A stretch of 50,823 nt of DNA from an uncultured bacterium. Its GTDB lineage: Bacteria; Patescibacteriota; Saccharimonadia; Saccharimonadales; 2-12-FULL-41-12. This document shows positions 1-50,823 of the stretch, piece by piece (within the stretch, counting starts at the first letter, position 1; every line of letters starts with the position of its first letter). Location of the stretch: contig CAWIAU010000001.1 in the NCBI GenBank assembly GCA_963834265.1, positions 535,523-586,345 on the forward strand, in the 5' to 3' direction. The position numbers were made by a program, and so were the translations under genes. The notes below the pieces were generated by a model, which was given only the letters and a program-made list of their open reading frames with translations, ran no database searches and was not told the DNA's origin.

Positions 1-1245
1 ATACCAAATATCTGGGAGGAAAAAGGCTATAACCTGATGCAGGCGATGACTGTTATCCTCAGCAGCGAAGATCTGGCACGTGATCTGAAGCTAAATTACC
101 GGCCGCTTTTTGAAGTTATATTACCTATGACCGAGCGGCCGGAGCAACTTATGCGCATACATACGTTGTTTCAGAAATTAGCACGCTTCAAGAACACAGA
201 CTTTACCAAAAAAGAGCCGGACAATAATGATCATCTGGAACTGATACCGTTAGTTGAAAGCGTAGAAAGTCAGCTGGACGTTAAGACCCTGCTGACCAGC
301 TATACAGAGCTTCACGAGCAGCATTTTGGTTACAGGCCGGAGTACATAAGAGTGTTTCTGGCCTGCTCTGATTCTTCCCTGTCCTCAGGTTTACTGGCTG
401 GTCTGCTGGGCAATAAGTTGGCCTTGACCCGCCTCTATGAATTTTCAAAACAGTCAGGTATTCCGATATTTCCGATTGCTGGTGCCGGAAGTACCCGCTT
501 TCGGGGTGGACTTGCGCCAAACACAATAAATCGTTTCATTCAGGAATTTCCCGGAGTCCGGACAGTTACACTGCAGTCGGCTTTTCGATATGACTATCCG
601 TTGGAAGAAGTCAAAGCCGCTACAGTCCGGTTGGAAAAAGAGCTGCCAAAAATTCAGCCACGTGTAATCTCTGCCAAACATCAGAAGCAAATGATCAGTA
701 TAGGGCAGCTGTCTGCAGAATTTTACCGGCAGACGTTGAGCAGCTTGCTAACAGATATGCAGTCAATCTTTGACGCGGTGCCGAAACGCCGTGATCGCCG
801 TCAGCATATAGGCCTGCTGGCTTACTCGCGCTCGCTGGGAGAACAGAGCATGCCGCGTGCTATCACCTTCACCGCCGGATTTTATTCTATCGGTGTCCCG
901 CCGGAATTTATTGGCATGGGGCGTACCCTGAATAGCCTTAAATCAACAGAAATGGAATTGTTACGGAGAGAATACCCGAATCTGGTCCATGACTTTGAAG
1001 CAGTCGGACGCTATCTCAATACGGATAACCTGACCAAACTGGCGAAACAGAATAACTCGTGGAAAGATGTACAGGAAGATATTAAATTCACCGAAGAAGT
1101 ACTGGGATTGAAATTTGGTCCACAAACCGATGAGGAAAAAACTCACAAAGATTTAACGTCTAAAATTTTATCCTCCAAAAATAAACCTGCCGAACTTTCT
1201 GACCTCATCCTGGAAGCCGCTACTCTTCGTAAAAACATGGGATAA
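1..1245 (+). CDS. ppcA: Archaeal-type phosphoenolpyruvate carboxylase (5'-partial; frame open from base 1)
   Basis: Frame 1 is open from position 1 (IPNIWEEKGYNL MQAM...). Motifs FEVILPMT, IPLVE, FRGGL, TVTLQSAFRYD and PRAITFTAGFYSIGVPPEFIG are typical of PpcA. Confidence 0.9.
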   Translation: MPNIWEEKGYNLMQAMTVILSSEDLARDLKLNYRPLFEVILPMTERPEQLMRIHTLFQKLARFKNTDFTKKEPDNNDHLELIPLVESVESQLDVKTLLTSYTELHEQHFGYRPEYIRVFLACSDSSLSSGLLAGLLGNKLALTRLYEFSKQSGIPIFPIAGAGSTRFRGGLAPNTINRFIQEFPGVRTVTLQSAFRYDYPLEEVKAATVRLEKELPKIQPRVISAKHQKQMISIGQLSAEFYRQTLSSLLTDMQSIFDAVPKRRDRRQHIGLLAYSRSLGEQSMPRAITFTAGFYSIGVPPEFIGMGRTLNSLKSTEMELLRREYPNLVHDFEAVGRYLNTDNLTKLAKQNNSWKDVQEDIKFTEEVLGLKFGPQTDEEKTHKDLTSKILSSKNKPAELSDLILEAATLRKNMG

Positions 1246-1320
1246 GAATTTAATAAAATATTCTGTACCCATTTAATATAATGGTGTATAATTAAGAAAA
1301 TTTAAGGAGCCCGGATCACT

Positions 1321-2352
1321 ATGCCCGACACGGGAAAAGAAGTTGAGATTGCTGACTGGATCCAAAATGAGGCGGAAAGCGTAGAACTAGCTCAGGAGAT
1401 TGCTGATTATACGAGACGCGAGGCAACAATTGTGCGTGCTGTCGGAGGTATTGCAGCCATAGATCCTGAAGCAGCCCATGCGGTAGCTAGGGATATGATT
1501 TGGTTTGATCCAACACAAGTTTCCATAGGAATTAACGCTTTGGTAGAAGTAGGAAAAGTTACCGGCAACACAGCATATATTGATGAGGCACTGACTGCCG
1601 CCAAAGCCAGAACAAGGCCGGATCAGTTAGGTGTAAAACTGGGAACTATTGTCCGACGCGGATTTGAAGTCGATCCCGATTGCATGACAGAGGTGGCTCG
1701 CGCTATAGAAATACCAAATGCCAGGGCTAAAGTTATGGCGCATATAGCTGGCCGACAAGGTAATCCGGACCTGTTAAAAGAAGTAAATGATTTTGCGGAA
1801 GCAGAAGATCTGCGTAGTATGGGCGTAAATAATGAAATAAGCGAAGCGGGATTAGATTTAGACTACCGGATAAGTATCCGGGCACATATGCGCACCCAAC
1901 CCCGCGATATATCTGAAAGCAGACTTCTGGAAAGAAAGCACGAATATGTTTTGGAGTGCGCAGATCATGCTTTCAGAACCGAAAACCAAGCCCGTTTATT
2001 AGAAATAAGTCATGATGTCGCCGAAGCGTTTTTGTGGGCTTCACAACAAGTACGGTCCCCGGAAGCATGGCGATATGGTCACTATCGCAACGAAGCTATA
2101 GAAGAAGCACTAACATTGGCTACAGAATTTGAGATTATGGCGCATAAGGACAGCGTTACGTTATTAACTGCTGCCAGGAATCTTATTGACACCCGGATAG
2201 AACAAATAAATGAACGGAATCTGGAACTTGAGCCATGGCCTGATGATATTAATGCCTTGATAGTTGGGCTTGCCGATGAAGATATAATCAGAAAACTTGG
2301 CTTGGTAGAAGATGGTGATATTTCTGATTTAGTTGAACCAGAAAAAAGCTAG
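1321..2352 (+). CDS. Hypothetical acidic alpha-helical protein
   Basis: 343-aa ORF with upstream TATAAT and AAGGAG. No family recognised. Confidence 0.7.
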   Translation: MPDTGKEVEIADWIQNEAESVELAQEIADYTRREATIVRAVGGIAAIDPEAAHAVARDMIWFDPTQVSIGINALVEVGKVTGNTAYIDEALTAAKARTRPDQLGVKLGTIVRRGFEVDPDCMTEVARAIEIPNARAKVMAHIAGRQGNPDLLKEVNDFAEAEDLRSMGVNNEISEAGLDLDYRISIRAHMRTQPRDISESRLLERKHEYVLECADHAFRTENQARLLEISHDVAEAFLWASQQVRSPEAWRYGHYRNEAIEEALTLATEFEIMAHKDSVTLLTAARNLIDTRIEQINERNLELEPWPDDINALIVGLADEDIIRKLGLVEDGDISDLVEPEKS

Positions 2353-2486
2353 TTGCGACTTCGAAATTCGAAATTGCTAATTGATCAGAGAAATATGTAG
2401 CTGACGAGACTAAGTCTCACTAATTATTCCTTAAAATAGTAAAAAGTCATATATAATTAAATTTTGAACTAAGGAGTTACCCGGCA

Positions 2487-3713
2487 GTGGCGAAAATCAA
2501 TGAAAATTACCGGAAATTGCAGGCCGGATATCTGTTCCCCGAAATTGCCCGCCGTACCCGCGAATTCCATGAACGCAATCCTGGCGTGGAGCTGGTCAAA
2601 CTTGGTATCGGCGATACTACAGAACCACTAACTCCATCAGTTATCAATGCCTTGCGTAAAGCAGTTGATGATCTGGCTGATGCCAAAACCTACACCGGCT
2701 ATGGTGTGGAACAAGGCAATTCTGAGCTCAGACAGGCACTGGCTGATCATTACAAAAGCCTGGGCGTATATATCGGGTCTGATGAAGTATTTGTCAGTGA
2801 CGGTGCCAAGCCGGATTCTGCGAATATTCAGTCAATTTTCTCTGACGATTCAATCATAGCTGTCCAGGATCCCGTTTACCCTGTCTATGTCGATAGTGCG
2901 GTAATTGGCGGCAAAACTTCCGGATACAGCAACGGGCGGTACAAAGGCATCGTATACATGCCCTGCACCGAAGAAAACGAGTTTTTCCCTGATGTCCCGG
3001 ACGAAAAAGTTGATATTATCTATATCTGTAGCCCCAATAATCCGACTGGCGCTGTTGCGACTCATGATCAGCTCAAAAAATTCGTTGATTATTCACATAA
3101 GTACGATGCGGTAATAATCTTTGATGCGGCCTATGCTGCCTTTATTTCCGACAGCAACCTGCCCCGCTCTATATATGAGATCGAGGGTGCAGAGGAACAT
3201 GCAATCGAGATTAATAGTTTCTCCAAAATAGCCGGGTTCACGGGTGTGCGGTTGGGCTGGACAATTGTCCCGCATAAGCTGCGTGTTGAGGGGACACAGC
3301 CGGGTGAAGTCCAGGCTCTCTGGAACCGGCGCCAATCTACGATGTTCAATGGCGCTTCCAATATTGTCCAAAATGGTGGTTTAGCCGTATTATCTCCCGA
3401 AGGTCAGAAAGAATCGCAAAAATTAGTAGACTATTATATGGAAAACGCCGCTATTATACGCCGCGGTCTCAATGATATCGGTATTGTCACCTTCGGCGGC
3501 GTCAATGCGCCGTATATTTGGGCCAAAACGCCTGATGGTCTGGACAGTTGGGAATTTTTTGACAAGCTGATGAATCAGGCTCATGTAGTCGGTACCCCGG
3601 GTGCCGGCTTCGGCGCCGGTGGTGAGGGATACTTCCGTCTCAGTGCATTCGGTGAGCGCGCAAATGTCAAAAAAGCTGTCAAAAATATTAAAGAAAACCT
3701 CCACATCTCATGA
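2487..3713 (+). CDS. dapL: LL-diaminopimelate aminotransferase
   Basis: GYLFPEI, LGIGDTTEP, SDGAK, DPVYPVYVD, CSPNNPTG, SFSKIAGFTGVRLG (PLP lysine), GEGYFRLSAF. GTG start after AAGGAG. Confidence 0.95.
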   Translation: MAKINENYRKLQAGYLFPEIARRTREFHERNPGVELVKLGIGDTTEPLTPSVINALRKAVDDLADAKTYTGYGVEQGNSELRQALADHYKSLGVYIGSDEVFVSDGAKPDSANIQSIFSDDSIIAVQDPVYPVYVDSAVIGGKTSGYSNGRYKGIVYMPCTEENEFFPDVPDEKVDIIYICSPNNPTGAVATHDQLKKFVDYSHKYDAVIIFDAAYAAFISDSNLPRSIYEIEGAEEHAIEINSFSKIAGFTGVRLGWTIVPHKLRVEGTQPGEVQALWNRRQSTMFNGASNIVQNGGLAVLSPEGQKESQKLVDYYMENAAIIRRGLNDIGIVTFGGVNAPYIWAKTPDGLDSWEFFDKLMNQAHVVGTPGAGFGAGGEGYFRLSAFGERANVKKAVKNIKENLHIS

Positions 3714-4972
3714 AAACACTCCCTTTCGATAAAAAAATGCTTGAAAAAATAATTCAAAAATATCCCACACCATTCCATATATATGACGAGCAAGGTATCA
3801 GGGCTACTTCCCGGGCTTTAAATGAAGCTTACGACTGGTCTCCTGACTACATGAATTATTTTGCTGTCAAGGCAACGCCCAATCCATATATTATGGAGAT
3901 TGTTAAAAGTGAGGGGATGGGGGCAGATGCGAGTTCACTACCAGAGCTTATCCTGGCCGAAAAAACGGGTCTGCGCGGCGAACAAATCATGTTTACCTCC
4001 AACAACACTGCTCCGGAAGAATATAAAAAAGCATATGAGCTTGGAGCAATCATAAATCTGGATGATATTAACCAGATTGAAGTTCTGATTCGGGCCCTGG
4101 ATGGCAAATTTCCTGAGTTGATATGCTTTCGCTACAACCCCGGTCCGGATCTCGTAACAGACAAAAGCAATGTAATTGGTAATCCGAGTGACGCCAAATT
4201 CGGCGTGACAACTGCCCAGCTGCCTGAAGCTTACAAGCTTGCGCGGGCTAAAGGCGCGAAACGATTCGGGCTTCATACCATGGTGGTCTCGAACGAATGC
4301 AGCGTAGCGGCTCACGCGCAGACTGCGGAAATTTTATTCAACATGGCTGTACGACTTTCGGAAGAGCTGAATATTAAATTTGATTTCATTAATCTGGGCG
4401 GTGGCTTGGGTGTGGCTTATAAGCCTGATGACGAAATTCTGAATTTGAAGACACTGGAAGCTGAAGTTAAGAGTGTCTATGACAGAATCGTCAAGGGAAG
4501 CGGCCTTGATCCTATCCGGATTGTCACGGAAAACGGCCGCTACGTATTAGCGCCGAACGGTTATCTGATAACTACAGTTCGTAGCATCAAAGATACGTAT
4601 CATCGCTATGTGGGTGTCGATGCTACCATGGCTGATCTGATGCGTCCCGGTATGTACGACTCATACCATCATATTACTGTTATTGATAAAGAAAATACGG
4701 CTCCTCTTCCTCAGCGTGTAACCGGTAGTCTGTGCGAAAATAACGATGTATTTACCGGCTCAAAAGATCGCATGCTGCCAGAGCTTGAGCCCAATGATGT
4801 CCTTGTAATTCACGATACGGGAGCTCATGGTCAGTCCATGGGATTCAATTACAACGGTAAACTCCGCCACGCAGAATTATTACTAAAAGAAGACGATACA
4901 ATCCAACAAATCCGCCGTTCCGAAAATCTCAAAGACTACTTCGCAACCCTCGATTATCCGGGTTTGGTCTAA
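3710..4972 (+). CDS. lysA: Diaminopimelate decarboxylase
   Basis: TPFHIYDE, FAVKA (PLP lysine), AKFG, INLGGG, ENGR, GSLCENND, GAHG. ATGA overlap with dapL. Confidence 0.95.
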   Translation: MKTLPFDKKMLEKIIQKYPTPFHIYDEQGIRATSRALNEAYDWSPDYMNYFAVKATPNPYIMEIVKSEGMGADASSLPELILAEKTGLRGEQIMFTSNNTAPEEYKKAYELGAIINLDDINQIEVLIRALDGKFPELICFRYNPGPDLVTDKSNVIGNPSDAKFGVTTAQLPEAYKLARAKGAKRFGLHTMVVSNECSVAAHAQTAEILFNMAVRLSEELNIKFDFINLGGGLGVAYKPDDEILNLKTLEAEVKSVYDRIVKGSGLDPIRIVTENGRYVLAPNGYLITTVRSIKDTYHRYVGVDATMADLMRPGMYDSYHHITVIDKENTAPLPQRVTGSLCENNDVFTGSKDRMLPELEPNDVLVIHDTGAHGQSMGFNYNGKLRHAELLLKEDDTIQQIRRSENLKDYFATLDYPGLV

Positions 4973-5019
4973 GTTCCGGTTTTTGGTATAATTGGTTGTA
5001 ACGATTTTAAGGGATTAAT

Positions 5020-6093
5020 TTGAAAATTTATAATTTTAGTGCTGGTCCGGCTATGTTACCGGAACCGGTGCTCGTGGCTGCGCGGGATGAAATGCTGGAC
5101 TGGCATGGCCATGGCATCGGCGTGATGGAAATGAGCCATCGCAGCACAGAATTTCTGAGCATTGCCGAACAGACAGAAGCTGATTTGCGCGAGCTTATGG
5201 CCATCCCCGATAACTACAAAGTCCTGTTTCTTCAAGGTGGTGCAACCGGTCAGTTTGCGGCATTGCCAATGAATTTATCAAAGTCTGCAGATACAGCAGA
5301 TTATATTATTACAGGTCATTGGGGACAGAAAGCCGCAGCAGAAGCCAAGAAATATCTGAATGTTAATATAGCGGCCAGCACTGAGCCGTTCACAAGCATA
5401 CCGGATCAGGATGACTGGAAGTTATCCAAAAATGCTGCCTATATCCATATCACTCAGAATGAAACCGTTAACGGAGTAACTTTCGAAGCTACGCCGGATA
5501 CAGGTACCAAACCATTAGTAGCCGATATCAGCTCCATGATCCTGAGTGAACCGATGGATGTCAGCAAATATAGTGTCCTGTACGCCGGAGCCCAAAAAAA
5601 TATCGGACCGGCCGGTTTGACGATTGTAATTGTACGCGAAGACTTACTTGGACAAGCCCGTACTGATACACCGCAAATATGGAACTGGTCCGAAAAATCT
5701 GTTGCCGGATCGATGGTTAATACTCCCCCCACCTACAGCTGGTATATGGCTGGTCTGGTCTGCAAATGGCTCAAAGAGCTGGGCGGTGTAGAGGCAATTG
5801 CCAGGGTCAATCAGAGAAAGGCCACGAAACTATATAAAGCGATTGATGAGTCATCGTTCTATGCAAATCCAATCAAACCTGCATACAGATCCAGGATGAA
5901 TGTAATTTTTACGCTTCCCAACCCCGAGCTGGATAAATTGTTTGCTGAAGAAGCATATGCCCACGGGCTAAGGAATTTGGAGGGACATCGGAATCTCGGT
6001 GGTATGCGCGCCAGTATCTATAATGCCATGCCGGAAGAAGGCGTAGATGTGCTGATAAAATTCATGAAAGAATTTGAGGCAAAACATGGGTAA
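5020..6093 (+). CDS. serC: Phosphoserine aminotransferase
   Basis: NFSAGPAMLP, EMSHRS, LFLQGGA, AGAQKNIGPAG, NTPP, GHR..GGMRASIYNA. Confidence 0.95.
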   Translation: MKIYNFSAGPAMLPEPVLVAARDEMLDWHGHGIGVMEMSHRSTEFLSIAEQTEADLRELMAIPDNYKVLFLQGGATGQFAALPMNLSKSADTADYIITGHWGQKAAAEAKKYLNVNIAASTEPFTSIPDQDDWKLSKNAAYIHITQNETVNGVTFEATPDTGTKPLVADISSMILSEPMDVSKYSVLYAGAQKNIGPAGLTIVIVREDLLGQARTDTPQIWNWSEKSVAGSMVNTPPTYSWYMAGLVCKWLKELGGVEAIARVNQRKATKLYKAIDESSFYANPIKPAYRSRMNVIFTLPNPELDKLFAEEAYAHGLRNLEGHRNLGGMRASIYNAMPEEGVDVLIKFMKEFEAKHG

Positions 6094-7258
6094 AGATAAA
6101 AAATTTCAAATCAAAACATACAACCAGATAGCCCGCATCGGTCTGAACAGATTTAGCTCTGATTATAAAATATCTGATCATACGGATAAACCAGATGCAA
6201 TTATGCTGCGGTCACACGACCTTCATAAAGAATCAATTACAGAGAGCGTGCTGGCAATAGGTCGTGCCGGAGCCGGCGTTAATAATATTCCTGTTGAAGA
6301 ATTAAGCAAACGGGGCATCGTCATTTTTAATGCCCCGGGCGCTAACGCAAATGCCGTCAAGGAGCTGGTAATAGCCGGAATGCTGCTGGCCAGCCGGAAT
6401 ATTGCCGATGCAATTGCCTACACTTCCGGGCTGTCATCAGAGAATATGAAAGATAAAGTGGAAGCAGGTAAAAAAAAGTTTGCAGGCAGTGAGCTATCCG
6501 GCAAAACCCTCGGTGTTATCGGACTGGGCGCGATCGGTTATCGTGTGGCAAACAGTGGTATTGACCTTGGCATGCGGGTACTCGGATATGATCCGGCTAT
6601 GACGGTGCAGAATGCCTGGCAGTTGCGTTCGGGAGTCAGGCAGATTGATAAAATTGAAGACCTGCTCAAACAATGTGACTTCGTAACAATTCATGTACCC
6701 CTGCTTGACGTAACGAGAGGAATGCTTAACAAAAAAAGAGTATATGGTATGAAGCCCGGAGCCGTGTTGCTTAATTTCTCACGTGATGAACTGGTAGATG
6801 AAGCGGCGGTAACGGAAAGACTTAGCAAGGGAAAGCTGGCAAAATACGTTACCGATTTTCCAAATAGTGTCACAAATGGCCACAAAGGTGTGGTTGCTCT
6901 GCCCCATCTTGGTGCTTCGACAGAGGAAGCAGAAGATAACTGTGCTGTAATGGTCGCTGATCAGCTGCAGGATTATCTGGAAAACGGCAATGTAAAATAT
7001 TCTGTTAATCTGCCGGAAACTGTGCTGCCAAAGAACGGCGGTCTTCGTTTATGTATGATTCATACCAATGAGCCCGGCGTAATGGCCCAGATAAGTGATA
7101 TCCTGCGTGATGAGCGCATTAATATTGCCGACCTGCTCAACAAAAGCCGCGGCTCCCTCGCCTACACATTAATAGATATAGAAGCCAAAGAAGTATCAAA
7201 AAGTCTGACTGATAAACTTGAACGTATTCCGGAGCTTCTGCGTCTTCGTATTATTTAA
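6086..7258 (+). CDS. serA: D-3-phosphoglycerate dehydrogenase with C-terminal ACT domain
   Basis: RAGAGVNNI, GVIGLGAIG, LNFSR, PHLGAST and an ACT-like tail. ATG at 6086 overlaps the serC stop. Confidence 0.92.
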   Translation: MGKDKKFQIKTYNQIARIGLNRFSSDYKISDHTDKPDAIMLRSHDLHKESITESVLAIGRAGAGVNNIPVEELSKRGIVIFNAPGANANAVKELVIAGMLLASRNIADAIAYTSGLSSENMKDKVEAGKKKFAGSELSGKTLGVIGLGAIGYRVANSGIDLGMRVLGYDPAMTVQNAWQLRSGVRQIDKIEDLLKQCDFVTIHVPLLDVTRGMLNKKRVYGMKPGAVLLNFSRDELVDEAAVTERLSKGKLAKYVTDFPNSVTNGHKGVVALPHLGASTEEAEDNCAVMVADQLQDYLENGNVKYSVNLPETVLPKNGGLRLCMIHTNEPGVMAQISDILRDERINIADLLNKSRGSLAYTLIDIEAKEVSKSLTDKLERIPELLRLRII

Positions 7259-8145
7259 GAATTACTTTGATTATTAAACCAGGAATTGATGTCTGAGTTG
7301 GCCTGGCGTACGACTTCAGGATCAGGCATATCTTTGCTACTCAGAGGCAGACGCAGTTCAGGTGATTTGATGCGGCCCAGGTCGTATAGTAAAGCTTTGG
7401 CGGGAATCGGGTTACTGGCGCAAAAAAGTGCTTTGGTAGATTTCTGCCAGATATCATTATCCATAAAAGTGCCGTTAGTGCACTGCCGCGCAAACTCGTG
7501 CGTGGCTTCCGGCCAGACATTGGCTGCTACCGACACCACGCCTTTTGCTCCGAGTTTGGCAAAAGCCGGCAGCATAGGGTCGTCTCCGCTCATCATGCGA
7601 ACATTCGGGAGGCCTTTTGCGTATTTGCTGAATGATTCTTCTGAGCCGCTGGCTTCTTTGACAGCCCAGAATCTGGGATGATCGGCTAGCATCTGTGCTG
7701 CTTCCAGCTCCAGCTCTTTGGCGGTACGCCCCGGAACGTTATAGAGCATACAGGGCTTATCGGATATATCAAGAAGTTCCCTGAACCAGCCGTACTGGCC
7801 GTGGACTCCGGGCTTGGAATACAAAGGCACAACCATCAGGTAACAGTCGACAACGAGTGTATTCAGATATTCTACCCATTTCTTCTGAAGCTTGAGATTG
7901 ATGCCTCCTATTCCAACCATGATCGGTACTTTCAAATTTAATCCTAAGACAAAGTCCAGGATTTCTCTTTTTTCAGATTCATCGATGGTCAATGCCTCCC
8001 CTGTGCTGCCCAGAATCGTAAGTGCGTTTCCGGCCGCCTCCTGTTTTTTCAGCAGCGCACCAAAACTCTCATAATCTATGCTGCCGTTAGCAAGCATCGG
8101 CGTAACAATAGCTGTCCAGACAAGGTAGGCATCAATATCTTTCAT
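7255..8145 (-). CDS. dapA: 4-hydroxy-tetrahydrodipicolinate synthase
   Basis: TAIVTP, GSTGE, LYNVPGRT, VKEASG, SGDD, SNPIPAK. Confidence 0.93.
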   Translation of the reverse strand: MKDIDAYLVWTAIVTPMLANGSIDYESFGALLKKQEAAGNALTILGSTGEALTIDESEKREILDFVLGLNLKVPIMVGIGGINLKLQKKWVEYLNTLVVDCYLMVVPLYSKPGVHGQYGWFRELLDISDKPCMLYNVPGRTAKELELEAAQMLADHPRFWAVKEASGSEESFSKYAKGLPNVRMMSGDDPMLPAFAKLGAKGVVSVAANVWPEATHEFARQCTNGTFMDNDIWQKSTKALFCASNPIPAKALLYDLGRIKSPELRLPLSSKDMPDPEVVRQANSDINSWFNNQSNS

Positions 8146-8810
8146 ATATTCAGTTCTTTCCCCATTATATCTTGTAAATTGTGGAGGCCGGGGGGGACTA
8201 CGCCGGTGGCTAGTTTTTTGGCGGTCCAGATGGCACCTTCAGCGAAGATGCGGCGGTCTTTGGCCTGGTGTTCAATGCTTATGTCTTCGCCGGGAGTTAC
8301 AAGTGTTATTCGGTGATTACCGGGATTATCTCCGTCGCGGGCGCTCGTAATCTTTACTTCCTGCCCGATCCACCTTACCCAGGACAAGGCAGTGCCGCTA
8401 GGCTGGTCTTTTTTGTGAATATGGTGAGTCTCGTGTAGTTTGTATTCGTAAGTATCGAGTAGTTGCGGTGCTTTGGCCAGCACTTTGATCATGCCATATA
8501 CCAGATTCATCCCGAGGCTGAAGTTGCCCGCAGTTATCCAGGCTGTGCCCCGCTTTTTGAGCCGCGCGTCAATTTCATCCGGCCAGTCAAAGCCGGTACT
8601 GCCATTGGCTACCGGCAATCCGCTTTCTATCAGCATATCAATGTAAGGCACAAATATCGGGCCTGGTAAAAATGCTATCACAACGTCATGACCAGCAAAT
8701 TTTTCCAGCGTTGGCGGGTTAGATTCATCGAATCCTGTTACTTCTCCGCTTTTTAATAACTCAAGGACCTTACCACCCGTTCTGCCTGTGCCCAGAAGTG
8801 CAATTTTCAT
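8142..8810 (-). CDS. dapB: 4-hydroxy-tetrahydrodipicolinate reductase (short type)
   Basis: LLGTGRTG, GSTG, NFSLG, ETHHIHKKDQPSGTA, R.IFAEGA. Confidence 0.92.
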   Translation of the reverse strand: MKIALLGTGRTGGKVLELLKSGEVTGFDESNPPTLEKFAGHDVVIAFLPGPIFVPYIDMLIESGLPVANGSTGFDWPDEIDARLKKRGTAWITAGNFSLGMNLVYGMIKVLAKAPQLLDTYEYKLHETHHIHKKDQPSGTALSWVRWIGQEVKITSARDGDNPGNHRITLVTPGEDISIEHQAKDRRIFAEGAIWTAKKLATGVVPPGLHNLQDIMGKELNI

Positions 8811-8912
8811 CCCGTAAGAGCTCCTATAAATTTAAGTTGATTGTAGACGGTTATAATGTGCTGCATCGGAACCTCCTGTGTAAGGCAGGGATTGTGAGAG
8901 TTCTAACGGGAT

Positions 8913-10283
8913 TCATTTCTTATCACTTCTTTCTATAAAGACTTTATGTAGTTTATTGACCATGTTGAGACCATGCTTATCTGTTATTACAAAACAAAAA
9001 TTGTGGTAACTGGCACCCTGACAGATCATTCTAACAGATATTTTCTCGCCCTCGTCTTCCAGATTAGCAAATATTTCCTGTGCCAGGCCAGGTGCCTTAT
9101 TGACGTTATTGCCTATCAATGAAATTACGCTCAAACCCTTTTCTATACTAACCTCACCGAGTTTTTCCAGCTCCCCGAATAGCTTTTTGTTTATAAGCAT
9201 CTGATTCTCAAGGACTACGGCTACAGATATTTCGCTGGTACTTATCTGATCGACACTAATTTTGAATTTTGCGAACAAATCAAATACCTTTGCAAGGTAA
9301 CCGAATTGATGCGCCATTTCAGGAGTAGCCAGTCTCACTATAAACTGATTTGTTTTGATCGCTACTGCGCGAACTAACGGATGTTCATCCGACTGATCGG
9401 ATATTGTAGTACCACCCTCCTCCGGCGCAAAAGTACTACCAACAAATACCGGAATTTTGGCTCTGCGGGTTGGAGTTATCGTCTTGGGATACAGAACTCT
9501 GGCTCCTGCAGTAGCCAGCTCAGCAGCTTCCTGAAAAGATAAATGATCAATTTTTTTAGCGCCTTTGATAATACGGGGATCAGCCGATGATATGCCACTG
9601 GTATCTGTCCATATCTGTAGCTGTTGGGCATTGATAGCTTCGGCTAACAGTGCGGCACTATAGTCGCTGCCTCCACGGCCCAGCGTGGTAACTTCGTTCG
9701 CCGGCGATGACCCTATAAAACCTTGTGTTACGAGTATGCAACCGGGCCGCAACCGGGGCCTTATTATCTGCTTAGATGCTGCTGATATTTCACCAACAAG
9801 GGGGGTGGCATATCCGAAATGACTATCTGTTTTGATCACTTGCCTTGCATCGATAATTTCTGCTTCGCATTTATGATTTCGCAAGGCGACGACTATCAGC
9901 TCAGAGGATAACTGTTCTCCATACCCCAGGATACGATCAGTAAGCTTCTTCTTATGCATAGCAACCAATTCGGTATTCGTAGCAATAGTACGTAATTCGG
10001 TAAAGATTTCGTTGAGGATTGCCAACAACTCCTTTTTTCCGCCCAGCTCTTCTGCAATTTTAGTGTGATTCGTAATTATTTCGAGAACTATTCTTTCTGC
10101 GTCGAGTTGGTTTTTTGCAAAAACAGCTTTGGCCAGATCAACAAGCGAGTTGGTCGTACTGTGAGTAGCAGAAACTACCACCAAAGAGACTTTATTTTGA
10201 ATAGTAACTTTGGCAGCCTGATTTATAGCCTTCGCGTCTGCCAGTGAAGTCCCGCCGAATTTTGCTACAATTATTTTGCCCAA
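8913..10283 (-). CDS. lysC: Aspartate kinase with ACT domains
   Basis: KFGGTS, VVSA, TQGFIG, TTLGRGGSDYSA, WTD, DPR, ISTSEIS, MICQGAS. Confidence 0.95.
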   Translation of the reverse strand: MGKIIVAKFGGTSLADAKAINQAAKVTIQNKVSLVVVSATHSTTNSLVDLAKAVFAKNQLDAERIVLEIITNHTKIAEELGGKKELLAILNEIFTELRTIATNTELVAMHKKKLTDRILGYGEQLSSELIVVALRNHKCEAEIIDARQVIKTDSHFGYATPLVGEISAASKQIIRPRLRPGCILVTQGFIGSSPANEVTTLGRGGSDYSAALLAEAINAQQLQIWTDTSGISSADPRIIKGAKKIDHLSFQEAAELATAGARVLYPKTITPTRRAKIPVFVGSTFAPEEGGTTISDQSDEHPLVRAVAIKTNQFIVRLATPEMAHQFGYLAKVFDLFAKFKISVDQISTSEISVAVVLENQMLINKKLFGELEKLGEVSIEKGLSVISLIGNNVNKAPGLAQEIFANLEDEGEKISVRMICQGASYHNFCFVITDKHGLNMVNKLHKVFIERSDKK

Positions 10284-10512
10284 AACATATCCTTTCCCGT
10301 GCCTTATGTTTTAATTGTAACAGATGAATAACCCTGAAGAATTACTTTAGGGCTTTATTGTTTTGATAATTTTTGAGATAGAATCTTTCAAAATTTTATA
10401 AACATATCTTTTGATACGGTCAGAAAATTTTGAAAGATTCCAGCCGAAAAGGACGAGATAAGAATCCGGAAAGTAATTTTCCGGGGGTATATACCGATGA
10501 TATGATACGAGT

Positions 10513-11622
10513 ATGAATAAAGTCGGATTTGTCGGATATCGCGGTATGGTTGGCTCCGTATTGATGGAGCGGATGCGGGAGGAGAATGATTTTGCCGGTA
10601 TTGAACCGATGTTTTTTTCTACTTCACAGGCAGGAGCCAATGGTCCTGAGATAAACGAACAAAAAACTACGCTCCTTGATGCGTATGACCAGATTGCTCT
10701 TAGCGGCCTGGATGTGATTGTCAGTTGTCAGGGCAGCGACTACACCAGGCGTGTTCATCCGGAACTGAGAAGCAGTGGCTGGAATGGCTATTGGATTGAC
10801 GCGGCCAGCTACCTTCGTAATGAGGATTCATCAGTCCTGGTACTTGATCCGGTCAATCGCCATGTTATAGAAAGTGCAGTAAATGCCGACAAAAAAGATT
10901 TAATCGGAGCCAATTGTACGACATCTCTGGCAATTATGGGTCTGGCCGGATTATTGAACGCCGGAGAAGTAGAATCAATAAATATTGCGTCATACCAAGC
11001 AGTTAGCGGTGCCGGAGCGAAACATATGACTGAGCTGTTAGAACAAATGCAGTCACTGGGCAATGCAGTCCGGCTCACTACTGATGATCCTGCCAGCACA
11101 ATACTCGATATAGACCGGACAGTAACAACTCACCTGCGGTCGGGTGATTTGCCTGTGACTCATTTCGGTTACCCGATTGCCGGAAATGTGCTGCCGTGGA
11201 TTGATTCCGAAATGGATACCGGCCAATCGCGCGAAGAGTGGAAAGTGCAGGTAGAAGCAAATAAAATTCTGGGATTGAATCCGGGGATTATTGTTGACGG
11301 AACTTGCGTTCGCGTCGGCTCCATGCGCTCCCACTCTCAGGCTGTAATCATGAAGCTCAAACGGGATATACCGTTGTCGGAAATAGAGCAGATTATTACG
11401 AGTGCTCACGAGTGGATAGACTTTGTGCCGAATATTAAAGAAGCAACTCTAAGCAGGCTAACACCTGTTGCGGTTAGTGGTACACTCAAAATCGCCGTGG
11501 GCCGGGTGCGCAAACTAAACAATGGTCCGGAATATCTGAACGCTTTTGTAACCGGTGATCAGTTACTGTGGGGAGCCGCTGAACCACTCCGCCGGGCTCT
11601 GAATATCGTTCTTTCCCCATAA
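10513..11622 (+). CDS. asd: Aspartate-semialdehyde dehydrogenase (gammaproteobacterial-type sequence)
   Basis: GYRGMVGSVLM, GYWIDAAS, GANCT, YQAVSGAGA, SREEWK, GDQLLWGAAEPLRR. Confidence 0.95.
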   Translation: MNKVGFVGYRGMVGSVLMERMREENDFAGIEPMFFSTSQAGANGPEINEQKTTLLDAYDQIALSGLDVIVSCQGSDYTRRVHPELRSSGWNGYWIDAASYLRNEDSSVLVLDPVNRHVIESAVNADKKDLIGANCTTSLAIMGLAGLLNAGEVESINIASYQAVSGAGAKHMTELLEQMQSLGNAVRLTTDDPASTILDIDRTVTTHLRSGDLPVTHFGYPIAGNVLPWIDSEMDTGQSREEWKVQVEANKILGLNPGIIVDGTCVRVGSMRSHSQAVIMKLKRDIPLSEIEQIITSAHEWIDFVPNIKEATLSRLTPVAVSGTLKIAVGRVRKLNNGPEYLNAFVTGDQLLWGAAEPLRRALNIVLSP

Positions 11623-11686
11623 AGCTATTGCTTGCAATAGAGTCTATGACCATATATTATTCACAGAATAAAATATAGGAATTTAT

Positions 11687-12727
11687 ATGTCAGCGCCGGA
11701 ACAGGGTCTATTTTTATCAGTTGGATACGGAAATGTAGGACAAGCTGTTCCTGAGAGATGTGAGGATTTGGGCTTAGCTCATGCTTCTTATGTAATACGA
11801 TCAGGGGGCACATATTTACGTAATAATGATCAAGAACCTAGCCTTTTAGTAAGTGATAATCCTGATTTCTGGAACGATGAAAGAGTAGTAGATGGCGTAA
11901 ACGTGGCTTTCCTTGCTACACCATCCTCTGGTGACGGTACTCATGCGCTTGATATTATTGAGGATCTTACGGATCAGGGGATATTTGTAGTAACAGCCGA
12001 AAAAGCCGCACTTGCTAATCACTACGCAAATCTTGAACCATGCCTGAATAATATAGGGATAAGTGCAACAGTTGGCGGTGGAACCCGCATGCTGCCTTGG
12101 CTCTCAGAAAGAATTAACCCGAGAACAAGACAAGTTCACGCTGTTTTGAATGGCACACTTAACTTTATTATGGATGGCATTGGAAGTGGCAGAACTGCCG
12201 GTACTACTATCGACGAAGCTGTAATTTTGGGATATGCCGAACCCGGAGCAACAGACCATCTGGAGGTTTTAAACGGAGAATTAGTCGGTGATATACCAAA
12301 AAAAACAACAATAGTTTGGAACACTGTTTTGCGGAAAGCATTCGCAGAAGATGAAGTGTTGCATCATGCACAGATTGAACAGCCATCTTTGAATCAGGAT
12401 AGTTTGAACCAGCTCATTGCCGAAGCAAGCGCAAGAAGATACATTGTATCATTTGTCCATGAAAGTGAAGAAATTCCTGAAAGGGATATAATAGCCGGCT
12501 TCAGGAAAGAGGTTGATGGCGGTATGCTGATAATAGGCGGATTCCGAAGAATTACAGACAATCCCTTGTTTAAAGCATTAAGATTGCCCGGCCCGTCAAA
12601 TGGTGCAGTGATTACTGCAGGGCCAAACGAATCGGACGGTGTATATAAGATTGAGGGACCCGGCGCAGGTCCCGGGCCTACAGCAGCAGCAATGGTTCAG
12701 GACGCGAGGCATCTGCTAAGAGTTTAA
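11687..12727 (+). CDS. hom: Homoserine dehydrogenase (divergent, no ACT domain)
   Basis: GYGNVG, VVTAEK, ATVGGG, LNGTLNFI, GYAEP, GPGAG..PTAAA. Confidence 0.85.
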   Translation: MSAPEQGLFLSVGYGNVGQAVPERCEDLGLAHASYVIRSGGTYLRNNDQEPSLLVSDNPDFWNDERVVDGVNVAFLATPSSGDGTHALDIIEDLTDQGIFVVTAEKAALANHYANLEPCLNNIGISATVGGGTRMLPWLSERINPRTRQVHAVLNGTLNFIMDGIGSGRTAGTTIDEAVILGYAEPGATDHLEVLNGELVGDIPKKTTIVWNTVLRKAFAEDEVLHHAQIEQPSLNQDSLNQLIAEASARRYIVSFVHESEEIPERDIIAGFRKEVDGGMLIIGGFRRITDNPLFKALRLPGPSNGAVITAGPNESDGVYKIEGPGAGPGPTAAAMVQDARHLLRV

Positions 12728-12755
12728 AGTTTTTAGAAGTAAATAAGATTCTGAT

Positions 12756-13043
12756 TTATTCTGTTTTAATTGGTTTCCAGAGACCGATAAACTGGCCCGA
12801 AAATACCGTTTGCTTTTGAGAATCAATGCACGGTCCGACAATTGCATCTTCTTTCGAACCGAATGGATCGTTATGTCGATCCGCACGTAACATTTGCTCA
12901 ATGGTTTCATTATTCCACATCGTAATTCCGCCTATTTGTTGATGGGTAACGGATAATTGTGCTGCGCATCGGGCAGCAACCTCAGAATCTATAGTATGTG
13001 GAATTACACCAGAACCGTATATTTTACTGATATCGAGAGACAT
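12756..13043 (-). CDS. Hypothetical protein
   Basis: 95-aa ORF filling a gap, with TATAAT 7 nt before the ATG. Confidence 0.5.
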   Translation of the reverse strand: MSLDISKIYGSGVIPHTIDSEVAARCAAQLSVTHQQIGGITMWNNETIEQMLRADRHNDPFGSKEDAIVGPCIDSQKQTVFSGQFIGLWKPIKTE

Positions 13044-13081
13044 TCTTGCAATTATATCATAAACTGGGAATTAACAATACT

Positions 13082-14107
13082 TTAGTACGGACGGGATTTT
13101 TCGAAAGCATCGGACCATTCACCTTTTGAGGCTAAAGAATTAGCTTGTGCACGGTGCAGGAATGCAGCCCGGGCTTTATTTTTATCGCCGGCTGCCCACA
13201 ATCTGAGCACGGGGTTTTGGATAGCCCGGCTGTAGCTAAAGGATAATGGCCATGGCATACCACCGATTTTATTCATAGCGTCCAGATGAGCGGTTGCCTC
13301 TTCTTCTCCTTGCCCTCCGGAAAGAAAAACAATGCCGGCCAGGTTTGCCGGTACATGTTCTTTAAGAACTTTTACGGTCTGCAAAGCGACAGTTTCTGTA
13401 TTTGCCCTATCAGAAGCATTTTTGCCGGAGATAACCATGCTGGCTTTAAGAATTGTGCCTTCAGGCAGCACTCCCTGGTCTTCCAAAGAATGAAACAAAG
13501 CTTTCAGCGTTCTGGTGGTAGCTTCATAACTGGTTTCGATAGAATGATTACCATCCAACAGTACTTCCGGCTCAACTACCGGCACAATGCCCGCTTCCTG
13601 GGCCAACGCCGCATAACGAGCTAAAGCGTGGCTATTGGCATGAAGACAAGCGTCTGACGGATTGCCGGACTCGTCGATGGTAATAACTGCCCGCCATTTG
13701 GCGAAGCCGGTGCCCATGGTTGCATATTCGGCAAAGCGTTCACGAAGACCATCCAGTCCCTCAGTCACCTTTTCGCCGGGATGCAAGGCCAGATCTTTGG
13801 CACCCATATCTACTTTGATCCCCGGAATAATCCCTTTATGCTTCAAAACCTCTGTAAATGGCGTGCCATTGTCGTCATTCTGGCGTATGGTTTCATCGAA
13901 TAAGATAATCCCACTCAGAAATTTTTCGTTGCCCTCAGCTGCGATAAATAGTTGCCGCCATAAGCGTCTGTTTTCTTCCGTATTTTCCAGATTTACAGAA
14001 TCGAAACGTTTGGCTACCGTTGGTGCGCTTTCGTCGGCAGCGAGTAATCCTTTGCCGGAGGCCATCATTGATTTTGCTGTTGTTTTGAGCTGATCTTCAA
14101 ATTGCAC
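13082..14107 (-). CDS. fda: Class I fructose-bisphosphate aldolase
   Basis: GKGLLAADES, PGIKVD, FAKWR, VVEPE, FLSGGQ, SFSYSRA. Confidence 0.93.
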   Translation of the reverse strand: MQFEDQLKTTAKSMMASGKGLLAADESAPTVAKRFDSVNLENTEENRRLWRQLFIAAEGNEKFLSGIILFDETIRQNDDNGTPFTEVLKHKGIIPGIKVDMGAKDLALHPGEKVTEGLDGLRERFAEYATMGTGFAKWRAVITIDESGNPSDACLHANSHALARYAALAQEAGIVPVVEPEVLLDGNHSIETSYEATTRTLKALFHSLEDQGVLPEGTILKASMVISGKNASDRANTETVALQTVKVLKEHVPANLAGIVFLSGGQGEEEATAHLDAMNKIGGMPWPLSFSYSRAIQNPVLRLWAAGDKNKARAAFLHRAQANSLASKGEWSDAFEKSRPY

Positions 14108-15079
14108 TTATATCTCCTTTTTTAAATCTACTATTTCTTTATTGCCGATGATTACAACAGTGCGTTCATGAAGCTCAACCGGCATAACATCCATCACCGA
14201 TATATGTCCATTCGAGGCTGCGCCTCCTGCCTGCTCAGCCAGAAATGCCAGCGGCTTCGCTTCATAGTTCAGACGAAGCTTGGGTTTATACTTTTTTACT
14301 CCGGAAGTGTCTATTGCCGGAAAGAATAGTATCCCGCCTTTGATCAGATTCCGATGAAAATCAGCTACAAATGAGCCTATCCAACGCAATTTTGACGTCT
14401 TCTGCCTCATGATAGCGAGATATGCCTGATCACTTTCGGAAATACTATATGCGTATGACTCGTTAAAGCTGTAATACGGGCACTCCGCCGGAATTGTAAC
14501 CTGCTCATTACTAAGAATGAATGAGCCAATATCGCTGTCCAGAGTAAATTCATGAACCCCATCGCCCCAGGTAAATACGAGAATCGTGCTGGAACCATAT
14601 AAAACGTAACCGGCCAGAACCTGATCGCGCCCTTTTTGCAGAAATTGCTTCGGATCTCCGGGAGCTATGTAATCAAGTTTGTTATGAACTGAGAAAATAG
14701 TTCCGACAGAGACATTTACATCAATATTACTGCTACCGTCCAACGGGTCGAATGCGATAATATATTTTGCATCCGGCTGTTCCAGATCCACCACATTTTC
14801 TTCCTCTTCACTTGCGAGAGCCGCGAACATACCTGTACTTTGGAGGTAACTTTTGCATAAATCATTGGTCAGCACATCCAGTTTGGCCTGTTTTTCAGCA
14901 TGAATATTGGAAGTATTAGTCATGCCGATGCTTTCAGTCAGTCCGGTACGATTAGTATGAGAGCTTATCAGCTTGCCAATAGTCGCAATATTGGACATAA
15001 CAATCGTCAGTTCCAGACGTTCAGGATGGTCAGTCAGCTGCTCCAGAAGATATTGCTGCAATGTGGTCGGAGCGATCAT
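14108..15079 (-). CDS. fbp: Class I fructose-1,6-bisphosphatase
   Basis: KLDV, ASEE, FDPLDGSSNIDVNVSVGTIFS, RWIGSFVADFHR, KLRLNYEA.P.AFLAEQAGG. Confidence 0.93.
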   Translation of the reverse strand: MIAPTTLQQYLLEQLTDHPERLELTIVMSNIATIGKLISSHTNRTGLTESIGMTNTSNIHAEKQAKLDVLTNDLCKSYLQSTGMFAALASEEEENVVDLEQPDAKYIIAFDPLDGSSNIDVNVSVGTIFSVHNKLDYIAPGDPKQFLQKGRDQVLAGYVLYGSSTILVFTWGDGVHEFTLDSDIGSFILSNEQVTIPAECPYYSFNESYAYSISESDQAYLAIMRQKTSKLRWIGSFVADFHRNLIKGGILFFPAIDTSGVKKYKPKLRLNYEAKPLAFLAEQAGGAASNGHISVMDVMPVELHERTVVIIGNKEIVDLKKEI

Positions 15080-15179
15080 TAATTTTGATTATAAACCATT
15101 GAAATCCGTCAGGCCACCATTACGACGGGCACGACATGGAGCCGATCTGAATATTTCGCACACCCGGGGTATCTAAACC

Positions 15180-16043
15180 TTAAATTTCGATTTCTGTCTG
15201 ACCGAAAGTCGCGGCGTAGCCCCCGACCTTTACTTTGCCGGCAATATCCACATACAATGTGCTGTCTTTACCAATATCAAAACCCTGCCTGATAACGAAC
15301 TGCTTCCGGCCATCCTTGTATATGTATTTGTCTGCATAACAACCCAGCGGCCCGGCAGCGACACCTGTAGCGGCATCCTGACTGATACCGACCAACGGGT
15401 TAAAGAAACGTGCGCAGAAATCCACCCCGTTCTCACTTGTATCCCGGGCAAACAAATACATTCCTTTTACATGATTAACCTCGCTATACTGGATGATCGC
15501 TTTAAGATCGGGTTTGGCAGCAACCAGCCTGTCTGGTGAAACAACCGGGACCATCAGTTTTGCCACGGCCGTAGAGACGGTTTGAACAGGCCACTGTGCA
15601 ATATCATTCTCTTCGAGTCCCAGAAGTGTAGCTATTTTCTGGCGTCCCGGCTCAGTGTTGCCGAAAAACGGATCATTTTGTGTCATCATAATTTTTCCGT
15701 CAGGATAGCACTCAACTACAAACACTCCGGCTTTTGTCTCTTGTGTAAACTGAGTAACTCCGGTTGCGTTAAGGGTAAGAGCTCCCTTTTCTAACAGACT
15801 GTGAAATGTTGCCAGTGTAGCATGTCCACAAAGCTCAACTTCACCTTTCGAAGCAAAGAACCGTATGCGGAAATCAGCTTTGTCTGAAGACTGCACGAAC
15901 GCAGACTCAGAATAATCCAAAGCCTGAGCAACTGATAACATCTGATCGTCACTCAGATTATCGGCATTTAGTACCACACCGGCCGGATTACCCTGAGCCG
16001 GATCATTGGTAAATGCTCTGACCAGCCTGACATCTGCTTTCAT
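15180..16043 (-). CDS. PhzF-family isomerase/epimerase
   Basis: AFT..P.QGNPAGV, SESAF, IRFF...EVELCGHAT, RFFNP..G..DAATG. Confidence 0.9.
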   Translation of the reverse strand: MKADVRLVRAFTNDPAQGNPAGVVLNADNLSDDQMLSVAQALDYSESAFVQSSDKADFRIRFFASKGEVELCGHATLATFHSLLEKGALTLNATGVTQFTQETKAGVFVVECYPDGKIMMTQNDPFFGNTEPGRQKIATLLGLEENDIAQWPVQTVSTAVAKLMVPVVSPDRLVAAKPDLKAIIQYSEVNHVKGMYLFARDTSENGVDFCARFFNPLVGISQDAATGVAAGPLGCYADKYIYKDGRKQFVIRQGFDIGKDSTLYVDIAGKVKVGGYAATFGQTEIEI

Positions 16044-16137
16044 GGTTTATATTATAACAATAGATTCGGCTCAGACTGGACAATTTTACGCAGGTATTAT
16101 AGATTAAAGCTGTACATATCTAAAATAAAGACACTCA

Positions 16138-16893
16138 ATGCGCAAAGTGCTGTTGCCGGAACATTTCATAAAAAATTATCGTTTGCCCCTGGGGGCTACC
16201 TTGCTGTTCCTTATAATTGTGGGCGTAATGTTGTTTGCCCGCGTAGTTGACCGGATGGCTCTGGCAGATATTATGGGTGATCCGGGCAATAGCGATAACA
16301 ACTACGCCACTCTGGTAAATAATGATCTGACAGATGATCTCAAAAAGAATGATATAGGTCAGGAAGACCAGCCATCGCAGGCATCCGTCAAGTCTAATCA
16401 GGAAGAGGCTACTCCTGTTGTTACGTCAGTCGCAGAAACTCAGGCACCTTTTACTATCAGCCCCGGCGGATCAACTCCGACCCCGACACCGTCACCACCA
16501 ACAGGTACTATTCCGGTCATAATTCTGACTCCTTTCAGCGCTTCAATCAAATACCTCAGGCATGAAAGCACTTCTGCGGTAACCTGCAACGGAGTTTTGG
16601 GACCCATTTTTGGCGGCGGGCTTAATCCTGCGAATTGTTACAAAAAATATTTTTTTGGCGCCGGCATAGATACTTTGAACGGGCCCGGAGTCGTCAACTA
16701 TAAATGGCAAAGCAGTCTCGCTTCAGCAAATACCCAAAGCAGCTTTGCCGTTGGTCCGGGAACGGCTTTCACAGCTCTCAGTAAGGAGATCGTAATAACT
16801 TGCGATCAAAACACTTCGTTCAATCTCAAACTGCAGTTAACCTCACCAACAGAAACAAGCTCAGGGGTGCTAACCGTTCAGCACAGATGTTAG
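16138..16893 (+). CDS. Hypothetical membrane-anchored protein
   Basis: N-terminal TM helix, Pro/Thr linker and a Cys-containing beta-rich C-terminal domain. Confidence 0.75.
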   Translation: MRKVLLPEHFIKNYRLPLGATLLFLIIVGVMLFARVVDRMALADIMGDPGNSDNNYATLVNNDLTDDLKKNDIGQEDQPSQASVKSNQEEATPVVTSVAETQAPFTISPGGSTPTPTPSPPTGTIPVIILTPFSASIKYLRHESTSAVTCNGVLGPIFGGGLNPANCYKKYFFGAGIDTLNGPGVVNYKWQSSLASANTQSSFAVGPGTAFTALSKEIVITCDQNTSFNLKLQLTSPTETSSGVLTVQHRC

Positions 16894-16960
16894 TAGTTAT
16901 TTCAAAAGGTTTCGTAATGACTTCTGGTAACTTAGCCATGTCTTTACTACAATACTAGTA

Positions 16961-18934
16961 ATGCTTAAATTTCGCAGGGTGAAGCGTGAGAGCAATCTCC
17001 AGCGGCGGTTTATTGTCAGGGTCCTTGCACCGCCATTTTTTATACTGCTTATTCTGGGCGTCATCATTTTGTTCCAGCTTGACAGGTATGTACGCGACCA
17101 AGCTGTCAATGAGCTTTCCCGATCAGCTTCGACAACGGCAGCCAAGCTGGAACGGGAGTTTGCTCTGCGTGAAATAATACTCAAACGCACAGGTGAAGAA
17201 TTATTCAATATAAAAAGTGATTATCTGTCTGACCGCACAAAACTGGATGCCAATCGTATTGAATGCAGTGCTTATATGAAGCAAAAGAAAACGTTCACCG
17301 GTGCTCCGAACAATAGCTGCAGCCCTTTCCTTGCGGCTTTTGCTGAAAACGGTTCAACTTTGATTGCACTGGAATCCAGTTATATCAAAAACGGTCAGGA
17401 GCTAATTGCTGATCAGAACCGCAAGATAAACGAACGCCTGTCGGCCTATAAACAGTTCTTTCCTGAAACAATGGCCATAATGGTGGTTGATAAGAATCAG
17501 CAGCTGGTCAGCTCTGCACTGTCGGGATTATCAGATGAGACGACAAAAATATTTATGCAGGACACCATTGCTGCCGGATCTCAGGCGATAAACGGTAAAT
17601 TTTTTACGGGTCAGGATAAGCGCTTAGGCATTTTTGCTTATCCGATAGAAAATGGTAGCGTTCTGGCTGCATACGATCTGACAAGTAACAGTTTCATACG
17701 GCAGACGTGGCAGAGTACACCAATTGACCGGACTACATCGCTGGCTGTGATTTTGGATTCCTATGGCCGGCTGGTGTATCCGAATGTTGATATTGGTGAT
17801 GTCTTCGGAGAATTAAACGCTAATTTACGTAAAAATTCGTATACAGAACTGGATTTAAAAAAGGTCCGGCATATCGCGGTAAGCGGCGAGTCAGGAAAAT
17901 CAAAATGGCTGGTAGTCGTAGCTTCGCCCAAGGCTGCTGTTCTGGGGCCTCTACATGATGCCAGGCTGGCAGCGGTTATAACTATCGGTTTGTTATTAAT
18001 CGGGTTTTTGTGGGTGGGAGCTATATTTATACAGCGTACGGTGCACAGTATTCTGAGATTAGTAAGCGGAGCGTTGGTATTCGCCGGCGGCAAGCTGGAT
18101 TATAAGATCCGGCTCACTCATGGCGATCGTGAATTTGTGTCACTGGCCGAAACTATGAACACTATGGCCGGTCGTATAGCTGCCGCCGAGAAAGAGATTG
18201 ATGAAAAAAACAAAGAGTTTATATCAGTAGCAACTCATGAACTCCGGACCCCTCTTACCGCAATTATAGGCAATTTATCGATGGTTTACGATGATATGGG
18301 CGATAAACTGGATCCTGCTGTAAGGCCACTGATAGAGCAGGTATACACAAGTACCAATCGCCTGAGAGACCTGATCAATGACATGCTAGATGTAGCTCGT
18401 ATGGAGGGTGGACGGGCTGAGTTTAAAGTAGAAGTAGTTGATATCAGGGAGGTTGCCGGCAGTACTGTACATACACTTCAAATCACGGCAAAGGAGAGCG
18501 GGATTAACTTGATTTACGATAACAGCCATGCAGATAAAGTAATGGTCGATAAAGCACGGCTGGGGATTATACTGAACAATTTTGTCTCAAATGCTATCAA
18601 ATACAATCGTCCTGGCGGTTCAGTTACAATCTCGCATACCCAAAAAGACAATAAACTGGTAACGGCTATAGCGGATACCGGTCTGGGTATTCCTGAAACA
18701 CAAAAAAAACATATGTTCGAAAAATTTTTCCGAGTTGATGATAAGGATCGTAAGGACGTTATTGGCACAGGTCTCGGTATGTATATCACCCGCCAGTATA
18801 TTATAGCGATGGACGGTGATGTATGGTTCGAGTCAACTCACGGACAAGGCACGACATTTTATTTCAGCTTACCGTTAGCTTTGCCCTCAGAAAAATCTGT
18901 AGCGGACACCCCGCTCAGTGGCCCACCGATATAA
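16961..18934 (+). CDS. Membrane sensor histidine kinase (TM-extracellular-TM-HAMP-HisKA-HATPase)
   Basis: H-box ATHELRTPLT, N-box NFVSNAIKY, DTGLGI, FEKFFRV, GTGLG. Confidence 0.93.
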   Translation: MLKFRRVKRESNLQRRFIVRVLAPPFFILLILGVIILFQLDRYVRDQAVNELSRSASTTAAKLEREFALREIILKRTGEELFNIKSDYLSDRTKLDANRIECSAYMKQKKTFTGAPNNSCSPFLAAFAENGSTLIALESSYIKNGQELIADQNRKINERLSAYKQFFPETMAIMVVDKNQQLVSSALSGLSDETTKIFMQDTIAAGSQAINGKFFTGQDKRLGIFAYPIENGSVLAAYDLTSNSFIRQTWQSTPIDRTTSLAVILDSYGRLVYPNVDIGDVFGELNANLRKNSYTELDLKKVRHIAVSGESGKSKWLVVVASPKAAVLGPLHDARLAAVITIGLLLIGFLWVGAIFIQRTVHSILRLVSGALVFAGGKLDYKIRLTHGDREFVSLAETMNTMAGRIAAAEKEIDEKNKEFISVATHELRTPLTAIIGNLSMVYDDMGDKLDPAVRPLIEQVYTSTNRLRDLINDMLDVARMEGGRAEFKVEVVDIREVAGSTVHTLQITAKESGINLIYDNSHADKVMVDKARLGIILNNFVSNAIKYNRPGGSVTISHTQKDNKLVTAIADTGLGIPETQKKHMFEKFFRVDDKDRKDVIGTGLGMYITRQYIIAMDGDVWFESTHGQGTTFYFSLPLALPSEKSVADTPLSGPPI

Positions 18935-19065
18935 ACAGCTGAATCAAAAAACATGCCGGATTCCTGTATAATGGATAGTATGGGTAAAAGAAAGTGGACC
19001 AAACGCATAATCAAAATAATTAAGATCGCTTCTTAGATACTGAGACATAGTTATTAATAGAATAA

Positions 19066-19098
19066 TCAAAAAGGCTTCTGTAAAAGAAGCCTTTTTGA
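19066..19098. terminator. Bidirectional rho-independent terminator
   Basis: Perfect 14-bp inverted repeat TCAAAAAGGCTTCT-gtaaa-AGAAGCCTTTTTGA with T-runs on both strands, between convergent genes. Confidence 0.85.
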
Positions 19099-19141
19099 CA
19101 CTTAAAGCGTCGCTTTGAGCCAGGGCTCCGCGTATGTGCTA

Positions 19142-20005
19142 CTAATTACTAACGCTAACGCTGGTGCTTGAGCTGTTATGATTTGCAGCTGAACCCGTCA
19201 TCGCACTGCCGCCAATGGTGTTGCCACTTACGTTAGCGCTTCCGGTTGTTGCAGACTGACCGCTAACGTTTGTAACTCCGACTTTGTTCGTATTGGTTAC
19301 TGTCTTTGTGCTTGTGTTCGTATTAAAGATCTGGTTGTTAGAATTCGGACCTGTCAGATTGATAGAAGCTGTGCTTACGCCTCCACCGCCACCGGATCCG
19401 CCTGCAGGTGTGCTATTAGTAATACTGGCAGCTGTGTGCGTAATATTAGTATTACCGGCACCTCCACTTGTTGCTCCGCCAGCTGAAGTATTACCACTAA
19501 CATTCGCAGTACCGGTTGAGGCTCCCTGCCCGGAATAATTGGTTACTCCCACCTTATTACTGTTGTGATGAGTGGTGGTGTGGGTATCAGTGCTGAATAT
19601 CTGGTTATTAGAACCCGGCCCCGTTGTGCTTATAGTTGCAGTACCCAGTCCTGCCAGCAGCCAGCCGGGGCATCCTACGCCACTATTACTAAATACCACT
19701 GAACTGCTTGTAGTATTAGTATTTGTGGCATTACCGCTGGTAGCGTTGCCCCCGATAGTGTTACCACTTACATTTGCGTTGCCCGTAGTTGCTGTTTGAG
19801 AACTTAAATTAAACACGTATGCCTTATTATTATTTGTTACTGTACATGTAGTATTATTTGTTAAAAATATCTGATTGTTAGAACCCGGCCCCGTGGTAGT
19901 AATACTGGCGACGTGTGCCGATGTTACTCCAGCTAGCCCAAAAAACGCCGTCGTAATCGTCGCGATTCCAATGGCTACTTTACGTGTTATATTTGCGTGT
20001 GTCAT
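19142..20005 (-). CDS. Secreted Asn/Thr/Ser/Gly-rich repeat protein (3 repeats)
   Basis: Signal-peptide-like N-terminus from ATG 20005 (AGGGG upstream). Three repeats of ASI.TGP.SNNQIF...Q.A.TG.ANVSGNT.GG.A. Confidence 0.8.
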   Translation of the reverse strand: MTHANITRKVAIGIATITTAFFGLAGVTSAHVASITTTGPGSNNQIFLTNNTTCTVTNNNKAYVFNLSSQTATTGNANVSGNTIGGNATSGNATNTNTTSSSVVFSNSGVGCPGWLLAGLGTATISTTGPGSNNQIFSTDTHTTTHHNSNKVGVTNYSGQGASTGTANVSGNTSAGGATSGGAGNTNITHTAASITNSTPAGGSGGGGGVSTASINLTGPNSNNQIFNTNTSTKTVTNTNKVGVTNVSGQSATTGSANVSGNTIGGSAMTGSAANHNSSSTSVSVSN

Positions 20006-20132
20006 AATAAACCCCCTTTTATTACTCCTGAACTTTACCAACAAGCATAATTGTAACAAAGGCAATAGCGTTATAATGTGAATTATCTTACAATAATTAT
20101 GCTTTTTTGTATTTAAAATTATTCTTATTAGA

Positions 20133-21377
20133 ATGTTAAAATTACCGGATACAGAAAAATCTTATTGGCAGGAAATATATTCCCGGTCTCTTTACCCATC
20201 CTTACAGAACAATTTTGAGACTGATGTTGCTGTGGTCGGTGCAGGAATTACGGGATTAACGGTTGCATATCTATTGAAGCAGTCGGGCTTCAAGGTCGCC
20301 GTACTGGAGAAAAATACTATTGGTAGCGGAACTACGGGACGTACGACAGGCAAAGTCACCTCTCAGCATAATCTCGTATACGCTGATATGCAAAAAAGGA
20401 TGGGTATTCGGACAGCGCGACTTTATGGTGAAGCTAATCAGTCGGCTGTCAGATTGATCGATAAAATAATTAATCTGGAAAGTATTAACTGCGATTGGAA
20501 AATGCAGGATAACTATGTTTATACTTCTGATCCATCAAAAGTCAGACAGTTCAGGCAAGAGGCAGAGGTCGCATCGGCACTGGGCCTCCCATCAACTTAT
20601 GAAATCAATACTCCCCTGCCTTTTGAGGTTGTAGCAGCTGTGAAATTTGCAGGACAGGGTACACTGCATTCGCAAAAATATTTACTGGCTCTGGCAGCCA
20701 TTATAAACGGGTCCGGCAGCCATGTATTTGAGAACAGCAATGCGACAGGTATTCAGGACGGTTCCCCGGGTCGGGTAAAGACAAAAAAGGCTACAATTAT
20801 CGCTAAGCATATTATTGTTGCTACGAATGTTCCGACGCTCCCGCTTATGGCTCGTGGCGGATACTGCGCGCTTGAATACCCGTTAGAATCTTATATTGTT
20901 GCAAGTAAGTTTGAGGACGAGCTGACGGGTATGTATATATCGCCGGACTATGAACATTACTCAATACTCCCGATAAATATAAATGATAACCGGTTACTAC
21001 TGATTGGCGGTAACGGCCATATATCAGGCCTTAGGGGGAATAAAAAATTCAGATATAAAAAACTCCTCGATTATGCCGAAAAGCAATTTGGCATAACCTC
21101 TGTCAAATATCACTGGTCAGACAGGGATTATTTGTCATACGACAGTATTCCGTTAGTCGGAAAGTTATATCCCTGGTCGAAGAATCTGTATGTTGGCACC
21201 GCCTTTATGAAATGGGGCCTCACCTACGGTACAGTTGCCGCTATGATCCTGCACGATTTAATATGCGACGATCACAATAAATGGGCTTCAACTTTTGATT
21301 CTAACCGGATCAGGCCTGTGCTCTCCATTCCACGGGTTATATCACAATATGCACGGCATCCATTCGGGACTCAGTAA
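20133..21377 (+). CDS. FAD-dependent oxidoreductase (DAO family, YhfW-like, no Rieske domain)
   Basis: VVGAGITG, GTTGRTTGKVT, WS..DY, KWGLT.GT.AA. Confidence 0.88.
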   Translation: MLKLPDTEKSYWQEIYSRSLYPSLQNNFETDVAVVGAGITGLTVAYLLKQSGFKVAVLEKNTIGSGTTGRTTGKVTSQHNLVYADMQKRMGIRTARLYGEANQSAVRLIDKIINLESINCDWKMQDNYVYTSDPSKVRQFRQEAEVASALGLPSTYEINTPLPFEVVAAVKFAGQGTLHSQKYLLALAAIINGSGSHVFENSNATGIQDGSPGRVKTKKATIIAKHIIVATNVPTLPLMARGGYCALEYPLESYIVASKFEDELTGMYISPDYEHYSILPININDNRLLLIGGNGHISGLRGNKKFRYKKLLDYAEKQFGITSVKYHWSDRDYLSYDSIPLVGKLYPWSKNLYVGTAFMKWGLTYGTVAAMILHDLICDDHNKWASTFDSNRIRPVLSIPRVISQYARHPFGTQ

Positions 21378-21381
21378 AATC

Positions 21382-22314
21382 TCAGCTTTTGGTCTGTTTA
21401 ATCGTTTCCTTGATTGTCTGCCAGTATTCGGGGTGTCCATGGTGTTCTTTTATCCAGTACCACCACTCAAGTCCCCACAGATCAATCGGATACTGATCGG
21501 TTTTTTTGGCAAAAGCTATATTCTCCGTTATATTTGCCGGCGTCATAATGCGGATTTGTTCATCAACAGAAGTTTCGGTTATTGCATTTGAAAGCCATGG
21601 TTCAGCCTGTAACTCATGTATAAAAACATTTTTGCGATGTAATAAATATATCATATCAGCCCGTAACTTATAGAAAACTGGCGGACGTCCGGAAAGAACA
21701 TGCTTTCCTCTCTTATTCAGAGTCGCTCTGTACAGACTCATTGCGTATGCATCCGGGTGCGGGCGTCTCCACGGCAGGCCCCAGCTATCCGACAAAGTCA
21801 TAACTACCGGGTGCTGGGGATCAAGAGATTTAACCAGTCGATATTCTGTTTCCAGTCGGCTATGACTGTAATCATTATCCTGACAATACCCAAAATTTTT
21901 GAGCAAGGCTTCATTTTCCAGTTGCCAGCTGATTAGCGCAGGGTGGTTCCTGTAACGACTGACGACGACTTCGATGTATTTGTATAATGCTTTATACCAC
22001 TGCTCTTTCGGAAGCGCCAGTGCCCACTGAGGCATATGGCATTCCGGCCACCGTGGCTGCCGTTTACCGATACACAGGGTCGCCGTCGCTTCGTACTCTG
22101 ACAGCAGCTCAAATTGCCAGTCGAGTTCCCCGAAGTTATACCTTTCCTGCTCCGGTTCATGCACATTCCAGTAACTCATCAATCTGAAACGTTTCAATCC
22201 AAGATCTGACAACGCCGCCTTTAAAGTTGCTTTTTTATCAATTCCTAACTCGCTGCAGCGGTGTAGCGAAAAACTTACTCCCAATCGGCCGGAAACTTTG
22301 GTATCTGGCGGCAT
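21382..22314 (-). CDS. GH-A clan glycoside hydrolase-like protein (beta-galactosidase/cellulase-like)
   Basis: RLMSYW, RQPRWPECHMP, WQLENE (acid/base), IHELQAEPW (nucleophile), LWGLEWW. Start chosen at MPPD, downstream of TATAAT. Confidence 0.8.
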   Translation of the reverse strand: MPPDTKVSGRLGVSFSLHRCSELGIDKKATLKAALSDLGLKRFRLMSYWNVHEPEQERYNFGELDWQFELLSEYEATATLCIGKRQPRWPECHMPQWALALPKEQWYKALYKYIEVVVSRYRNHPALISWQLENEALLKNFGYCQDNDYSHSRLETEYRLVKSLDPQHPVVMTLSDSWGLPWRRPHPDAYAMSLYRATLNKRGKHVLSGRPPVFYKLRADMIYLLHRKNVFIHELQAEPWLSNAITETSVDEQIRIMTPANITENIAFAKKTDQYPIDLWGLEWWYWIKEHHGHPEYWQTIKETIKQTKS

Positions 22315-22341
22315 CGTAACAGATATTATATACACATTATC

Positions 22342-22578
22342 TTAGGGCCCGACCGGAAATGCTGCGTTCAACTCCGTTTCATAAGGCGTGCAGTCAATGT
22401 TTTCAGGAAGTTCATAAGCAGGGGTATCAGTTTTATTTATTAAACTTGCTTGTTTGAAGCACTCTGCCCTGGCATAATTTTCTTCTCTGTTTTCTTTGAA
22501 ATAACCTAGCAGAATATATGTTATGACTGCCCCGGTGAGTATCAAAAATAAAAGTACGAGCTTTTTTTGCATAAGCAT
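22342..22578 (-). CDS. Small hypothetical membrane/secreted protein
   Basis: N-terminal hydrophobic helix and two Cys residues. Confidence 0.55.
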   Translation of the reverse strand: MLMQKKLVLLFLILTGAVITYILLGYFKENREENYARAECFKQASLINKTDTPAYELPENIDCTPYETELNAAFPVGP

Positions 22579-22739
22579 ATATTAACAGAAAAGAAGATAT
22601 ACAGTATTTATAAACTAATATTTTGCTGAATGATCTGATAAATTTTCAGTATGGCTTAATCGACTTGCATTAAGCGTGTTTTCGATTATGATTGAAATGT
22701 CATTAAGCTAATTCGCATTACCTGCAGAGGAGGTGGCAC

Positions 22740-23789
22740 ATGAGTACAAGTAAAATGAGCCTGACGGACAGGATGGAAGATGATGTTATTTTGTGTGCGG
22801 AAGGCTATATTTTCGAACTGGAACGCCGCGGCTATCTCAAAGCCGGCGCTTATGTGCCGGAAGTTTCTCTGGAGTATCCCGAAGCTGTTGAGCAGCTTCA
22901 CCGTGAATTCGGCAGAGCTGGCACCGACGTACAGGTGGCTCTTACCTATTATGCGCACCGTGAAAAACTGAAAGCCGTTGGGCGCGAAAATGATATGGAA
23001 GCCATCAACCGTGCCGCTCTTAAGATAGCCAAATCAGCAGCTAAAGAAACAGATGCGCTTGTAGCCGGCAATATATGTAATACCGGAGCATATGACCAGC
23101 ATAATAAAGAATTCAGTTCAGCCGAAGTCAGACGTCAATATACCGAGCAGGTACAATGGGCTGTCGATGAAGGTGTTGACTTCGTTCTGGCAGAAACTAT
23201 CGGCTATCTGGGGGAAGCAATGATCGCGCTGGAAGTTATCAAAGAACACAATCTGCCTGCTGTGATTAATTTTGGTGCCCATCAGGAAAAAAGCAACGAC
23301 GGTTATGACTGGATGAAAGCCGCCAAAGAACTGGAGTCCGCTGGTGCTGATGTTGTCGGATTCAACTGCAGCCGTGGTCCGGAGAGCATGCTTCCTTTAC
23401 TCGTAAAACTTCGGGACGCTGTATCAATTCCTATTGCCGGAATACCTGTGCCATACCGTACGACTGTTAATCATCCGTCCTTTCAATCCCTGAAAAATCG
23501 TGACGGTTCAAGTGCTTATACACTGGGGCTGGAATCATACCTGTGTAATCGTATGGATATGGCTGAATTTGCTGTACAGGCCAGAGATGCCGGAGTTAAT
23601 TTCATAGGTATTTGTTGCGGAGCAGGACCTCACCATGTTCGTGCAATGGCCGAAGCTCTGGGTCGCAGCGTTCCTGCAAGCAAATATTCGCCTGACATGA
23701 CTCAGCATTATCTGTTCGGTTCAAAGAAATATGCCAAAAAGCACGAGCAGGATCATCTCGATCATTCCACCGCCCGATACGAAAAATAG
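22740..23789 (+). CDS. Homocysteine S-methyltransferase family (betaine-homocysteine methyltransferase-like)
   Basis: EGYIFELERRGYLKAG, QLHREF.RAG, AET, GFNC.RGP, IGICCG (zinc ligands). Strong GAGGAGG RBS. Confidence 0.9.
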   Translation: MSTSKMSLTDRMEDDVILCAEGYIFELERRGYLKAGAYVPEVSLEYPEAVEQLHREFGRAGTDVQVALTYYAHREKLKAVGRENDMEAINRAALKIAKSAAKETDALVAGNICNTGAYDQHNKEFSSAEVRRQYTEQVQWAVDEGVDFVLAETIGYLGEAMIALEVIKEHNLPAVINFGAHQEKSNDGYDWMKAAKELESAGADVVGFNCSRGPESMLPLLVKLRDAVSIPIAGIPVPYRTTVNHPSFQSLKNRDGSSAYTLGLESYLCNRMDMAEFAVQARDAGVNFIGICCGAGPHHVRAMAEALGRSVPASKYSPDMTQHYLFGSKKYAKKHEQDHLDHSTARYEK

Positions 23790-23860
23790 ACAGTCTGCCT
23801 GATGTTAGAAGCCGGAGATGCGTCTTGCGTTTTATCGCCCGAATGTAGTCTTTTGGCTTT

Positions 23861-24069
23861 CCGTTTTCAAACGGAAAACCACCTGCCGATTCCGGATTAC
23901 CGTCAGCTGTCATAAATCCATAATATAGTATCAGTCAATATTTAATAAACCAGGCTTGTAACCTGAAAGACTAACATGTCTATCTGCTAGAAATCCGCGA
24001 TAACGAGTTTGTGCATCTTCATCATGTTGGCAAAGGCATTAGGACGCTTCATGAGTTCGTCCATATTTT
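23861..24069 (+). repeat. ~210-bp direct repeat, copy 1
   Basis: Near-identical to 27094-27303, with a handful of substitutions and one 1-bp indel. Confidence 0.95.
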
Positions 24070-24132
24070 TTAAAACAACTTGACAGTCCAACTCGTACAA
24101 GCTTTATTTCTAATCGAAAAGACGGGAAAGGA

Positions 24133-26306
24133 TTAGGGGCAATATATACGTGTTGGGCTGGTTGAAGAAACTGTGGCACGAGCTGCAGCGGTTGATTCCA
24201 CCGGGCCGGCATTGGGGTCAATTCCATGAAGAGCTAACCAGTCTTCGTCAGAATATTTTGCAAATTGGCGGGCATAGACAATTCGAGCATAGAGCTCGCA
24301 GAATGCAAAAGAATCACCCCCGTATATACATGCATTATATTCATCTAGTGCTTCGCCCATGGCCGCTTCATGCGCACCCCAAAACTGGTTTCTCCACGAA
24401 TCAGGATCATTATCTGGCTGGCCAATACCCCCTAGAAATGCCATAGCATAGTACCCACCGATATCACCATCTAAGTCATCAGCCCCGTAGTTCGGCTGGC
24501 CCGTTGCAGGCGCCGCATCCTCGTAGCCCATTAAGCTTCCAACTCCTCTAGACAATGCACTACCGGTACTTGTTGGGAGTGGTCCGGGTAGTCCAGACTC
24601 TTGAGCAGGCATTGTTCCTGGCAGAGTGGGCTCGGGAGTCGAAAATTTGGATGTTGTAGTATTTTGAGTTGGTATATTATATGGACTCCAACCTCGCATA
24701 TGCGTGTCAATATTGGCAATTTCATTACCTTGGTAGCTATCTAAAGCATTCGATTGAAACATCACAAAACTGCCGTCGGGCGACATAATAGCGCGCGAAC
24801 TTGTTCCTGATGTAGCTGTCAATGAATACTCTTTACGCGACTGTATAATTGTTTTTGAGGGATAGTACATGTTTGTTCCTATCCATTGCATGACATCACG
24901 CTTATTATTTAGATCCGTACAACCGTCATTACCGCACAAGGTGGATGCATCAGACTCATAGGCAATACTAAACGATCCATCGGTTCTTTGTAGCCCACTG
25001 ATCGACGGAGCATAACTGCCTTTATTGCCCCCTTTGCTAACCCATGTGGTTATACCGCTTGAAAAGTCGCGCACATAGACATCCGGAAAGTTATTATTAT
25101 CGCCAAATGCTGGATTATTACCCCAAGATTCAAAAGTAATATAGCGGCCATTTTCGGAAATATCCGGAGCCTGATTAGAGCCACCCAGCTGAGCGCCATT
25201 ATTACCTACAGATACAAGGATATAGGGCATTATTCGTTGTATCCCTGACATACACGCTTGCTTGGCCGTTAGTATCAGCACGGCAATAACTTTGCGGGCG
25301 AAGTAAAAGCTACATAACGGCCGTTACGACTTATCGAAGCGCCGTATCCCTCGCCAACATGGGTCACGGTCTTTTTTTGCTGAACGTCATATATATAGAC
25401 ATCACTTTTCGAATTTGCTGTTCCGTTTGAACTACTAATGCCGTAGTACGTTGTATAGGCAACTTTCGCCCCGTTTGCTGAAACTGATGGTTGAGTTGCA
25501 GCTGCCTTGAGGTTTATACCGCCAACAGGTCCTATTTGCTGACCAGCACTGTTAGTTATTCGATCAAGGGTGTTTTTATAAAGATTACGAACTAATATAT
25601 CATCCACCCCATTTGTGTCATTGCTGACTAAATTTGTAGACCTTGTTTCAAATGCCACCAGCAGACCCGATCTGTCTAATTTGGGGTTAAAGCTTATACC
25701 GTTTGCCCCTCCACCAGTCAAAGTGGAAGAAGCTTTCATGTAGCCTCTATCTGTAAGCCCCACGAACACGTCGGTCATTCCATTATGATCGTTGTGCACG
25801 AGAGTTGACGCCGATGAATGGACGGCCATTACCGTTCCACCGTAGTTAACATCTCCAGGAATGATGTCATCTTTGACTTCTCCCGCAGAGCGCCACGTAT
25901 ATGAAGTTACAGGGCTGTATACAGTGTAGTAAGGATTGCCATTTGGGCATGTTCCGAATTGTTCGCAGTTTTCATCATATTCTACAGCGAATGCTCTAAC
26001 TTGAAATGTATGTGTGCCGTTTGGAATGTTCGAATAACCTTTGCCCGTTTGACATATCTCCCATGCAAAATTATCAAGTCTGCAGTCAAATTGAGCCCCC
26101 GATTGAGTAGAAGTAAACTCAAATGAGGCGCGAGGAACAGCCGTTACCTTATCTGCTCCACCAGGACTGCGTGTAATTTGAGGGGCGGATAGAGCTGCGT
26201 AAACCTTCGAGCTGAATACAACAGGCATAACGGAGCTTGTCGTAGCAAACATCATAGCAGCCGAAATAAGTAACATTTTGCGGGTATTTAAGAAAATAGT
26301 TTTCAA
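24133..26306 (-). CDS. Secreted protein with Ig-like domain and TolB/PD40-type beta-propeller repeats (frameshifted near 25.2-25.3 kb)
   Basis: Signal peptide, FEFTS...FDCRLD Ig-like motif, repeats PS.S.NGRYVAF.S..TNLV..DTNG..DV.VRD. Split over ORFs 25275-26306 and 24133-25281. Confidence 0.75.
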
Positions 26307-26353
26307 CGTTCAACTCCTTTAATAATTTACCTACCGAAACGGTTACAAATATT

Positions 26354-26382
26354 GTTATATTCTTCTTTTTTCAATTTGTCAA
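26354..26382 (-). promoter_or_regulatory. Sigma70-type promoter for the secreted propeller gene
   Basis: TTGACA-17 nt-TATAAC on the minus strand. Confidence 0.6.
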
Positions 26383-26455
26383 TAACAAATAACAGCAATT
26401 TATTTGTTGAAAGTTAACATATGCGGCATCAGGCGGACTTGATGAATTGATTATC

Positions 26456-27146
26456 TTAAGGTCTTGATGATTGATCCTGCTGTACCTTTCCGGCAACTGC
26501 CAGCACCAAACGTCTCAGATCTATAAGACGCATGTCTCTATCCTCTTTTAGCGGATAAGAAAGAAATAGGTTTTGCTTGAAAGGATCAAAGCCTGCGAGC
26601 ATCAAAAATTCTCTAGCGGTTTTGATAGCTTCAGGTGACCTATCGGATACAAGAGTGCTGATTCCGCTTCTGTCCATGCCGCTTCCAGAAAAAATGCCAG
26701 ACCAAAATGCATTTATAGCGTCACTATTGCCTGATACAGCTTCGATGACTGCATCTTTATCTAAAAGAAATATAGATAAGTTACGGCGAAGTACATATAG
26801 CGTCTGATATAGCTTAAATTCCACAGGGTTTAGTTCCCGAAGTTTTGTTGTGAAATCATTTGGATGAGCATCGTATGCAGCAAATCGTTCCGCAAGATCT
26901 GTTACAAACTGGCTAGTGGCGTCATCCGTAGACTGCCTAGTGCCCGGGTGAGTAGGAATTATATCTGCTGCCAGCTTAACGGCATAAATATACGGTATTT
27001 CCAAGAATCTGCTTTGATGACCCCCAACCACAAACCCCTGCATGAAATGCTTCAAGTTCAACAGTAGGATTTGGAAGAGAGTCAACAGGATCCCCGTTTT
27101 CAAACGGAAAACCACCTGCCGATTCCGGATTACCGTCAGCTGTCAT
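26456..27146 (-). CDS. Hypothetical protein (probable frameshift near 27.04 kb)
   Basis: N-terminus MTADGNPESAGGFPFENGD... joins the 26456-27115 frame if one base is removed around GCAGGGG. Confidence 0.55.
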
Positions 27147-27303
27147 AAATCCATAATATAGTATCAGTCAATATTTAATAAACCAGGCTTGTAACCTGAA
27201 AGACTAACAAGTCTATCTGCTTAAAAATCCGCGATAACGAGCTTGTGCATCTTCATCATGTTGGCAAAGGCATTAGGACGCTTCATGAGTTCTTCCATGT
27301 TTT
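27094..27303 (+). repeat. ~210-bp direct repeat, copy 2
   Basis: Matches 23861-24069. Covers the VOC gene 3' end, the intergenic region and the first 18 codons of the next gene. Confidence 0.95.
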
Positions 27304-27683
27304 CAGGCACGATCTGCCAGCTCAAGCCGTATTTGTCCTTGCACCAACCGCATTGTTCGGACTGCGGTACAGCCGACAAGTTTTTCCCAATAATAATCAA
27401 TTTCTTCCTGGTCTTTGCATGGAACCGAAAAAGATACGGCTTCGTTGAACTTGAATTCCGGCCCGGCGTTAATAGCTACGAAGCGGTTGCCGCTAAGTTC
27501 AAAGTCTACAGTCAGTACTTTGCCAGCCAGCTCTTTCTGAAAATCAGCCAGCCCTTCTTCGGTACTATTCGGATAGTTAACCGTTGATATAATCTTACTA
27601 TCGGGAAATACAGAAACATAAAAATCAACCGCCTCCTTCGCATTGCCGTCAAACCATAAATTAGGGGTAAGATCTTTTGCCAT
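27221..27683 (-). CDS. VOC family (PhnB/3-demethylubiquinone-9 3-methyltransferase-like) protein, one frameshift
   Basis: TPNLWFDG, FYVSVF, INAGP.FKFNEAVSF, QEEIDYYWEKL. Continues after an extra base near 27378 as QCGWCKDKYGLSWQIVP...KLVIADF*. Confidence 0.85.
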
Positions 27684-27748
27684 ACTATTCTCCTGTGTTA
27701 TTTGGGTTTCTTTTTTAATTATACAGCAGGACATGCCTCTGATGTTAT

Positions 27749-28000
27749 TTAACGGTGGATGCAGCCGGCCCAGCAGCATGGGCGGCGCTTACCTTCCTGC
27801 AGCTCCTTTACTGTACGCTCAATGTGGTTTTTTCTCGTTTCCGGTTTTTTGGTTGTGACTGTCCAGCAAATCCACTCGTTGCGCGCCAGCGGCGTAATGT
27901 CTTCCCAGGCTTTTAGTGCTTCAGGCGCAGAAGCAAGAGCTTTCCGTAAATCCGATGGCATTTTATGCGCTGTCCCCTTGGCGAGGATTTTTGTCTTCAT
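27749..28000 (-). CDS. YdeI/OmpD-associated family protein
   Basis: MPSDLRKAL...W..ITPLARNEWICW...KKPETR..R; C-terminal RRPCCWAGC.HR. Confidence 0.85.
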   Translation of the reverse strand: MKTKILAKGTAHKMPSDLRKALASAPEALKAWEDITPLARNEWICWTVTTKKPETRKNHIERTVKELQEGKRRPCCWAGCIHR

Positions 28001-28052
28001 ATAGTAATCATATCAAAACAAAGTTATTATGCTTCTGTATAGTGCTTCAACC

Positions 28053-28139
28053 TGGCTCGCAGTAACAGACACACTGCGAACCGAAAGTATGAACTATGAC
28101 GAGAATAAATTACGGATCATTAAAGAGATTCTAGCGTAA
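28053..28139 (+). other. Distal att junction plus orphan 3' segment of the recombinase gene (WLAVTDTLRTESMNYDENKLRIIKEILA*)
   Basis: TGGCTC core in the same W-L codon phase as at the recombinase/tRNA junction. CGAACCGA motif shared with the tRNA arm. Confidence 0.7.
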
Positions 28140-28155
28140 ACACCCTATATACTAG

Positions 28156-28236
28156 CTAACCGTTGATTATTGGCAGCACAACAGTAATTAGCTCTTCATC
28201 AGCTTGTTCTTGTTTTGGTGTTCGCTTCTTTGCCAT
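28156..28236 (-). CDS. Small ORF MAKKRTPKQEQADEELITVVLPIING
   Basis: 26 aa, with TATAAT 8 nt upstream of the ATG, like other apparently leaderless genes here. Confidence 0.35.
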   Translation of the reverse strand: MAKKRTPKQEQADEELITVVLPIING

Positions 28237-28388
28237 ATACATTTATTATACTGTACCGTAGAACAACTAAAAAAACACAAAAGCACTTAATTGACGTATA
28301 GCATAACACCTGTTCATTAAATTATTGCTTAGGAGATTAAGCGACTTTATACAAATTTTTTTCTCAGATTTTAACTACTCAACGCCAT

Positions 28389-28997
28389 TTACTGCGTTAT
28401 GTCAGGAAGCTCTTTAAGCCGTTTGCCATTATATTGCCAATAATTCGCCCCTTGATAAGCCCCACTAGTATTTAGCTGTCCCTTATCATCGAATATTTTA
28501 TATGTCAGTGGTGATAGCTTCCAAGTCTGGCCACCATATTCAACTTCTCTTTCATCGCTCACAGTGGCTTTAATTGAGTCATCCGATATAAAACTAATCT
28601 CATCTCCCTTGCTTAAACCTTTCTTGTAAAAGCTAAACAAAGCACTTTGCTTTCTAGTAGTTGCAACTTTATCAAACTCTTTTTCTTTATCAATTTTATC
28701 TGGATAAATAACTTTGCCATCAAATGACAATAAAAGCTGACGTACTAAATCTTGATCCAGTGCAAATAGCTCACTGCTACCTACTTGATGTTTGCCAAAA
28801 ATTTCATGTAGCAAGTTTTCTTTATCATCATAGTCTTCAAGCTCAATCGCAAAGAATCGTTTTAGGCCAGCTACATTAAAATATCCATTTGCCTCAAGAA
28901 ACCGCATACGCTCTGGGTAGTTATTAGTTCCGGTTTTTCCAATCTTCACTAAACCCGATACGGCGGTTGTCATTATGTAGATAATCCCTTTTGCCAT
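28389..28997 (-). CDS. GIY-YIG/T5orf172-family nuclease with RAMA-like C-terminal domain
   Basis: GIIYIMT...LVKIGKT...ER...E.LLH..F.....ELF. C-terminal FSF...G...GD.ISF...LS.LT...GANYWQY. AAGGA upstream of ATG 28997. Confidence 0.8.
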   Translation of the reverse strand: MAKGIIYIMTTAVSGLVKIGKTGTNNYPERMRFLEANGYFNVAGLKRFFAIELEDYDDKENLLHEIFGKHQVGSSELFALDQDLVRQLLLSFDGKVIYPDKIDKEKEFDKVATTRKQSALFSFYKKGLSKGDEISFISDDSIKATVSDEREVEYGGQTWKLSPLTYKIFDDKGQLNTSGAYQGANYWQYNGKRLKELPDITQ

Positions 28998-29008
28998 CTG
29001 TATATCCT

Positions 29009-31306
29009 TTATATCTTGAGTGTTTGCCACTTACTTGAATCATTTGCGTCATATTCATCGCCAACAAAGATTTTCCACGTACCAAGTTCGCCAGGAATTA
29101 CTATGCCACCATCGTAGCCATTGTTTTCCGCCAACCACTTCTTAAGCCCCTCAGCACGACCACCAGCACTATCAGCCGTTTCACCACTCTTAGTATCAAT
29201 TATCCATACTTTGTCTTTAGTCTTAATAAACCAGTCTGGATAAAATAGCTTTTCAATATTGCCATTCATATATGGAACAGCAAAATACAAACTGCCGTGG
29301 TCGCCGTTTTTATGCCACCACTCTACGTTTTCATTATCATCAATGAATCGCAAAAACTTCTCTTCATTCTTTTTACCCTTGTAGTCTTTACCGATATAGA
29401 AATGGTCATATACATTACGCTTAACATCTAACTCTTCAGTCAAATCTGTAAACTTGTCGATAGCCGCAGGGACTTCAATTGTTGCAACTGTACGCTCATG
29501 GTAAGCTTCAGCTTTTTTGGCAATCTCTTTGGTTCGTATTGGACGATATGCCAAAAGTGCTTTACGAATAACTTCAATAAGGGTGTTGTTTGTGCCATTC
29601 TCGGCGTTCAAGAAATCTTGCATTATCACTCTGTAATAACCAGCTCGATCCAAGCCAGTATTATTGCCAAACCACACGTTCAAAGCAGACTTTAGCGGCC
29701 CCCACGAACGTGCAGGAGCATACTTTGTTCGTTCATCTGTTTGTTCACTAACTATCTTAAAGCAATAGAGGTTATACAGACGCTCAATATCGTGTAGAGA
29801 TACTTTTTGAGATTGACTGCTTCCTTCTGCCTTTAGTTCGGTTACAAAGTTGTCATAATCATCAATCTCAACACCAGTGATGATGTCGCTTGTAATTTCC
29901 GGCTTTAGGTTTAAGCCTTTGGCTTCAATCTTTGCTACACGCTCACGAATATCAAACGAATCTTGTATATCAAAGTATTCATTAGCTACTTTGCCAAAGG
30001 CACGTTGGAATGAATCACCTAAGTCATTGTAGTCAGTACGTACAGATGTAACGGTTTCAAGTGTTAGCGGCACAATCTCTGGCTTACGTACGGATTCATA
30101 TATAGTAGGACGGTTTTCGCCGATACCATTCTTGTCATAAGTCGCAATCACTTCATTACGCTTATAGTTGGTATACAGGTAGCCTATGTTCAAAGCTGGA
30201 ATCGTAAAGTGCTTTGCATGTGGCATACGCAAGATACGGCCAACTGTCTGTATAGCAAACGTAGCATTTTTAATCTCACGAACATTACAAGAACGCCAGC
30301 ACGTGGACAATCCCAACCAGTCGCAGCGGCTTGCTTAAACAGCAGGAATGATACAGGTGAATCATCTTGCACTATGGTAGTCAGATTGATTTTGTCTTTA
30401 TCTAGCCATACCGCTATCTCATCGTCTGTAACGCCTTTTGACTTCAAAAACGCCACCACAATATCACGCTTAGTAGTGTTGGTTTCTTTGGTTGCTTTGT
30501 CGTCGTTAGGCAGCTGTATTAGCACTAGTGGATTTATGTTCTCGCCAATATCTTTATAGTGCCGTAGTAGCTCTGAACGCTTTCGCCATGCTAGTTCTAG
30601 CAGTATTTCATCTTGATTTGTTTCTGTGCCAGCAAACCGTACTAAGTCTTCTTCAGTCTGGAATATAATCTTCTCTTTTAGTAGACCGCTATCAATCACG
30701 TCTTCACGTGGTACCTCAACCAGTCATAGCACCTGTATTCTGAGGCGTAGCAGAAACACCCATGATGATACGTGGCTTAATGACGTTTTGGATCAGGTCG
30801 CTTGCCAGCACCGTATTAGCCGACAAATGTTCTTCATCGATAATCAGCACTATCTCACGGCCTTTGGCGTGAGTGGCACTCATGTACGTATCGAAACTTA
30901 TAGTCGTATCACCGTCAGTACGTAACTTACGGTTTTCGGCCGAACTGCTTACTAGCTTTTCCCAGTTGATAAAGAATACTGCATTACGTGGTAGTAAACC
31001 ATCACGCAAGTCATTCATGTCTAGTAACTTGTTTTCGCTCGCACCATCATAGTAGCTAAACAGCTTGTCTTTACTCTGTTGAGCTAACTGGCCTTTAGTG
31101 ATCCACACATACGCCACATCAGCATTAGTGAAGCGTGGTTCACCTGTCATATCACGCAGGAATTGAGCAATCATAGTAGTCTTACCACTACCAGTAGGAG
31201 CTTTTAGAATCAGGTTTGCCCCACGTGTTTCACTTTTCCATAACATCAAGAAGTTATCTTTTAGCTTTGATACGGCACTTTCTTGAAAAGGTTTCAGAAT
31301 AATCAT
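29009..31306 (-). CDS. res: Type III restriction enzyme Res subunit (two frameshifts as sequenced)
   Basis: APTGSGKT, IIDEEH, SATP, GWDCPRA, QTVGRILR and C-terminal FYPDW...IDTK nuclease motif, spread over three ORFs. Confidence 0.88.
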
Positions 31307-33018
31307 TTGGCAATCTCCTTATACACTTCAATCAGCGGCTCAGGAATATCCTCCACACTAATTCTCTCACTGGCGTATTCTGTACCAGCATTCTTGCCCC
31401 ATCCAAATACATACAGCTTTACAGGCTTGTCTTGAGCGTTTAGCTTGTCTATATATTCATCAATCTTTGTCTTGTCTTCACGGTAGTAAATTGCCGTAAA
31501 TTGAGCTGTATTTTCATATGTTTGCCAGTGGCTTGTTTGTTCTACTAGCTCAAAAGAGTTTTCTTTTAGTGCAATCATCGCACCCATCTCTTTAGTGATT
31601 TCTAGCTTGTCGTCATCCGTAAGCCTGCTTAGACCTTGAACCTCAACAAAGTTTGTTTTGTAATAGCGTAAATTGGCAGGAATACCAGCGGTCTTCTTGA
31701 ATCCAGCTACAACCTTACTGATCCGCTCATATGTTACATTTTCGGCGATTCCGTTTTCATTATTCGTGCCTAATATAAATTGTCGCTTACCACCGTCTTC
31801 AGCGTTTAGCTGTAGTACAGCGTGTCCAGCCGTGCCACTACCCGCAAAGAAGTCTAGAACAATCGCATGTTTATTAGGTACAAGCTCTAGTAGTTGTTTT
31901 ATCAAGCTAGTAGGCTTTGGAAAATCAAAAGCAGATCCACCCATAATGGCAACTATTTCTTTTTTGGCATTATCATTAGAGAAGACGTTATCGGTCAGTG
32001 CAAGTGAACTCAGCTTATTTTCTCTAGCTACATACTCGATACTGTATGTTCCACCAGTCTTAGCTATCTTCGCTTTAGCATAGGTTTTTGTGTAAATACG
32101 GCTACCGTTCTTGCCCTTCTTCACAACTACAAATCCATTATCAACACCAAACTTAAACCTATCTAGGCTCCACCTCCACACCCAATCTATACTTTTATGC
32201 TCGCCTTGATGACGCTCTTCCACTTCTCCACGTCACCACCCGGTACGAACACTTGTCCGTCATGCTCAATCTCAAAGTCCATTGCTGGATTCCAAAATAG
32301 AGAATCATAGTCAAGAGTCTGATTCAACTGATAGCCACCACGCTCTTCGTAATATTCATCTTTGAAAGGGTATTTGTCGTCCCCTATGGATATGCCCTAA
32401 AACTTAGCGTGTTGGTACTTATTCGTGTAAACCAAAACATAGTCATGGTTACTTGCTATCTTTTCGCTGTGCTGCTTACCCGACTTTTTAGCTACCCTTG
32501 GAATGGTAGCTACAAAATTATCTTCTCCAAAAACTACATCGCAAAGCAACTTCAAATGAGCTTGCTCATTATCATCAATACTCATAAATACAATTCCATT
32601 GTCAGACAAAAGACTCTTCAGCTAGACGCAACCGGTTATCCATGAAACTGAACCACTGGCTATGTCTATAAGGATCTTCTTTATCTACGTAGCGGTCATT
32701 ATATATAAAATCTTTATTGCCAGTATTGTATGGCGGATCAATATAAATAACATCTACTTTGCCAGCATGGGTATAGTTCAAAACAGACAATGAGTGGTAA
32801 TTATCCCCCTCTAGTAGTAAGTGAGTTGGCTCATCATCGCCAGCTTTAGCGATAGCCTTATCTTCTACTTCTTGCAGTACAGGTACTTTGGTTTCGCACT
32901 CTGCAACTATATTTTCTTGCTTTGGATTCCACACCAAACCGAACTTTGTATCTTTTTGTAGCTGTCGAACGTAGGCCAATAGCTCCTCTTTTGTATACTC
33001 GTCCAACTTTTTACTCAT
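31303..33018 (-). CDS. mod: Type III R-M adenine methyltransferase Mod (frameshifted as sequenced)
   Basis: KFGLVW, LLEGDNY, YIDPPYNTG, SIDDNE, FDFPKP, VLDFFAGSGT, split over several ORFs. ATGA overlap with res. Confidence 0.88.
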
Positions 33019-33032
33019 GCTATTTGTTTTCC

Positions 33033-33223
33033 TTACTGGCCATTTGATTCCATAAACTTTAGTATGTCTTCTTTTTGTATCGATACAGCTTCCTGGCACC
33101 AATACGTTTCGCCTTTAATGTGCCGTCTTTATCCCAGTTCCTGAGGGTATTTTCATGGACTTTAAGAAGCTCAGAAACCTCTTTAAGCGTTAGATATTCC
33201 GGTAAGTCGTTCTTTTGTATCAT
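33033..33223 (-). CDS. Excisionase/MerR-type HTH DNA-binding protein (not in ORF track)
   Basis: My translation: MIQKNDLPEYLTLKEVSELLKVHENTLRNWDKDGTLKAKRIGARKLYRYKK. One extra A in the homopolymer restores ...EDILKFMESNGQ*. Confidence 0.8.
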
Positions 33224-33271
33224 CTACCAATATCTTATAATAAATACCAATCATATGAAAGTAGATAAGGC

Positions 33272-34156
33272 ATGAAAAACGAATCAGTAAACAGCAATGA
33301 TTATGCTCTCGCTAAAAAGCTAGACTTTACTGCGGCTCGCTTGCTCCATGGTGTATGTGATATGTTAAGACACCTCAAGTTCTTAAATTATGATGAAGAA
33401 TACTATCGCACTATCAAGGACGCAAACCGTGCTTACATACTATTAGTACATGAGCTTGATGCAATCTATTCTCGTAATGAACCCCTTGCAAAACTAAACG
33501 AAGATCCGAATACTCTTGCTGCCTGGAAACGTTTTGATGTTATAGAGGGCAATGAACTTGCTATACATAAATTTGCTCAGAAATTCAGGAATCTATTAGA
33601 CACACAAAATCACTCTATACAGGTAGAGCGTTTAGCAATAATTGCTGGACAAGAAGAAGCTATTCTTACATCTGAACTTGAGAAGCTAATCGAAGAAGCT
33701 GAAATAACAGGCGTTAAAGCTACTCAACACGGACAAAAGAATCTTCAAAGATATATATCCAGCTACAAACTAGAGTACAAAGATGATGGCAGTATCGTTG
33801 TAAACGGCGTTTTATCTCTAAAAAAGACTCAGAGTGGTTCTGCACCTCGCAAGCTTATGGAACAGGCTCTAAAGCATCCCTACGAGTCTTTTAAGCCCGA
33901 ATTAGGTCAGCTAAGTCGTAGCTTTAGTAGCGTACTAAATGATATGGGAATTACCGGAACAATCAGGAAGATATTTTTTCCAGTCGCAAACAAAGACGAA
34001 GTATTATTTCGGCCAATAGTAGACCATTCAAGAGCAGAAAACGAACAGATAAAAATGCTTGATGAACTAGATAAACAGCTCATGGCTCTCGGAGCTGCTA
34101 CTCGTAGCCCATTTGAATACAATGTTTCAGATGAGCCTAGGAAGAAAAGAAGATGA
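33272..34156 (+). CDS. Hypothetical element protein
   Basis: Intact 294-aa ORF divergent from the HTH gene. Family not recognised. Confidence 0.75.
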   Translation: MKNESVNSNDYALAKKLDFTAARLLHGVCDMLRHLKFLNYDEEYYRTIKDANRAYILLVHELDAIYSRNEPLAKLNEDPNTLAAWKRFDVIEGNELAIHKFAQKFRNLLDTQNHSIQVERLAIIAGQEEAILTSELEKLIEEAEITGVKATQHGQKNLQRYISSYKLEYKDDGSIVVNGVLSLKKTQSGSAPRKLMEQALKHPYESFKPELGQLSRSFSSVLNDMGITGTIRKIFFPVANKDEVLFRPIVDHSRAENEQIKMLDELDKQLMALGAATRSPFEYNVSDEPRKKRR

Positions 34157-34216
34157 AGAAGTGGTCCAACTAGCACTTAAAGAAATGCGTGAAGAGTTAC
34201 GAAAAAACAACGAAAA

Positions 34217-34248
34217 CGATACGTAATAATACGTATAATTACGTATCG
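34217..34248. repeat. 32-bp near-perfect palindrome within a ~10-bp-phased ACG array
   Basis: CGATACGTAAT-A-ATACGTAT-A-ATTACGTATCG. Confidence 0.85.
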
Positions 34249-34475
34249 CATACGACTTAGTACGACATAAGACGCAACCGACGATTTAAGGCGGCTTACT
34301 TGCGATACTCGGCTTGTGATGAACAGCAAGCCATTAGAATCAACAGCCAATCCAAGCCGTAAATGACGTGCCTGAATTGACGCTTGAAGTACTGAAGAGC
34401 TAGAACAGCTCGCTAGATTTCTTGACGCTTTAATGGAAGCTGATTTCGTCAATAAGAGCGATGGGATCAGCAGCC

Positions 34476-35600
34476 ATGATTGATACCGTCAAACTAGCTG
34501 TATCCTATGGCAAACGTCCTAACTGGCTCACTAGAGTACAGGCCAACAGTAGCCGCAACGTAACAAGTGGCGTGATTACATATCTTTCATAAACGCTGAC
34601 AAGTCATACAGGCGAATAGGTGTTTACCTGTCCCAACTACTATATGTCGAGACAGCCAGCCACTAAAGACCGTAAGCGAACATACACTCTAAACATTGAG
34701 GTATCTTTACCTAAACTATTTTTCGGCAATAACTTTGACGAACTAACCGATAGTCAATTTTCAGATGTAGTACATGAACTACATAAGCGATTACGCAATG
34801 TATATGGACTACGAATATCTGAATACAAACTAGCACAGTCAGAAGTAGCCAAAATAGACTACTCAAAGAACATTATCTTTACCGACCGAACTCCTGTTTC
34901 AACCATCATAAACGCTGTTTCATTGGCAGGCATATCAAAGACTTATGACGTACAGAAAACTGACTTTAGGAACGGCGGACAAATTTATCATATACACGCC
35001 AACACCGTAGACATTGTGATTTATGACAAAGTAGCAGACCTAAAGCAGTCTAAGGTTTCCGAAAAACGTACTGTCGAAAGATATAACCATTCTCAGATAA
35101 AACTAGTAGAGGAACTGGAGAAATATCCAAACGTAACAATCCCACGCTTTGAAATCCGATTAAACGACAAACGGAAAATACGAAGTGAACTCAAAGCCAT
35201 AAATGCTAACGAAGACTTACGATTTTGTTACGTGTTCAATGCCGATTTTTCTCGGGCTATATTGTTACGTCATTGGAACAAAATATTTGACCAAATACCT
35301 AAAGCGCAAATGGTAGCCGATACACCTACACAGCTACTCGTATCACTCAAGCAAGCAAACCCGAGCATGAAGTTTGCAGAAGCCAGCTCATTGACACTCA
35401 TGACATTACTACGAAATGAAGCACGAGATGAGAGGACTATACGCAATTTAATAGAGAGTCTTTTCAGTGAGTCACAGTACTCACGGCTCAAGAATAACGG
35501 CCGATCCCCACCAACTAAAACACAGCTAAAGAGTCTGCTGCAAATCTCCAAGACCATAAGTGCAATGACTCCTGTAAAGAAAGAGGATTTTATTAAATAA
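34476..35600 (+). CDS. Phage/plasmid replication initiator, gpII/X (Rep_trans-like) family; 5' part frameshifted
   Basis: N-terminal MIDTVKL at 34476, then IEVSLPKL..GNN, AKIDY, IYDK (candidate catalytic Tyr), RFEIRL. Confidence 0.7.
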
Positions 35601-35674
35601 ATTGTGGGACATTGTTAGCTATTGTTAGCAATTCCCACTATAATATAACCATAAGAAAAGAAGGAATTACGACA

Positions 35675-37243
35675 ATGAAAACTACTACAAACACTAACTA
35701 TGAAAACGTAAAAGCATTTCTAATTGCACGGGTATCTGACACCCGACAAACAGACGCTTTACCCGCTCAAGAACTAAGACTAAAAGCACATGCCGAAAGA
35801 CTCAAGCTTAACGGCGAATACTTTGCTTTTGATGAAACAGCCTACAAGGACGACCGCCAAAAATTCAAAGAGATTGTAGATAAAGTCTATGGATGTCCGG
35901 ACTTTTGTATAGTTGTCTTTGACAAGATTGACCGCTTTACAAGAGATTCTTCGTCAGAAGTTGTACAGATTATGAAACGTCTGGTTAAAGAAGGAAAGAT
36001 TGAATTGCATTTTCCATCGGATAATTTGTTTATTCATAAGGACTCACCTGCGTCCGACAAAACACGACTAGGTATGGGAATGGTTTTCGGCGAATACTAC
36101 TCTGCAGCTATTAGCGATAATGTGAAACGCAAGATTGAGCAAAAACTACATGATGGCGAATTTCCAGGTAAAGCACCTGTTGGCTATATGAACGTAGCGG
36201 TAACAAGATGATTTAGGTAAGAGTTCTATCTAAAAATATCGTGCCTGATCCAACACGTAAGCCATACATCGTAAAAGCATTTGAACTACGGCTTGAGGGT
36301 AATTCGTTTCGTACAATTGCCAAAATTCTCAAAGAGGATGGGCTTTAGGTCGAACACTATCAAAACAAGGTGTTGTTTCGTCAGAGCCCAGATTGAAACA
36401 ATGCTCAAGAACCCCTTTTATCACGGAGTAATGAAGTATGACGGTGGCCTACATCCCCATAAGTACGAACCAATCATAACTAAAAAGATTGTTTGATAGT
36501 GTTCAATCAATAAACGAAACACGCAATAATGACCGAAACAAAACACTAACTAAACAAACATACACTTTTCAGGGTGTACTTCAAATGTGCTACATGTGGC
36601 TGTTCGTATTCGTCATATACGAAAAAGGGCAATGTCTATATGCGATGTACGAAGTCAAGGAGGGTGTCGAGTGCAACCAACCACCCACCTCTGAGGCTCA
36701 TATAACCCCACAGGTTATAGAATTACTTGAAAGCTTGCTATTAGTGAACAGGTTGTCAGCAAGCTACTAGGCACCATGAAAGAAAGACATGACAAAGTAC
36801 AGCTGTACTACCAGAACTGCCATTTGTGAATCACGAGACAAGATCAACAGACCTTGAATAGGAAACTAGGTATTCTATACGAGCGACCGTCTTGATGGTC
36901 GTATTACTACCCGAACGACTATGACAAATATGAAAGCAACCTATGAAGCAGACAAGCATAGAAGCAGAAGAAAAGCTTGTTGAACTACACCAATAACGAC
37001 AAATCGTTTGTTGTAACGTGCTGAGTATCTGTTAAAGCTTGCTCAGAATGCAAGTCAGTATATTTGAAAGTTCGCAACCAGGTCAAAAGAACCAAGATTC
37101 TACGAACATTACTTGCGAACTGCAAAATCAATCAAAAAAGGCTGCAACTCAATCTGTTACAGCCTTTCTTGGCACTTAGTGCTGACTCAAAAAGTCAAAA
37201 TTGGCTCCCGGGGTCGGATTCGAACCGACAACCTCGAAGTTAA
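35675..37243 (+). CDS. Large serine recombinase (several frameshifts as sequenced), reading antisense into tRNA-Asn
   Basis: ARVSD..Q, DKIDRFTR, APVGY.N, LKNPFY.G, HKYEPII, zinc ribbon C..CG, coiled coil. Ends ...SQNWLPGSDSNRQPRS*. Confidence 0.88.
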
Positions 37244-37276
37244 CAGCTTCTTGCTCCACCATTGAGCTACCCGGGA
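37202..37276 (-). tRNA. tRNA-Asn(GTT)
   Basis: TCCCGGGTAGCTCAATGGTGGAGCAAGAAGCT-GTT-AACTTCGAGGTTGTCGGTTCGAATCCGACCCCGGGAGCCA: 7-bp acceptor stem, GTTCGA T-loop and encoded CCA. Confidence 0.97.
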
Positions 37277-37341
37277 TTACAGAGTGTGATTATACCTGTT
37301 TACCTCTTCTTTTGTAAACTGTTCTGAACGATGCAGTATGT

Positions 37342-37803
37342 TTAACGATTTTTTAGTTCTATCCGGTTAGCTCTTTCCTGGTCGCGTTTTTTGAGTACTT
37401 CCCTTTTGTCGTGCTTTTTGCGTCCACGGCCTGTACCGAGGCGTAGCTTGATATAACGCCCGCCTATCAGCAGTTCCAGTGGAATAATAGATTGACCTTG
37501 TTGCCTGAGCGCCAGCAACTGGTCAATTTCACGACGTTTCATGAGTAGTTTTCGTGTACGTGTCTGTTGGGATTCATCGAGCGGTATCCCATTCGTGCCA
37601 TTAATGGTGGCATTAAACAACCAGAGTTCATTGTCTTTGGCAGTCACATACGAGCCTTTCAAATGCCCATGCCCCATTCGGAGTGATTTGGTCTCAGCCC
37701 CTGTCAGACTAAGGCCTGCCACGAATTCACTGCCCAGATCGTAGTCGAACCGGGCCCGCTTATTGGTGATTTTTTTAGTCTGTGACTTCGGTTTATTAAC
37801 CAT
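37342..37803 (-). CDS. smpB: SsrA-binding protein
   Basis: NKRARFDY, AGLSLTGAETKSLR, RTRKLL, GRGRKKHDKRE. Confidence 0.95.
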   Translation of the reverse strand: MVNKPKSQTKKITNKRARFDYDLGSEFVAGLSLTGAETKSLRMGHGHLKGSYVTAKDNELWLFNATINGTNGIPLDESQQTRTRKLLMKRREIDQLLALRQQGQSIIPLELLIGGRYIKLRLGTGRGRKKHDKREVLKKRDQERANRIELKNR

Positions 37804-37866
37804 AGCGCTTACAAGTATGGAGTATATTGTGTTATTTGACAATGTATGATATAATAAAGAAGAATA

Positions 37867-38624
37867 TGAGTATTAGTCCATCTACCCGAGGCGGCAAGCT
37901 TGAAATACAGAACTTAACAGATGACAGAGCAAAACAGAAGAAGCTCACAGCGTCTTACATAAATCGTGTGATTAGAAGCGCCGCTTATCGGGCTAGAAAT
38001 ACGGCCCTTGTATATGCGAGAGCACCGGTTGATCCGCACGGGAAGCTTAATCTTCATCACGGGCCCCGGTCACTATTGGGTATGGAAGGTTATATGAGAC
38101 CCGGCCAAGCTAAATGGATGCAAGCACTACTGCTAGAAGAGACAAGTATTACTAGAATTGCAGAGATCGGGTTTAACGAAGGTCACTCAAGTTTTACATT
38201 TTTGCATACCCGCCCTGATATCTCAGTATTGTCATTTGATTTAGGAGATCACAGTTATGTTCCTAAAGCAGCGGCATTCATAAAAAATGAATTTCCTGGC
38301 AGGCACTCACTGATATTAGGAGATTCTCAACAAACTGTTCCCGACTACTCGCTAAGAAATCCTGGCGATCGCTTCGACCTATTATTTATTGACGGTGGTC
38401 ATCAATTTAAAAATGCAAGAGAAGATATTCAAAATATGCGTGGATTGGCTGCTAGGAACCATGTAGTTATAGTTGATGACTATATGCCTAATGTAAAATG
38501 GGGTGCTGGACCTGCAGCTGCTTGGGATGAAGCAGTTCGCAGTGGTGAAATTATGCAGGAAGCTATTGTAAGTGCCGATAATCGGACACGGGGCAGTCGG
38601 CAGGTACATTGGGTAGTATTTTGA
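37867..38624 (+). CDS. Class I SAM-dependent methyltransferase (Methyltransf_24-like)
   Basis: EIGFNEGHSS, SFDLG, GDSQQTVP, FIDGGH, IVDD. Confidence 0.85.
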
Positions 38625-38660
38625 TCCATACAAAAACTTTTTTTAGAGTATTGCAGTTTA

Positions 38661-39809
38661 TTAGTCGAGATTGTTCAGGCGGGTAATTTCTTCGCGGGCG
38701 GTGTTCCAGAGAGCCGGGTCACCTGCTCTTTCTTTGCGCCAGTACCACCACTCTGCACCCCATAGATCTATAGTGCGCATACCAGTGGCACGGCCATACT
38801 CGATACGATCTTTCAGGCGTTCGGGAGTGAGAGACTTGTTTTGCTCCGGAATAGACGATATTTGATTCATTTTAAAATTGCTGTGTCCATCATCCGGTAG
38901 CCATGCCTCCGCCTGAAGTTCATGTATGAACGAGTCATGGCCACGGGTAGTCTCTACCCAGCCGGCACGAAAAGCGTAATACCATGCCGGCAGCGGATAT
39001 TCAAAATAACGCCTGGTAATCGTTTTGTCCCACACCCGTTTATAAACGGATATGGCCCACATGTCCGGTGTCGGCTCATTGACAGGAGTTCCTATCGCAT
39101 TATTGCTCATGCTTACTACGACCGGGTGAGTCGGATCCAATGCTTTGACCAGATTATACTCGCTGATCAGACGATCACGTGAAAAGTCAGGGCATTCGCC
39201 GAACACAGTCAGGAAGTATTCATTCTCGAGCTGATAACTATCCAGTGCCGGACTGAACTTATAGCGGTTGACTACAGTTTCTATATATTTGCTGAGCTCT
39301 TTGTACCACTGCTCTTTTGGCAATTCCATTGCCCACGGAGGCATATGACACTCGGGCCAGCGTGGCTGGCGCAGACCAATAGCAAGGCTAAGCTTGACGT
39401 CTTTTTCTTCGGCCATCTTGAACTGCCAATCTAACTCATCGAAATTATAAAAGCCTCTTATTGCTTCGTGGCTGTCCCAATAGCTGACAACCCTTAGACG
39501 TTTAAGACCGAGTTCATCGATCATTGCCCTCATAGTCGTCTGAGGATCTAAGCCGAAATAACGTGCATAATTTGGTACGAATGTTGCACCGATTTTCAGC
39601 GGTTCATCAGCGTGTTTCGCTATATAATACTGCGCCATTCCGTACATGCCGCCAACGCAGAGAATTATAATTGCAACAACTGATAACCATATTTTATTCC
39701 ACCAGTTTTTGCGCCACATGCGCACGAAAAAAAATGAAGTCTTTTTTGTTGCGACAACCTTGGTTTTCCTGACCTGCTTATGTTTTACGGCTTTGGTTAC
39801 TTTGGGCAT
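38661..39809 (-). CDS. Membrane-anchored GH-A clan glycoside hydrolase-like protein (paralog of 21382-22314)
   Basis: TM helix, RQPRWPECHMP, YQLENE, IHELQAEAW, LWGAEWW. Confidence 0.82.
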   Translation of the reverse strand: MPKVTKAVKHKQVRKTKVVATKKTSFFFVRMWRKNWWNKIWLSVVAIIILCVGGMYGMAQYYIAKHADEPLKIGATFVPNYARYFGLDPQTTMRAMIDELGLKRLRVVSYWDSHEAIRGFYNFDELDWQFKMAEEKDVKLSLAIGLRQPRWPECHMPPWAMELPKEQWYKELSKYIETVVNRYKFSPALDSYQLENEYFLTVFGECPDFSRDRLISEYNLVKALDPTHPVVVSMSNNAIGTPVNEPTPDMWAISVYKRVWDKTITRRYFEYPLPAWYYAFRAGWVETTRGHDSFIHELQAEAWLPDDGHSNFKMNQISSIPEQNKSLTPERLKDRIEYGRATGMRTIDLWGAEWWYWRKERAGDPALWNTAREEITRLNNLD

Positions 39810-39827
39810 TTTGTTACTATTAACTAC

Positions 39828-40667
39828 GTGTCTAAATTATCCAATTCGCTTACGCTTTCTATCATAATACCAGTTTATAACGAAGAGAACTACCTTGCTG
39901 CCTGTTTACAATCCATTGCAGTCCAGACAGTTCGTCCTCTGGAAGTAATAGTTATAGATAATAACTCCGGTGATGGCTCTATGGAGATCGCCTCCAGCTT
40001 TCCTTTTGTCAGGATAATCAGTGAAACCCGCCGTCATCAGTCTTATGCTCAGGCAACCGGCTTCGACAGTGCCAGAGGCGACCTTCTGGGCAGGATAGAC
40101 GCAGACACGATATTGCCGCCTACGTGGACAGAAACGGTTATAAAAAGCTTTGAGGCGAAACAGAAGACTGTAGCGGTAACCGGCAGCGGCCTGCCCTACG
40201 ACACATTTGCTCAAAAAACAGTAAAATTCCTGTTCGATAAATATTATCATCTGGCTGACACATTCTCCGGTCACACAATGCTGTGGGGTGCCAACTGTGC
40301 TTTACGGCGAAGCGCCTGGCTTAAAGTGCGGGATAAAGTTCTGCTACGGGCGGATATATGGGAAGATTACGATTTGTCCTTTTGCCTTGCGTCCCTCGGC
40401 AGGATCGAGTTCCTTCCCCGCAACGAAGTCTTAGTATCATTCCGGGCCGCACACAAGCCATTGATCACTCAGACACGGTATCAGTTCCGGGCTGTCCGGA
40501 CTTTCGCCATCCGCAAAGGCAGGCTGCGTGCTACGGCATTTATGCTTTGCTGGTCATCGCTTTTTGCTATGTATGTTCTGCTGCTACTGGACAAATATGT
40601 CTTCAGAGCTATTTCTGCGTGGGGTCAAACACCCAAAACCGATACCACAGGTAGTTCCAGATCGTAA
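39828..40667 (+). CDS. Glycosyltransferase family 2
   Basis: IIPVYNEE, IDNNSGD, RIDAD, WEDYD. Confidence 0.9.
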   Translation: MSKLSNSLTLSIIIPVYNEENYLAACLQSIAVQTVRPLEVIVIDNNSGDGSMEIASSFPFVRIISETRRHQSYAQATGFDSARGDLLGRIDADTILPPTWTETVIKSFEAKQKTVAVTGSGLPYDTFAQKTVKFLFDKYYHLADTFSGHTMLWGANCALRRSAWLKVRDKVLLRADIWEDYDLSFCLASLGRIEFLPRNEVLVSFRAAHKPLITQTRYQFRAVRTFAIRKGRLRATAFMLCWSSLFAMYVLLLLDKYVFRAISAWGQTPKTDTTGSSRS

Positions 40668-41025
40668 GAAACAACGAGGAAACAAACAATCCAATGTATG
40701 GTGTTACGCCGAATGATTTAAGCGTAGCGACGATGCCATAATCAACAAGCAGCGTGATAGCGCTGATCAAGAAATACCGCTTGCCTGTTTGCAGAGTTTT
40801 GCGCTTAAGCCGACGGTCATTAAATGCCCAATATCTCTGGACAAAAAAACTCAGGCTGAAGCCAACAACATCGGCTATCATCTTGGCGATCAGCCAGTCC
40901 CAGTGTAAGATCGAGTAGCAAACAGCAAAGACCCCAAGTCCACTCCAGAAATATACGCCGCCACCAATCATGTATTCGATAAACTGGATCAGGCGCTTGT
41001 GTTTCAGGAATTCCCGCCAGGTCAT
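40609..41025 (-). CDS. GtrA-family membrane protein
   Basis: Four hydrophobic segments, RYWAF and YRFWVF motifs. Confidence 0.85.
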   Translation of the reverse strand: MTWREFLKHKRLIQFIEYMIGGGVYFWSGLGVFAVCYSILHWDWLIAKMIADVVGFSLSFFVQRYWAFNDRRLKRKTLQTGKRYFLISAITLLVDYGIVATLKSFGVTPYIGLFVSSLFLTIWNYLWYRFWVFDPTQK

Positions 41026-41031
41026 AAATGA

Positions 41032-41778
41032 TCAGTCCCTGGTCTTGTGCTTACCGAATTCATACTTGTAGGGATTGTTTTCGAGATTGTAGCTGTGCGT
41101 ATGACGATAAACTTCATTAAGAAAACCCTTGAGCACAAAACCCATTCCCTCTTCGCGGAAACGCCGCAGGTCAAGATAGTAATAAGTGCTGGTCACGAAG
41201 CCGAAGCCCTGCTTTCCTGCCCGTGATACATAATCGTAATCTTCGCCGAAACGAATTTTTTCATTAAAGCCTCCCAGACTTTCGAATAAATCACGTCGGG
41301 TCAGGATACACCATCCCGCAGCTACGGGGTGCCGTGTATTTGCCAGTACTCTGACATACCTGTAATTGAACCATGTGCCAAAACGCTCTAATACCGATGC
41401 GTTTCGCACCTTCATAGGTGTGGAAGCAGTTTGCCATCCTATTTGCGCTGCATTATCGACCAGAATTTTTATAAAATCCGGGTCATCTATATCATTATCG
41501 GCGTCCAGAAATAATAACCATTCTCCGCGGGCTTTGGCAGCGCCGATATTCCTCCCGTTGGACGGACCTTTGGGCGGTGATTGAATAAATGTCAGTTCAA
41601 GTTTATCCGTGTACCGTTTGACGACATCAGGTGTGCTGTCCTTTGACTCGGCATCAGAGACAATCACCTCGAAAGAACTGTGAGATTGTCCGGAGAGTGC
41701 ATCCAGCAGGCGGTCAATGTAGCTCGCCTCGTTATAAGCAGGAATGACAACCGAAACGTCGGGTTTTGAATCTTTCAT
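41032..41778 (-). CDS. Glycosyltransferase family 2
   Basis: VIPAYNEA, RNIGA, FLDAD, GGFNE..GEDYD. Confidence 0.9.
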   Translation of the reverse strand: MKDSKPDVSVVIPAYNEASYIDRLLDALSGQSHSSFEVIVSDAESKDSTPDVVKRYTDKLELTFIQSPPKGPSNGRNIGAAKARGEWLLFLDADNDIDDPDFIKILVDNAAQIGWQTASTPMKVRNASVLERFGTWFNYRYVRVLANTRHPVAAGWCILTRRDLFESLGGFNEKIRFGEDYDYVSRAGKQGFGFVTSTYYYLDLRRFREEGMGFVLKGFLNEVYRHTHSYNLENNPYKYEFGKHKTRD

Positions 41779-42287
41779 AGAATTTGCTTCAGCTGGTCCG
41801 AAATCTGTTTGTCGCCGGAAATCCTGATGACGGGTTCGTGGGCCCGGGGCAGATCTATCTGATTTATTAACCGGTCGAATGTCCGTGGATCCATATTGCC
41901 GAAAGGCCGGTGCGGAGGCTTATTTCCCGATTCTTCAGTTGCCCTTTTTTTAGCCAGTCCCGCATCAGTCTTTATATAAATAAGCCTGGTTTCTGCGCCT
42001 GTTCGCACGGCAATGTCATATTTATCCTTCCGGTGCTGGTAATTGTTCAGGTTGGCGTCGTAAATTGTGCTGACTCCGCCGGCCAGCAGAAGCTCCGTCA
42101 GATAATCGAGGGCATTATAGATCAACTCATGTTCTTCCTCGGTAAATTTTGGTTCTTTGAATAAATGTTGACGAAACCGGTCTGAATTCAGATGTATAGC
42201 GCCCGTTATTTGAGATATATGCTCGGCAGTAGTTGTTTTACCGGCACCCGGATATCCCAGCATCATATATAAAGTCGGTTTGCTCAT
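41775..42287 (-). CDS. P-loop kinase (AAA_33-like)
   Basis: GYPGAGKTT, LNSD..R, IYDAN. Confidence 0.85.
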   Translation of the reverse strand: MSKPTLYMMLGYPGAGKTTTAEHISQITGAIHLNSDRFRQHLFKEPKFTEEEHELIYNALDYLTELLLAGGVSTIYDANLNNYQHRKDKYDIAVRTGAETRLIYIKTDAGLAKKRATEESGNKPPHRPFGNMDPRTFDRLINQIDLPRAHEPVIRISGDKQISDQLKQIL

Positions 42288-44557
42288 TGCTTATACTTTA
42301 TCATCAGGGTTCTGCCCATTGCCATAATCATTTGATGGACCTGGTGATATTCATCAGGCATAGGTTGCGCGTCAAACTTTTTAGTAAGCTGCTTGTCTGT
42401 CTTTTTGAAATAGCTAAATATGAAACTCAAAGCTGATTTTGAAGGTTCCTTAGTTTTTACTAAGTAAGATATATCGGTAATATGATTCTGCATTCTGTCC
42501 GATATTTTCATGATCAGAGCCAAGGGGTTATCGGCTAATTGCTGTGCATTAGCTGCGCGACGGGTATCTTCATCGGTAATATGACTCAGGCTGGTCATCG
42601 GAAGCACTAAACCACTGACAGCAGCACTATATTTTTCTGTTATGAGAGCCTGGCTGACAGCCGCTAAATCTTCTACCGAATCATGGAGAAGCAACGCCGT
42701 TATATTGTCGGATAAATATTCAGTTGGATTACCGTCACTTCCCCAGTGCATCGCGGTTTGTGCTGCCATTAAAGCGCCGTGAAATGCCGCAGGCATCAGG
42801 TGACCTTCGAGCTGGCTGACCCCGTTATGCCGAAACGGCAACTCGAGACTTTCCAACAACTCCAGAGCTCTGGTAATTTGAGGATCATCCCGCAAGTCAG
42901 GGTCTATTGAGCATACCAGATCAATGAACTGTGTTTTGGTAAGATTTTCGGGCGGTAAAAATATATCTCCCTCGAGTCCTGCATCCTGAAGAGTCTCCCT
43001 TGCAAAGTCTGCCAGTCCGTTAGGCAACAGAATACGGGCGTTACCGATTTCAACCAGTGAATAAATCTCATGCATGGGTGTGTCCAGTTCGGGCAGGCGC
43101 TTTATCATTTCGAACCATCCGTTTGGATTCAGGACCTGATTGGCTGATTTGTCGCGTACATGCTTCGCCCGGGGACCAATAGTGCGCAGATCATCAACAA
43201 TTTGTTTAGTTCCTTCTACGCCGGTTTTGAACAAATCATGGGCTGCCCAGTCGTATGTATTGCCCTTTTCGTCTTTGTGCCGCAGAATATGGAGCTCAAA
43301 TGGAACGGTTTCGCCGTCAATATGAGCCATAAATGCAAGGTGTATGCTTCTGTATCCGGAGCTGCGGGGATTGTTGATCAGATCCTCAAATGCCGGTTCT
43401 CCTTCTACCGGATGTCTTAGCTCTATTGATCCGTTGTGCCCGCTGGCTGTGATCCTGGCTGCCACAGCTTCTGCAAAAGCATGCACTGTTTCTTCGTCAA
43501 AGTAATCAGGCAATAATCTCTTATACCCTATACCATCGGATACCTGACTATTGGCTTTATCTTTGAATTTAACAGCATGTTTTTTGCTGATTGATCCCAC
43601 GCTCTTTACTCTGCGGCTTCCATGTTGCTGAATTTCTGCTTCAAGATAATCTGTTCGATAATCGCTCACTATTTCGGTTCTTACTAATTCCTCTAATGCC
43701 TCACTCTCAAGTATGTCAGCGATAGCTCCATCGATTGCCGGTGTAATGACCGTATCTTCCAGCAGGTCGATATATGTGACAGATAGTTCGTGTTGTATTC
43801 TTCCCTTTGCTACGATTTCCGGATCGTCATAAAAAAATTCCAGAGCTTTACCCCGCCCCTCGCTAGACAGGCTGGTCATGCCGTATAAGCTTGTGGCAGG
43901 TCCGAGAGCTGTAAGCGTTTCTATGCAGTCCCGGTGAGTTGATGCCGGATTATTCGGGGGAGGATTATCAAAATTATCTATAAATTCAATCAGATTAATA
44001 GCAGGTGCTTCGACATCGCGTTTGAGCATAGAGCGGCGCAAAGCTGTTGTATCGAACCTCCGGATGCCGGCAGATTTCAGAACACGGATATCAATATTAA
44101 TCTTTCTTGCTTCTTTCGGGTCTGATGCGGCTATCAACATCTTTCTCTCATGTTCCGGCCGGTCGTTAAATAAAGTTGCAACCTCCGATCTCCAGGCTTC
44201 GCCCACTTCTTCTTCCCACAGGCTGGCGCTGATGCCACAGCCGATAGCGTACTGGAGTGTGTACCTATCGCTAACCTGATTGTTGTGCAGATCTGTCAGT
44301 AATTCTACAGCCTTTCGTCGGGTTGGTTCGTCCGGAGGATCTACCAAACGGTCGACAACATCATGCATTTCTATTGCAAGTTCCATCCCAGGAGTGTCCA
44401 GATTATGCTTCGCAAGCGTGGCCAGCAGACGGTCGTTATGTCCCGGATAACGGCTATCCGGTCCGAATAACTCAATGACGGTTCGTCGTCCTAATTCCTG
44501 ATCAGAAGGTTCTGACAGACCCGGTTCATATCCGGTACCGGATTCTCCACTATACAT
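42284..44557 (-). CDS. RelA/SpoT homologue: degenerate HD - synthetase - C-terminal HD hydrolase
   Basis: Synthetase RVKS..S...K, DGIG, NPRSSGYRSIH, FELHI, AAH.LFK. C-terminal R..G.....H, ALLLHDSVED, KISDRMQN. Confidence 0.8.
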   Translation of the reverse strand: MYSGESGTGYEPGLSEPSDQELGRRTVIELFGPDSRYPGHNDRLLATLAKHNLDTPGMELAIEMHDVVDRLVDPPDEPTRRKAVELLTDLHNNQVSDRYTLQYAIGCGISASLWEEEVGEAWRSEVATLFNDRPEHERKMLIAASDPKEARKINIDIRVLKSAGIRRFDTTALRRSMLKRDVEAPAINLIEFIDNFDNPPPNNPASTHRDCIETLTALGPATSLYGMTSLSSEGRGKALEFFYDDPEIVAKGRIQHELSVTYIDLLEDTVITPAIDGAIADILESEALEELVRTEIVSDYRTDYLEAEIQQHGSRRVKSVGSISKKHAVKFKDKANSQVSDGIGYKRLLPDYFDEETVHAFAEAVAARITASGHNGSIELRHPVEGEPAFEDLINNPRSSGYRSIHLAFMAHIDGETVPFELHILRHKDEKGNTYDWAAHDLFKTGVEGTKQIVDDLRTIGPRAKHVRDKSANQVLNPNGWFEMIKRLPELDTPMHEIYSLVEIGNARILLPNGLADFARETLQDAGLEGDIFLPPENLTKTQFIDLVCSIDPDLRDDPQITRALELLESLELPFRHNGVSQLEGHLMPAAFHGALMAAQTAMHWGSDGNPTEYLSDNITALLLHDSVEDLAAVSQALITEKYSAAVSGLVLPMTSLSHITDEDTRRAANAQQLADNPLALIMKISDRMQNHITDISYLVKTKEPSKSALSFIFSYFKKTDKQLTKKFDAQPMPDEYHQVHQMIMAMGRTLMIKYKQ

Positions 44558-44582
44558 CAATATATTATACCACAGAAGTCAA

Positions 44583-45149
44583 CTAGAAGTCAATGCCGGG
44601 GTTGGCCAGGAATTTGTCGTCAAAATGATGTTTTAGTTTGGTCATATCTGTAGCGATATCCACTTTATCAACAAGCTCCGCGGGGAAATTGCGGCCTGTA
44701 AAGCACAGACTGGTTCCCTGCGAGCGTTCTTCGATCAATCGCTCAAGATAGGATTTATCCAACAGTCCGTCATGGACGGCATTATTGATCTCGTCGCAGA
44801 TAACCAGATCGTATTTACCGCCGGTTGTTGCCTCCAGTGCTTCCTGATAGGTTTCTTCGGCCGCTTCTTTGTGCTGATCGCTGGTAATGCTCTTCGCACT
44901 TAATTCACCGGCTTCGTAAAAACCCTTACCGCCCTTATAAAAATGCAACTGGTCTTTGTACATGGGCATGATGTCGTGGATAAATACATGCTCGCCAACA
45001 CCCCAGTACTTGATGAACTGAATAAACGCCACATTCCAGCGATTACCCAGAGCACGTCCCATCAGTCCCAGGGCTGCACTCGTTTTGCCCTTTCCCTCGC
45101 CCGTATAAACGATGAGAACCGATTCTTTCTGCTTATAATCATCAAACAT
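44583..45149 (-). CDS. btuR: Cob(I)yrinic acid a,c-diamide adenosyltransferase (CobA/BtuR/CobO)
   Basis: YTGEGKGKTSAALG, QFIK, DLVICDEIN, TGR, KHHF...GIDF. Confidence 0.9.
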   Translation of the reverse strand: MFDDYKQKESVLIVYTGEGKGKTSAALGLMGRALGNRWNVAFIQFIKYWGVGEHVFIHDIMPMYKDQLHFYKGGKGFYEAGELSAKSITSDQHKEAAEETYQEALEATTGGKYDLVICDEINNAVHDGLLDKSYLERLIEERSQGTSLCFTGRNFPAELVDKVDIATDMTKLKHHFDDKFLANPGIDF

Positions 45150-45198
45150 ACTCGTCTAAGTTTAAATCGAAAAGCAAATCGAGGAAAGAAATAAATGC

Positions 45199-45744
45199 TT
45201 ATCGGGGAACTTCAGGCATCGTCAGTTCCAGCACTCTTCCGGCATTTCTGAGTATTTCCACGGGATGAGAAGTTTGCCGGTGTTCACCAGGAGCACACAC
45301 AAATGCGGCAAGCGGTTCGCGCGAAGACATGACAACAAAACAGCCTAACTGGTTCCATGATTCAACCATATCCGGAAACAGGTCTCTATAATCCTTCGGA
45401 TCGATCTGGTGAGCCAGGCGTATGCGCGGAACAGTACTGTGGTGGGGATCCCCGGGATTATCGTAGCTACTGTTAATTTCTTTGTTAAAAAGTGGCGCAT
45501 AAAGTCTGCCCATACTCAGGGTTGTTCGGACATATCTAAGAAATCCTGCCTCCGGGTCAGAATTTTGCGCATCTGATATGAGTATTAACGATGCGTTTTC
45601 ATCTTCACGTTTCATTGCTCGTGTGGCTGCAGAAGCTATTTTTTGAGCAAGTAAATAAAATCCGGTTGGTTCATCCCTGAATACTAAATTTTTTCCAAAA
45701 ACTTCAGCCTGTTTTTTAGTTACCGAATGCGAAGGTAGCTCCAT
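45199..45744 (-). CDS. Hypothetical protein
   Basis: 181-aa ORF preceded by TTGACT-17-TATTGT, 8 nt before the ATG. Confidence 0.6.
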   Translation of the reverse strand: MELPSHSVTKKQAEVFGKNLVFRDEPTGFYLLAQKIASAATRAMKREDENASLILISDAQNSDPEAGFLRYVRTTLSMGRLYAPLFNKEINSSYDNPGDPHHSTVPRIRLAHQIDPKDYRDLFPDMVESWNQLGCFVVMSSREPLAAFVCAPGEHRQTSHPVEILRNAGRVLELTMPEVPR

Positions 45745-45910
45745 ATATTTTTACAATAACAACAAAGATACGTAAAGTCAAATATATTCTCCTTATGTTA
45801 ATTATTGTCAATATAAATATTTTACCCATTCACGTCGGTTAAGCTTACCCACTATCTCTTATAGCTGTAGGAAGTGTTAGAATAAAAGGGTTAAACAGGA
45901 GATTTTTATT

Positions 45911-46231
45911 ATGCGTCCGGATGCAATTGAAGGATCATTAATCGGATCTCCGCCCGGAGTGGCAGGAGAAGTTGATGATATGCGACCACGAAGGGTCTTT
46001 GGTAATTTAGCAGCAGCAATTTTAACAGCAAGGCAGCTCTTAGGTCGCTCAAGAGAGGATAGCTCATCCACAGTTGATTTACCTGCGCAAACTGATGATA
46101 CTTCTGTTGCAGAGCCTTTAGAGAGTACTGCAATATTTTTGCCTGATTTGCCGTCACCGGTCTCTTCGTCGCGACTGGGGCAATATAGTGCTTATGATCC
46201 GGTAGTTCAGGCGTTTCGCCGATCCAGATAA
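45911..46231 (+). CDS. Hypothetical protein
   Basis: 106-aa ORF with AGGAG RBS. Confidence 0.55.
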   Translation: MRPDAIEGSLIGSPPGVAGEVDDMRPRRVFGNLAAAILTARQLLGRSREDSSSTVDLPAQTDDTSVAEPLESTAIFLPDLPSPVSSSRLGQYSAYDPVVQAFRRSR

Positions 46232-46355
46232 ATTTGTCGGTGTGTAACGATAGCATCAGAATTATTTGTGTTCATCGGAACGGTGGTATGGCTTTATAGA
46301 ATCAGATTATACCGTCATTGACCTGAGTGTATCAGAGGTGGTATATTAATATGAC

Positions 46356-46649
46356 ATGCTTATGGCCGCCAACAAGACGACCAATTTGGAGAATCAGACG
46401 CCCGTTGCCGGTAATGGTAACAATGATGCTATGCGTCGTTTGTTTTTTGTGAGTGTCCTCAATATGAGCTGGCAGCTGGCTATTGTTGTGTTGGTACCTA
46501 TAATCGGTGGATTCAAGCTGGACCAGAAATTCGGGACACTGCCGGCACTGACAATCATTGGGTTTATCACGGCAATGGTGTGTATGGCCATAGTACTCCG
46601 GCGACAACTAAAAACGTTTGGTCCGCCACCAAAAGACAGTAATACATGA
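46356..46649 (+). CDS. AtpZ/AtpI-family ATP synthase accessory protein
   Basis: Two TM helices with GG..LD..FGT.P. First gene of the atp operon. Confidence 0.8.
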   Translation: MLMAANKTTNLENQTPVAGNGNNDAMRRLFFVSVLNMSWQLAIVVLVPIIGGFKLDQKFGTLPALTIIGFITAMVCMAIVLRRQLKTFGPPPKDSNT

Positions 46650-47497
46650 TTAATTTTTTTGCTGCCAACGAAAGCGGTCCGAATATACATATAGCTCCCG
46701 GCGAAGTGGGACGTATTGGTGATTTTACTATCACCAACTCTATGCTCTATGGTTGGTTTACGACATTATTCATAGTATTCCTCTTGATCTGGGTGGCACG
46801 GCGCGTAACGCTCAGGCCAAAGGGTGGTTTGGTGCAGTTTATAGAGCTTGGCGTGGACTTCATAACCAATCTTGTCGAGGGAGCTTTCGATAATCCCAAA
46901 GTCGGCCGCAAATATGTACCATTCTTTGTAACATTATTTTTCTTTATACTACTCAGTAATTTGTTAGGACTTCTGCCACTGGTCGGTGAAGGATTTAAGT
47001 CAGGTGATAACCCGTTGTTTCGTCCTTTTACAGGTGATTTGAGTGGTACGCTGGCCCTCGGAGTCATAACTATGGTTCTGGTATATGTTGCCTCTGTCCG
47101 TGAGGCTGGTGGCTTCGGACATTATATCCGGCATTTTTTTGTGGGCAGTCCATGGAATCCATTGTTCTTTTTTATAGGAATATTGGAGATGATCACTGAT
47201 ATGACACGCGTTCTAAGCCTGTCTCTGCGACTTTTTCTGAATATTGCTATCGGCGAAATAGTCATAGCTGTTTTCGCATATCTGGGAAGTGCTGCGGCTC
47301 CACTGACTGCCCTGCCTTTCTATCTGCTTGAAATTCTTGTAGCGGGTCTTCAGGCGTACATATTCACGATCTTAGGCGTCATGTTCCTGGCCATTGCAGC
47401 AAATAGTGCCGGTGAGCACGGCGAGCATAGCGACTTGACCGAAGATAAAGTTTCCGGCACAATGAAAGCAGCACACGGGGAGGCATCCAGTGGGTAG
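46646..47497 (+). CDS. atpB: ATP synthase subunit a
   Basis: FILLSNLLGLLP, LSLSLRLFLNI, LQAYIF. Confidence 0.95.
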   Translation: MINFFAANESGPNIHIAPGEVGRIGDFTITNSMLYGWFTTLFIVFLLIWVARRVTLRPKGGLVQFIELGVDFITNLVEGAFDNPKVGRKYVPFFVTLFFFILLSNLLGLLPLVGEGFKSGDNPLFRPFTGDLSGTLALGVITMVLVYVASVREAGGFGHYIRHFFVGSPWNPLFFFIGILEMITDMTRVLSLSLRLFLNIAIGEIVIAVFAYLGSAAAPLTALPFYLLEILVAGLQAYIFTILGVMFLAIAANSAGEHGEHSDLTEDKVSGTMKAAHGEASSG

Positions 47498-47550
47498 GTT
47501 ATTCTTGCGTTAGATTTTGAGAAGTAAATAATTAACAGGAGTTTATCAAC

Positions 47551-47787
47551 ATGGATATATTAGCAGCAGAAACAATCAATACCGCGATTATCGCCAAAGG
47601 CCTGATGATCGGAGGCGGGTTCATAGGACCAGGAATCGGAATAGGCCTGATAGGCGGTAACTACCTGACAGCGGTCGGCCGCAACCCCGGCGCATCGAAG
47701 TTCCTGTTAGGCCAGGCACTGATCTTCGTAGCAATTGTTGAGTTATTCGGGTTGTTGGCCTTTGCGTCAATCTTTATTGTTAAATAA
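47551..47787 (+). CDS. atpE: ATP synthase subunit c
   Basis: GxGxGxG helix, GRNP loop, AIVE carboxylate. Confidence 0.95.
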   Translation: MDILAAETINTAIIAKGLMIGGGFIGPGIGIGLIGGNYLTAVGRNPGASKFLLGQALIFVAIVELFGLLAFASIFIVK

Positions 47788-47912
47788 CTTAGGATACTTG
47801 AGAAAATGCACATTTTGAACGAAAAACTGCGCTTCGCACTCACCGTACCTAAAAGTACGGTTCATTTGCGGTACTCGTTTTCAAACCGCACTATTTTTCA
47901 AGAATCCCTGAG
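47788..47912. repeat. ~125-bp palindromic (MITE/RPE-like) element
   Basis: Imperfect terminal IR CTTAGGATACTTGAGAAAAT / ATTTTTCAAGAATCCCTGAG and central hairpin ACCGTAC-ctaaaa-GTACGGT. Confidence 0.6.
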
Positions 47913-47963
47913 CACTGGCTATATTAATAATAAGACTGCCCCTGAGCAAGTAGAGTTGAGCAA

Positions 47964-48503
47964 ATGATGGATGGTTTTATTATGAATTTTGGGGCTGAGG
48001 AAGTTTCCGGTATCGGAGCTCTCGGGTTCGATGGTAAAGCTTTTTTGATCCAGATGGTTACCTTTTTGCTGGCATACATAGTATTACGTAAGTATGCCTT
48101 TGGTCCGATACTGGAAGTACTTCGCCGCCGCCGCGAGACAATAGAAAGCAGTGTGAAACTGACAGAAGATTTGCAGAAAGAAAAAGATAAACTCGAATCT
48201 ACAGTCGAGAAGACTCTGCATGAAGCACGCGCCCAAGCCGACGAAATGATAGCCGGCGCACAAGAATCCTCCCGTCAGGTTGTGCGCGAAGCCGAAGATA
48301 AAGCCCGTGAAAAAGCTGCTTCGATTGCTACTGAAGCTAAGTCCCGAATTGCTGCCGATACTGCCATAGCACGGGAGCAGATGAAACAGGAAATCGTGGG
48401 GTTGATCTCCGATGCTACCGAAGTTATAATTGACGAAAAAGTTGATAGTAAGAAAGATGCAGATCTGATCAAAAAAGCACTTCAGGGGAGCCAGCGGGCG
48501 TGA
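47964..48503 (+). CDS. atpF: ATP synthase subunit b
   Basis: N-terminal TM (QMVTFLL...), RR..I, long coiled coil, operon position. Confidence 0.92.
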   Translation: MMDGFIMNFGAEEVSGIGALGFDGKAFLIQMVTFLLAYIVLRKYAFGPILEVLRRRRETIESSVKLTEDLQKEKDKLESTVEKTLHEARAQADEMIAGAQESSRQVVREAEDKAREKAASIATEAKSRIAADTAIAREQMKQEIVGLISDATEVIIDEKVDSKKDADLIKKALQGSQRA

Positions 48504-48904
48504 GACAGTCACGGATAAAAATTTCTCAGGTCATAGCTGACAAAACTTTGCAAAGCGGAGTCAGTAAGAATCTGGCTGAAGAAATCGCTGCCTATTTGCT
48601 GGCCGAACGAAGAGTCAGTGACCTGAGTTCCCTTGCCCGAGATATACAGGGCATGCGTGCTGAAGCCGGATATGTGGAGGTCCTGGTGTCAAGTGCGCAC
48701 AGCCTGACCGCCGAGGTCAAAGATCAAATTACCGCCACAATAAAAAATCTGTATCCGGATGCAATAGAAATACTGGTTACAGAGGTTCATGACCCGGCAA
48801 TCATTGGCGGTGTCCGGTTGAATCTGGCCGATATACAGCTGGATCTGACTCTGCGAGCCAGGCTGAACAAGTTAAAACAATTAACGCTGACAGGAAACAA
48901 TTAA
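48500..48904 (+). CDS. atpH: ATP synthase subunit delta (short)
   Basis: V.SAH.L, DPAIIGG, D.TLR.RL; operon position. Confidence 0.88.
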   Translation: MRQSRIKISQVIADKTLQSGVSKNLAEEIAAYLLAERRVSDLSSLARDIQGMRAEAGYVEVLVSSAHSLTAEVKDQITATIKNLYPDAIEILVTEVHDPAIIGGVRLNLADIQLDLTLRARLNKLKQLTLTGNN

Positions 48905-50466
48905 TGGGCTCTACTGACTTATCAATCAAGGAATTATCAGACGATATCAGATCTGCGATCTCGCAGTTAAAACAGCGTCCTGAAATAGAAGCTGTCGGTG
49001 TCGTGACACGGGTTGGCGATGGTATTGCATGGATCTATGGTCTGAGTGCTGCCGGCTACAATGAGATGCTCGAGATTGATGGAGAGAATGGCCGCAAAGT
49101 TACAGCTTTTGCTTTCAATCTCGGAGAGGATGAAATCGGTGCTGTACTGCTGGGCGAAGATACTAACATTAAGGCCGGAGCCAAAGTTCGTCTGAGCGGA
49201 AAAGTTTTGGAAGTGCCGGTCGGACCTGAGATGGTAGGACGTGTGGTGGATCCGCTGGGCAATCCTCTGGATGGCGCCGGAGCGATCAAAACCTCCCGGA
49301 CCAGCCGGGTTGAACGTACCGCGCCGGGCGTACTGGACCGCAAAAGCGTTCACGAGCCATTAATGACCGGCCTTGTAGCTATTGACTCGATGATTCCTAT
49401 CGGCCGCGGCCAGCGTGAACTGATAATCGGCGACAGGCAGACAGGTAAAACAGCCATTGCCGTCGATACCATGGTCAATCAGGCCCGTCAAAAGACAGGC
49501 GTGATTAATGTCTATGTTGCTATCGGCCAGAAATTATCCAAAGTTGCTGCGCTGAAAGACCGTTTAACCCGTGAGGGCGTAATGGATCAGACAATTATCG
49601 TAGCCACCGGTCCTTCTGATCCTGCTGCCATGCTTTATCTTGCCCCTTACACCGGTGCAGCTATGGGCGAATATTTCCGTGATAATAAACAGCACGCATT
49701 GATCATATATGATGATCTGACCAAGCATGCTCAGGCTTATCGTCAGATGTCGCTGCTATTACGGCGTCCGCCGGGTCGCGAAGCCTATCCCGGCGACGTT
49801 TTTTATATACATTCCCGGCTTCTGGAGCGTGCTGCTAAGCTTTCTGACAACCTCGGGGCCGGTTCACTAACTGCCCTGCCAATCATAGAAACTCAGGCCG
49901 GCGACATCAGTGCTTACATCCCGACTAATGTTATTTCCATTACCGATGGCCAGATTTTTCTTGAAACAAACTTGTTCTATCAGGGGATCCGTCCGGCTAT
50001 TTCTGTCGGTCTTTCAGTCTCACGTGTCGGAGGCAGCGCTCAAACCAAAGCTATCAAAGCCGTTGGCGGCGGACTGAAGCTGGCATTGGCTCAGTTCCGG
50101 GAGCTTGCGGCCTTCTCGCAGTTTTCGACAGATCTTGATCCTGAGACCCGCCACACAATTGAACGCGGCCAGCGCCTGACCGAATTGCTCAAACAGCTGC
50201 AATACAGCCCTAAATCAATATGGGAAATGTACGCTGTCCTTTATGCCGCGACTCAGGGTACTTTTGATGAAGTTCCCGTAGATAAGATCAAACAAGCTGA
50301 GGATGCTCTGCTTCGTGAGCTCAAGTCAAAGCATGCCAGGCTTACAGAAACGCTAAATACCGGAGACAAAGTCAGTGACGACCAGAACGCATCTGTTTTG
50401 AAAGTTGCCAAAACAGTTGCCGGCACCTATATTACCGCCCCTGCAAAGAAATCCGGCAAGGAATAG
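48904..50466 (+). CDS. atpA: ATP synthase subunit alpha
   Basis: GDGIA, GRGQRELIIGDRQTGKT, PPGREAYPGDVFY. Confidence 0.97.
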   Translation: MGSTDLSIKELSDDIRSAISQLKQRPEIEAVGVVTRVGDGIAWIYGLSAAGYNEMLEIDGENGRKVTAFAFNLGEDEIGAVLLGEDTNIKAGAKVRLSGKVLEVPVGPEMVGRVVDPLGNPLDGAGAIKTSRTSRVERTAPGVLDRKSVHEPLMTGLVAIDSMIPIGRGQRELIIGDRQTGKTAIAVDTMVNQARQKTGVINVYVAIGQKLSKVAALKDRLTREGVMDQTIIVATGPSDPAAMLYLAPYTGAAMGEYFRDNKQHALIIYDDLTKHAQAYRQMSLLLRRPPGREAYPGDVFYIHSRLLERAAKLSDNLGAGSLTALPIIETQAGDISAYIPTNVISITDGQIFLETNLFYQGIRPAISVGLSVSRVGGSAQTKAIKAVGGGLKLALAQFRELAAFSQFSTDLDPETRHTIERGQRLTELLKQLQYSPKSIWEMYAVLYAATQGTFDEVPVDKIKQAEDALLRELKSKHARLTETLNTGDKVSDDQNASVLKVAKTVAGTYITAPAKKSGKE

Positions 50467-50475
50467 GTACGAAAC

Positions 50476-50823
50476 GTGGCCAGCACAATCACCCTTAAAC
50501 GCCGGATCAGTTCTATCAAAGGCACCAGACAGATCACCAAAGCTATGGAACTGGTGAGTGCCAGCAAGTTACGCCGTGCCCAGGACTATGCTGCCCGGAG
50601 CCGAGAGTACCGCGATCTGGCTTATGAACTACTGCAAAAGCTCAATGCTATGGGGGAAGTTGAGAGCCAGCCTTTGTTTCAAAAGCGACCGGTCAAAACC
50701 CGCCTCTATATAGTTGTTACAAGCAACACGGGACTTGCCGGGGCCTACAATGCCAATGTATTGAAACTGCTGACTGGGCAGCTACAGGCTGATGACGACT
50801 CAAAGGTCAGTAGCCATGTTATA
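50476..50823 (+). CDS. atpG: ATP synthase subunit gamma (3'-partial)
   Basis: My translation from GTG 50476: MASTITLKRRISSIKGTRQITKAMELVSASKLRRA...TSNTGLAGAYNANV. Confidence 0.95.
   Translation, partial: MASTITLKRRISSIKGTRQITKAMELVSASKLRRAQDYAARSREYRDLAYELLQKLNAMGEVESQPLFQKRPVKTRLYIVVTSNTGLAGAYNANVLKLLTGQLQADDDSKVSSHVI

Follow-up and report, generated by a model that had tools for sequence, protein, structure and literature searches.

Can a saccharimonad make its own lysine when diaminopimelate (DAP) epimerase is missing from an otherwise complete pathway? Textbook diaminopimelate routes to lysine all run through meso-DAP. The question is raised by a gene cluster in the window, the whole stretch of 50,823 nt that was analysed, which lies on contig C1 of the host assembly G000, an assembly containing split genes. 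In the original prediction, the cluster was described as a mosaic biosynthesis island of twelve named genes within 15 kb, with a BHMT-like gene nearby, and searches of the genome for aspC, dapF and thrBC were proposed.

Gene content of the cluster

All of the named genes were found using NCBIfam and Pfam models, and an AspC-like gene lies directly upstream of ppcA. That a dozen genes of connected pathways should fall within 15 kb, in an order that is repeated in other genomes, is far beyond chance. The features are:

C1:534096-535256, upstream of the window: AspC-like aminotransferase gene, 1-nt overlap with ppcA (coupled)
1..1245, + strand: ppcA, 3' part only, PEP carboxylase of archaeal type (TIGR02751, 364 bits)
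1321..2352, + strand: acidic orphan ORF of 343 aa between ppcA and dapL (best Atlas match 0.89, unnamed; no Pfam or NCBIfam family match)
2487..3713, + strand: dapL, LL-diaminopimelate aminotransferase (TIGR03542, 572 bits; cut-off 364.7)
3710..4972, + strand: lysA, candidate LL-DAP decarboxylase from a subfamily of its own (motifs HTMVVSN and GAHG)
5020..6093, + strand: serC, phosphoserine aminotransferase (PRK05355, 538 bits; TIGR01364, 508 bits)
6074..7258, + strand: serA, phosphoglycerate dehydrogenase with ACT domain (Pfam 2-Hacid_dh and ACT)
7255..8145, - strand: dapA, dihydrodipicolinate synthase (TIGR00674, 246 bits; homologues)
8142..8810, - strand: dapB, short dihydrodipicolinate reductase of 222 aa (PF05173, DapB_C, 3.5e-24)
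8913..10283, - strand: lysC, aspartokinase, lysine-sensitive AKIII model (PRK09084, 497 bits)
10513..11622, + strand: asd, gamma-type aspartate-semialdehyde dehydrogenase (TIGR01745, 522 bits; homologues)
11687..12727, + strand: hom, homoserine dehydrogenase, divergent and lacking an ACT domain (PF00742, 5.7e-11)
13082..14107, - strand: fba, class I fructose-bisphosphate aldolase (NF033379, 464 bits)
14108..15079, - strand: fbp, class I fructose-1,6-bisphosphatase (Pfam FBPase, 9.8e-57)
15180..16043, - strand: PhzF-family isomerase with DapF-like fold (TIGR00654, 191 bits)
22740..23789, + strand: BHMT-like homocysteine S-methyltransferase (PF02574, S-methyl_trans, 1.3e-46)

The window edge cuts ppcA, the full product of which is 503 aa; its start lies 266 nt upstream, at G000:C1:535256. 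LysA scores just below the cut-off of TIGR01048 (284.8 against 297.9 bits), SerA falls below that of the PGDH models, and Fbp reaches 355 bits on its NCBIfam model (cut-off 368). DapB, with 94 bits on TIGR00036 (cut-off 122), is supported by Pfam and synteny and is 71% identical to its orthologue in G012. Hom matches PDB 3ing (6.2e-11), reaches 0.97 to homoserine dehydrogenase clusters in the Atlas and is 62-64% identical to its counterparts in G012 and G018; it had been predicted to be very divergent and acidic, and is indeed divergent, but its acidity is only mild (13% D+E, 7.5% K+R). The best PDB match of the BHMT-like protein is BHMT itself (1lt7, 2.7e-47), and the three Zn-binding Cys of the S-methyl_trans domain are present. 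A class II aldolase copy was observed on contig C2.

Host, age and origin of the cluster

The host genome (1.08 Mb, 95.8% complete, 0.13% contamination) had been called Saccharimonadia-like, and this assignment was supported by the 16S gene, which shares the contig with the cluster, and by the nearest named relatives of LysA, DapA and Asd, which belong to the Saccharimonadales or Patescibacteria. The 16S gene has no mismatches to what we take to be the targets of three TM7 probes, and two mismatches to the general bacterial probe target. In the LysA tree, two loci labelled Ca. Saccharimonadales (L081 and L082; 75% and 71%) group with G000 and four same-family sequences (SH-aLRT 86), nested in a clade with one more Saccharibacteria sequence (SH-aLRT 100). 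The genome also encodes a cyo oxidase and type IV pili, presumably typical of Saccharimonadales.

The types of several cluster genes are non-CPR, as would be expected if the cluster were a chimeric or contaminating stretch of another genome. This is extremely improbable, given the low contamination, the presence of cluster and 16S gene on one contig, the Saccharimonadales as nearest named homologues, the average codon use of the cluster and its synteny with G005 on both flanks. In G005, one of the same-family genomes with DapL, dapL-lysA-serC-serA...dapA-lysC-asd is flanked as in G000, with purP, purA and guaA on one side and, on the other, counterparts of the genes at 38661, 39780, 41775, 42284 and 44583 of the window. 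Cluster genes of the two genomes are 48-75% identical, comparable to nearby housekeeping genes (70-75%), and the order dapL-lysA / dapA-dapB-lysC / asd-hom recurs in G197, which belongs to another family. The distribution among relatives is patchy, taking the kinship labels as given by the genome search: DapL was over the cut-off in 6/24 same-family and 0/16 other-family genomes, and LysA together with DapA in 5/250 other genomes of the order.

As a recent acquisition, the predicted island was not supported, its composition being ordinary and the module a long-standing one in this family. Codon-use z-scores of the cluster genes range from -0.5 to +2.0 and GC3 z-scores stay within about 2 (hom, -2.02), whereas a real island at 28.4-36.2 kb of the window scores -1.2 to -3.1 in the same test. 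Neither integrase nor tRNA was found between positions 1 and 16 kb of the window. The cluster is real and old within the family, and is most likely neither a chimera nor a recent island. Support for its predicted mosaic origin comes from the nearest relatives and from model subtypes, LysA being the only gene with a tree. Asd is of the gammaproteobacterial type, as had been proposed from the sequence, on the evidence of the gamma-type model and homologues; one DapA homologue cluster bears the name Halobacteriovorax and Hom is nearest to Minisyncoccota clusters. The locus is best read as a biosynthesis cluster for the aspartate family, mosaic in make-up and long established in a Saccharimonadales lineage.

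The missing epimerase

The prediction that lysine is made from aspartate by the DapL route held for LysC, Asd, DapA, DapB, DapL and LysA but not for DapF: the search for dapF found none in the host assembly. Family searches, which can miss divergent members (ThrC was missed in one search and found in another), gave 0/5 for DapF, 0/31 over the cut-off for Ddh and 0/1 for the Alr family, which includes DapF2 and is absent from G000. When an HMM of seven DapF sequences was run without filters against 23,935 six-frame segments of G000, the best E-value was 0.76. The absence of dapF is systematic and not peculiar to the window's genome.

An ordinary meso-DAP decarboxylase could be served by an unrecognised or moonlighting epimerase, such as MurI, a class IV aminotransferase, the PhzF-family neighbour or a member of an unknown family. 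G000 does encode MurI, two Aminotran_4 proteins and the PhzF-family gene adjoining fbp, and the fold of the window LysA is DAPDC-like. Precedents are the growth of E. coli dapF mutants, ascribed to another racemase, and the replacement of DapF by DapF2 in staphylococci, both as described in PMC13759103. The PhzF-family protein was rejected as a general stand-in for DapF, as the family occurs in 7/33 genomes and in 0/6 same-family genomes. Such an epimerase is nevertheless unlikely: besides the absence of the Alr family, an Asp/Glu racemase was found in only 1/5 near-closed archaeal genomes, five archaeal loci show no conserved lysA neighbour, and three CPR loci, in genomes without DapF, have contiguous lysC-dapB-dapA-asd-dapL-lysA operons with no extra ORF between lysC and lysA. 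It would also leave unexplained that loss of DapF tracks the type of LysA in archaea and saccharimonads (see below).

A remodelled LysA

The LysA encoded in the window belongs to a subfamily with the motifs HTMxxSN and GAHG, as distinct from canonical LysA (EC 4.1.1.20, TIGR01048). Its active site was compared with that of T. maritima DAPDC, with residue roles as given in PMC8277567, where DAPDC is described as acting on the D-centre only. Lys46, Ser182, Glu246, Arg249, Arg285, Cys314 and Glu315 are kept, while the PLP-stacking His179 is changed to Met191 and the phosphate-binding Tyr343 to His373. A different lid takes the place of the one recognising the reacting D-carboxylate; the distal site is intact. 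M191 and H373, both at the cofactor, are invariant in 80/80 sequences of the subfamily, and His and Tyr are retained in eight canonical archaeal LysAs. In a quick tree, the window-type sequences form one clade (SH-aLRT 100, stem 2.39). The motifs are identical in genomes with and without DapF.

The remodelled LysA would probably decarboxylate LL-DAP directly, giving an epimerase-free route to L-lysine. LL-DAP is symmetric and loss of either carboxyl yields L-lysine, so that an enzyme reacting at an L-centre would need no meso-DAP. The stacking His is also retained in L-specific ornithine decarboxylases; its loss alone therefore does not predict L-specificity. The fold of the window LysA is nearest to D-specific enzymes, the L-specific lysine/ornithine decarboxylases coming after, and among 33 PDB matches there was no solved structure of the subfamily.

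Co-occurrence of LysA type with DapF and Ddh

A set of 101 archaeal genomes, from the phylum to which a Methanosarcina record belongs, had a single LysA match apiece. In this set, DapF was found in 0/10 with window-type LysA against 88/91 with canonical LysA, and DapF or Ddh in 0/10 against 89/91; the five of the ten that are in the tree form a group, so that all ten probably represent a single clade and count as one event. Ddh occurs in none of these ten and in one of the three canonical exceptions lacking DapF. DapA was present in 5/5 near-closed window-type archaeal genomes tested. In the order of the host, DapF was found in 0/28 window-type genomes tested; it was over the cut-off in 4/58 genomes, all four with another LysA type. 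One of the family, G006, has dapL-dapF-lysA with a LysA of another type. DapF or Ddh was found in 0/10 saccharimonads with both DapA and window-type LysA. Where DapF is lacking, Ddh occurs in 8/12 genomes with canonical LysA and in no window-type genome among those tested. Across the genomes behind the LysA loci, DapF occurs in 25/50 (50 of 80 loci).

The Bacillota show no such split: DapF is present in 22/24 window-type and 37/46 canonical genomes (a sample of 46 out of 130), and DapF or Ddh in 44/46 of the latter. This bears on the idea that LysA is bifunctional, epimerising LL-DAP to meso-DAP with its PLP and then decarboxylating the D-centre. PMC8277567 places DAPDCs in the alanine-racemase fold family, which according to PMC9026213 also supplies the PLP epimerase DapF2; two new invariant residues lie at the cofactor, and the same co-occurrence would be predicted. 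That walled bacteria with window-type LysA mostly keep DapF fits an enzyme releasing no meso-DAP, and no racemase-type second base was identified, which makes bifunctionality distinctly unlikely.

DapA is missing in 22/27 sampled saccharimonads with window-type LysA, and there the enzyme probably serves salvage, of a host substrate that may be meso-DAP. By extension, the pathway in G000 might be truly broken, the upper genes making LL-DAP for another use and LysA merely salvaging meso-DAP from host walls. G000 also lacks enolase, so that other steps of the cluster have gaps, and the subfamily has been recruited into a small plasmid biosynthetic cluster. This reading is very unlikely in view of the 4-nt overlap of lysA with the end of dapL, the retention of the pair in G005, G012, G013, G014, G018 and G197, and the near-closed archaea without peptidoglycan that have DapA and window-type LysA as their sole LysA match.

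Predicted pathway and host dependence

In the preferred reading, direct decarboxylation of LL-DAP, family knowledge suggests that LysC, Asd, DapA, DapB and DapL would convert aspartate to LL-DAP; lysine is likely made without an epimerase because the remodelled LysA is predicted to act on this compound. The product would go to protein synthesis and probably to a lysine-type cell wall: in the host MurE, DETY stands in place of the DNPR of meso-DAP ligases, a lysine ligase comes out as the best PDB match, and a FemAB protein is present. Hom would feed both threonine and methionine, the latter via the BHMT-like enzyme, MetA and a MetB-like fusion; the search for thrBC found ThrC but not ThrB.

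The predicted reduction in host dependence was borne out only in part, dependence being no more than trimmed. Enolase, iPGM and ThrB families were searched for in the host genome and none was found, and Pfam scans of about 734 of the 1,072 ORFs revealed no Ilv, His, Trp, Aro, Pro or Cys pathways. The cell would still need host or medium for PEP and most other amino acids. The lineage nevertheless has far more biosynthesis than is the norm in CPR biology, covering lysine and most of methionine, serine/glycine, glutamate dehydrogenase, riboflavin and nearly all of the purine pathway; lysine and methionine completeness averaged 0.04-0.10 in the 42 soil CPR genomes reported in PMC13707452.

More broadly, we lean towards the view that the subfamily is a widespread LL-DAP decarboxylase that serves Saccharimonadales and other CPR, Methanosarcinaceae, DPANN-type archaea and, probably, streptococci. 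The saccharimonad lineage would have built the route into a mosaic cluster likely supplying its own wall lysine, and many other saccharimonads would have retained just the enzyme, for harvesting DAP from their hosts. S. pneumoniae is described as making lysine without dapF, and the genome-wide screen reported there found no epimerase (bioRxiv 10.1101/2024.09.24.614635); if the subfamily takes LL-DAP, this gap would be closed. Auxotrophy calls would change for many MAGs, and a natural enzyme pair would be at hand for studying the choice of stereocentre by PLP decarboxylases.

Comparison with known systems

The window shares with the known DapL pathway LysC, Asd, DapA, DapB, DapL and a homologue of LysA, all encoded in one cluster. 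The difference is that every prototrophic variant in the published table has DapF or Ddh, and neither these nor DapF2 was found in G000. The Alr2-like DapF2 of Staphylococcus, Gemella and Peptostreptococcus likewise answers a missing dapF in the lysine pathway, but, as described in PMC9026213 and PMC13759103, it is an epimerase encoded by a gene of its own and belongs to the alanine-racemase family, the family not found in G000.

The DapL-LysA pair is common to Daviesbacteria, Levybacteria and archaea. Six Daviesbacteria, Levybacteria and DPANN-type operons (L085, L100, L151, L083, L094, L135), in genomes without DapF, have window-type LysA at 53-58% and, in 5/6, DapL at 53-65%. The DapA and DapB of these groups are only 26-34% identical to those of the window (27-34% in those of the six operons that have them), and the Asd of the six operons is of another type, indicating that in the saccharimonad cluster the dapL-lysA pair was combined with an upper module of different origin.

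In the tabtoxin cluster of Pseudomonas syringae, TabA is a LysA-like protein in a DAP-derived pathway, with no dapF among the genes listed in PMC3927611, where it is reported not to complement an E. coli lysA mutant. Canonical LysA (PDB 2yxx, 1tuf, 1ko0, 2qgh) shares with the window LysA the fold-type III barrel and beta domain (TM 0.84-0.88, at only about 29-31% identity), the Schiff-base Lys, the catalytic Cys-Glu and the two distal Arg. It differs in scoring over the TIGR01048 cut-off and in having His179, Tyr343 and the canonical lid, and the window-type enzymes stand apart from it as a separate, long-stemmed clade.

Gene content and host of the cluster

The window (G000:C1:535523-586345) carries a real, uncommon biosynthetic cluster of a saccharimonad, in which the DapL pathway takes a new form. 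The genome (G000; 1,078,429 bases in three contigs, 95.8 % complete, 0.13 % contamination) has a single 16S rRNA gene, located on the same contig as the cluster, which exactly matches three TM7 probe targets. In the species-genome collection, the two named LysA loci nearest to that of the window belong to Ca. Saccharimonadales (75 and 71 % identity), and the named top matches of LysA, DapA, and Asd are from Saccharimonadales or Patescibacteria, one DapA being labelled Parcubacteria.

The genes named in the original prediction of a mosaic amino-acid biosynthesis island were all recovered by profile scans: ppcA, dapL, lysA, serC, serA, dapA, dapB, lysC, asd, and hom, together with class I fba, fbp, and a BHMT-like gene at 22740-23789. 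LysA, SerA, DapB, Hom, and Fbp scored under the NCBIfam cut-offs, each with the matching Pfam domains. The start of ppcA lies 266 nt upstream of the window edge, where the aspC that had been proposed as a search target was found as an AspC-like gene overlapping ppcA by 1 base. The dapL and lysA genes overlap by four bases. Near the cluster, an Rfam search for RNAs and riboswitches returned one tRNA only. Two orphan ORFs lie within the cluster:

1321-2352, orphan ORF, 19 % acidic residues and low GC3, with no family match
12756-13043, orphan ORF

Age, distribution, and make-up of the cluster

The cluster is very probably not a chimera and does not look like a recent island. The codon use of its genes falls within the usual range (z -0.5 to +2.0, with 627 genes as reference), which does not bear out a recent arrival, and differs from that of the restriction/recombinase island at 28.4-36.2 kb. 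The latter belongs to a stretch of low GC (36-43 %) at 28389-37276, which carries a type III restriction-modification system fragmented across several ORFs, along with a resolvase and a protein resembling replication initiators, and which ends at a tRNA-Asn. In the same-family genome G005, dapL, lysA, serC, serA, dapA, lysC, and asd are flanked by purP/purA/guaA on one side and, on the other, by homologues of genes that lie at 38.7-45.1 kb in the window; an independent assembly thus shows the two flanks as well. With these syntenic flanks and the ordinary codon use, a chimeric origin is extremely improbable. A further genome, G012, has the order hom-asd-lysC-dapB-dapA-(trehalose-phosphate synthase)-serA-serC-lysA-dapL. 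The identities of the cluster proteins to their G005 counterparts (48-75 %) are similar to those of neighbouring housekeeping genes. In G197, a genome of another family, the lysine and homoserine genes follow one another as in the window, with 37-60 % identity. A trehalose-6-phosphate synthase/phosphatase gene is located between serA and dapA in G005, G012, and G018, and on contig C2 in the genome under study.

Of 24 genomes of the same family, 6 had a DapL above the cut-off; of 16 from other families, none did. A LysA-like match is present in 57 of the 251 genomes of the order with a completeness of 90 % or more, and 28 of these matches are of the window type. Apart from the genome under study, LysA and DapA both exceeded the cut-off in only 5 of the remaining 250. 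Few genomes of the order thus have the full lysine pathway, and those that do are concentrated in one part of the family.

Nearest neighbours, the one line of evidence used here, support the predicted assembly of the cluster from modules. Outside saccharimonads, the nearest named Asd sequences are from Microbulbifer, Alcanivoracaceae, Vreelandella, and Desulfuromonas (58-62 %), while ten DapA clusters looked up at 53-58 % included one named for an organism, Halobacteriovorax. DapL (63-65 %) and LysA (56-58 %) resemble genes of Daviesbacteria, Levybacteria, and an archaeal operon; in these, however, the identity of DapA and DapB to the window proteins reaches just 27-34 %, and Asd, if present, is of another type. 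Hom is nearest to Minisyncoccota clusters. PpcA fits the archaeal model and was found in 3 of 5 genomes checked (G005, G012, and G018), in G005 away from the cluster as an aspC-ppcA pair.

A proposed lysine pathway without an epimerase

LysC, Asd, DapA, DapB, and DapL would lead to LL-DAP. The epimerase DapF, for which a search had been proposed, was not found in the genome under study or in four others (G005, G012, G013, and G018), even at E 1; a local HMM search of all six frames of the former, with filters off, gave a best E of 0.76. The Alr family (DapF2) is absent from this genome, the only one searched for it, and Ddh exceeded the cut-off in 0 of 31 genomes. In contrast, G006 of the same family carries dapL-dapF-lysA, with a LysA just 23 % identical to that of the window. 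In a further saccharimonad, with a LysA of non-window type, a decayed dapF with many stops was seen (G216:C1:665252-665780).

On these data, the reading that we favour, with some reserve, is that the upper enzymes make LL-DAP, from which the window LysA is predicted to strip one carboxyl group directly, giving L-lysine. That a hidden epimerase supplies meso-DAP instead seems unlikely, as the stand-ins considered are patchily distributed: the PhzF family, represented by a neighbour of fbp with the DapF fold, was detected in 7 of 33 genomes but in none of six from the same family, and an Asp/Glu racemase in 1 of 5 archaeal genomes. A bypass through Ddh was likewise rejected, no Ddh being present in the window-type genomes tested.

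The AlphaFold2 model of the window LysA (pLDDT 93.9) has diaminopimelate decarboxylases as its best matches (TM up to 0.88, 29 % identity). Residues were compared with those of the T. maritima enzyme by alignment, with roles as given in PMC8277567. The window enzyme retains the Schiff-base Lys, Ser182, Glu246, and Cys314-Glu315, as well as both distal arginines (Arg249 and Arg285), so that the far end of the site would still bind an L-amino acid group. The PLP-stacking His179 is replaced by Met191 and Tyr343 by His373, and the lid, to which PMC8277567 ascribes recognition of the reacting D-carboxylate, differs in sequence. All 80 subfamily sequences have M191 and H373, while the His and Tyr are kept in eight canonical archaeal LysAs; a quick tree of 48 rows selected by hand shows the subfamily as a long-stemmed clade. 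These changes sit where a switch in stereo-preference would act, which is no proof of one. A bifunctional LysA is less probable than a hidden epimerase. No motif separating DapF-plus from DapF-minus subfamily members was seen. A window-type homologue (43 %) is encoded in a small plasmid biosynthetic cluster (L205:7851-15660), together with a 2OG-Fe(II) oxygenase, a creatininase-family protein, and a MATE transporter. No named streptococcal or lactococcal LysA was found in plasmid and phage searches.

MurE of this saccharimonad is without the DNPR motif, which binds meso-DAP according to PMC3829189; any further requirement of the cell for meso-DAP is therefore improbable.

Co-occurrence of LysA type and epimerase

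Of 80 LysA loci, 50 were picked to cut redundancy. DapF exceeded the cut-off in the genomes of 25 of these; the 24 without a DapF match include all CPR, archaeal, Chloroflexota, and Planctomycetaceae records. Three CPR loci carry a contiguous lysC-dapB-dapA-asd-dapL-lysA with no intervening gene.

Archaea are without peptidoglycan. In the phylum of a Methanosarcina record, 101 genomes with one LysA match apiece fell into 10 with 54-58 % and 91 with 28-34 % identity to the window LysA. DapF was present in 0 of the 10 window-type genomes versus 88 of the 91 canonical ones (0 versus 89 when Ddh is counted), and DapA in all 5 near-closed window-type genomes. The ten are probably one clade. In the order itself, DapF exceeded the cut-off in 4 of 58 genomes, each with another LysA type, and in 0 of 28 of the window type. 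DapF and Ddh are both missing from ten genomes that combine DapA with a window-type LysA, two of which (G014 and G241) have another DapA type.

As a third test, the Bacillota, where 24 of 161 genomes have a window-type LysA, showed no split by LysA type and give direct decarboxylation no support: DapF was found in 22 of these 24 versus 37 of 46 canonical genomes tested (44 of 46 counting Ddh). This lack of a split would be neutral if these bacteria retain DapF to build walls with meso-DAP.

Among DapF-less genomes, Ddh occurs in 8 of 12 with canonical LysA and is absent from the two window-type Bacillota.

The finding that 22 of 27 sampled saccharimonads with window-type LysA are without DapA counts against direct decarboxylation and in favour of a broken pathway with salvage, which nevertheless remains improbable for the present cluster. 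Such lysA genes minus dapA (L177-L202) suggest salvage of host diaminopimelate, and the isomer salvaged could track the wall type of the host.

Wider metabolism and host dependence

A Pfam scan covered ~734 of 1,072 called ORFs (126 rescanned), skipping short, giant, ribosomal, and probably secreted proteins. Elsewhere, the genome encodes glutamate dehydrogenase, GlyA, MetK, AhcY, ArgG, ArgH-like and ArgB-like proteins (from a reading of Pfam matches and sequence), and a LeuA-like protein. MetA adjoins a 698-aa Cys/Met PLP fusion and ThrC (G000:C1:432191-436794, L050:12280-16883), an arrangement conserved in G012; the fusion gene, convergent with metA and beside thrC, joins a 370-aa N-terminal part of no assigned family to a Cys/Met PLP domain. 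Purine genes include purF, D, N, L, M, E, C, B, two purP, purO, purA, and guaA, and no IMP dehydrogenase was seen in the Pfam scans; the nearly full de novo pathway (L002:8030-10167, L077:15629-16375, L062:18585-19631, and L055) has two archaeal-type PurP and a PurO next to a PurH-like protein. The genome also carries riboflavin genes, pyruvate kinase, a cyo oxidase, and the oxidative pentose phosphate pathway.

The proposed search for serB and thrBC yielded ThrC, while the iPGM/HomK family and GHMP kinases were found in 0 of 5 genomes and SerB had no clear match, only HAD and IMPase candidates. According to PMC13759103 on GapMind, missing thrB and serB are not to be taken for auxotrophy. No Ilv, His, Trp, Aro, Pro, or Cys pathway was found in the ~734 ORFs scanned; such absences carry some doubt because one family search overlooked ThrC, later found by another scan. 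Enolase was not found here but is present in G012, and missing steps such as this leave PpcA without an evident PEP source. The reduced host dependence originally proposed thus holds in part: dependence is trimmed and not lifted.

Other features observed were:

L048:11104-12279, lysyl-tRNA synthetase of class I (PF01921), perhaps split and unusual alongside a lysine pathway
L078:8960-12554 (contig C3), second F-type ATPase alpha/beta-like and gamma-like set, separate from the atp operon at the window end
L048:12999-13895, L037:574-2620, and L030:1906-3393, heliorhodopsin and polyprenyl synthase, phytoene synthase, and desaturase-like genes
Window 42284-45149, RelA/SpoT-like protein and cob(I)alamin adenosyltransferase
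L044:13538, class II ribonucleotide reductase
L060:8508-10562, L060:11966-15824, and L036:15813-17593, EF-G over four ORFs, RpoC and DnaG over two each, probably through assembly indel errors

Comparison with known lysine pathways

The prototrophic variants tabulated in PMC9026213 all need DapF, DapF2, or Ddh. In a literature search lying mostly outside subscription journals, neither a lysine pathway or cluster of this kind in Saccharimonadia or CPR nor an LL-DAP decarboxylase was found. The predicted bypass of the epimerase is probably general. S. pneumoniae makes lysine without dapF, and a genome-wide screen yielded no epimerase (bioRxiv 10.1101/2024.09.24.614635; cf. PMC7725326); new here are the saccharimonad cluster, the contrast within the family provided by G006, and the archaeal and order-wide counts.

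Follow-up and report, generated by a model that had tools for sequence, protein, structure and literature searches.

The window, a 50,823-nt stretch of a Saccharibacteria genome, carries a 9,149-bp (~9.1 kb) element that lies between two TGGCTC cores and is seated at the last six bases of a tRNA-Asn gene (Table 1). GC content is 0.36-0.44 within the element vs mostly 0.44-0.49 outside. At the right end, the frame of a large serine recombinase reads ...LQPFLALSADSKSQN-WL-PGSDSNRQPRS and extends through the attR core to a stop at 37243; downstream of the TGGCTC at 37202 this frame reads ...SQNWLPGSDSNRQPRS up to the stop. At the left end, the attL core opens a second frame, WL-AVTDTLRTESMNYDENKLRIIKEILA, which stops at 28139. 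The initial annotation of this DNA had described both the recombinase frame that runs antisense into tRNA-Asn and the orphan segment that starts with TGGCTC at 28053, and both are found here as it placed them. The tRNA-derived tail, which it gave as 12 amino acids, comprises 11 residues after WL.

Table 1. Features of the element and its two junctions, in window coordinates.
Feature	Position	Strand	Remarks
Host-side left arm (B arm) of attL	28028..28052	.	AGTGC 8-12 nt from core
attL core TGGCTC	28053..28058	+	left element boundary; 6-bp copy common to both ends
P' arm and orphan tail-coding segment, WLAVTDTLRTESMNYDENKLRIIKEILA then stop	28053..28139	+	conserved tail, coding signature, arm consensus
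Cargo ORF, 213 aa	28389..29030	-	weak MUG113/T5orf172-like match, E 6.4e-4, 20.7 bits, below Pfam cut-off of 22.3
Cargo Type III restriction gene res, three pieces	29009-30316, 30190-30699, 30716-31306	-	ResIII, E 1.3e-14
Cargo N6/N4 DNA methylase gene mod, three pieces	31303-32223, 32397-32609, 32602-33102	-	ORF calls, domain search
Backbone HTH_17 protein (excisionase/MerR-like), 54 aa	33059..33223	-	E 1.4e-9; in 43/58 related loci
Backbone ORF, 294 aa	33272..34156	+	homologues in 28/58 loci
Rolling-circle-type replication initiator Rep (Phage_CRI/G2P-like), split	34461-34592, 34620-35600	+	E 6.6e-7
Large serine recombinase	35675..37243	+	resolvase domain intact to 36211; final frame crosses core into tRNA
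Terminator-like hairpin	37133..37171	-	16 pairs and U run; -34.2 kcal/mol, z -5.16
P arm of attR	37176..37201	+	recombinase's last own codons (...SADSKSQN); junction sequence
attR core TGGCTC	37202..37207	+	recombinase Trp-Leu; antisense of tRNA discriminator G and CCA end
tRNA-Asn(GUU), anticodon gtt	37202..37276	-	complete, CCA encoded; 3' half is the B' arm
Promoter-like site for tRNA, TTTACA-18-TATAAT	37289..37318	-	11 of 12; consensus match only

The genes between the cores comprise cargo and a backbone that recurs in related loci. For example, the Phage_CRI-like initiator, whose N-terminal piece matches separately, is present in 42/58 loci and is unbroken, at 372 aa, in the metagenome contig L063, while homologues of the 213-aa cargo ORF were found in 0/58 loci of other elements. 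In related contigs the res gene has one additional G after 30279. The small HTH_17 protein may act as a regulator or directionality factor, and the domain search returned no family match for the 294-aa backbone ORF. No tyrosine recombinase was found among the element ORFs.

The recombinase belongs with the large serine recombinases by its catalytic domain, its zinc ribbon and coiled coil, its fold and the 5-bp offset in its right arm. Specifically, PF00239 covers 35675-36208 of the window (E 1.8e-15), and window fragments match PF07508 at 23.6 bits (cut-off 21.1) and at a sub-threshold 19.6 bits, and PF13408 at 17 bits, short of its 25.3-bit cut-off; all three Pfam domains, Resolvase, Recombinase and Zn_ribbon_recom, are found on homologues. 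Across 85 homologues, the serine of the ARVSD motif (S22) and cysteines C301, C304, C321 and C330 are invariant. The AlphaFold model contains a long helical hairpin at residues 355-434, and its top Foldseek matches are serine integrase-att complexes, phiC31, Bxb1 and LI integrase (E 6.5e-19 to 6e-13), with low TM-scores of 0.2-0.25 that are expected because the multi-domain chain is flexible. A sequence-only search of the PDB with the recombinase found no serine integrase.

The window copy of this gene is not a single open frame, as had been implied initially; that reading missed 18 indel events, and the intact codons end at 36211. Compared with two intact homologues, it has 16 insertion events (20 nt) and two one-base deletions, all within 36205-37092, outside homopolymers and restricted to 890 bp; homologues are unbroken at 491-569 aa. 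If these indels are real the copy is predicted to be inactive, and the window recombinase is either dead or mis-assembled, a copy that is probably doing nothing at present. There is an even case that the whole window element is a dead relic in which recombinase, Rep, res and mod are true pseudogenes and all movement and switching have ceased. Besides the recombinase, the Rep, res and mod genes are in pieces, and single-base indel differences occur in related contigs at 30279, 34140, 34337, 34391 and 34393. Decay of this kind sits poorly, however, with 16 insertions against two deletions packed into 890 bp away from homopolymers, and with a broken part that is no more diverged from the homologues than the intact part (73-74% vs 71-74% identity). 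The pattern also suits a consensus error across a heterogeneous region, and the flanking host genes are all open.

The position of the left boundary is indicated by related elements in three metagenome runs (X1, X2 and X3), where homology ends exactly at 28053. A tRNA-Asn gene lacking the insert is seen in a related genome, where an OmdA homologue adjoins it. Among 23 tRNA-Asn ends of relatives, 19 have no upstream recombinase, three are occupied and one is cut, and the empty sites, which are in other genera, give no boundary that differs from the core proposed initially. The AGTGC of the host-side left arm has an identical placement at empty or occupied tRNA-Asn ends of two further loci (L192 and L216) and at a loose end in run X1. 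None of the sequencing runs that were screened for a match to the source sample exceeded 0.15 of the sampled words.

The repeat common to the two junctions is 6 bp only, and crossover, which in large serine integrases takes place at a 2-bp central dinucleotide and involves no long repeat, would fall inside this core. Past the core, the P' arm of the element carries GAC at +10-12 and CGAACC at +19-24, and the B' arm within the tRNA carries GGA at +9-11 and CGAACC at +14-19. Thus CGAACCGA occupies 28077-28084 (nt 19-26 past the core) in the element arm and 37221-37228 (nt 14-21) in the tRNA arm. This 5-bp offset, which the initial annotation had read as the difference between attP and attB, has correct coordinates, is general in the family, and agrees with the 5-bp shift of the zinc-ribbon-domain motif between attP and attB described for LI integrase (PMC3783163). 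When the left arms (P and B) were compared, a clear matching motif was not found.

Homologues of the recombinase are present in 92/401 genomes of the order, and the same arrangement recurs at their tRNA genes. A called tRNA overlaps the end of the recombinase gene in 17/29 loci, with TGG on the first coordinate of the tRNA in 12/12. In species-representative loci an opposite-strand tRNA overlap is seen in 53 of 80, and these 53 tRNAs are of six species (Asn 42, Gly 4, Asp 3, Arg 2, His 1, Gln 1). An in-frame TGG (Trp) lies on the tRNA CCA in 52 of the 53, the remaining locus being masked by N, and a quick tree of 50 sequences indicates that this register was kept across at least five changes of target. 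In consensus arms, the element-side right arm repeats the GAC of the tRNA arm in place and CGAAC 5 bp further out. The tRNA-arm 6-mer occurs at +5 in 28/176 upstream same-core sites and in 0-3 at every other offset from -6 to +12; an upstream site passes a strict +5 test in 25/52 loci, the shortfall reflecting partly limited flank and partly diverged motifs. These loci define a large serine integrase family aimed at the CCA tip of tRNA genes of six species; an older statement holds that tRNA genes are not specified by serine integrases (PMC4383910).

Conserved orphan tails in the recombinase frame lie 5.5-12 kb upstream. In three sets of 20, 9 and 8 sequences, pN/pS of these tails is 0.39, 0.25 and 0.38 in the recombinase frame vs 0.84 and 0.99, 1.07 and 1.84, and 0.84 and 1.20 in the other frames, pooled values which, like the counts in this study, overstate independence because the compared sequences are related. 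By this measure purifying selection acts on the tail in three clades, with a coding signature in the recombinase frame only. Joined forms also exist. Among 120 listed homologous proteins, five have a family-a tail and 97 have tRNA-antisense tails, and the expectation that joining at the core yields a continuous recombinase with a long tail is borne out by five proteins (P0026, P0030, P0038, P0053 and P0117) and four metagenome contigs (L061, L063, L084 and L059). Endings of the WLxxxDxxRT type, for which a check of homologues had been proposed, are present. L063 is a 9,362-nt contig with the permuted order Rep-LSR+tail-cargo, and in L059 the first 125/125 nt are identical to the recombinase end before the contig continues through attP. 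These joined contigs could be tandem copies instead of circles.

Taken together, these features make it probable that the window holds an integrative element at the tip of tRNA-Asn whose recombinase spans att, and that the exchange of its tail is a state-dependent control of either direction or stability. The att core is inside the recombinase ORF, as in integrase genes that span their own attP, so that integration would swap a conserved tail of ~26-40 residues for ~11 tRNA-antisense residues, and excision would bring the tail back. The element would alternate between a circle, replicated by the Phage_CRI-like initiator, and the chromosome, and the tail, on a flexible linker behind the zinc-ribbon domain, may modulate the enzyme. 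The purifying selection on the tail and the kept TGG/CCA register indicate that the tail is important for the free form. Most genes of the integrated form remain intact (490-550 aa), so the tail-less enzyme is maintained, which fits a switch and, equally, a dispensable tail. The design is family-wide across Saccharibacteria-type loci and its purpose is likely regulatory. The last ~25 codons of the gene also carry a predicted tRNA terminator in antisense, just after the tRNA, and protein, att arm, tRNA end and terminator form a dense overlapping code on the same bases.

More tentatively, the tail may be a built-in directionality module that reports the state of the element and acts in cis like or against an RDF, such that the enzyme from the circle would integrate and the chromosomal one would excise or be silent. 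Control from the C-terminus is plausible because that of phiC31 integrase engages its RDF: the extreme C-terminus touches the RDF, and joining the RDF to the integrase C-terminus by a flexible linker gives an excisive synaptic complex on attL (bioRxiv 10.1101/2025.05.02.651858). If the tail were such a module, the same few dozen bases would encode the tail of the protein and double as att arm, tRNA end and tRNA terminator, and the family would supply Saccharibacteria with integration tools already aimed at tRNA genes. Serine integrases owe their high value to controlled direction, and a C-terminus that is seemingly wired to integration state provides a simple, testable pair of isoforms.

A possible reading, although one that we consider rather unlikely, is that the overlap is a by-product of compaction. 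The tail would then be the normal C-terminus of the transmissible form, its truncation would be harmless or weakening, as in Mx8 IntX, and the arrangement would persist because attP is not easily moved relative to the gene. Integrated-form genes do stay unbroken without the tail, and tRNA-derived tails are free to vary in length and sequence. The AlphaFold model places the W and L within residues 499-505, a stretch of pLDDT < 50 that precedes two helices; the tail is on a low-confidence linker, is itself modeled with low confidence (pLDDT about 50-67), and is neither docked nor predicted to make contacts. The dsiB authors likewise offer a trivial explanation for their own overlap (PMC3146451). 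What compaction leaves unexplained is the purifying selection on the tail in three clades and a TGG-on-CCA register that survived repeated changes of target.

It is also doubtful, in our estimate, that the overlap chiefly serves the tRNA, with a rebuilt end, a terminator and convergent tRNA transcription that silences the integrated recombinase, the tail swap being secondary. This idea draws on the terminator-like hairpin of the tRNA strand, which lies 31 nt past the tRNA CCA within the recombinase codons KRLQLNLLQPF and has a z of -5.16. Across the family, tRNA-strand terminator-like hairpins are found at 21/40 junctions vs 8/574 control windows and 5/40 on the sense strand, and positions that form C.A mismatches on the + strand pair as G.U in the tRNA-strand hairpin. 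Many empty sites also have their own hairpin directly after the tRNA. Service to the tRNA does not, however, account for protein-level conservation of the tail beyond the arm.

It is highly improbable that the left segment arose as an ORF by chance, or that it represents the displaced tRNA fragment from an island of the tyrosine-integrase type, with the true boundary elsewhere: TGGCTC alone is not rare (five + strand copies in the 13.3 kb of 24001-37300) and CGAACC belongs to the tRNA T-arm, so the segment is mistakable for a degenerate tRNA piece, but with only 6 bp common to both ends there is no tRNA-fragment repeat, the element has no tyrosine integrase, related elements in three runs stop matching at 28053, the +5 offset is specific, and the tail is a conserved coding segment that also occurs joined to the recombinase. 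An Islander-type tRNA island, recognized by a tRNA repeat of tens of bases together with a tyrosine integrase, was rejected, as the locus has neither.

Several known systems share parts of this design. The integrases of LI/A118, phiC31, Bxb1 and SPbeta have an identical domain order and fold and short asymmetric att sites in which attP carries the outer zinc-ribbon motif 5 bp beyond its attB position; however, a separate RDF protein sets their direction, attP lies beside the integrase gene and not within it, and to our knowledge none targets a tRNA gene. The target of Mx8 is a tRNA-Asp locus. SSV1-type integrases belong to archaeal viruses and plasmids and are tyrosine recombinases, and upon integration their gene falls into two large parts, as opposed to losing a short tail. 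They resemble our recombinase in that the integrase gene crosses attP and is partitioned upon integration into a tRNA gene (PMC4383910; PMC8371274). In Mx8 attP is also within the integrase coding sequence (IntP/IntX), and integration creates a new 3' end and an altered C-terminus (PMC6070905; PMC4383910), but this enzyme is a tyrosine recombinase in which the C-terminal change is reported to alter specificity and activity (PMC6070905). Mycobacteriophage BPs has attP in a gene as well, and its integration alters the protein C-terminus by removing a degradation tag located there, although the gene in question is that of the repressor and integration is the work of a tyrosine recombinase (PMC3694055).

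The statement in the initial annotation that such a serine integrase was without description was too strong, because an overlap of dsiB with att at a tRNA-like gene was described in 2011, which makes DsiB a partial precedent at ssrA (PMC3146451). DsiB is a CcrB-like serine recombinase of ssrA-specific genomic islands in Dehalococcoides (McMurdie et al. 2011, PMC3146451). In that account, the large serine recombinase gene always overlaps att at its own 3' end, its stop codon is beyond the island in ssrA or a neighboring island, islands enter the 3' end of a tRNA-like gene, tandem island accretion and relics adjoin the target, and the gene is proposed to be perhaps fully functional on the circle only. 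The differences are that the dsiB target is a tmRNA gene, the insertion point being in the T-loop and the direct repeat 20 bp long, whereas crossover of the Saccharibacteria element would fall within the last 6 bases (discriminator plus CCA) of ordinary tRNAs, with a shared repeat of only 6 bp; that for DsiB a partner is proposed, the small second recombinase DsiA; and that the overlapping C-terminal part is given there as divergent, with no conserved tail, whereas the Saccharibacteria tail is conserved and shows purifying selection.

For Saccharibacteria and other Patescibacteria very few genetic tools exist, and there would be direct use for short attP/attB pairs whose enzyme is known and whose target is universal; the window copy is probably unsuitable as the source of such a tool. 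The initial annotation likened the ...EILA end to a C-terminal degron, and the observations that bear on this putative role are the tail ends, a protease gene and a possible tmRNA tag. The ends of family-a tails are hydrophobic (LVTV, LYAV and EILA), and tails of other clades end differently. A tmRNA candidate falls below the cut-off, its tag, weakly guessed at a relaxed threshold, ending in ...LRATV, and a ClpP gene is present.

Both junctions of the element were re-derived, and the coordinates and readings that the initial annotation gave for them, namely a serine recombinase running antisense into tRNA-Asn at one end and an in-frame tail segment at the other, proved correct. On the plus strand the recombinase frame reads ...LQPFLALSADSKSQN-WL-PGSDSNRQPRS* across the right core, where TGGCTC is the plus-strand reading of the encoded 3' end of tRNA-Asn(gtt), the sole tRNA called by ARAGORN in the window. 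The tail derived from this tRNA is 11 residues after WL, rather than the 12 first counted. The left core, 9,149 bp away, opens WL-AVTDTLRTESMNYDENKLRIIKEILA*, termed here the orphan tail, and CGAACCGA starts 19 nt past the left core and 14 nt past the right core. G+C content per kb is 0.36-0.44 between the cores versus mostly 0.44-0.49 in the flanks. The gene content is listed in the table. Among 58 loci the backbone genes recur (HTH_17 in 43, the 294-aa ORF in 28, the replication initiator in 42 and the recombinase in 51) while the cargo varies. A res homologue is present in just 4 of the 58 and one or other mod piece is matched in 8 to 16, with related elements carrying other cargo. We also noted a 36-codon ORF that begins at an ATG in the host flank and continues into the orphan tail (MLLYSASTWLAVTD...). 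This ORF, probably meaningless, would allow the tail peptide to be made by itself in the integrated state.

Features of the element and its flanks, in left-to-right order (positions in the window)
Feature	Position	Remarks
OmdA-family gene and 3-dmu-9_3-mt-family gene		host genes, left flank
36-codon ORF	28029-28139	
Left core, TGGCTC (attL)	28053-28058	tail frame ends at 28139
Element ORF 1		213 aa; weak MUG113-like match, below Pfam cut-off
Type III restriction-modification pair, res + mod	29009-33102	Pfam; three pieces each
HTH_17 protein		54 aa
Element ORF 4		294 aa
Phage_CRI-like replication initiator (Rep)	34461-34592 + 34620-35600	split
Recombinase, resolvase domain	35675-36211	intact; rightmost element gene
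Recombinase, stretch with all indels	36205-37092	
Hairpin with U run	37171 to 37133, minus	31 nt past CCA
Right core, TGGCTC (attR)	37202-37207	recombinase frame stops at 37243
tRNA-Asn(gtt)	37202-37276, minus	ARAGORN
smpB	37342-37842	host gene, right flank; adjoins tRNA-Asn

The overlap between recombinase and tRNA recurs across the family. With the N-terminal domain as query, recombinase homologues were found in 92 of the 401 genomes of the order. In 17 of the best 29 loci a called tRNA (8 Asn, 9 Gly) overlaps the end of an intact gene, and the other 12 comprise six tRNA-like antisense ends (either at the end of a contig or where the tRNA is uncalled), three other tails and three that are cut. 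In all 12 of the wider loci where a tRNA is called, the last TGG codon of the recombinase begins on the first coordinate of the tRNA. Sampling each species by one genome gave 80 loci, nearly all labelled as Candidatus Saccharibacteria or Saccharimonadales and a few as other Patescibacteria. An opposite-strand tRNA overlaps the gene end in 53 of these (Asn 42, Gly 4, Asp 3, Arg 2, His 1, Gln 1), with an in-frame TGG lying on the CCA in 52 and the remaining one masked by N. The residue after this Trp tracks the discriminator and acceptor end of the tRNA (WL, WC, WR, WG, WY), and on a quick tree of 50 proteins the six tRNA targets need five changes, with Gly and Asp forming one group each. In three loci (L045, L049 and L050) the recombinase ends on a tRNA-like right arm (TGGCTCCGGGGAAAGGATTCGAACC...) that receives no ARAGORN call and that could belong to a shortened or atypical tRNA gene. 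Distant homologues with 36-37% identity lie on contigs labelled outside the Patescibacteria, namely L181 (Kitasatospora), where the recombinase ends in a non-tRNA tail (...NWRALVSKFRTECRAEIL...), and L187 (binned as Gammaproteobacteria). Viral contigs scanned with the homologous protein P0038 gave no relative.

The orphan tail is conserved in these relatives as well. In integrated copies the same 6-mer, lying 5.5-12 kb upstream of the junction with the tRNA, opens an in-frame, window-like tail of 26-41 residues, examples being WLTLADALRTASAEYDEHQVQNIQSILQYNALA, WLPLVDTLRMVSTDYDERRVNEIKEILYAV and WLRLVETLRTSSEQYEDYEFDDLAATVRLYEPS..., and WCRIVDAFQTSAISAVDDYKLKHLVEVFGLSSELLL in the Gly clade. 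An alignment of 20 window-like (family-a) tails has third-position variation in distal codons, among them D16, I23, K24 and L27, with the encoded residue unchanged. Pooled pN/pS over codons 11-28 of these tails is 0.39 in the recombinase frame versus 0.84 and 0.99 in the other frames, with corresponding values of 0.25 versus 1.07 and 1.84 in a second clade (9 sequences) and 0.38 versus 0.84 and 1.20 in a third (8 sequences), the sequences within these comparisons being related and therefore not independent samples. By these sequence measures the orphan tail is a real, conserved segment that behaves as coding sequence in the recombinase frame. In codons 3-10 synonymous change is halved (pS 0.36 vs 0.75), which fits an extra constraint at the DNA level on the att arm.

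Recombinases already joined to such a tail, the form expected at attP, were also recovered. The 120 top-ranking homologous proteins in public genomes and metagenomes comprise 97 with a tRNA-antisense tail, five with a joined family-a tail (for example P0038, ...STNWLPLVDTLRMISTDYDERRVNEIKEILYAV), five with a TTIEEVIT-type tail, four with a PIQVT-type tail, six with another or short tail and three without WL or WC near the end. Contig L063 (9,362 nt) holds Rep, a recombinase with a joined tail, cargo and a backbone ORF with no host genes, and its gene order reads as a circular permutation of the integrated order; the joined end is also present on two short contigs (L061 and L084). On a further contig, L059, the first 125 nt are the recombinase end plus core (125/125 identical), after which the contig runs through the P' arm, the right element-side arm of attP, and the entire element until it meets another core, this one attached to a tRNA-like arm. 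This would represent either a tandem copy or a circle and an integrated form mixed in one sample. Non-tRNA recombinase tails were seen in L046 (15114), L048 (15352), L075/L076 (11501) and L092 (10409) and in proteins P0005, P0012, P0022 and P0039. TTIEEVIT-type arms (TTIEEVITxIK) have attP-type spacing and also occur as orphans in L050 and L041, and the PIQVT-type arm (PIQVTE) has a spacing nearer the attB type; the first type may mark another lineage of elements and the second a secondary target.

A 5-bp difference in motif spacing between the attP and attB arms, claimed earlier from the window, is observed family-wide. Counting from the first base after the core, tRNA arms of the Asn clade (26 distinct sequences) have GAC at 10-12 and CGAAC at 14-18, and the element arms (29 distinct sequences) have GAc at 10-12 and CGAAc at 19-23. 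The Gly clade has GAC at 10-12 in both arms, with CTAAC at 14-18 in the tRNA arm and CAAAC at 19-23 in the element arm. In a blind test on 176 upstream occurrences of the core 6-mer, drawn from 52 loci, the 6-mer at positions 14-19 of each tRNA arm (at most one mismatch) recurred at an offset of +5 in 28 sites versus 0-3 sites at each other offset from -6 to +12, and 25 of the 52 loci, including ones with Asp, His and Gly targets, had at least one site at +5. Work on LI integrase placed the zinc-ribbon-domain motif at 16-24 in attP half-sites and 11-19 in attB half-sites, with the recombinase domain binding in the same place in both (Rutherford et al., PMC3783163). The left arms have no clear counterpart of the motif, as had been noted before. 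Crossover is localized no finer than the shared 6 bp. Placement by left-arm symmetry (GAC or GCACT motifs) was dropped, as the centres differ by 1-1.5 bp between Asn and Gly clades and between B and P arms, and an AGTGCT hexamer common to the P and B arms was rejected as the offset motif, being shifted by 12 bp and not 5.

The element boundary is unmoved by comparison with empty sites. Related-element contigs in metagenome runs X1, X2 and X3 match the window rightward from exactly 28053, with unrelated sequence to the left, and an unoccupied site, ...AGTGCTTATGCT-TGGCTC-tRNA, is what the loose ends beside the tRNA show in other organisms. In G005, a genome of the same family, an OmdA homologue (C3:212742-212896) lies 123 nt from tRNA-Asn (C3:213019-213096), an arrangement that by sequence corresponds to the window's two flanks without the insert. 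Among 23 tRNA-Asn ends of relatives, 19 have no recombinase end upstream, three are occupied and one is cut by a contig end. The idea that the left segment is the remains of a tRNA 3' half was rejected, since beyond CGAACC it neither folds nor aligns as tRNA. The host arm beside tRNA-Asn frequently has AGTGC 8-12 nt from the core across genera (window 28028-28052; L192 and L216; a run X1 loose end at 37216), with unrelated sequence there in other relatives. Upstream of the present left junction, L039 (5040-6091), L041 (5370-7642), L047 (5255-7032) and L052 (1242-2535) carry arrays of relic sites, in which a host-like arm and TGGCTC are followed either by a decayed P'-like arm or by 12 nt from a tRNA end. 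These arrays suggest that elements have inserted at one tRNA and decayed there more than once, as in the Dehalococcoides ssrA islands.

Homologues of the enzyme have the three Pfam domains Resolvase, Recombinase and Zn_ribbon_recom, and all of the 85 sequences compared retain Ser22 and four Cys. The window gene matches Resolvase on its intact part and the other two on fragments, with one Recombinase match above the Pfam cut-off and the other Recombinase and the Zn_ribbon_recom matches below it. A sequence search of solved structures gave no useful match. For the joined protein P0038, the AlphaFold model (mean pLDDT 79) has its best Foldseek matches among solved serine integrases, namely integrase-att complexes, phiC31, Bxb1 and LI (E 6.5e-19 to 6e-13), with low TM-scores as expected from a flexible chain. 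The modeled fold ends near residue 496, residues 499-505, including W503 and L504, have pLDDT <50, and the tail is modeled at low confidence (pLDDT ~50-67) as two short helices at 506-513 and 519-531. The core is thus predicted to fall in a linker past the end of the fold, and exchange of what follows should leave the fold undisturbed.

For the family as a whole, the tail swap by integration and excision that the initial annotation proposed is well supported, together with the attP/attB offset. The element would alternate between a circle, copied by a rolling-circle-type initiator, and the chromosome. The long-tail enzyme encoded by the circle would recombine P-core-P' with B-core-tRNA, B being the host-side left arm. 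With the crossover falling within the final six bases of the tRNA and an identical six resupplied by the element, the tRNA would remain whole, and the chromosomal copy would then encode an enzyme with a meaningless tRNA-antisense tail. We favor a role for the tail in the direction or activity of the enzyme because the tail is selected as protein, because it would hang by a linker from the zinc-ribbon domain, and because of data from phiC31. In that system, fusing an RDF via a flexible linker to the integrase C-terminus gives an excisive synaptic complex on attL, and the extreme C-terminus of the integrase touches the RDF (bioRxiv 10.1101/2025.05.02.651858). Under a neutral alternative the tail may be useful and its loss harmless. 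The tail might conceivably act as a degron: tail ends are hydrophobic in one clade and a ClpP gene is present, ARAGORN at default settings called no tmRNA, and a tmRNA candidate (G000:C3:117208-117639) scores 42 bits in Rfam against a cut-off of 47, its tag at a relaxed threshold ending, as a guess, in ...LRATV.

Genes that extend across an attachment site are known from other systems. In Mx8, attP lies inside int, with integration giving a new 3' end and altered enzyme behavior (PMC6070905), and both the Mx8 and SSV integrases run across attP (PMC4383910). A true precedent for the central idea comes from Dehalococcoides, where McMurdie et al. (2011, PMC3146451) describe a serine recombinase gene, dsiB, that overlaps its att site and has its stop outside the island, and suggest that it may be fully functional solely on the circle. 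A search of main texts, mostly from outside the subscription journals, gave no description of such an overlap in Saccharibacteria and none of tRNA tips as targets of serine integrases. The Dehalococcoides system differs in that insertion is into the T-loop of tmRNA, the repeat is 20 bp, a partner recombinase is proposed and the C-terminal part of the recombinase is reported as divergent.

Insertion at the tRNA tip may also bear on the transcript of the tRNA. A hairpin of 16 pairs with a U run lies on the tRNA strand within the recombinase codons KRLQLNLLQPF, among the last ~25 codons of that gene. Folding of the 92 nt that follow the tRNA gives -34.2 kcal/mol (z -5.16; 0/200 shuffles as stable), and what reads as a C.A mismatch on the recombinase strand pairs as G.U on that of the tRNA. 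In a strict hairpin-plus-T-run test, 21 of 40 non-redundant junctions scored versus 8/574 antisense control windows from the same genes, with 5/40 junctions scoring on the sense strand. The hairpins differ between clades (L109-L188 junctions), and at many unoccupied sites tRNA-Asn is followed directly by a hairpin of its own. As insertion separates the tRNA from its own terminator, the element likely supplies a putative substitute.

Finally, in regards to the window copy, the recombinase is not the single open frame first implied. Frameshifts had been overlooked, and beyond the intact resolvase domain the remainder is scattered over three frames. Relative to the intact homologues L039 and L040 there are 16 insertion events (20 nt) and two one-base deletions. 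The long host ORFs in the window are all open. The 16:2 bias toward insertions, their location outside homopolymers, their confinement to 890 bp and the lack of added substitutions (73-74% identity to homologues in the broken part, 71-74% in the intact part) form a pattern that looks odd for natural decay, and for these reasons we consider a faulty consensus over a heterogeneous region just as probable as a real pseudogene. Among public runs checked for source reads the best share of the sampled words was 0.15, and the contigs compared with the window are those of related elements and do not cover 36142-37092. Another genetic code is ruled out as the cause, the breaks being frameshifts rather than in-frame stops. 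The last 177 nt of the gene (37031-37207) are 93% identical to L039 and L040, which belong to two other genera, versus 71-74% elsewhere in the gene; this may stem from a recent exchange of the end nearest the att site, or from att-arm and terminator constraints stacked at the DNA level.
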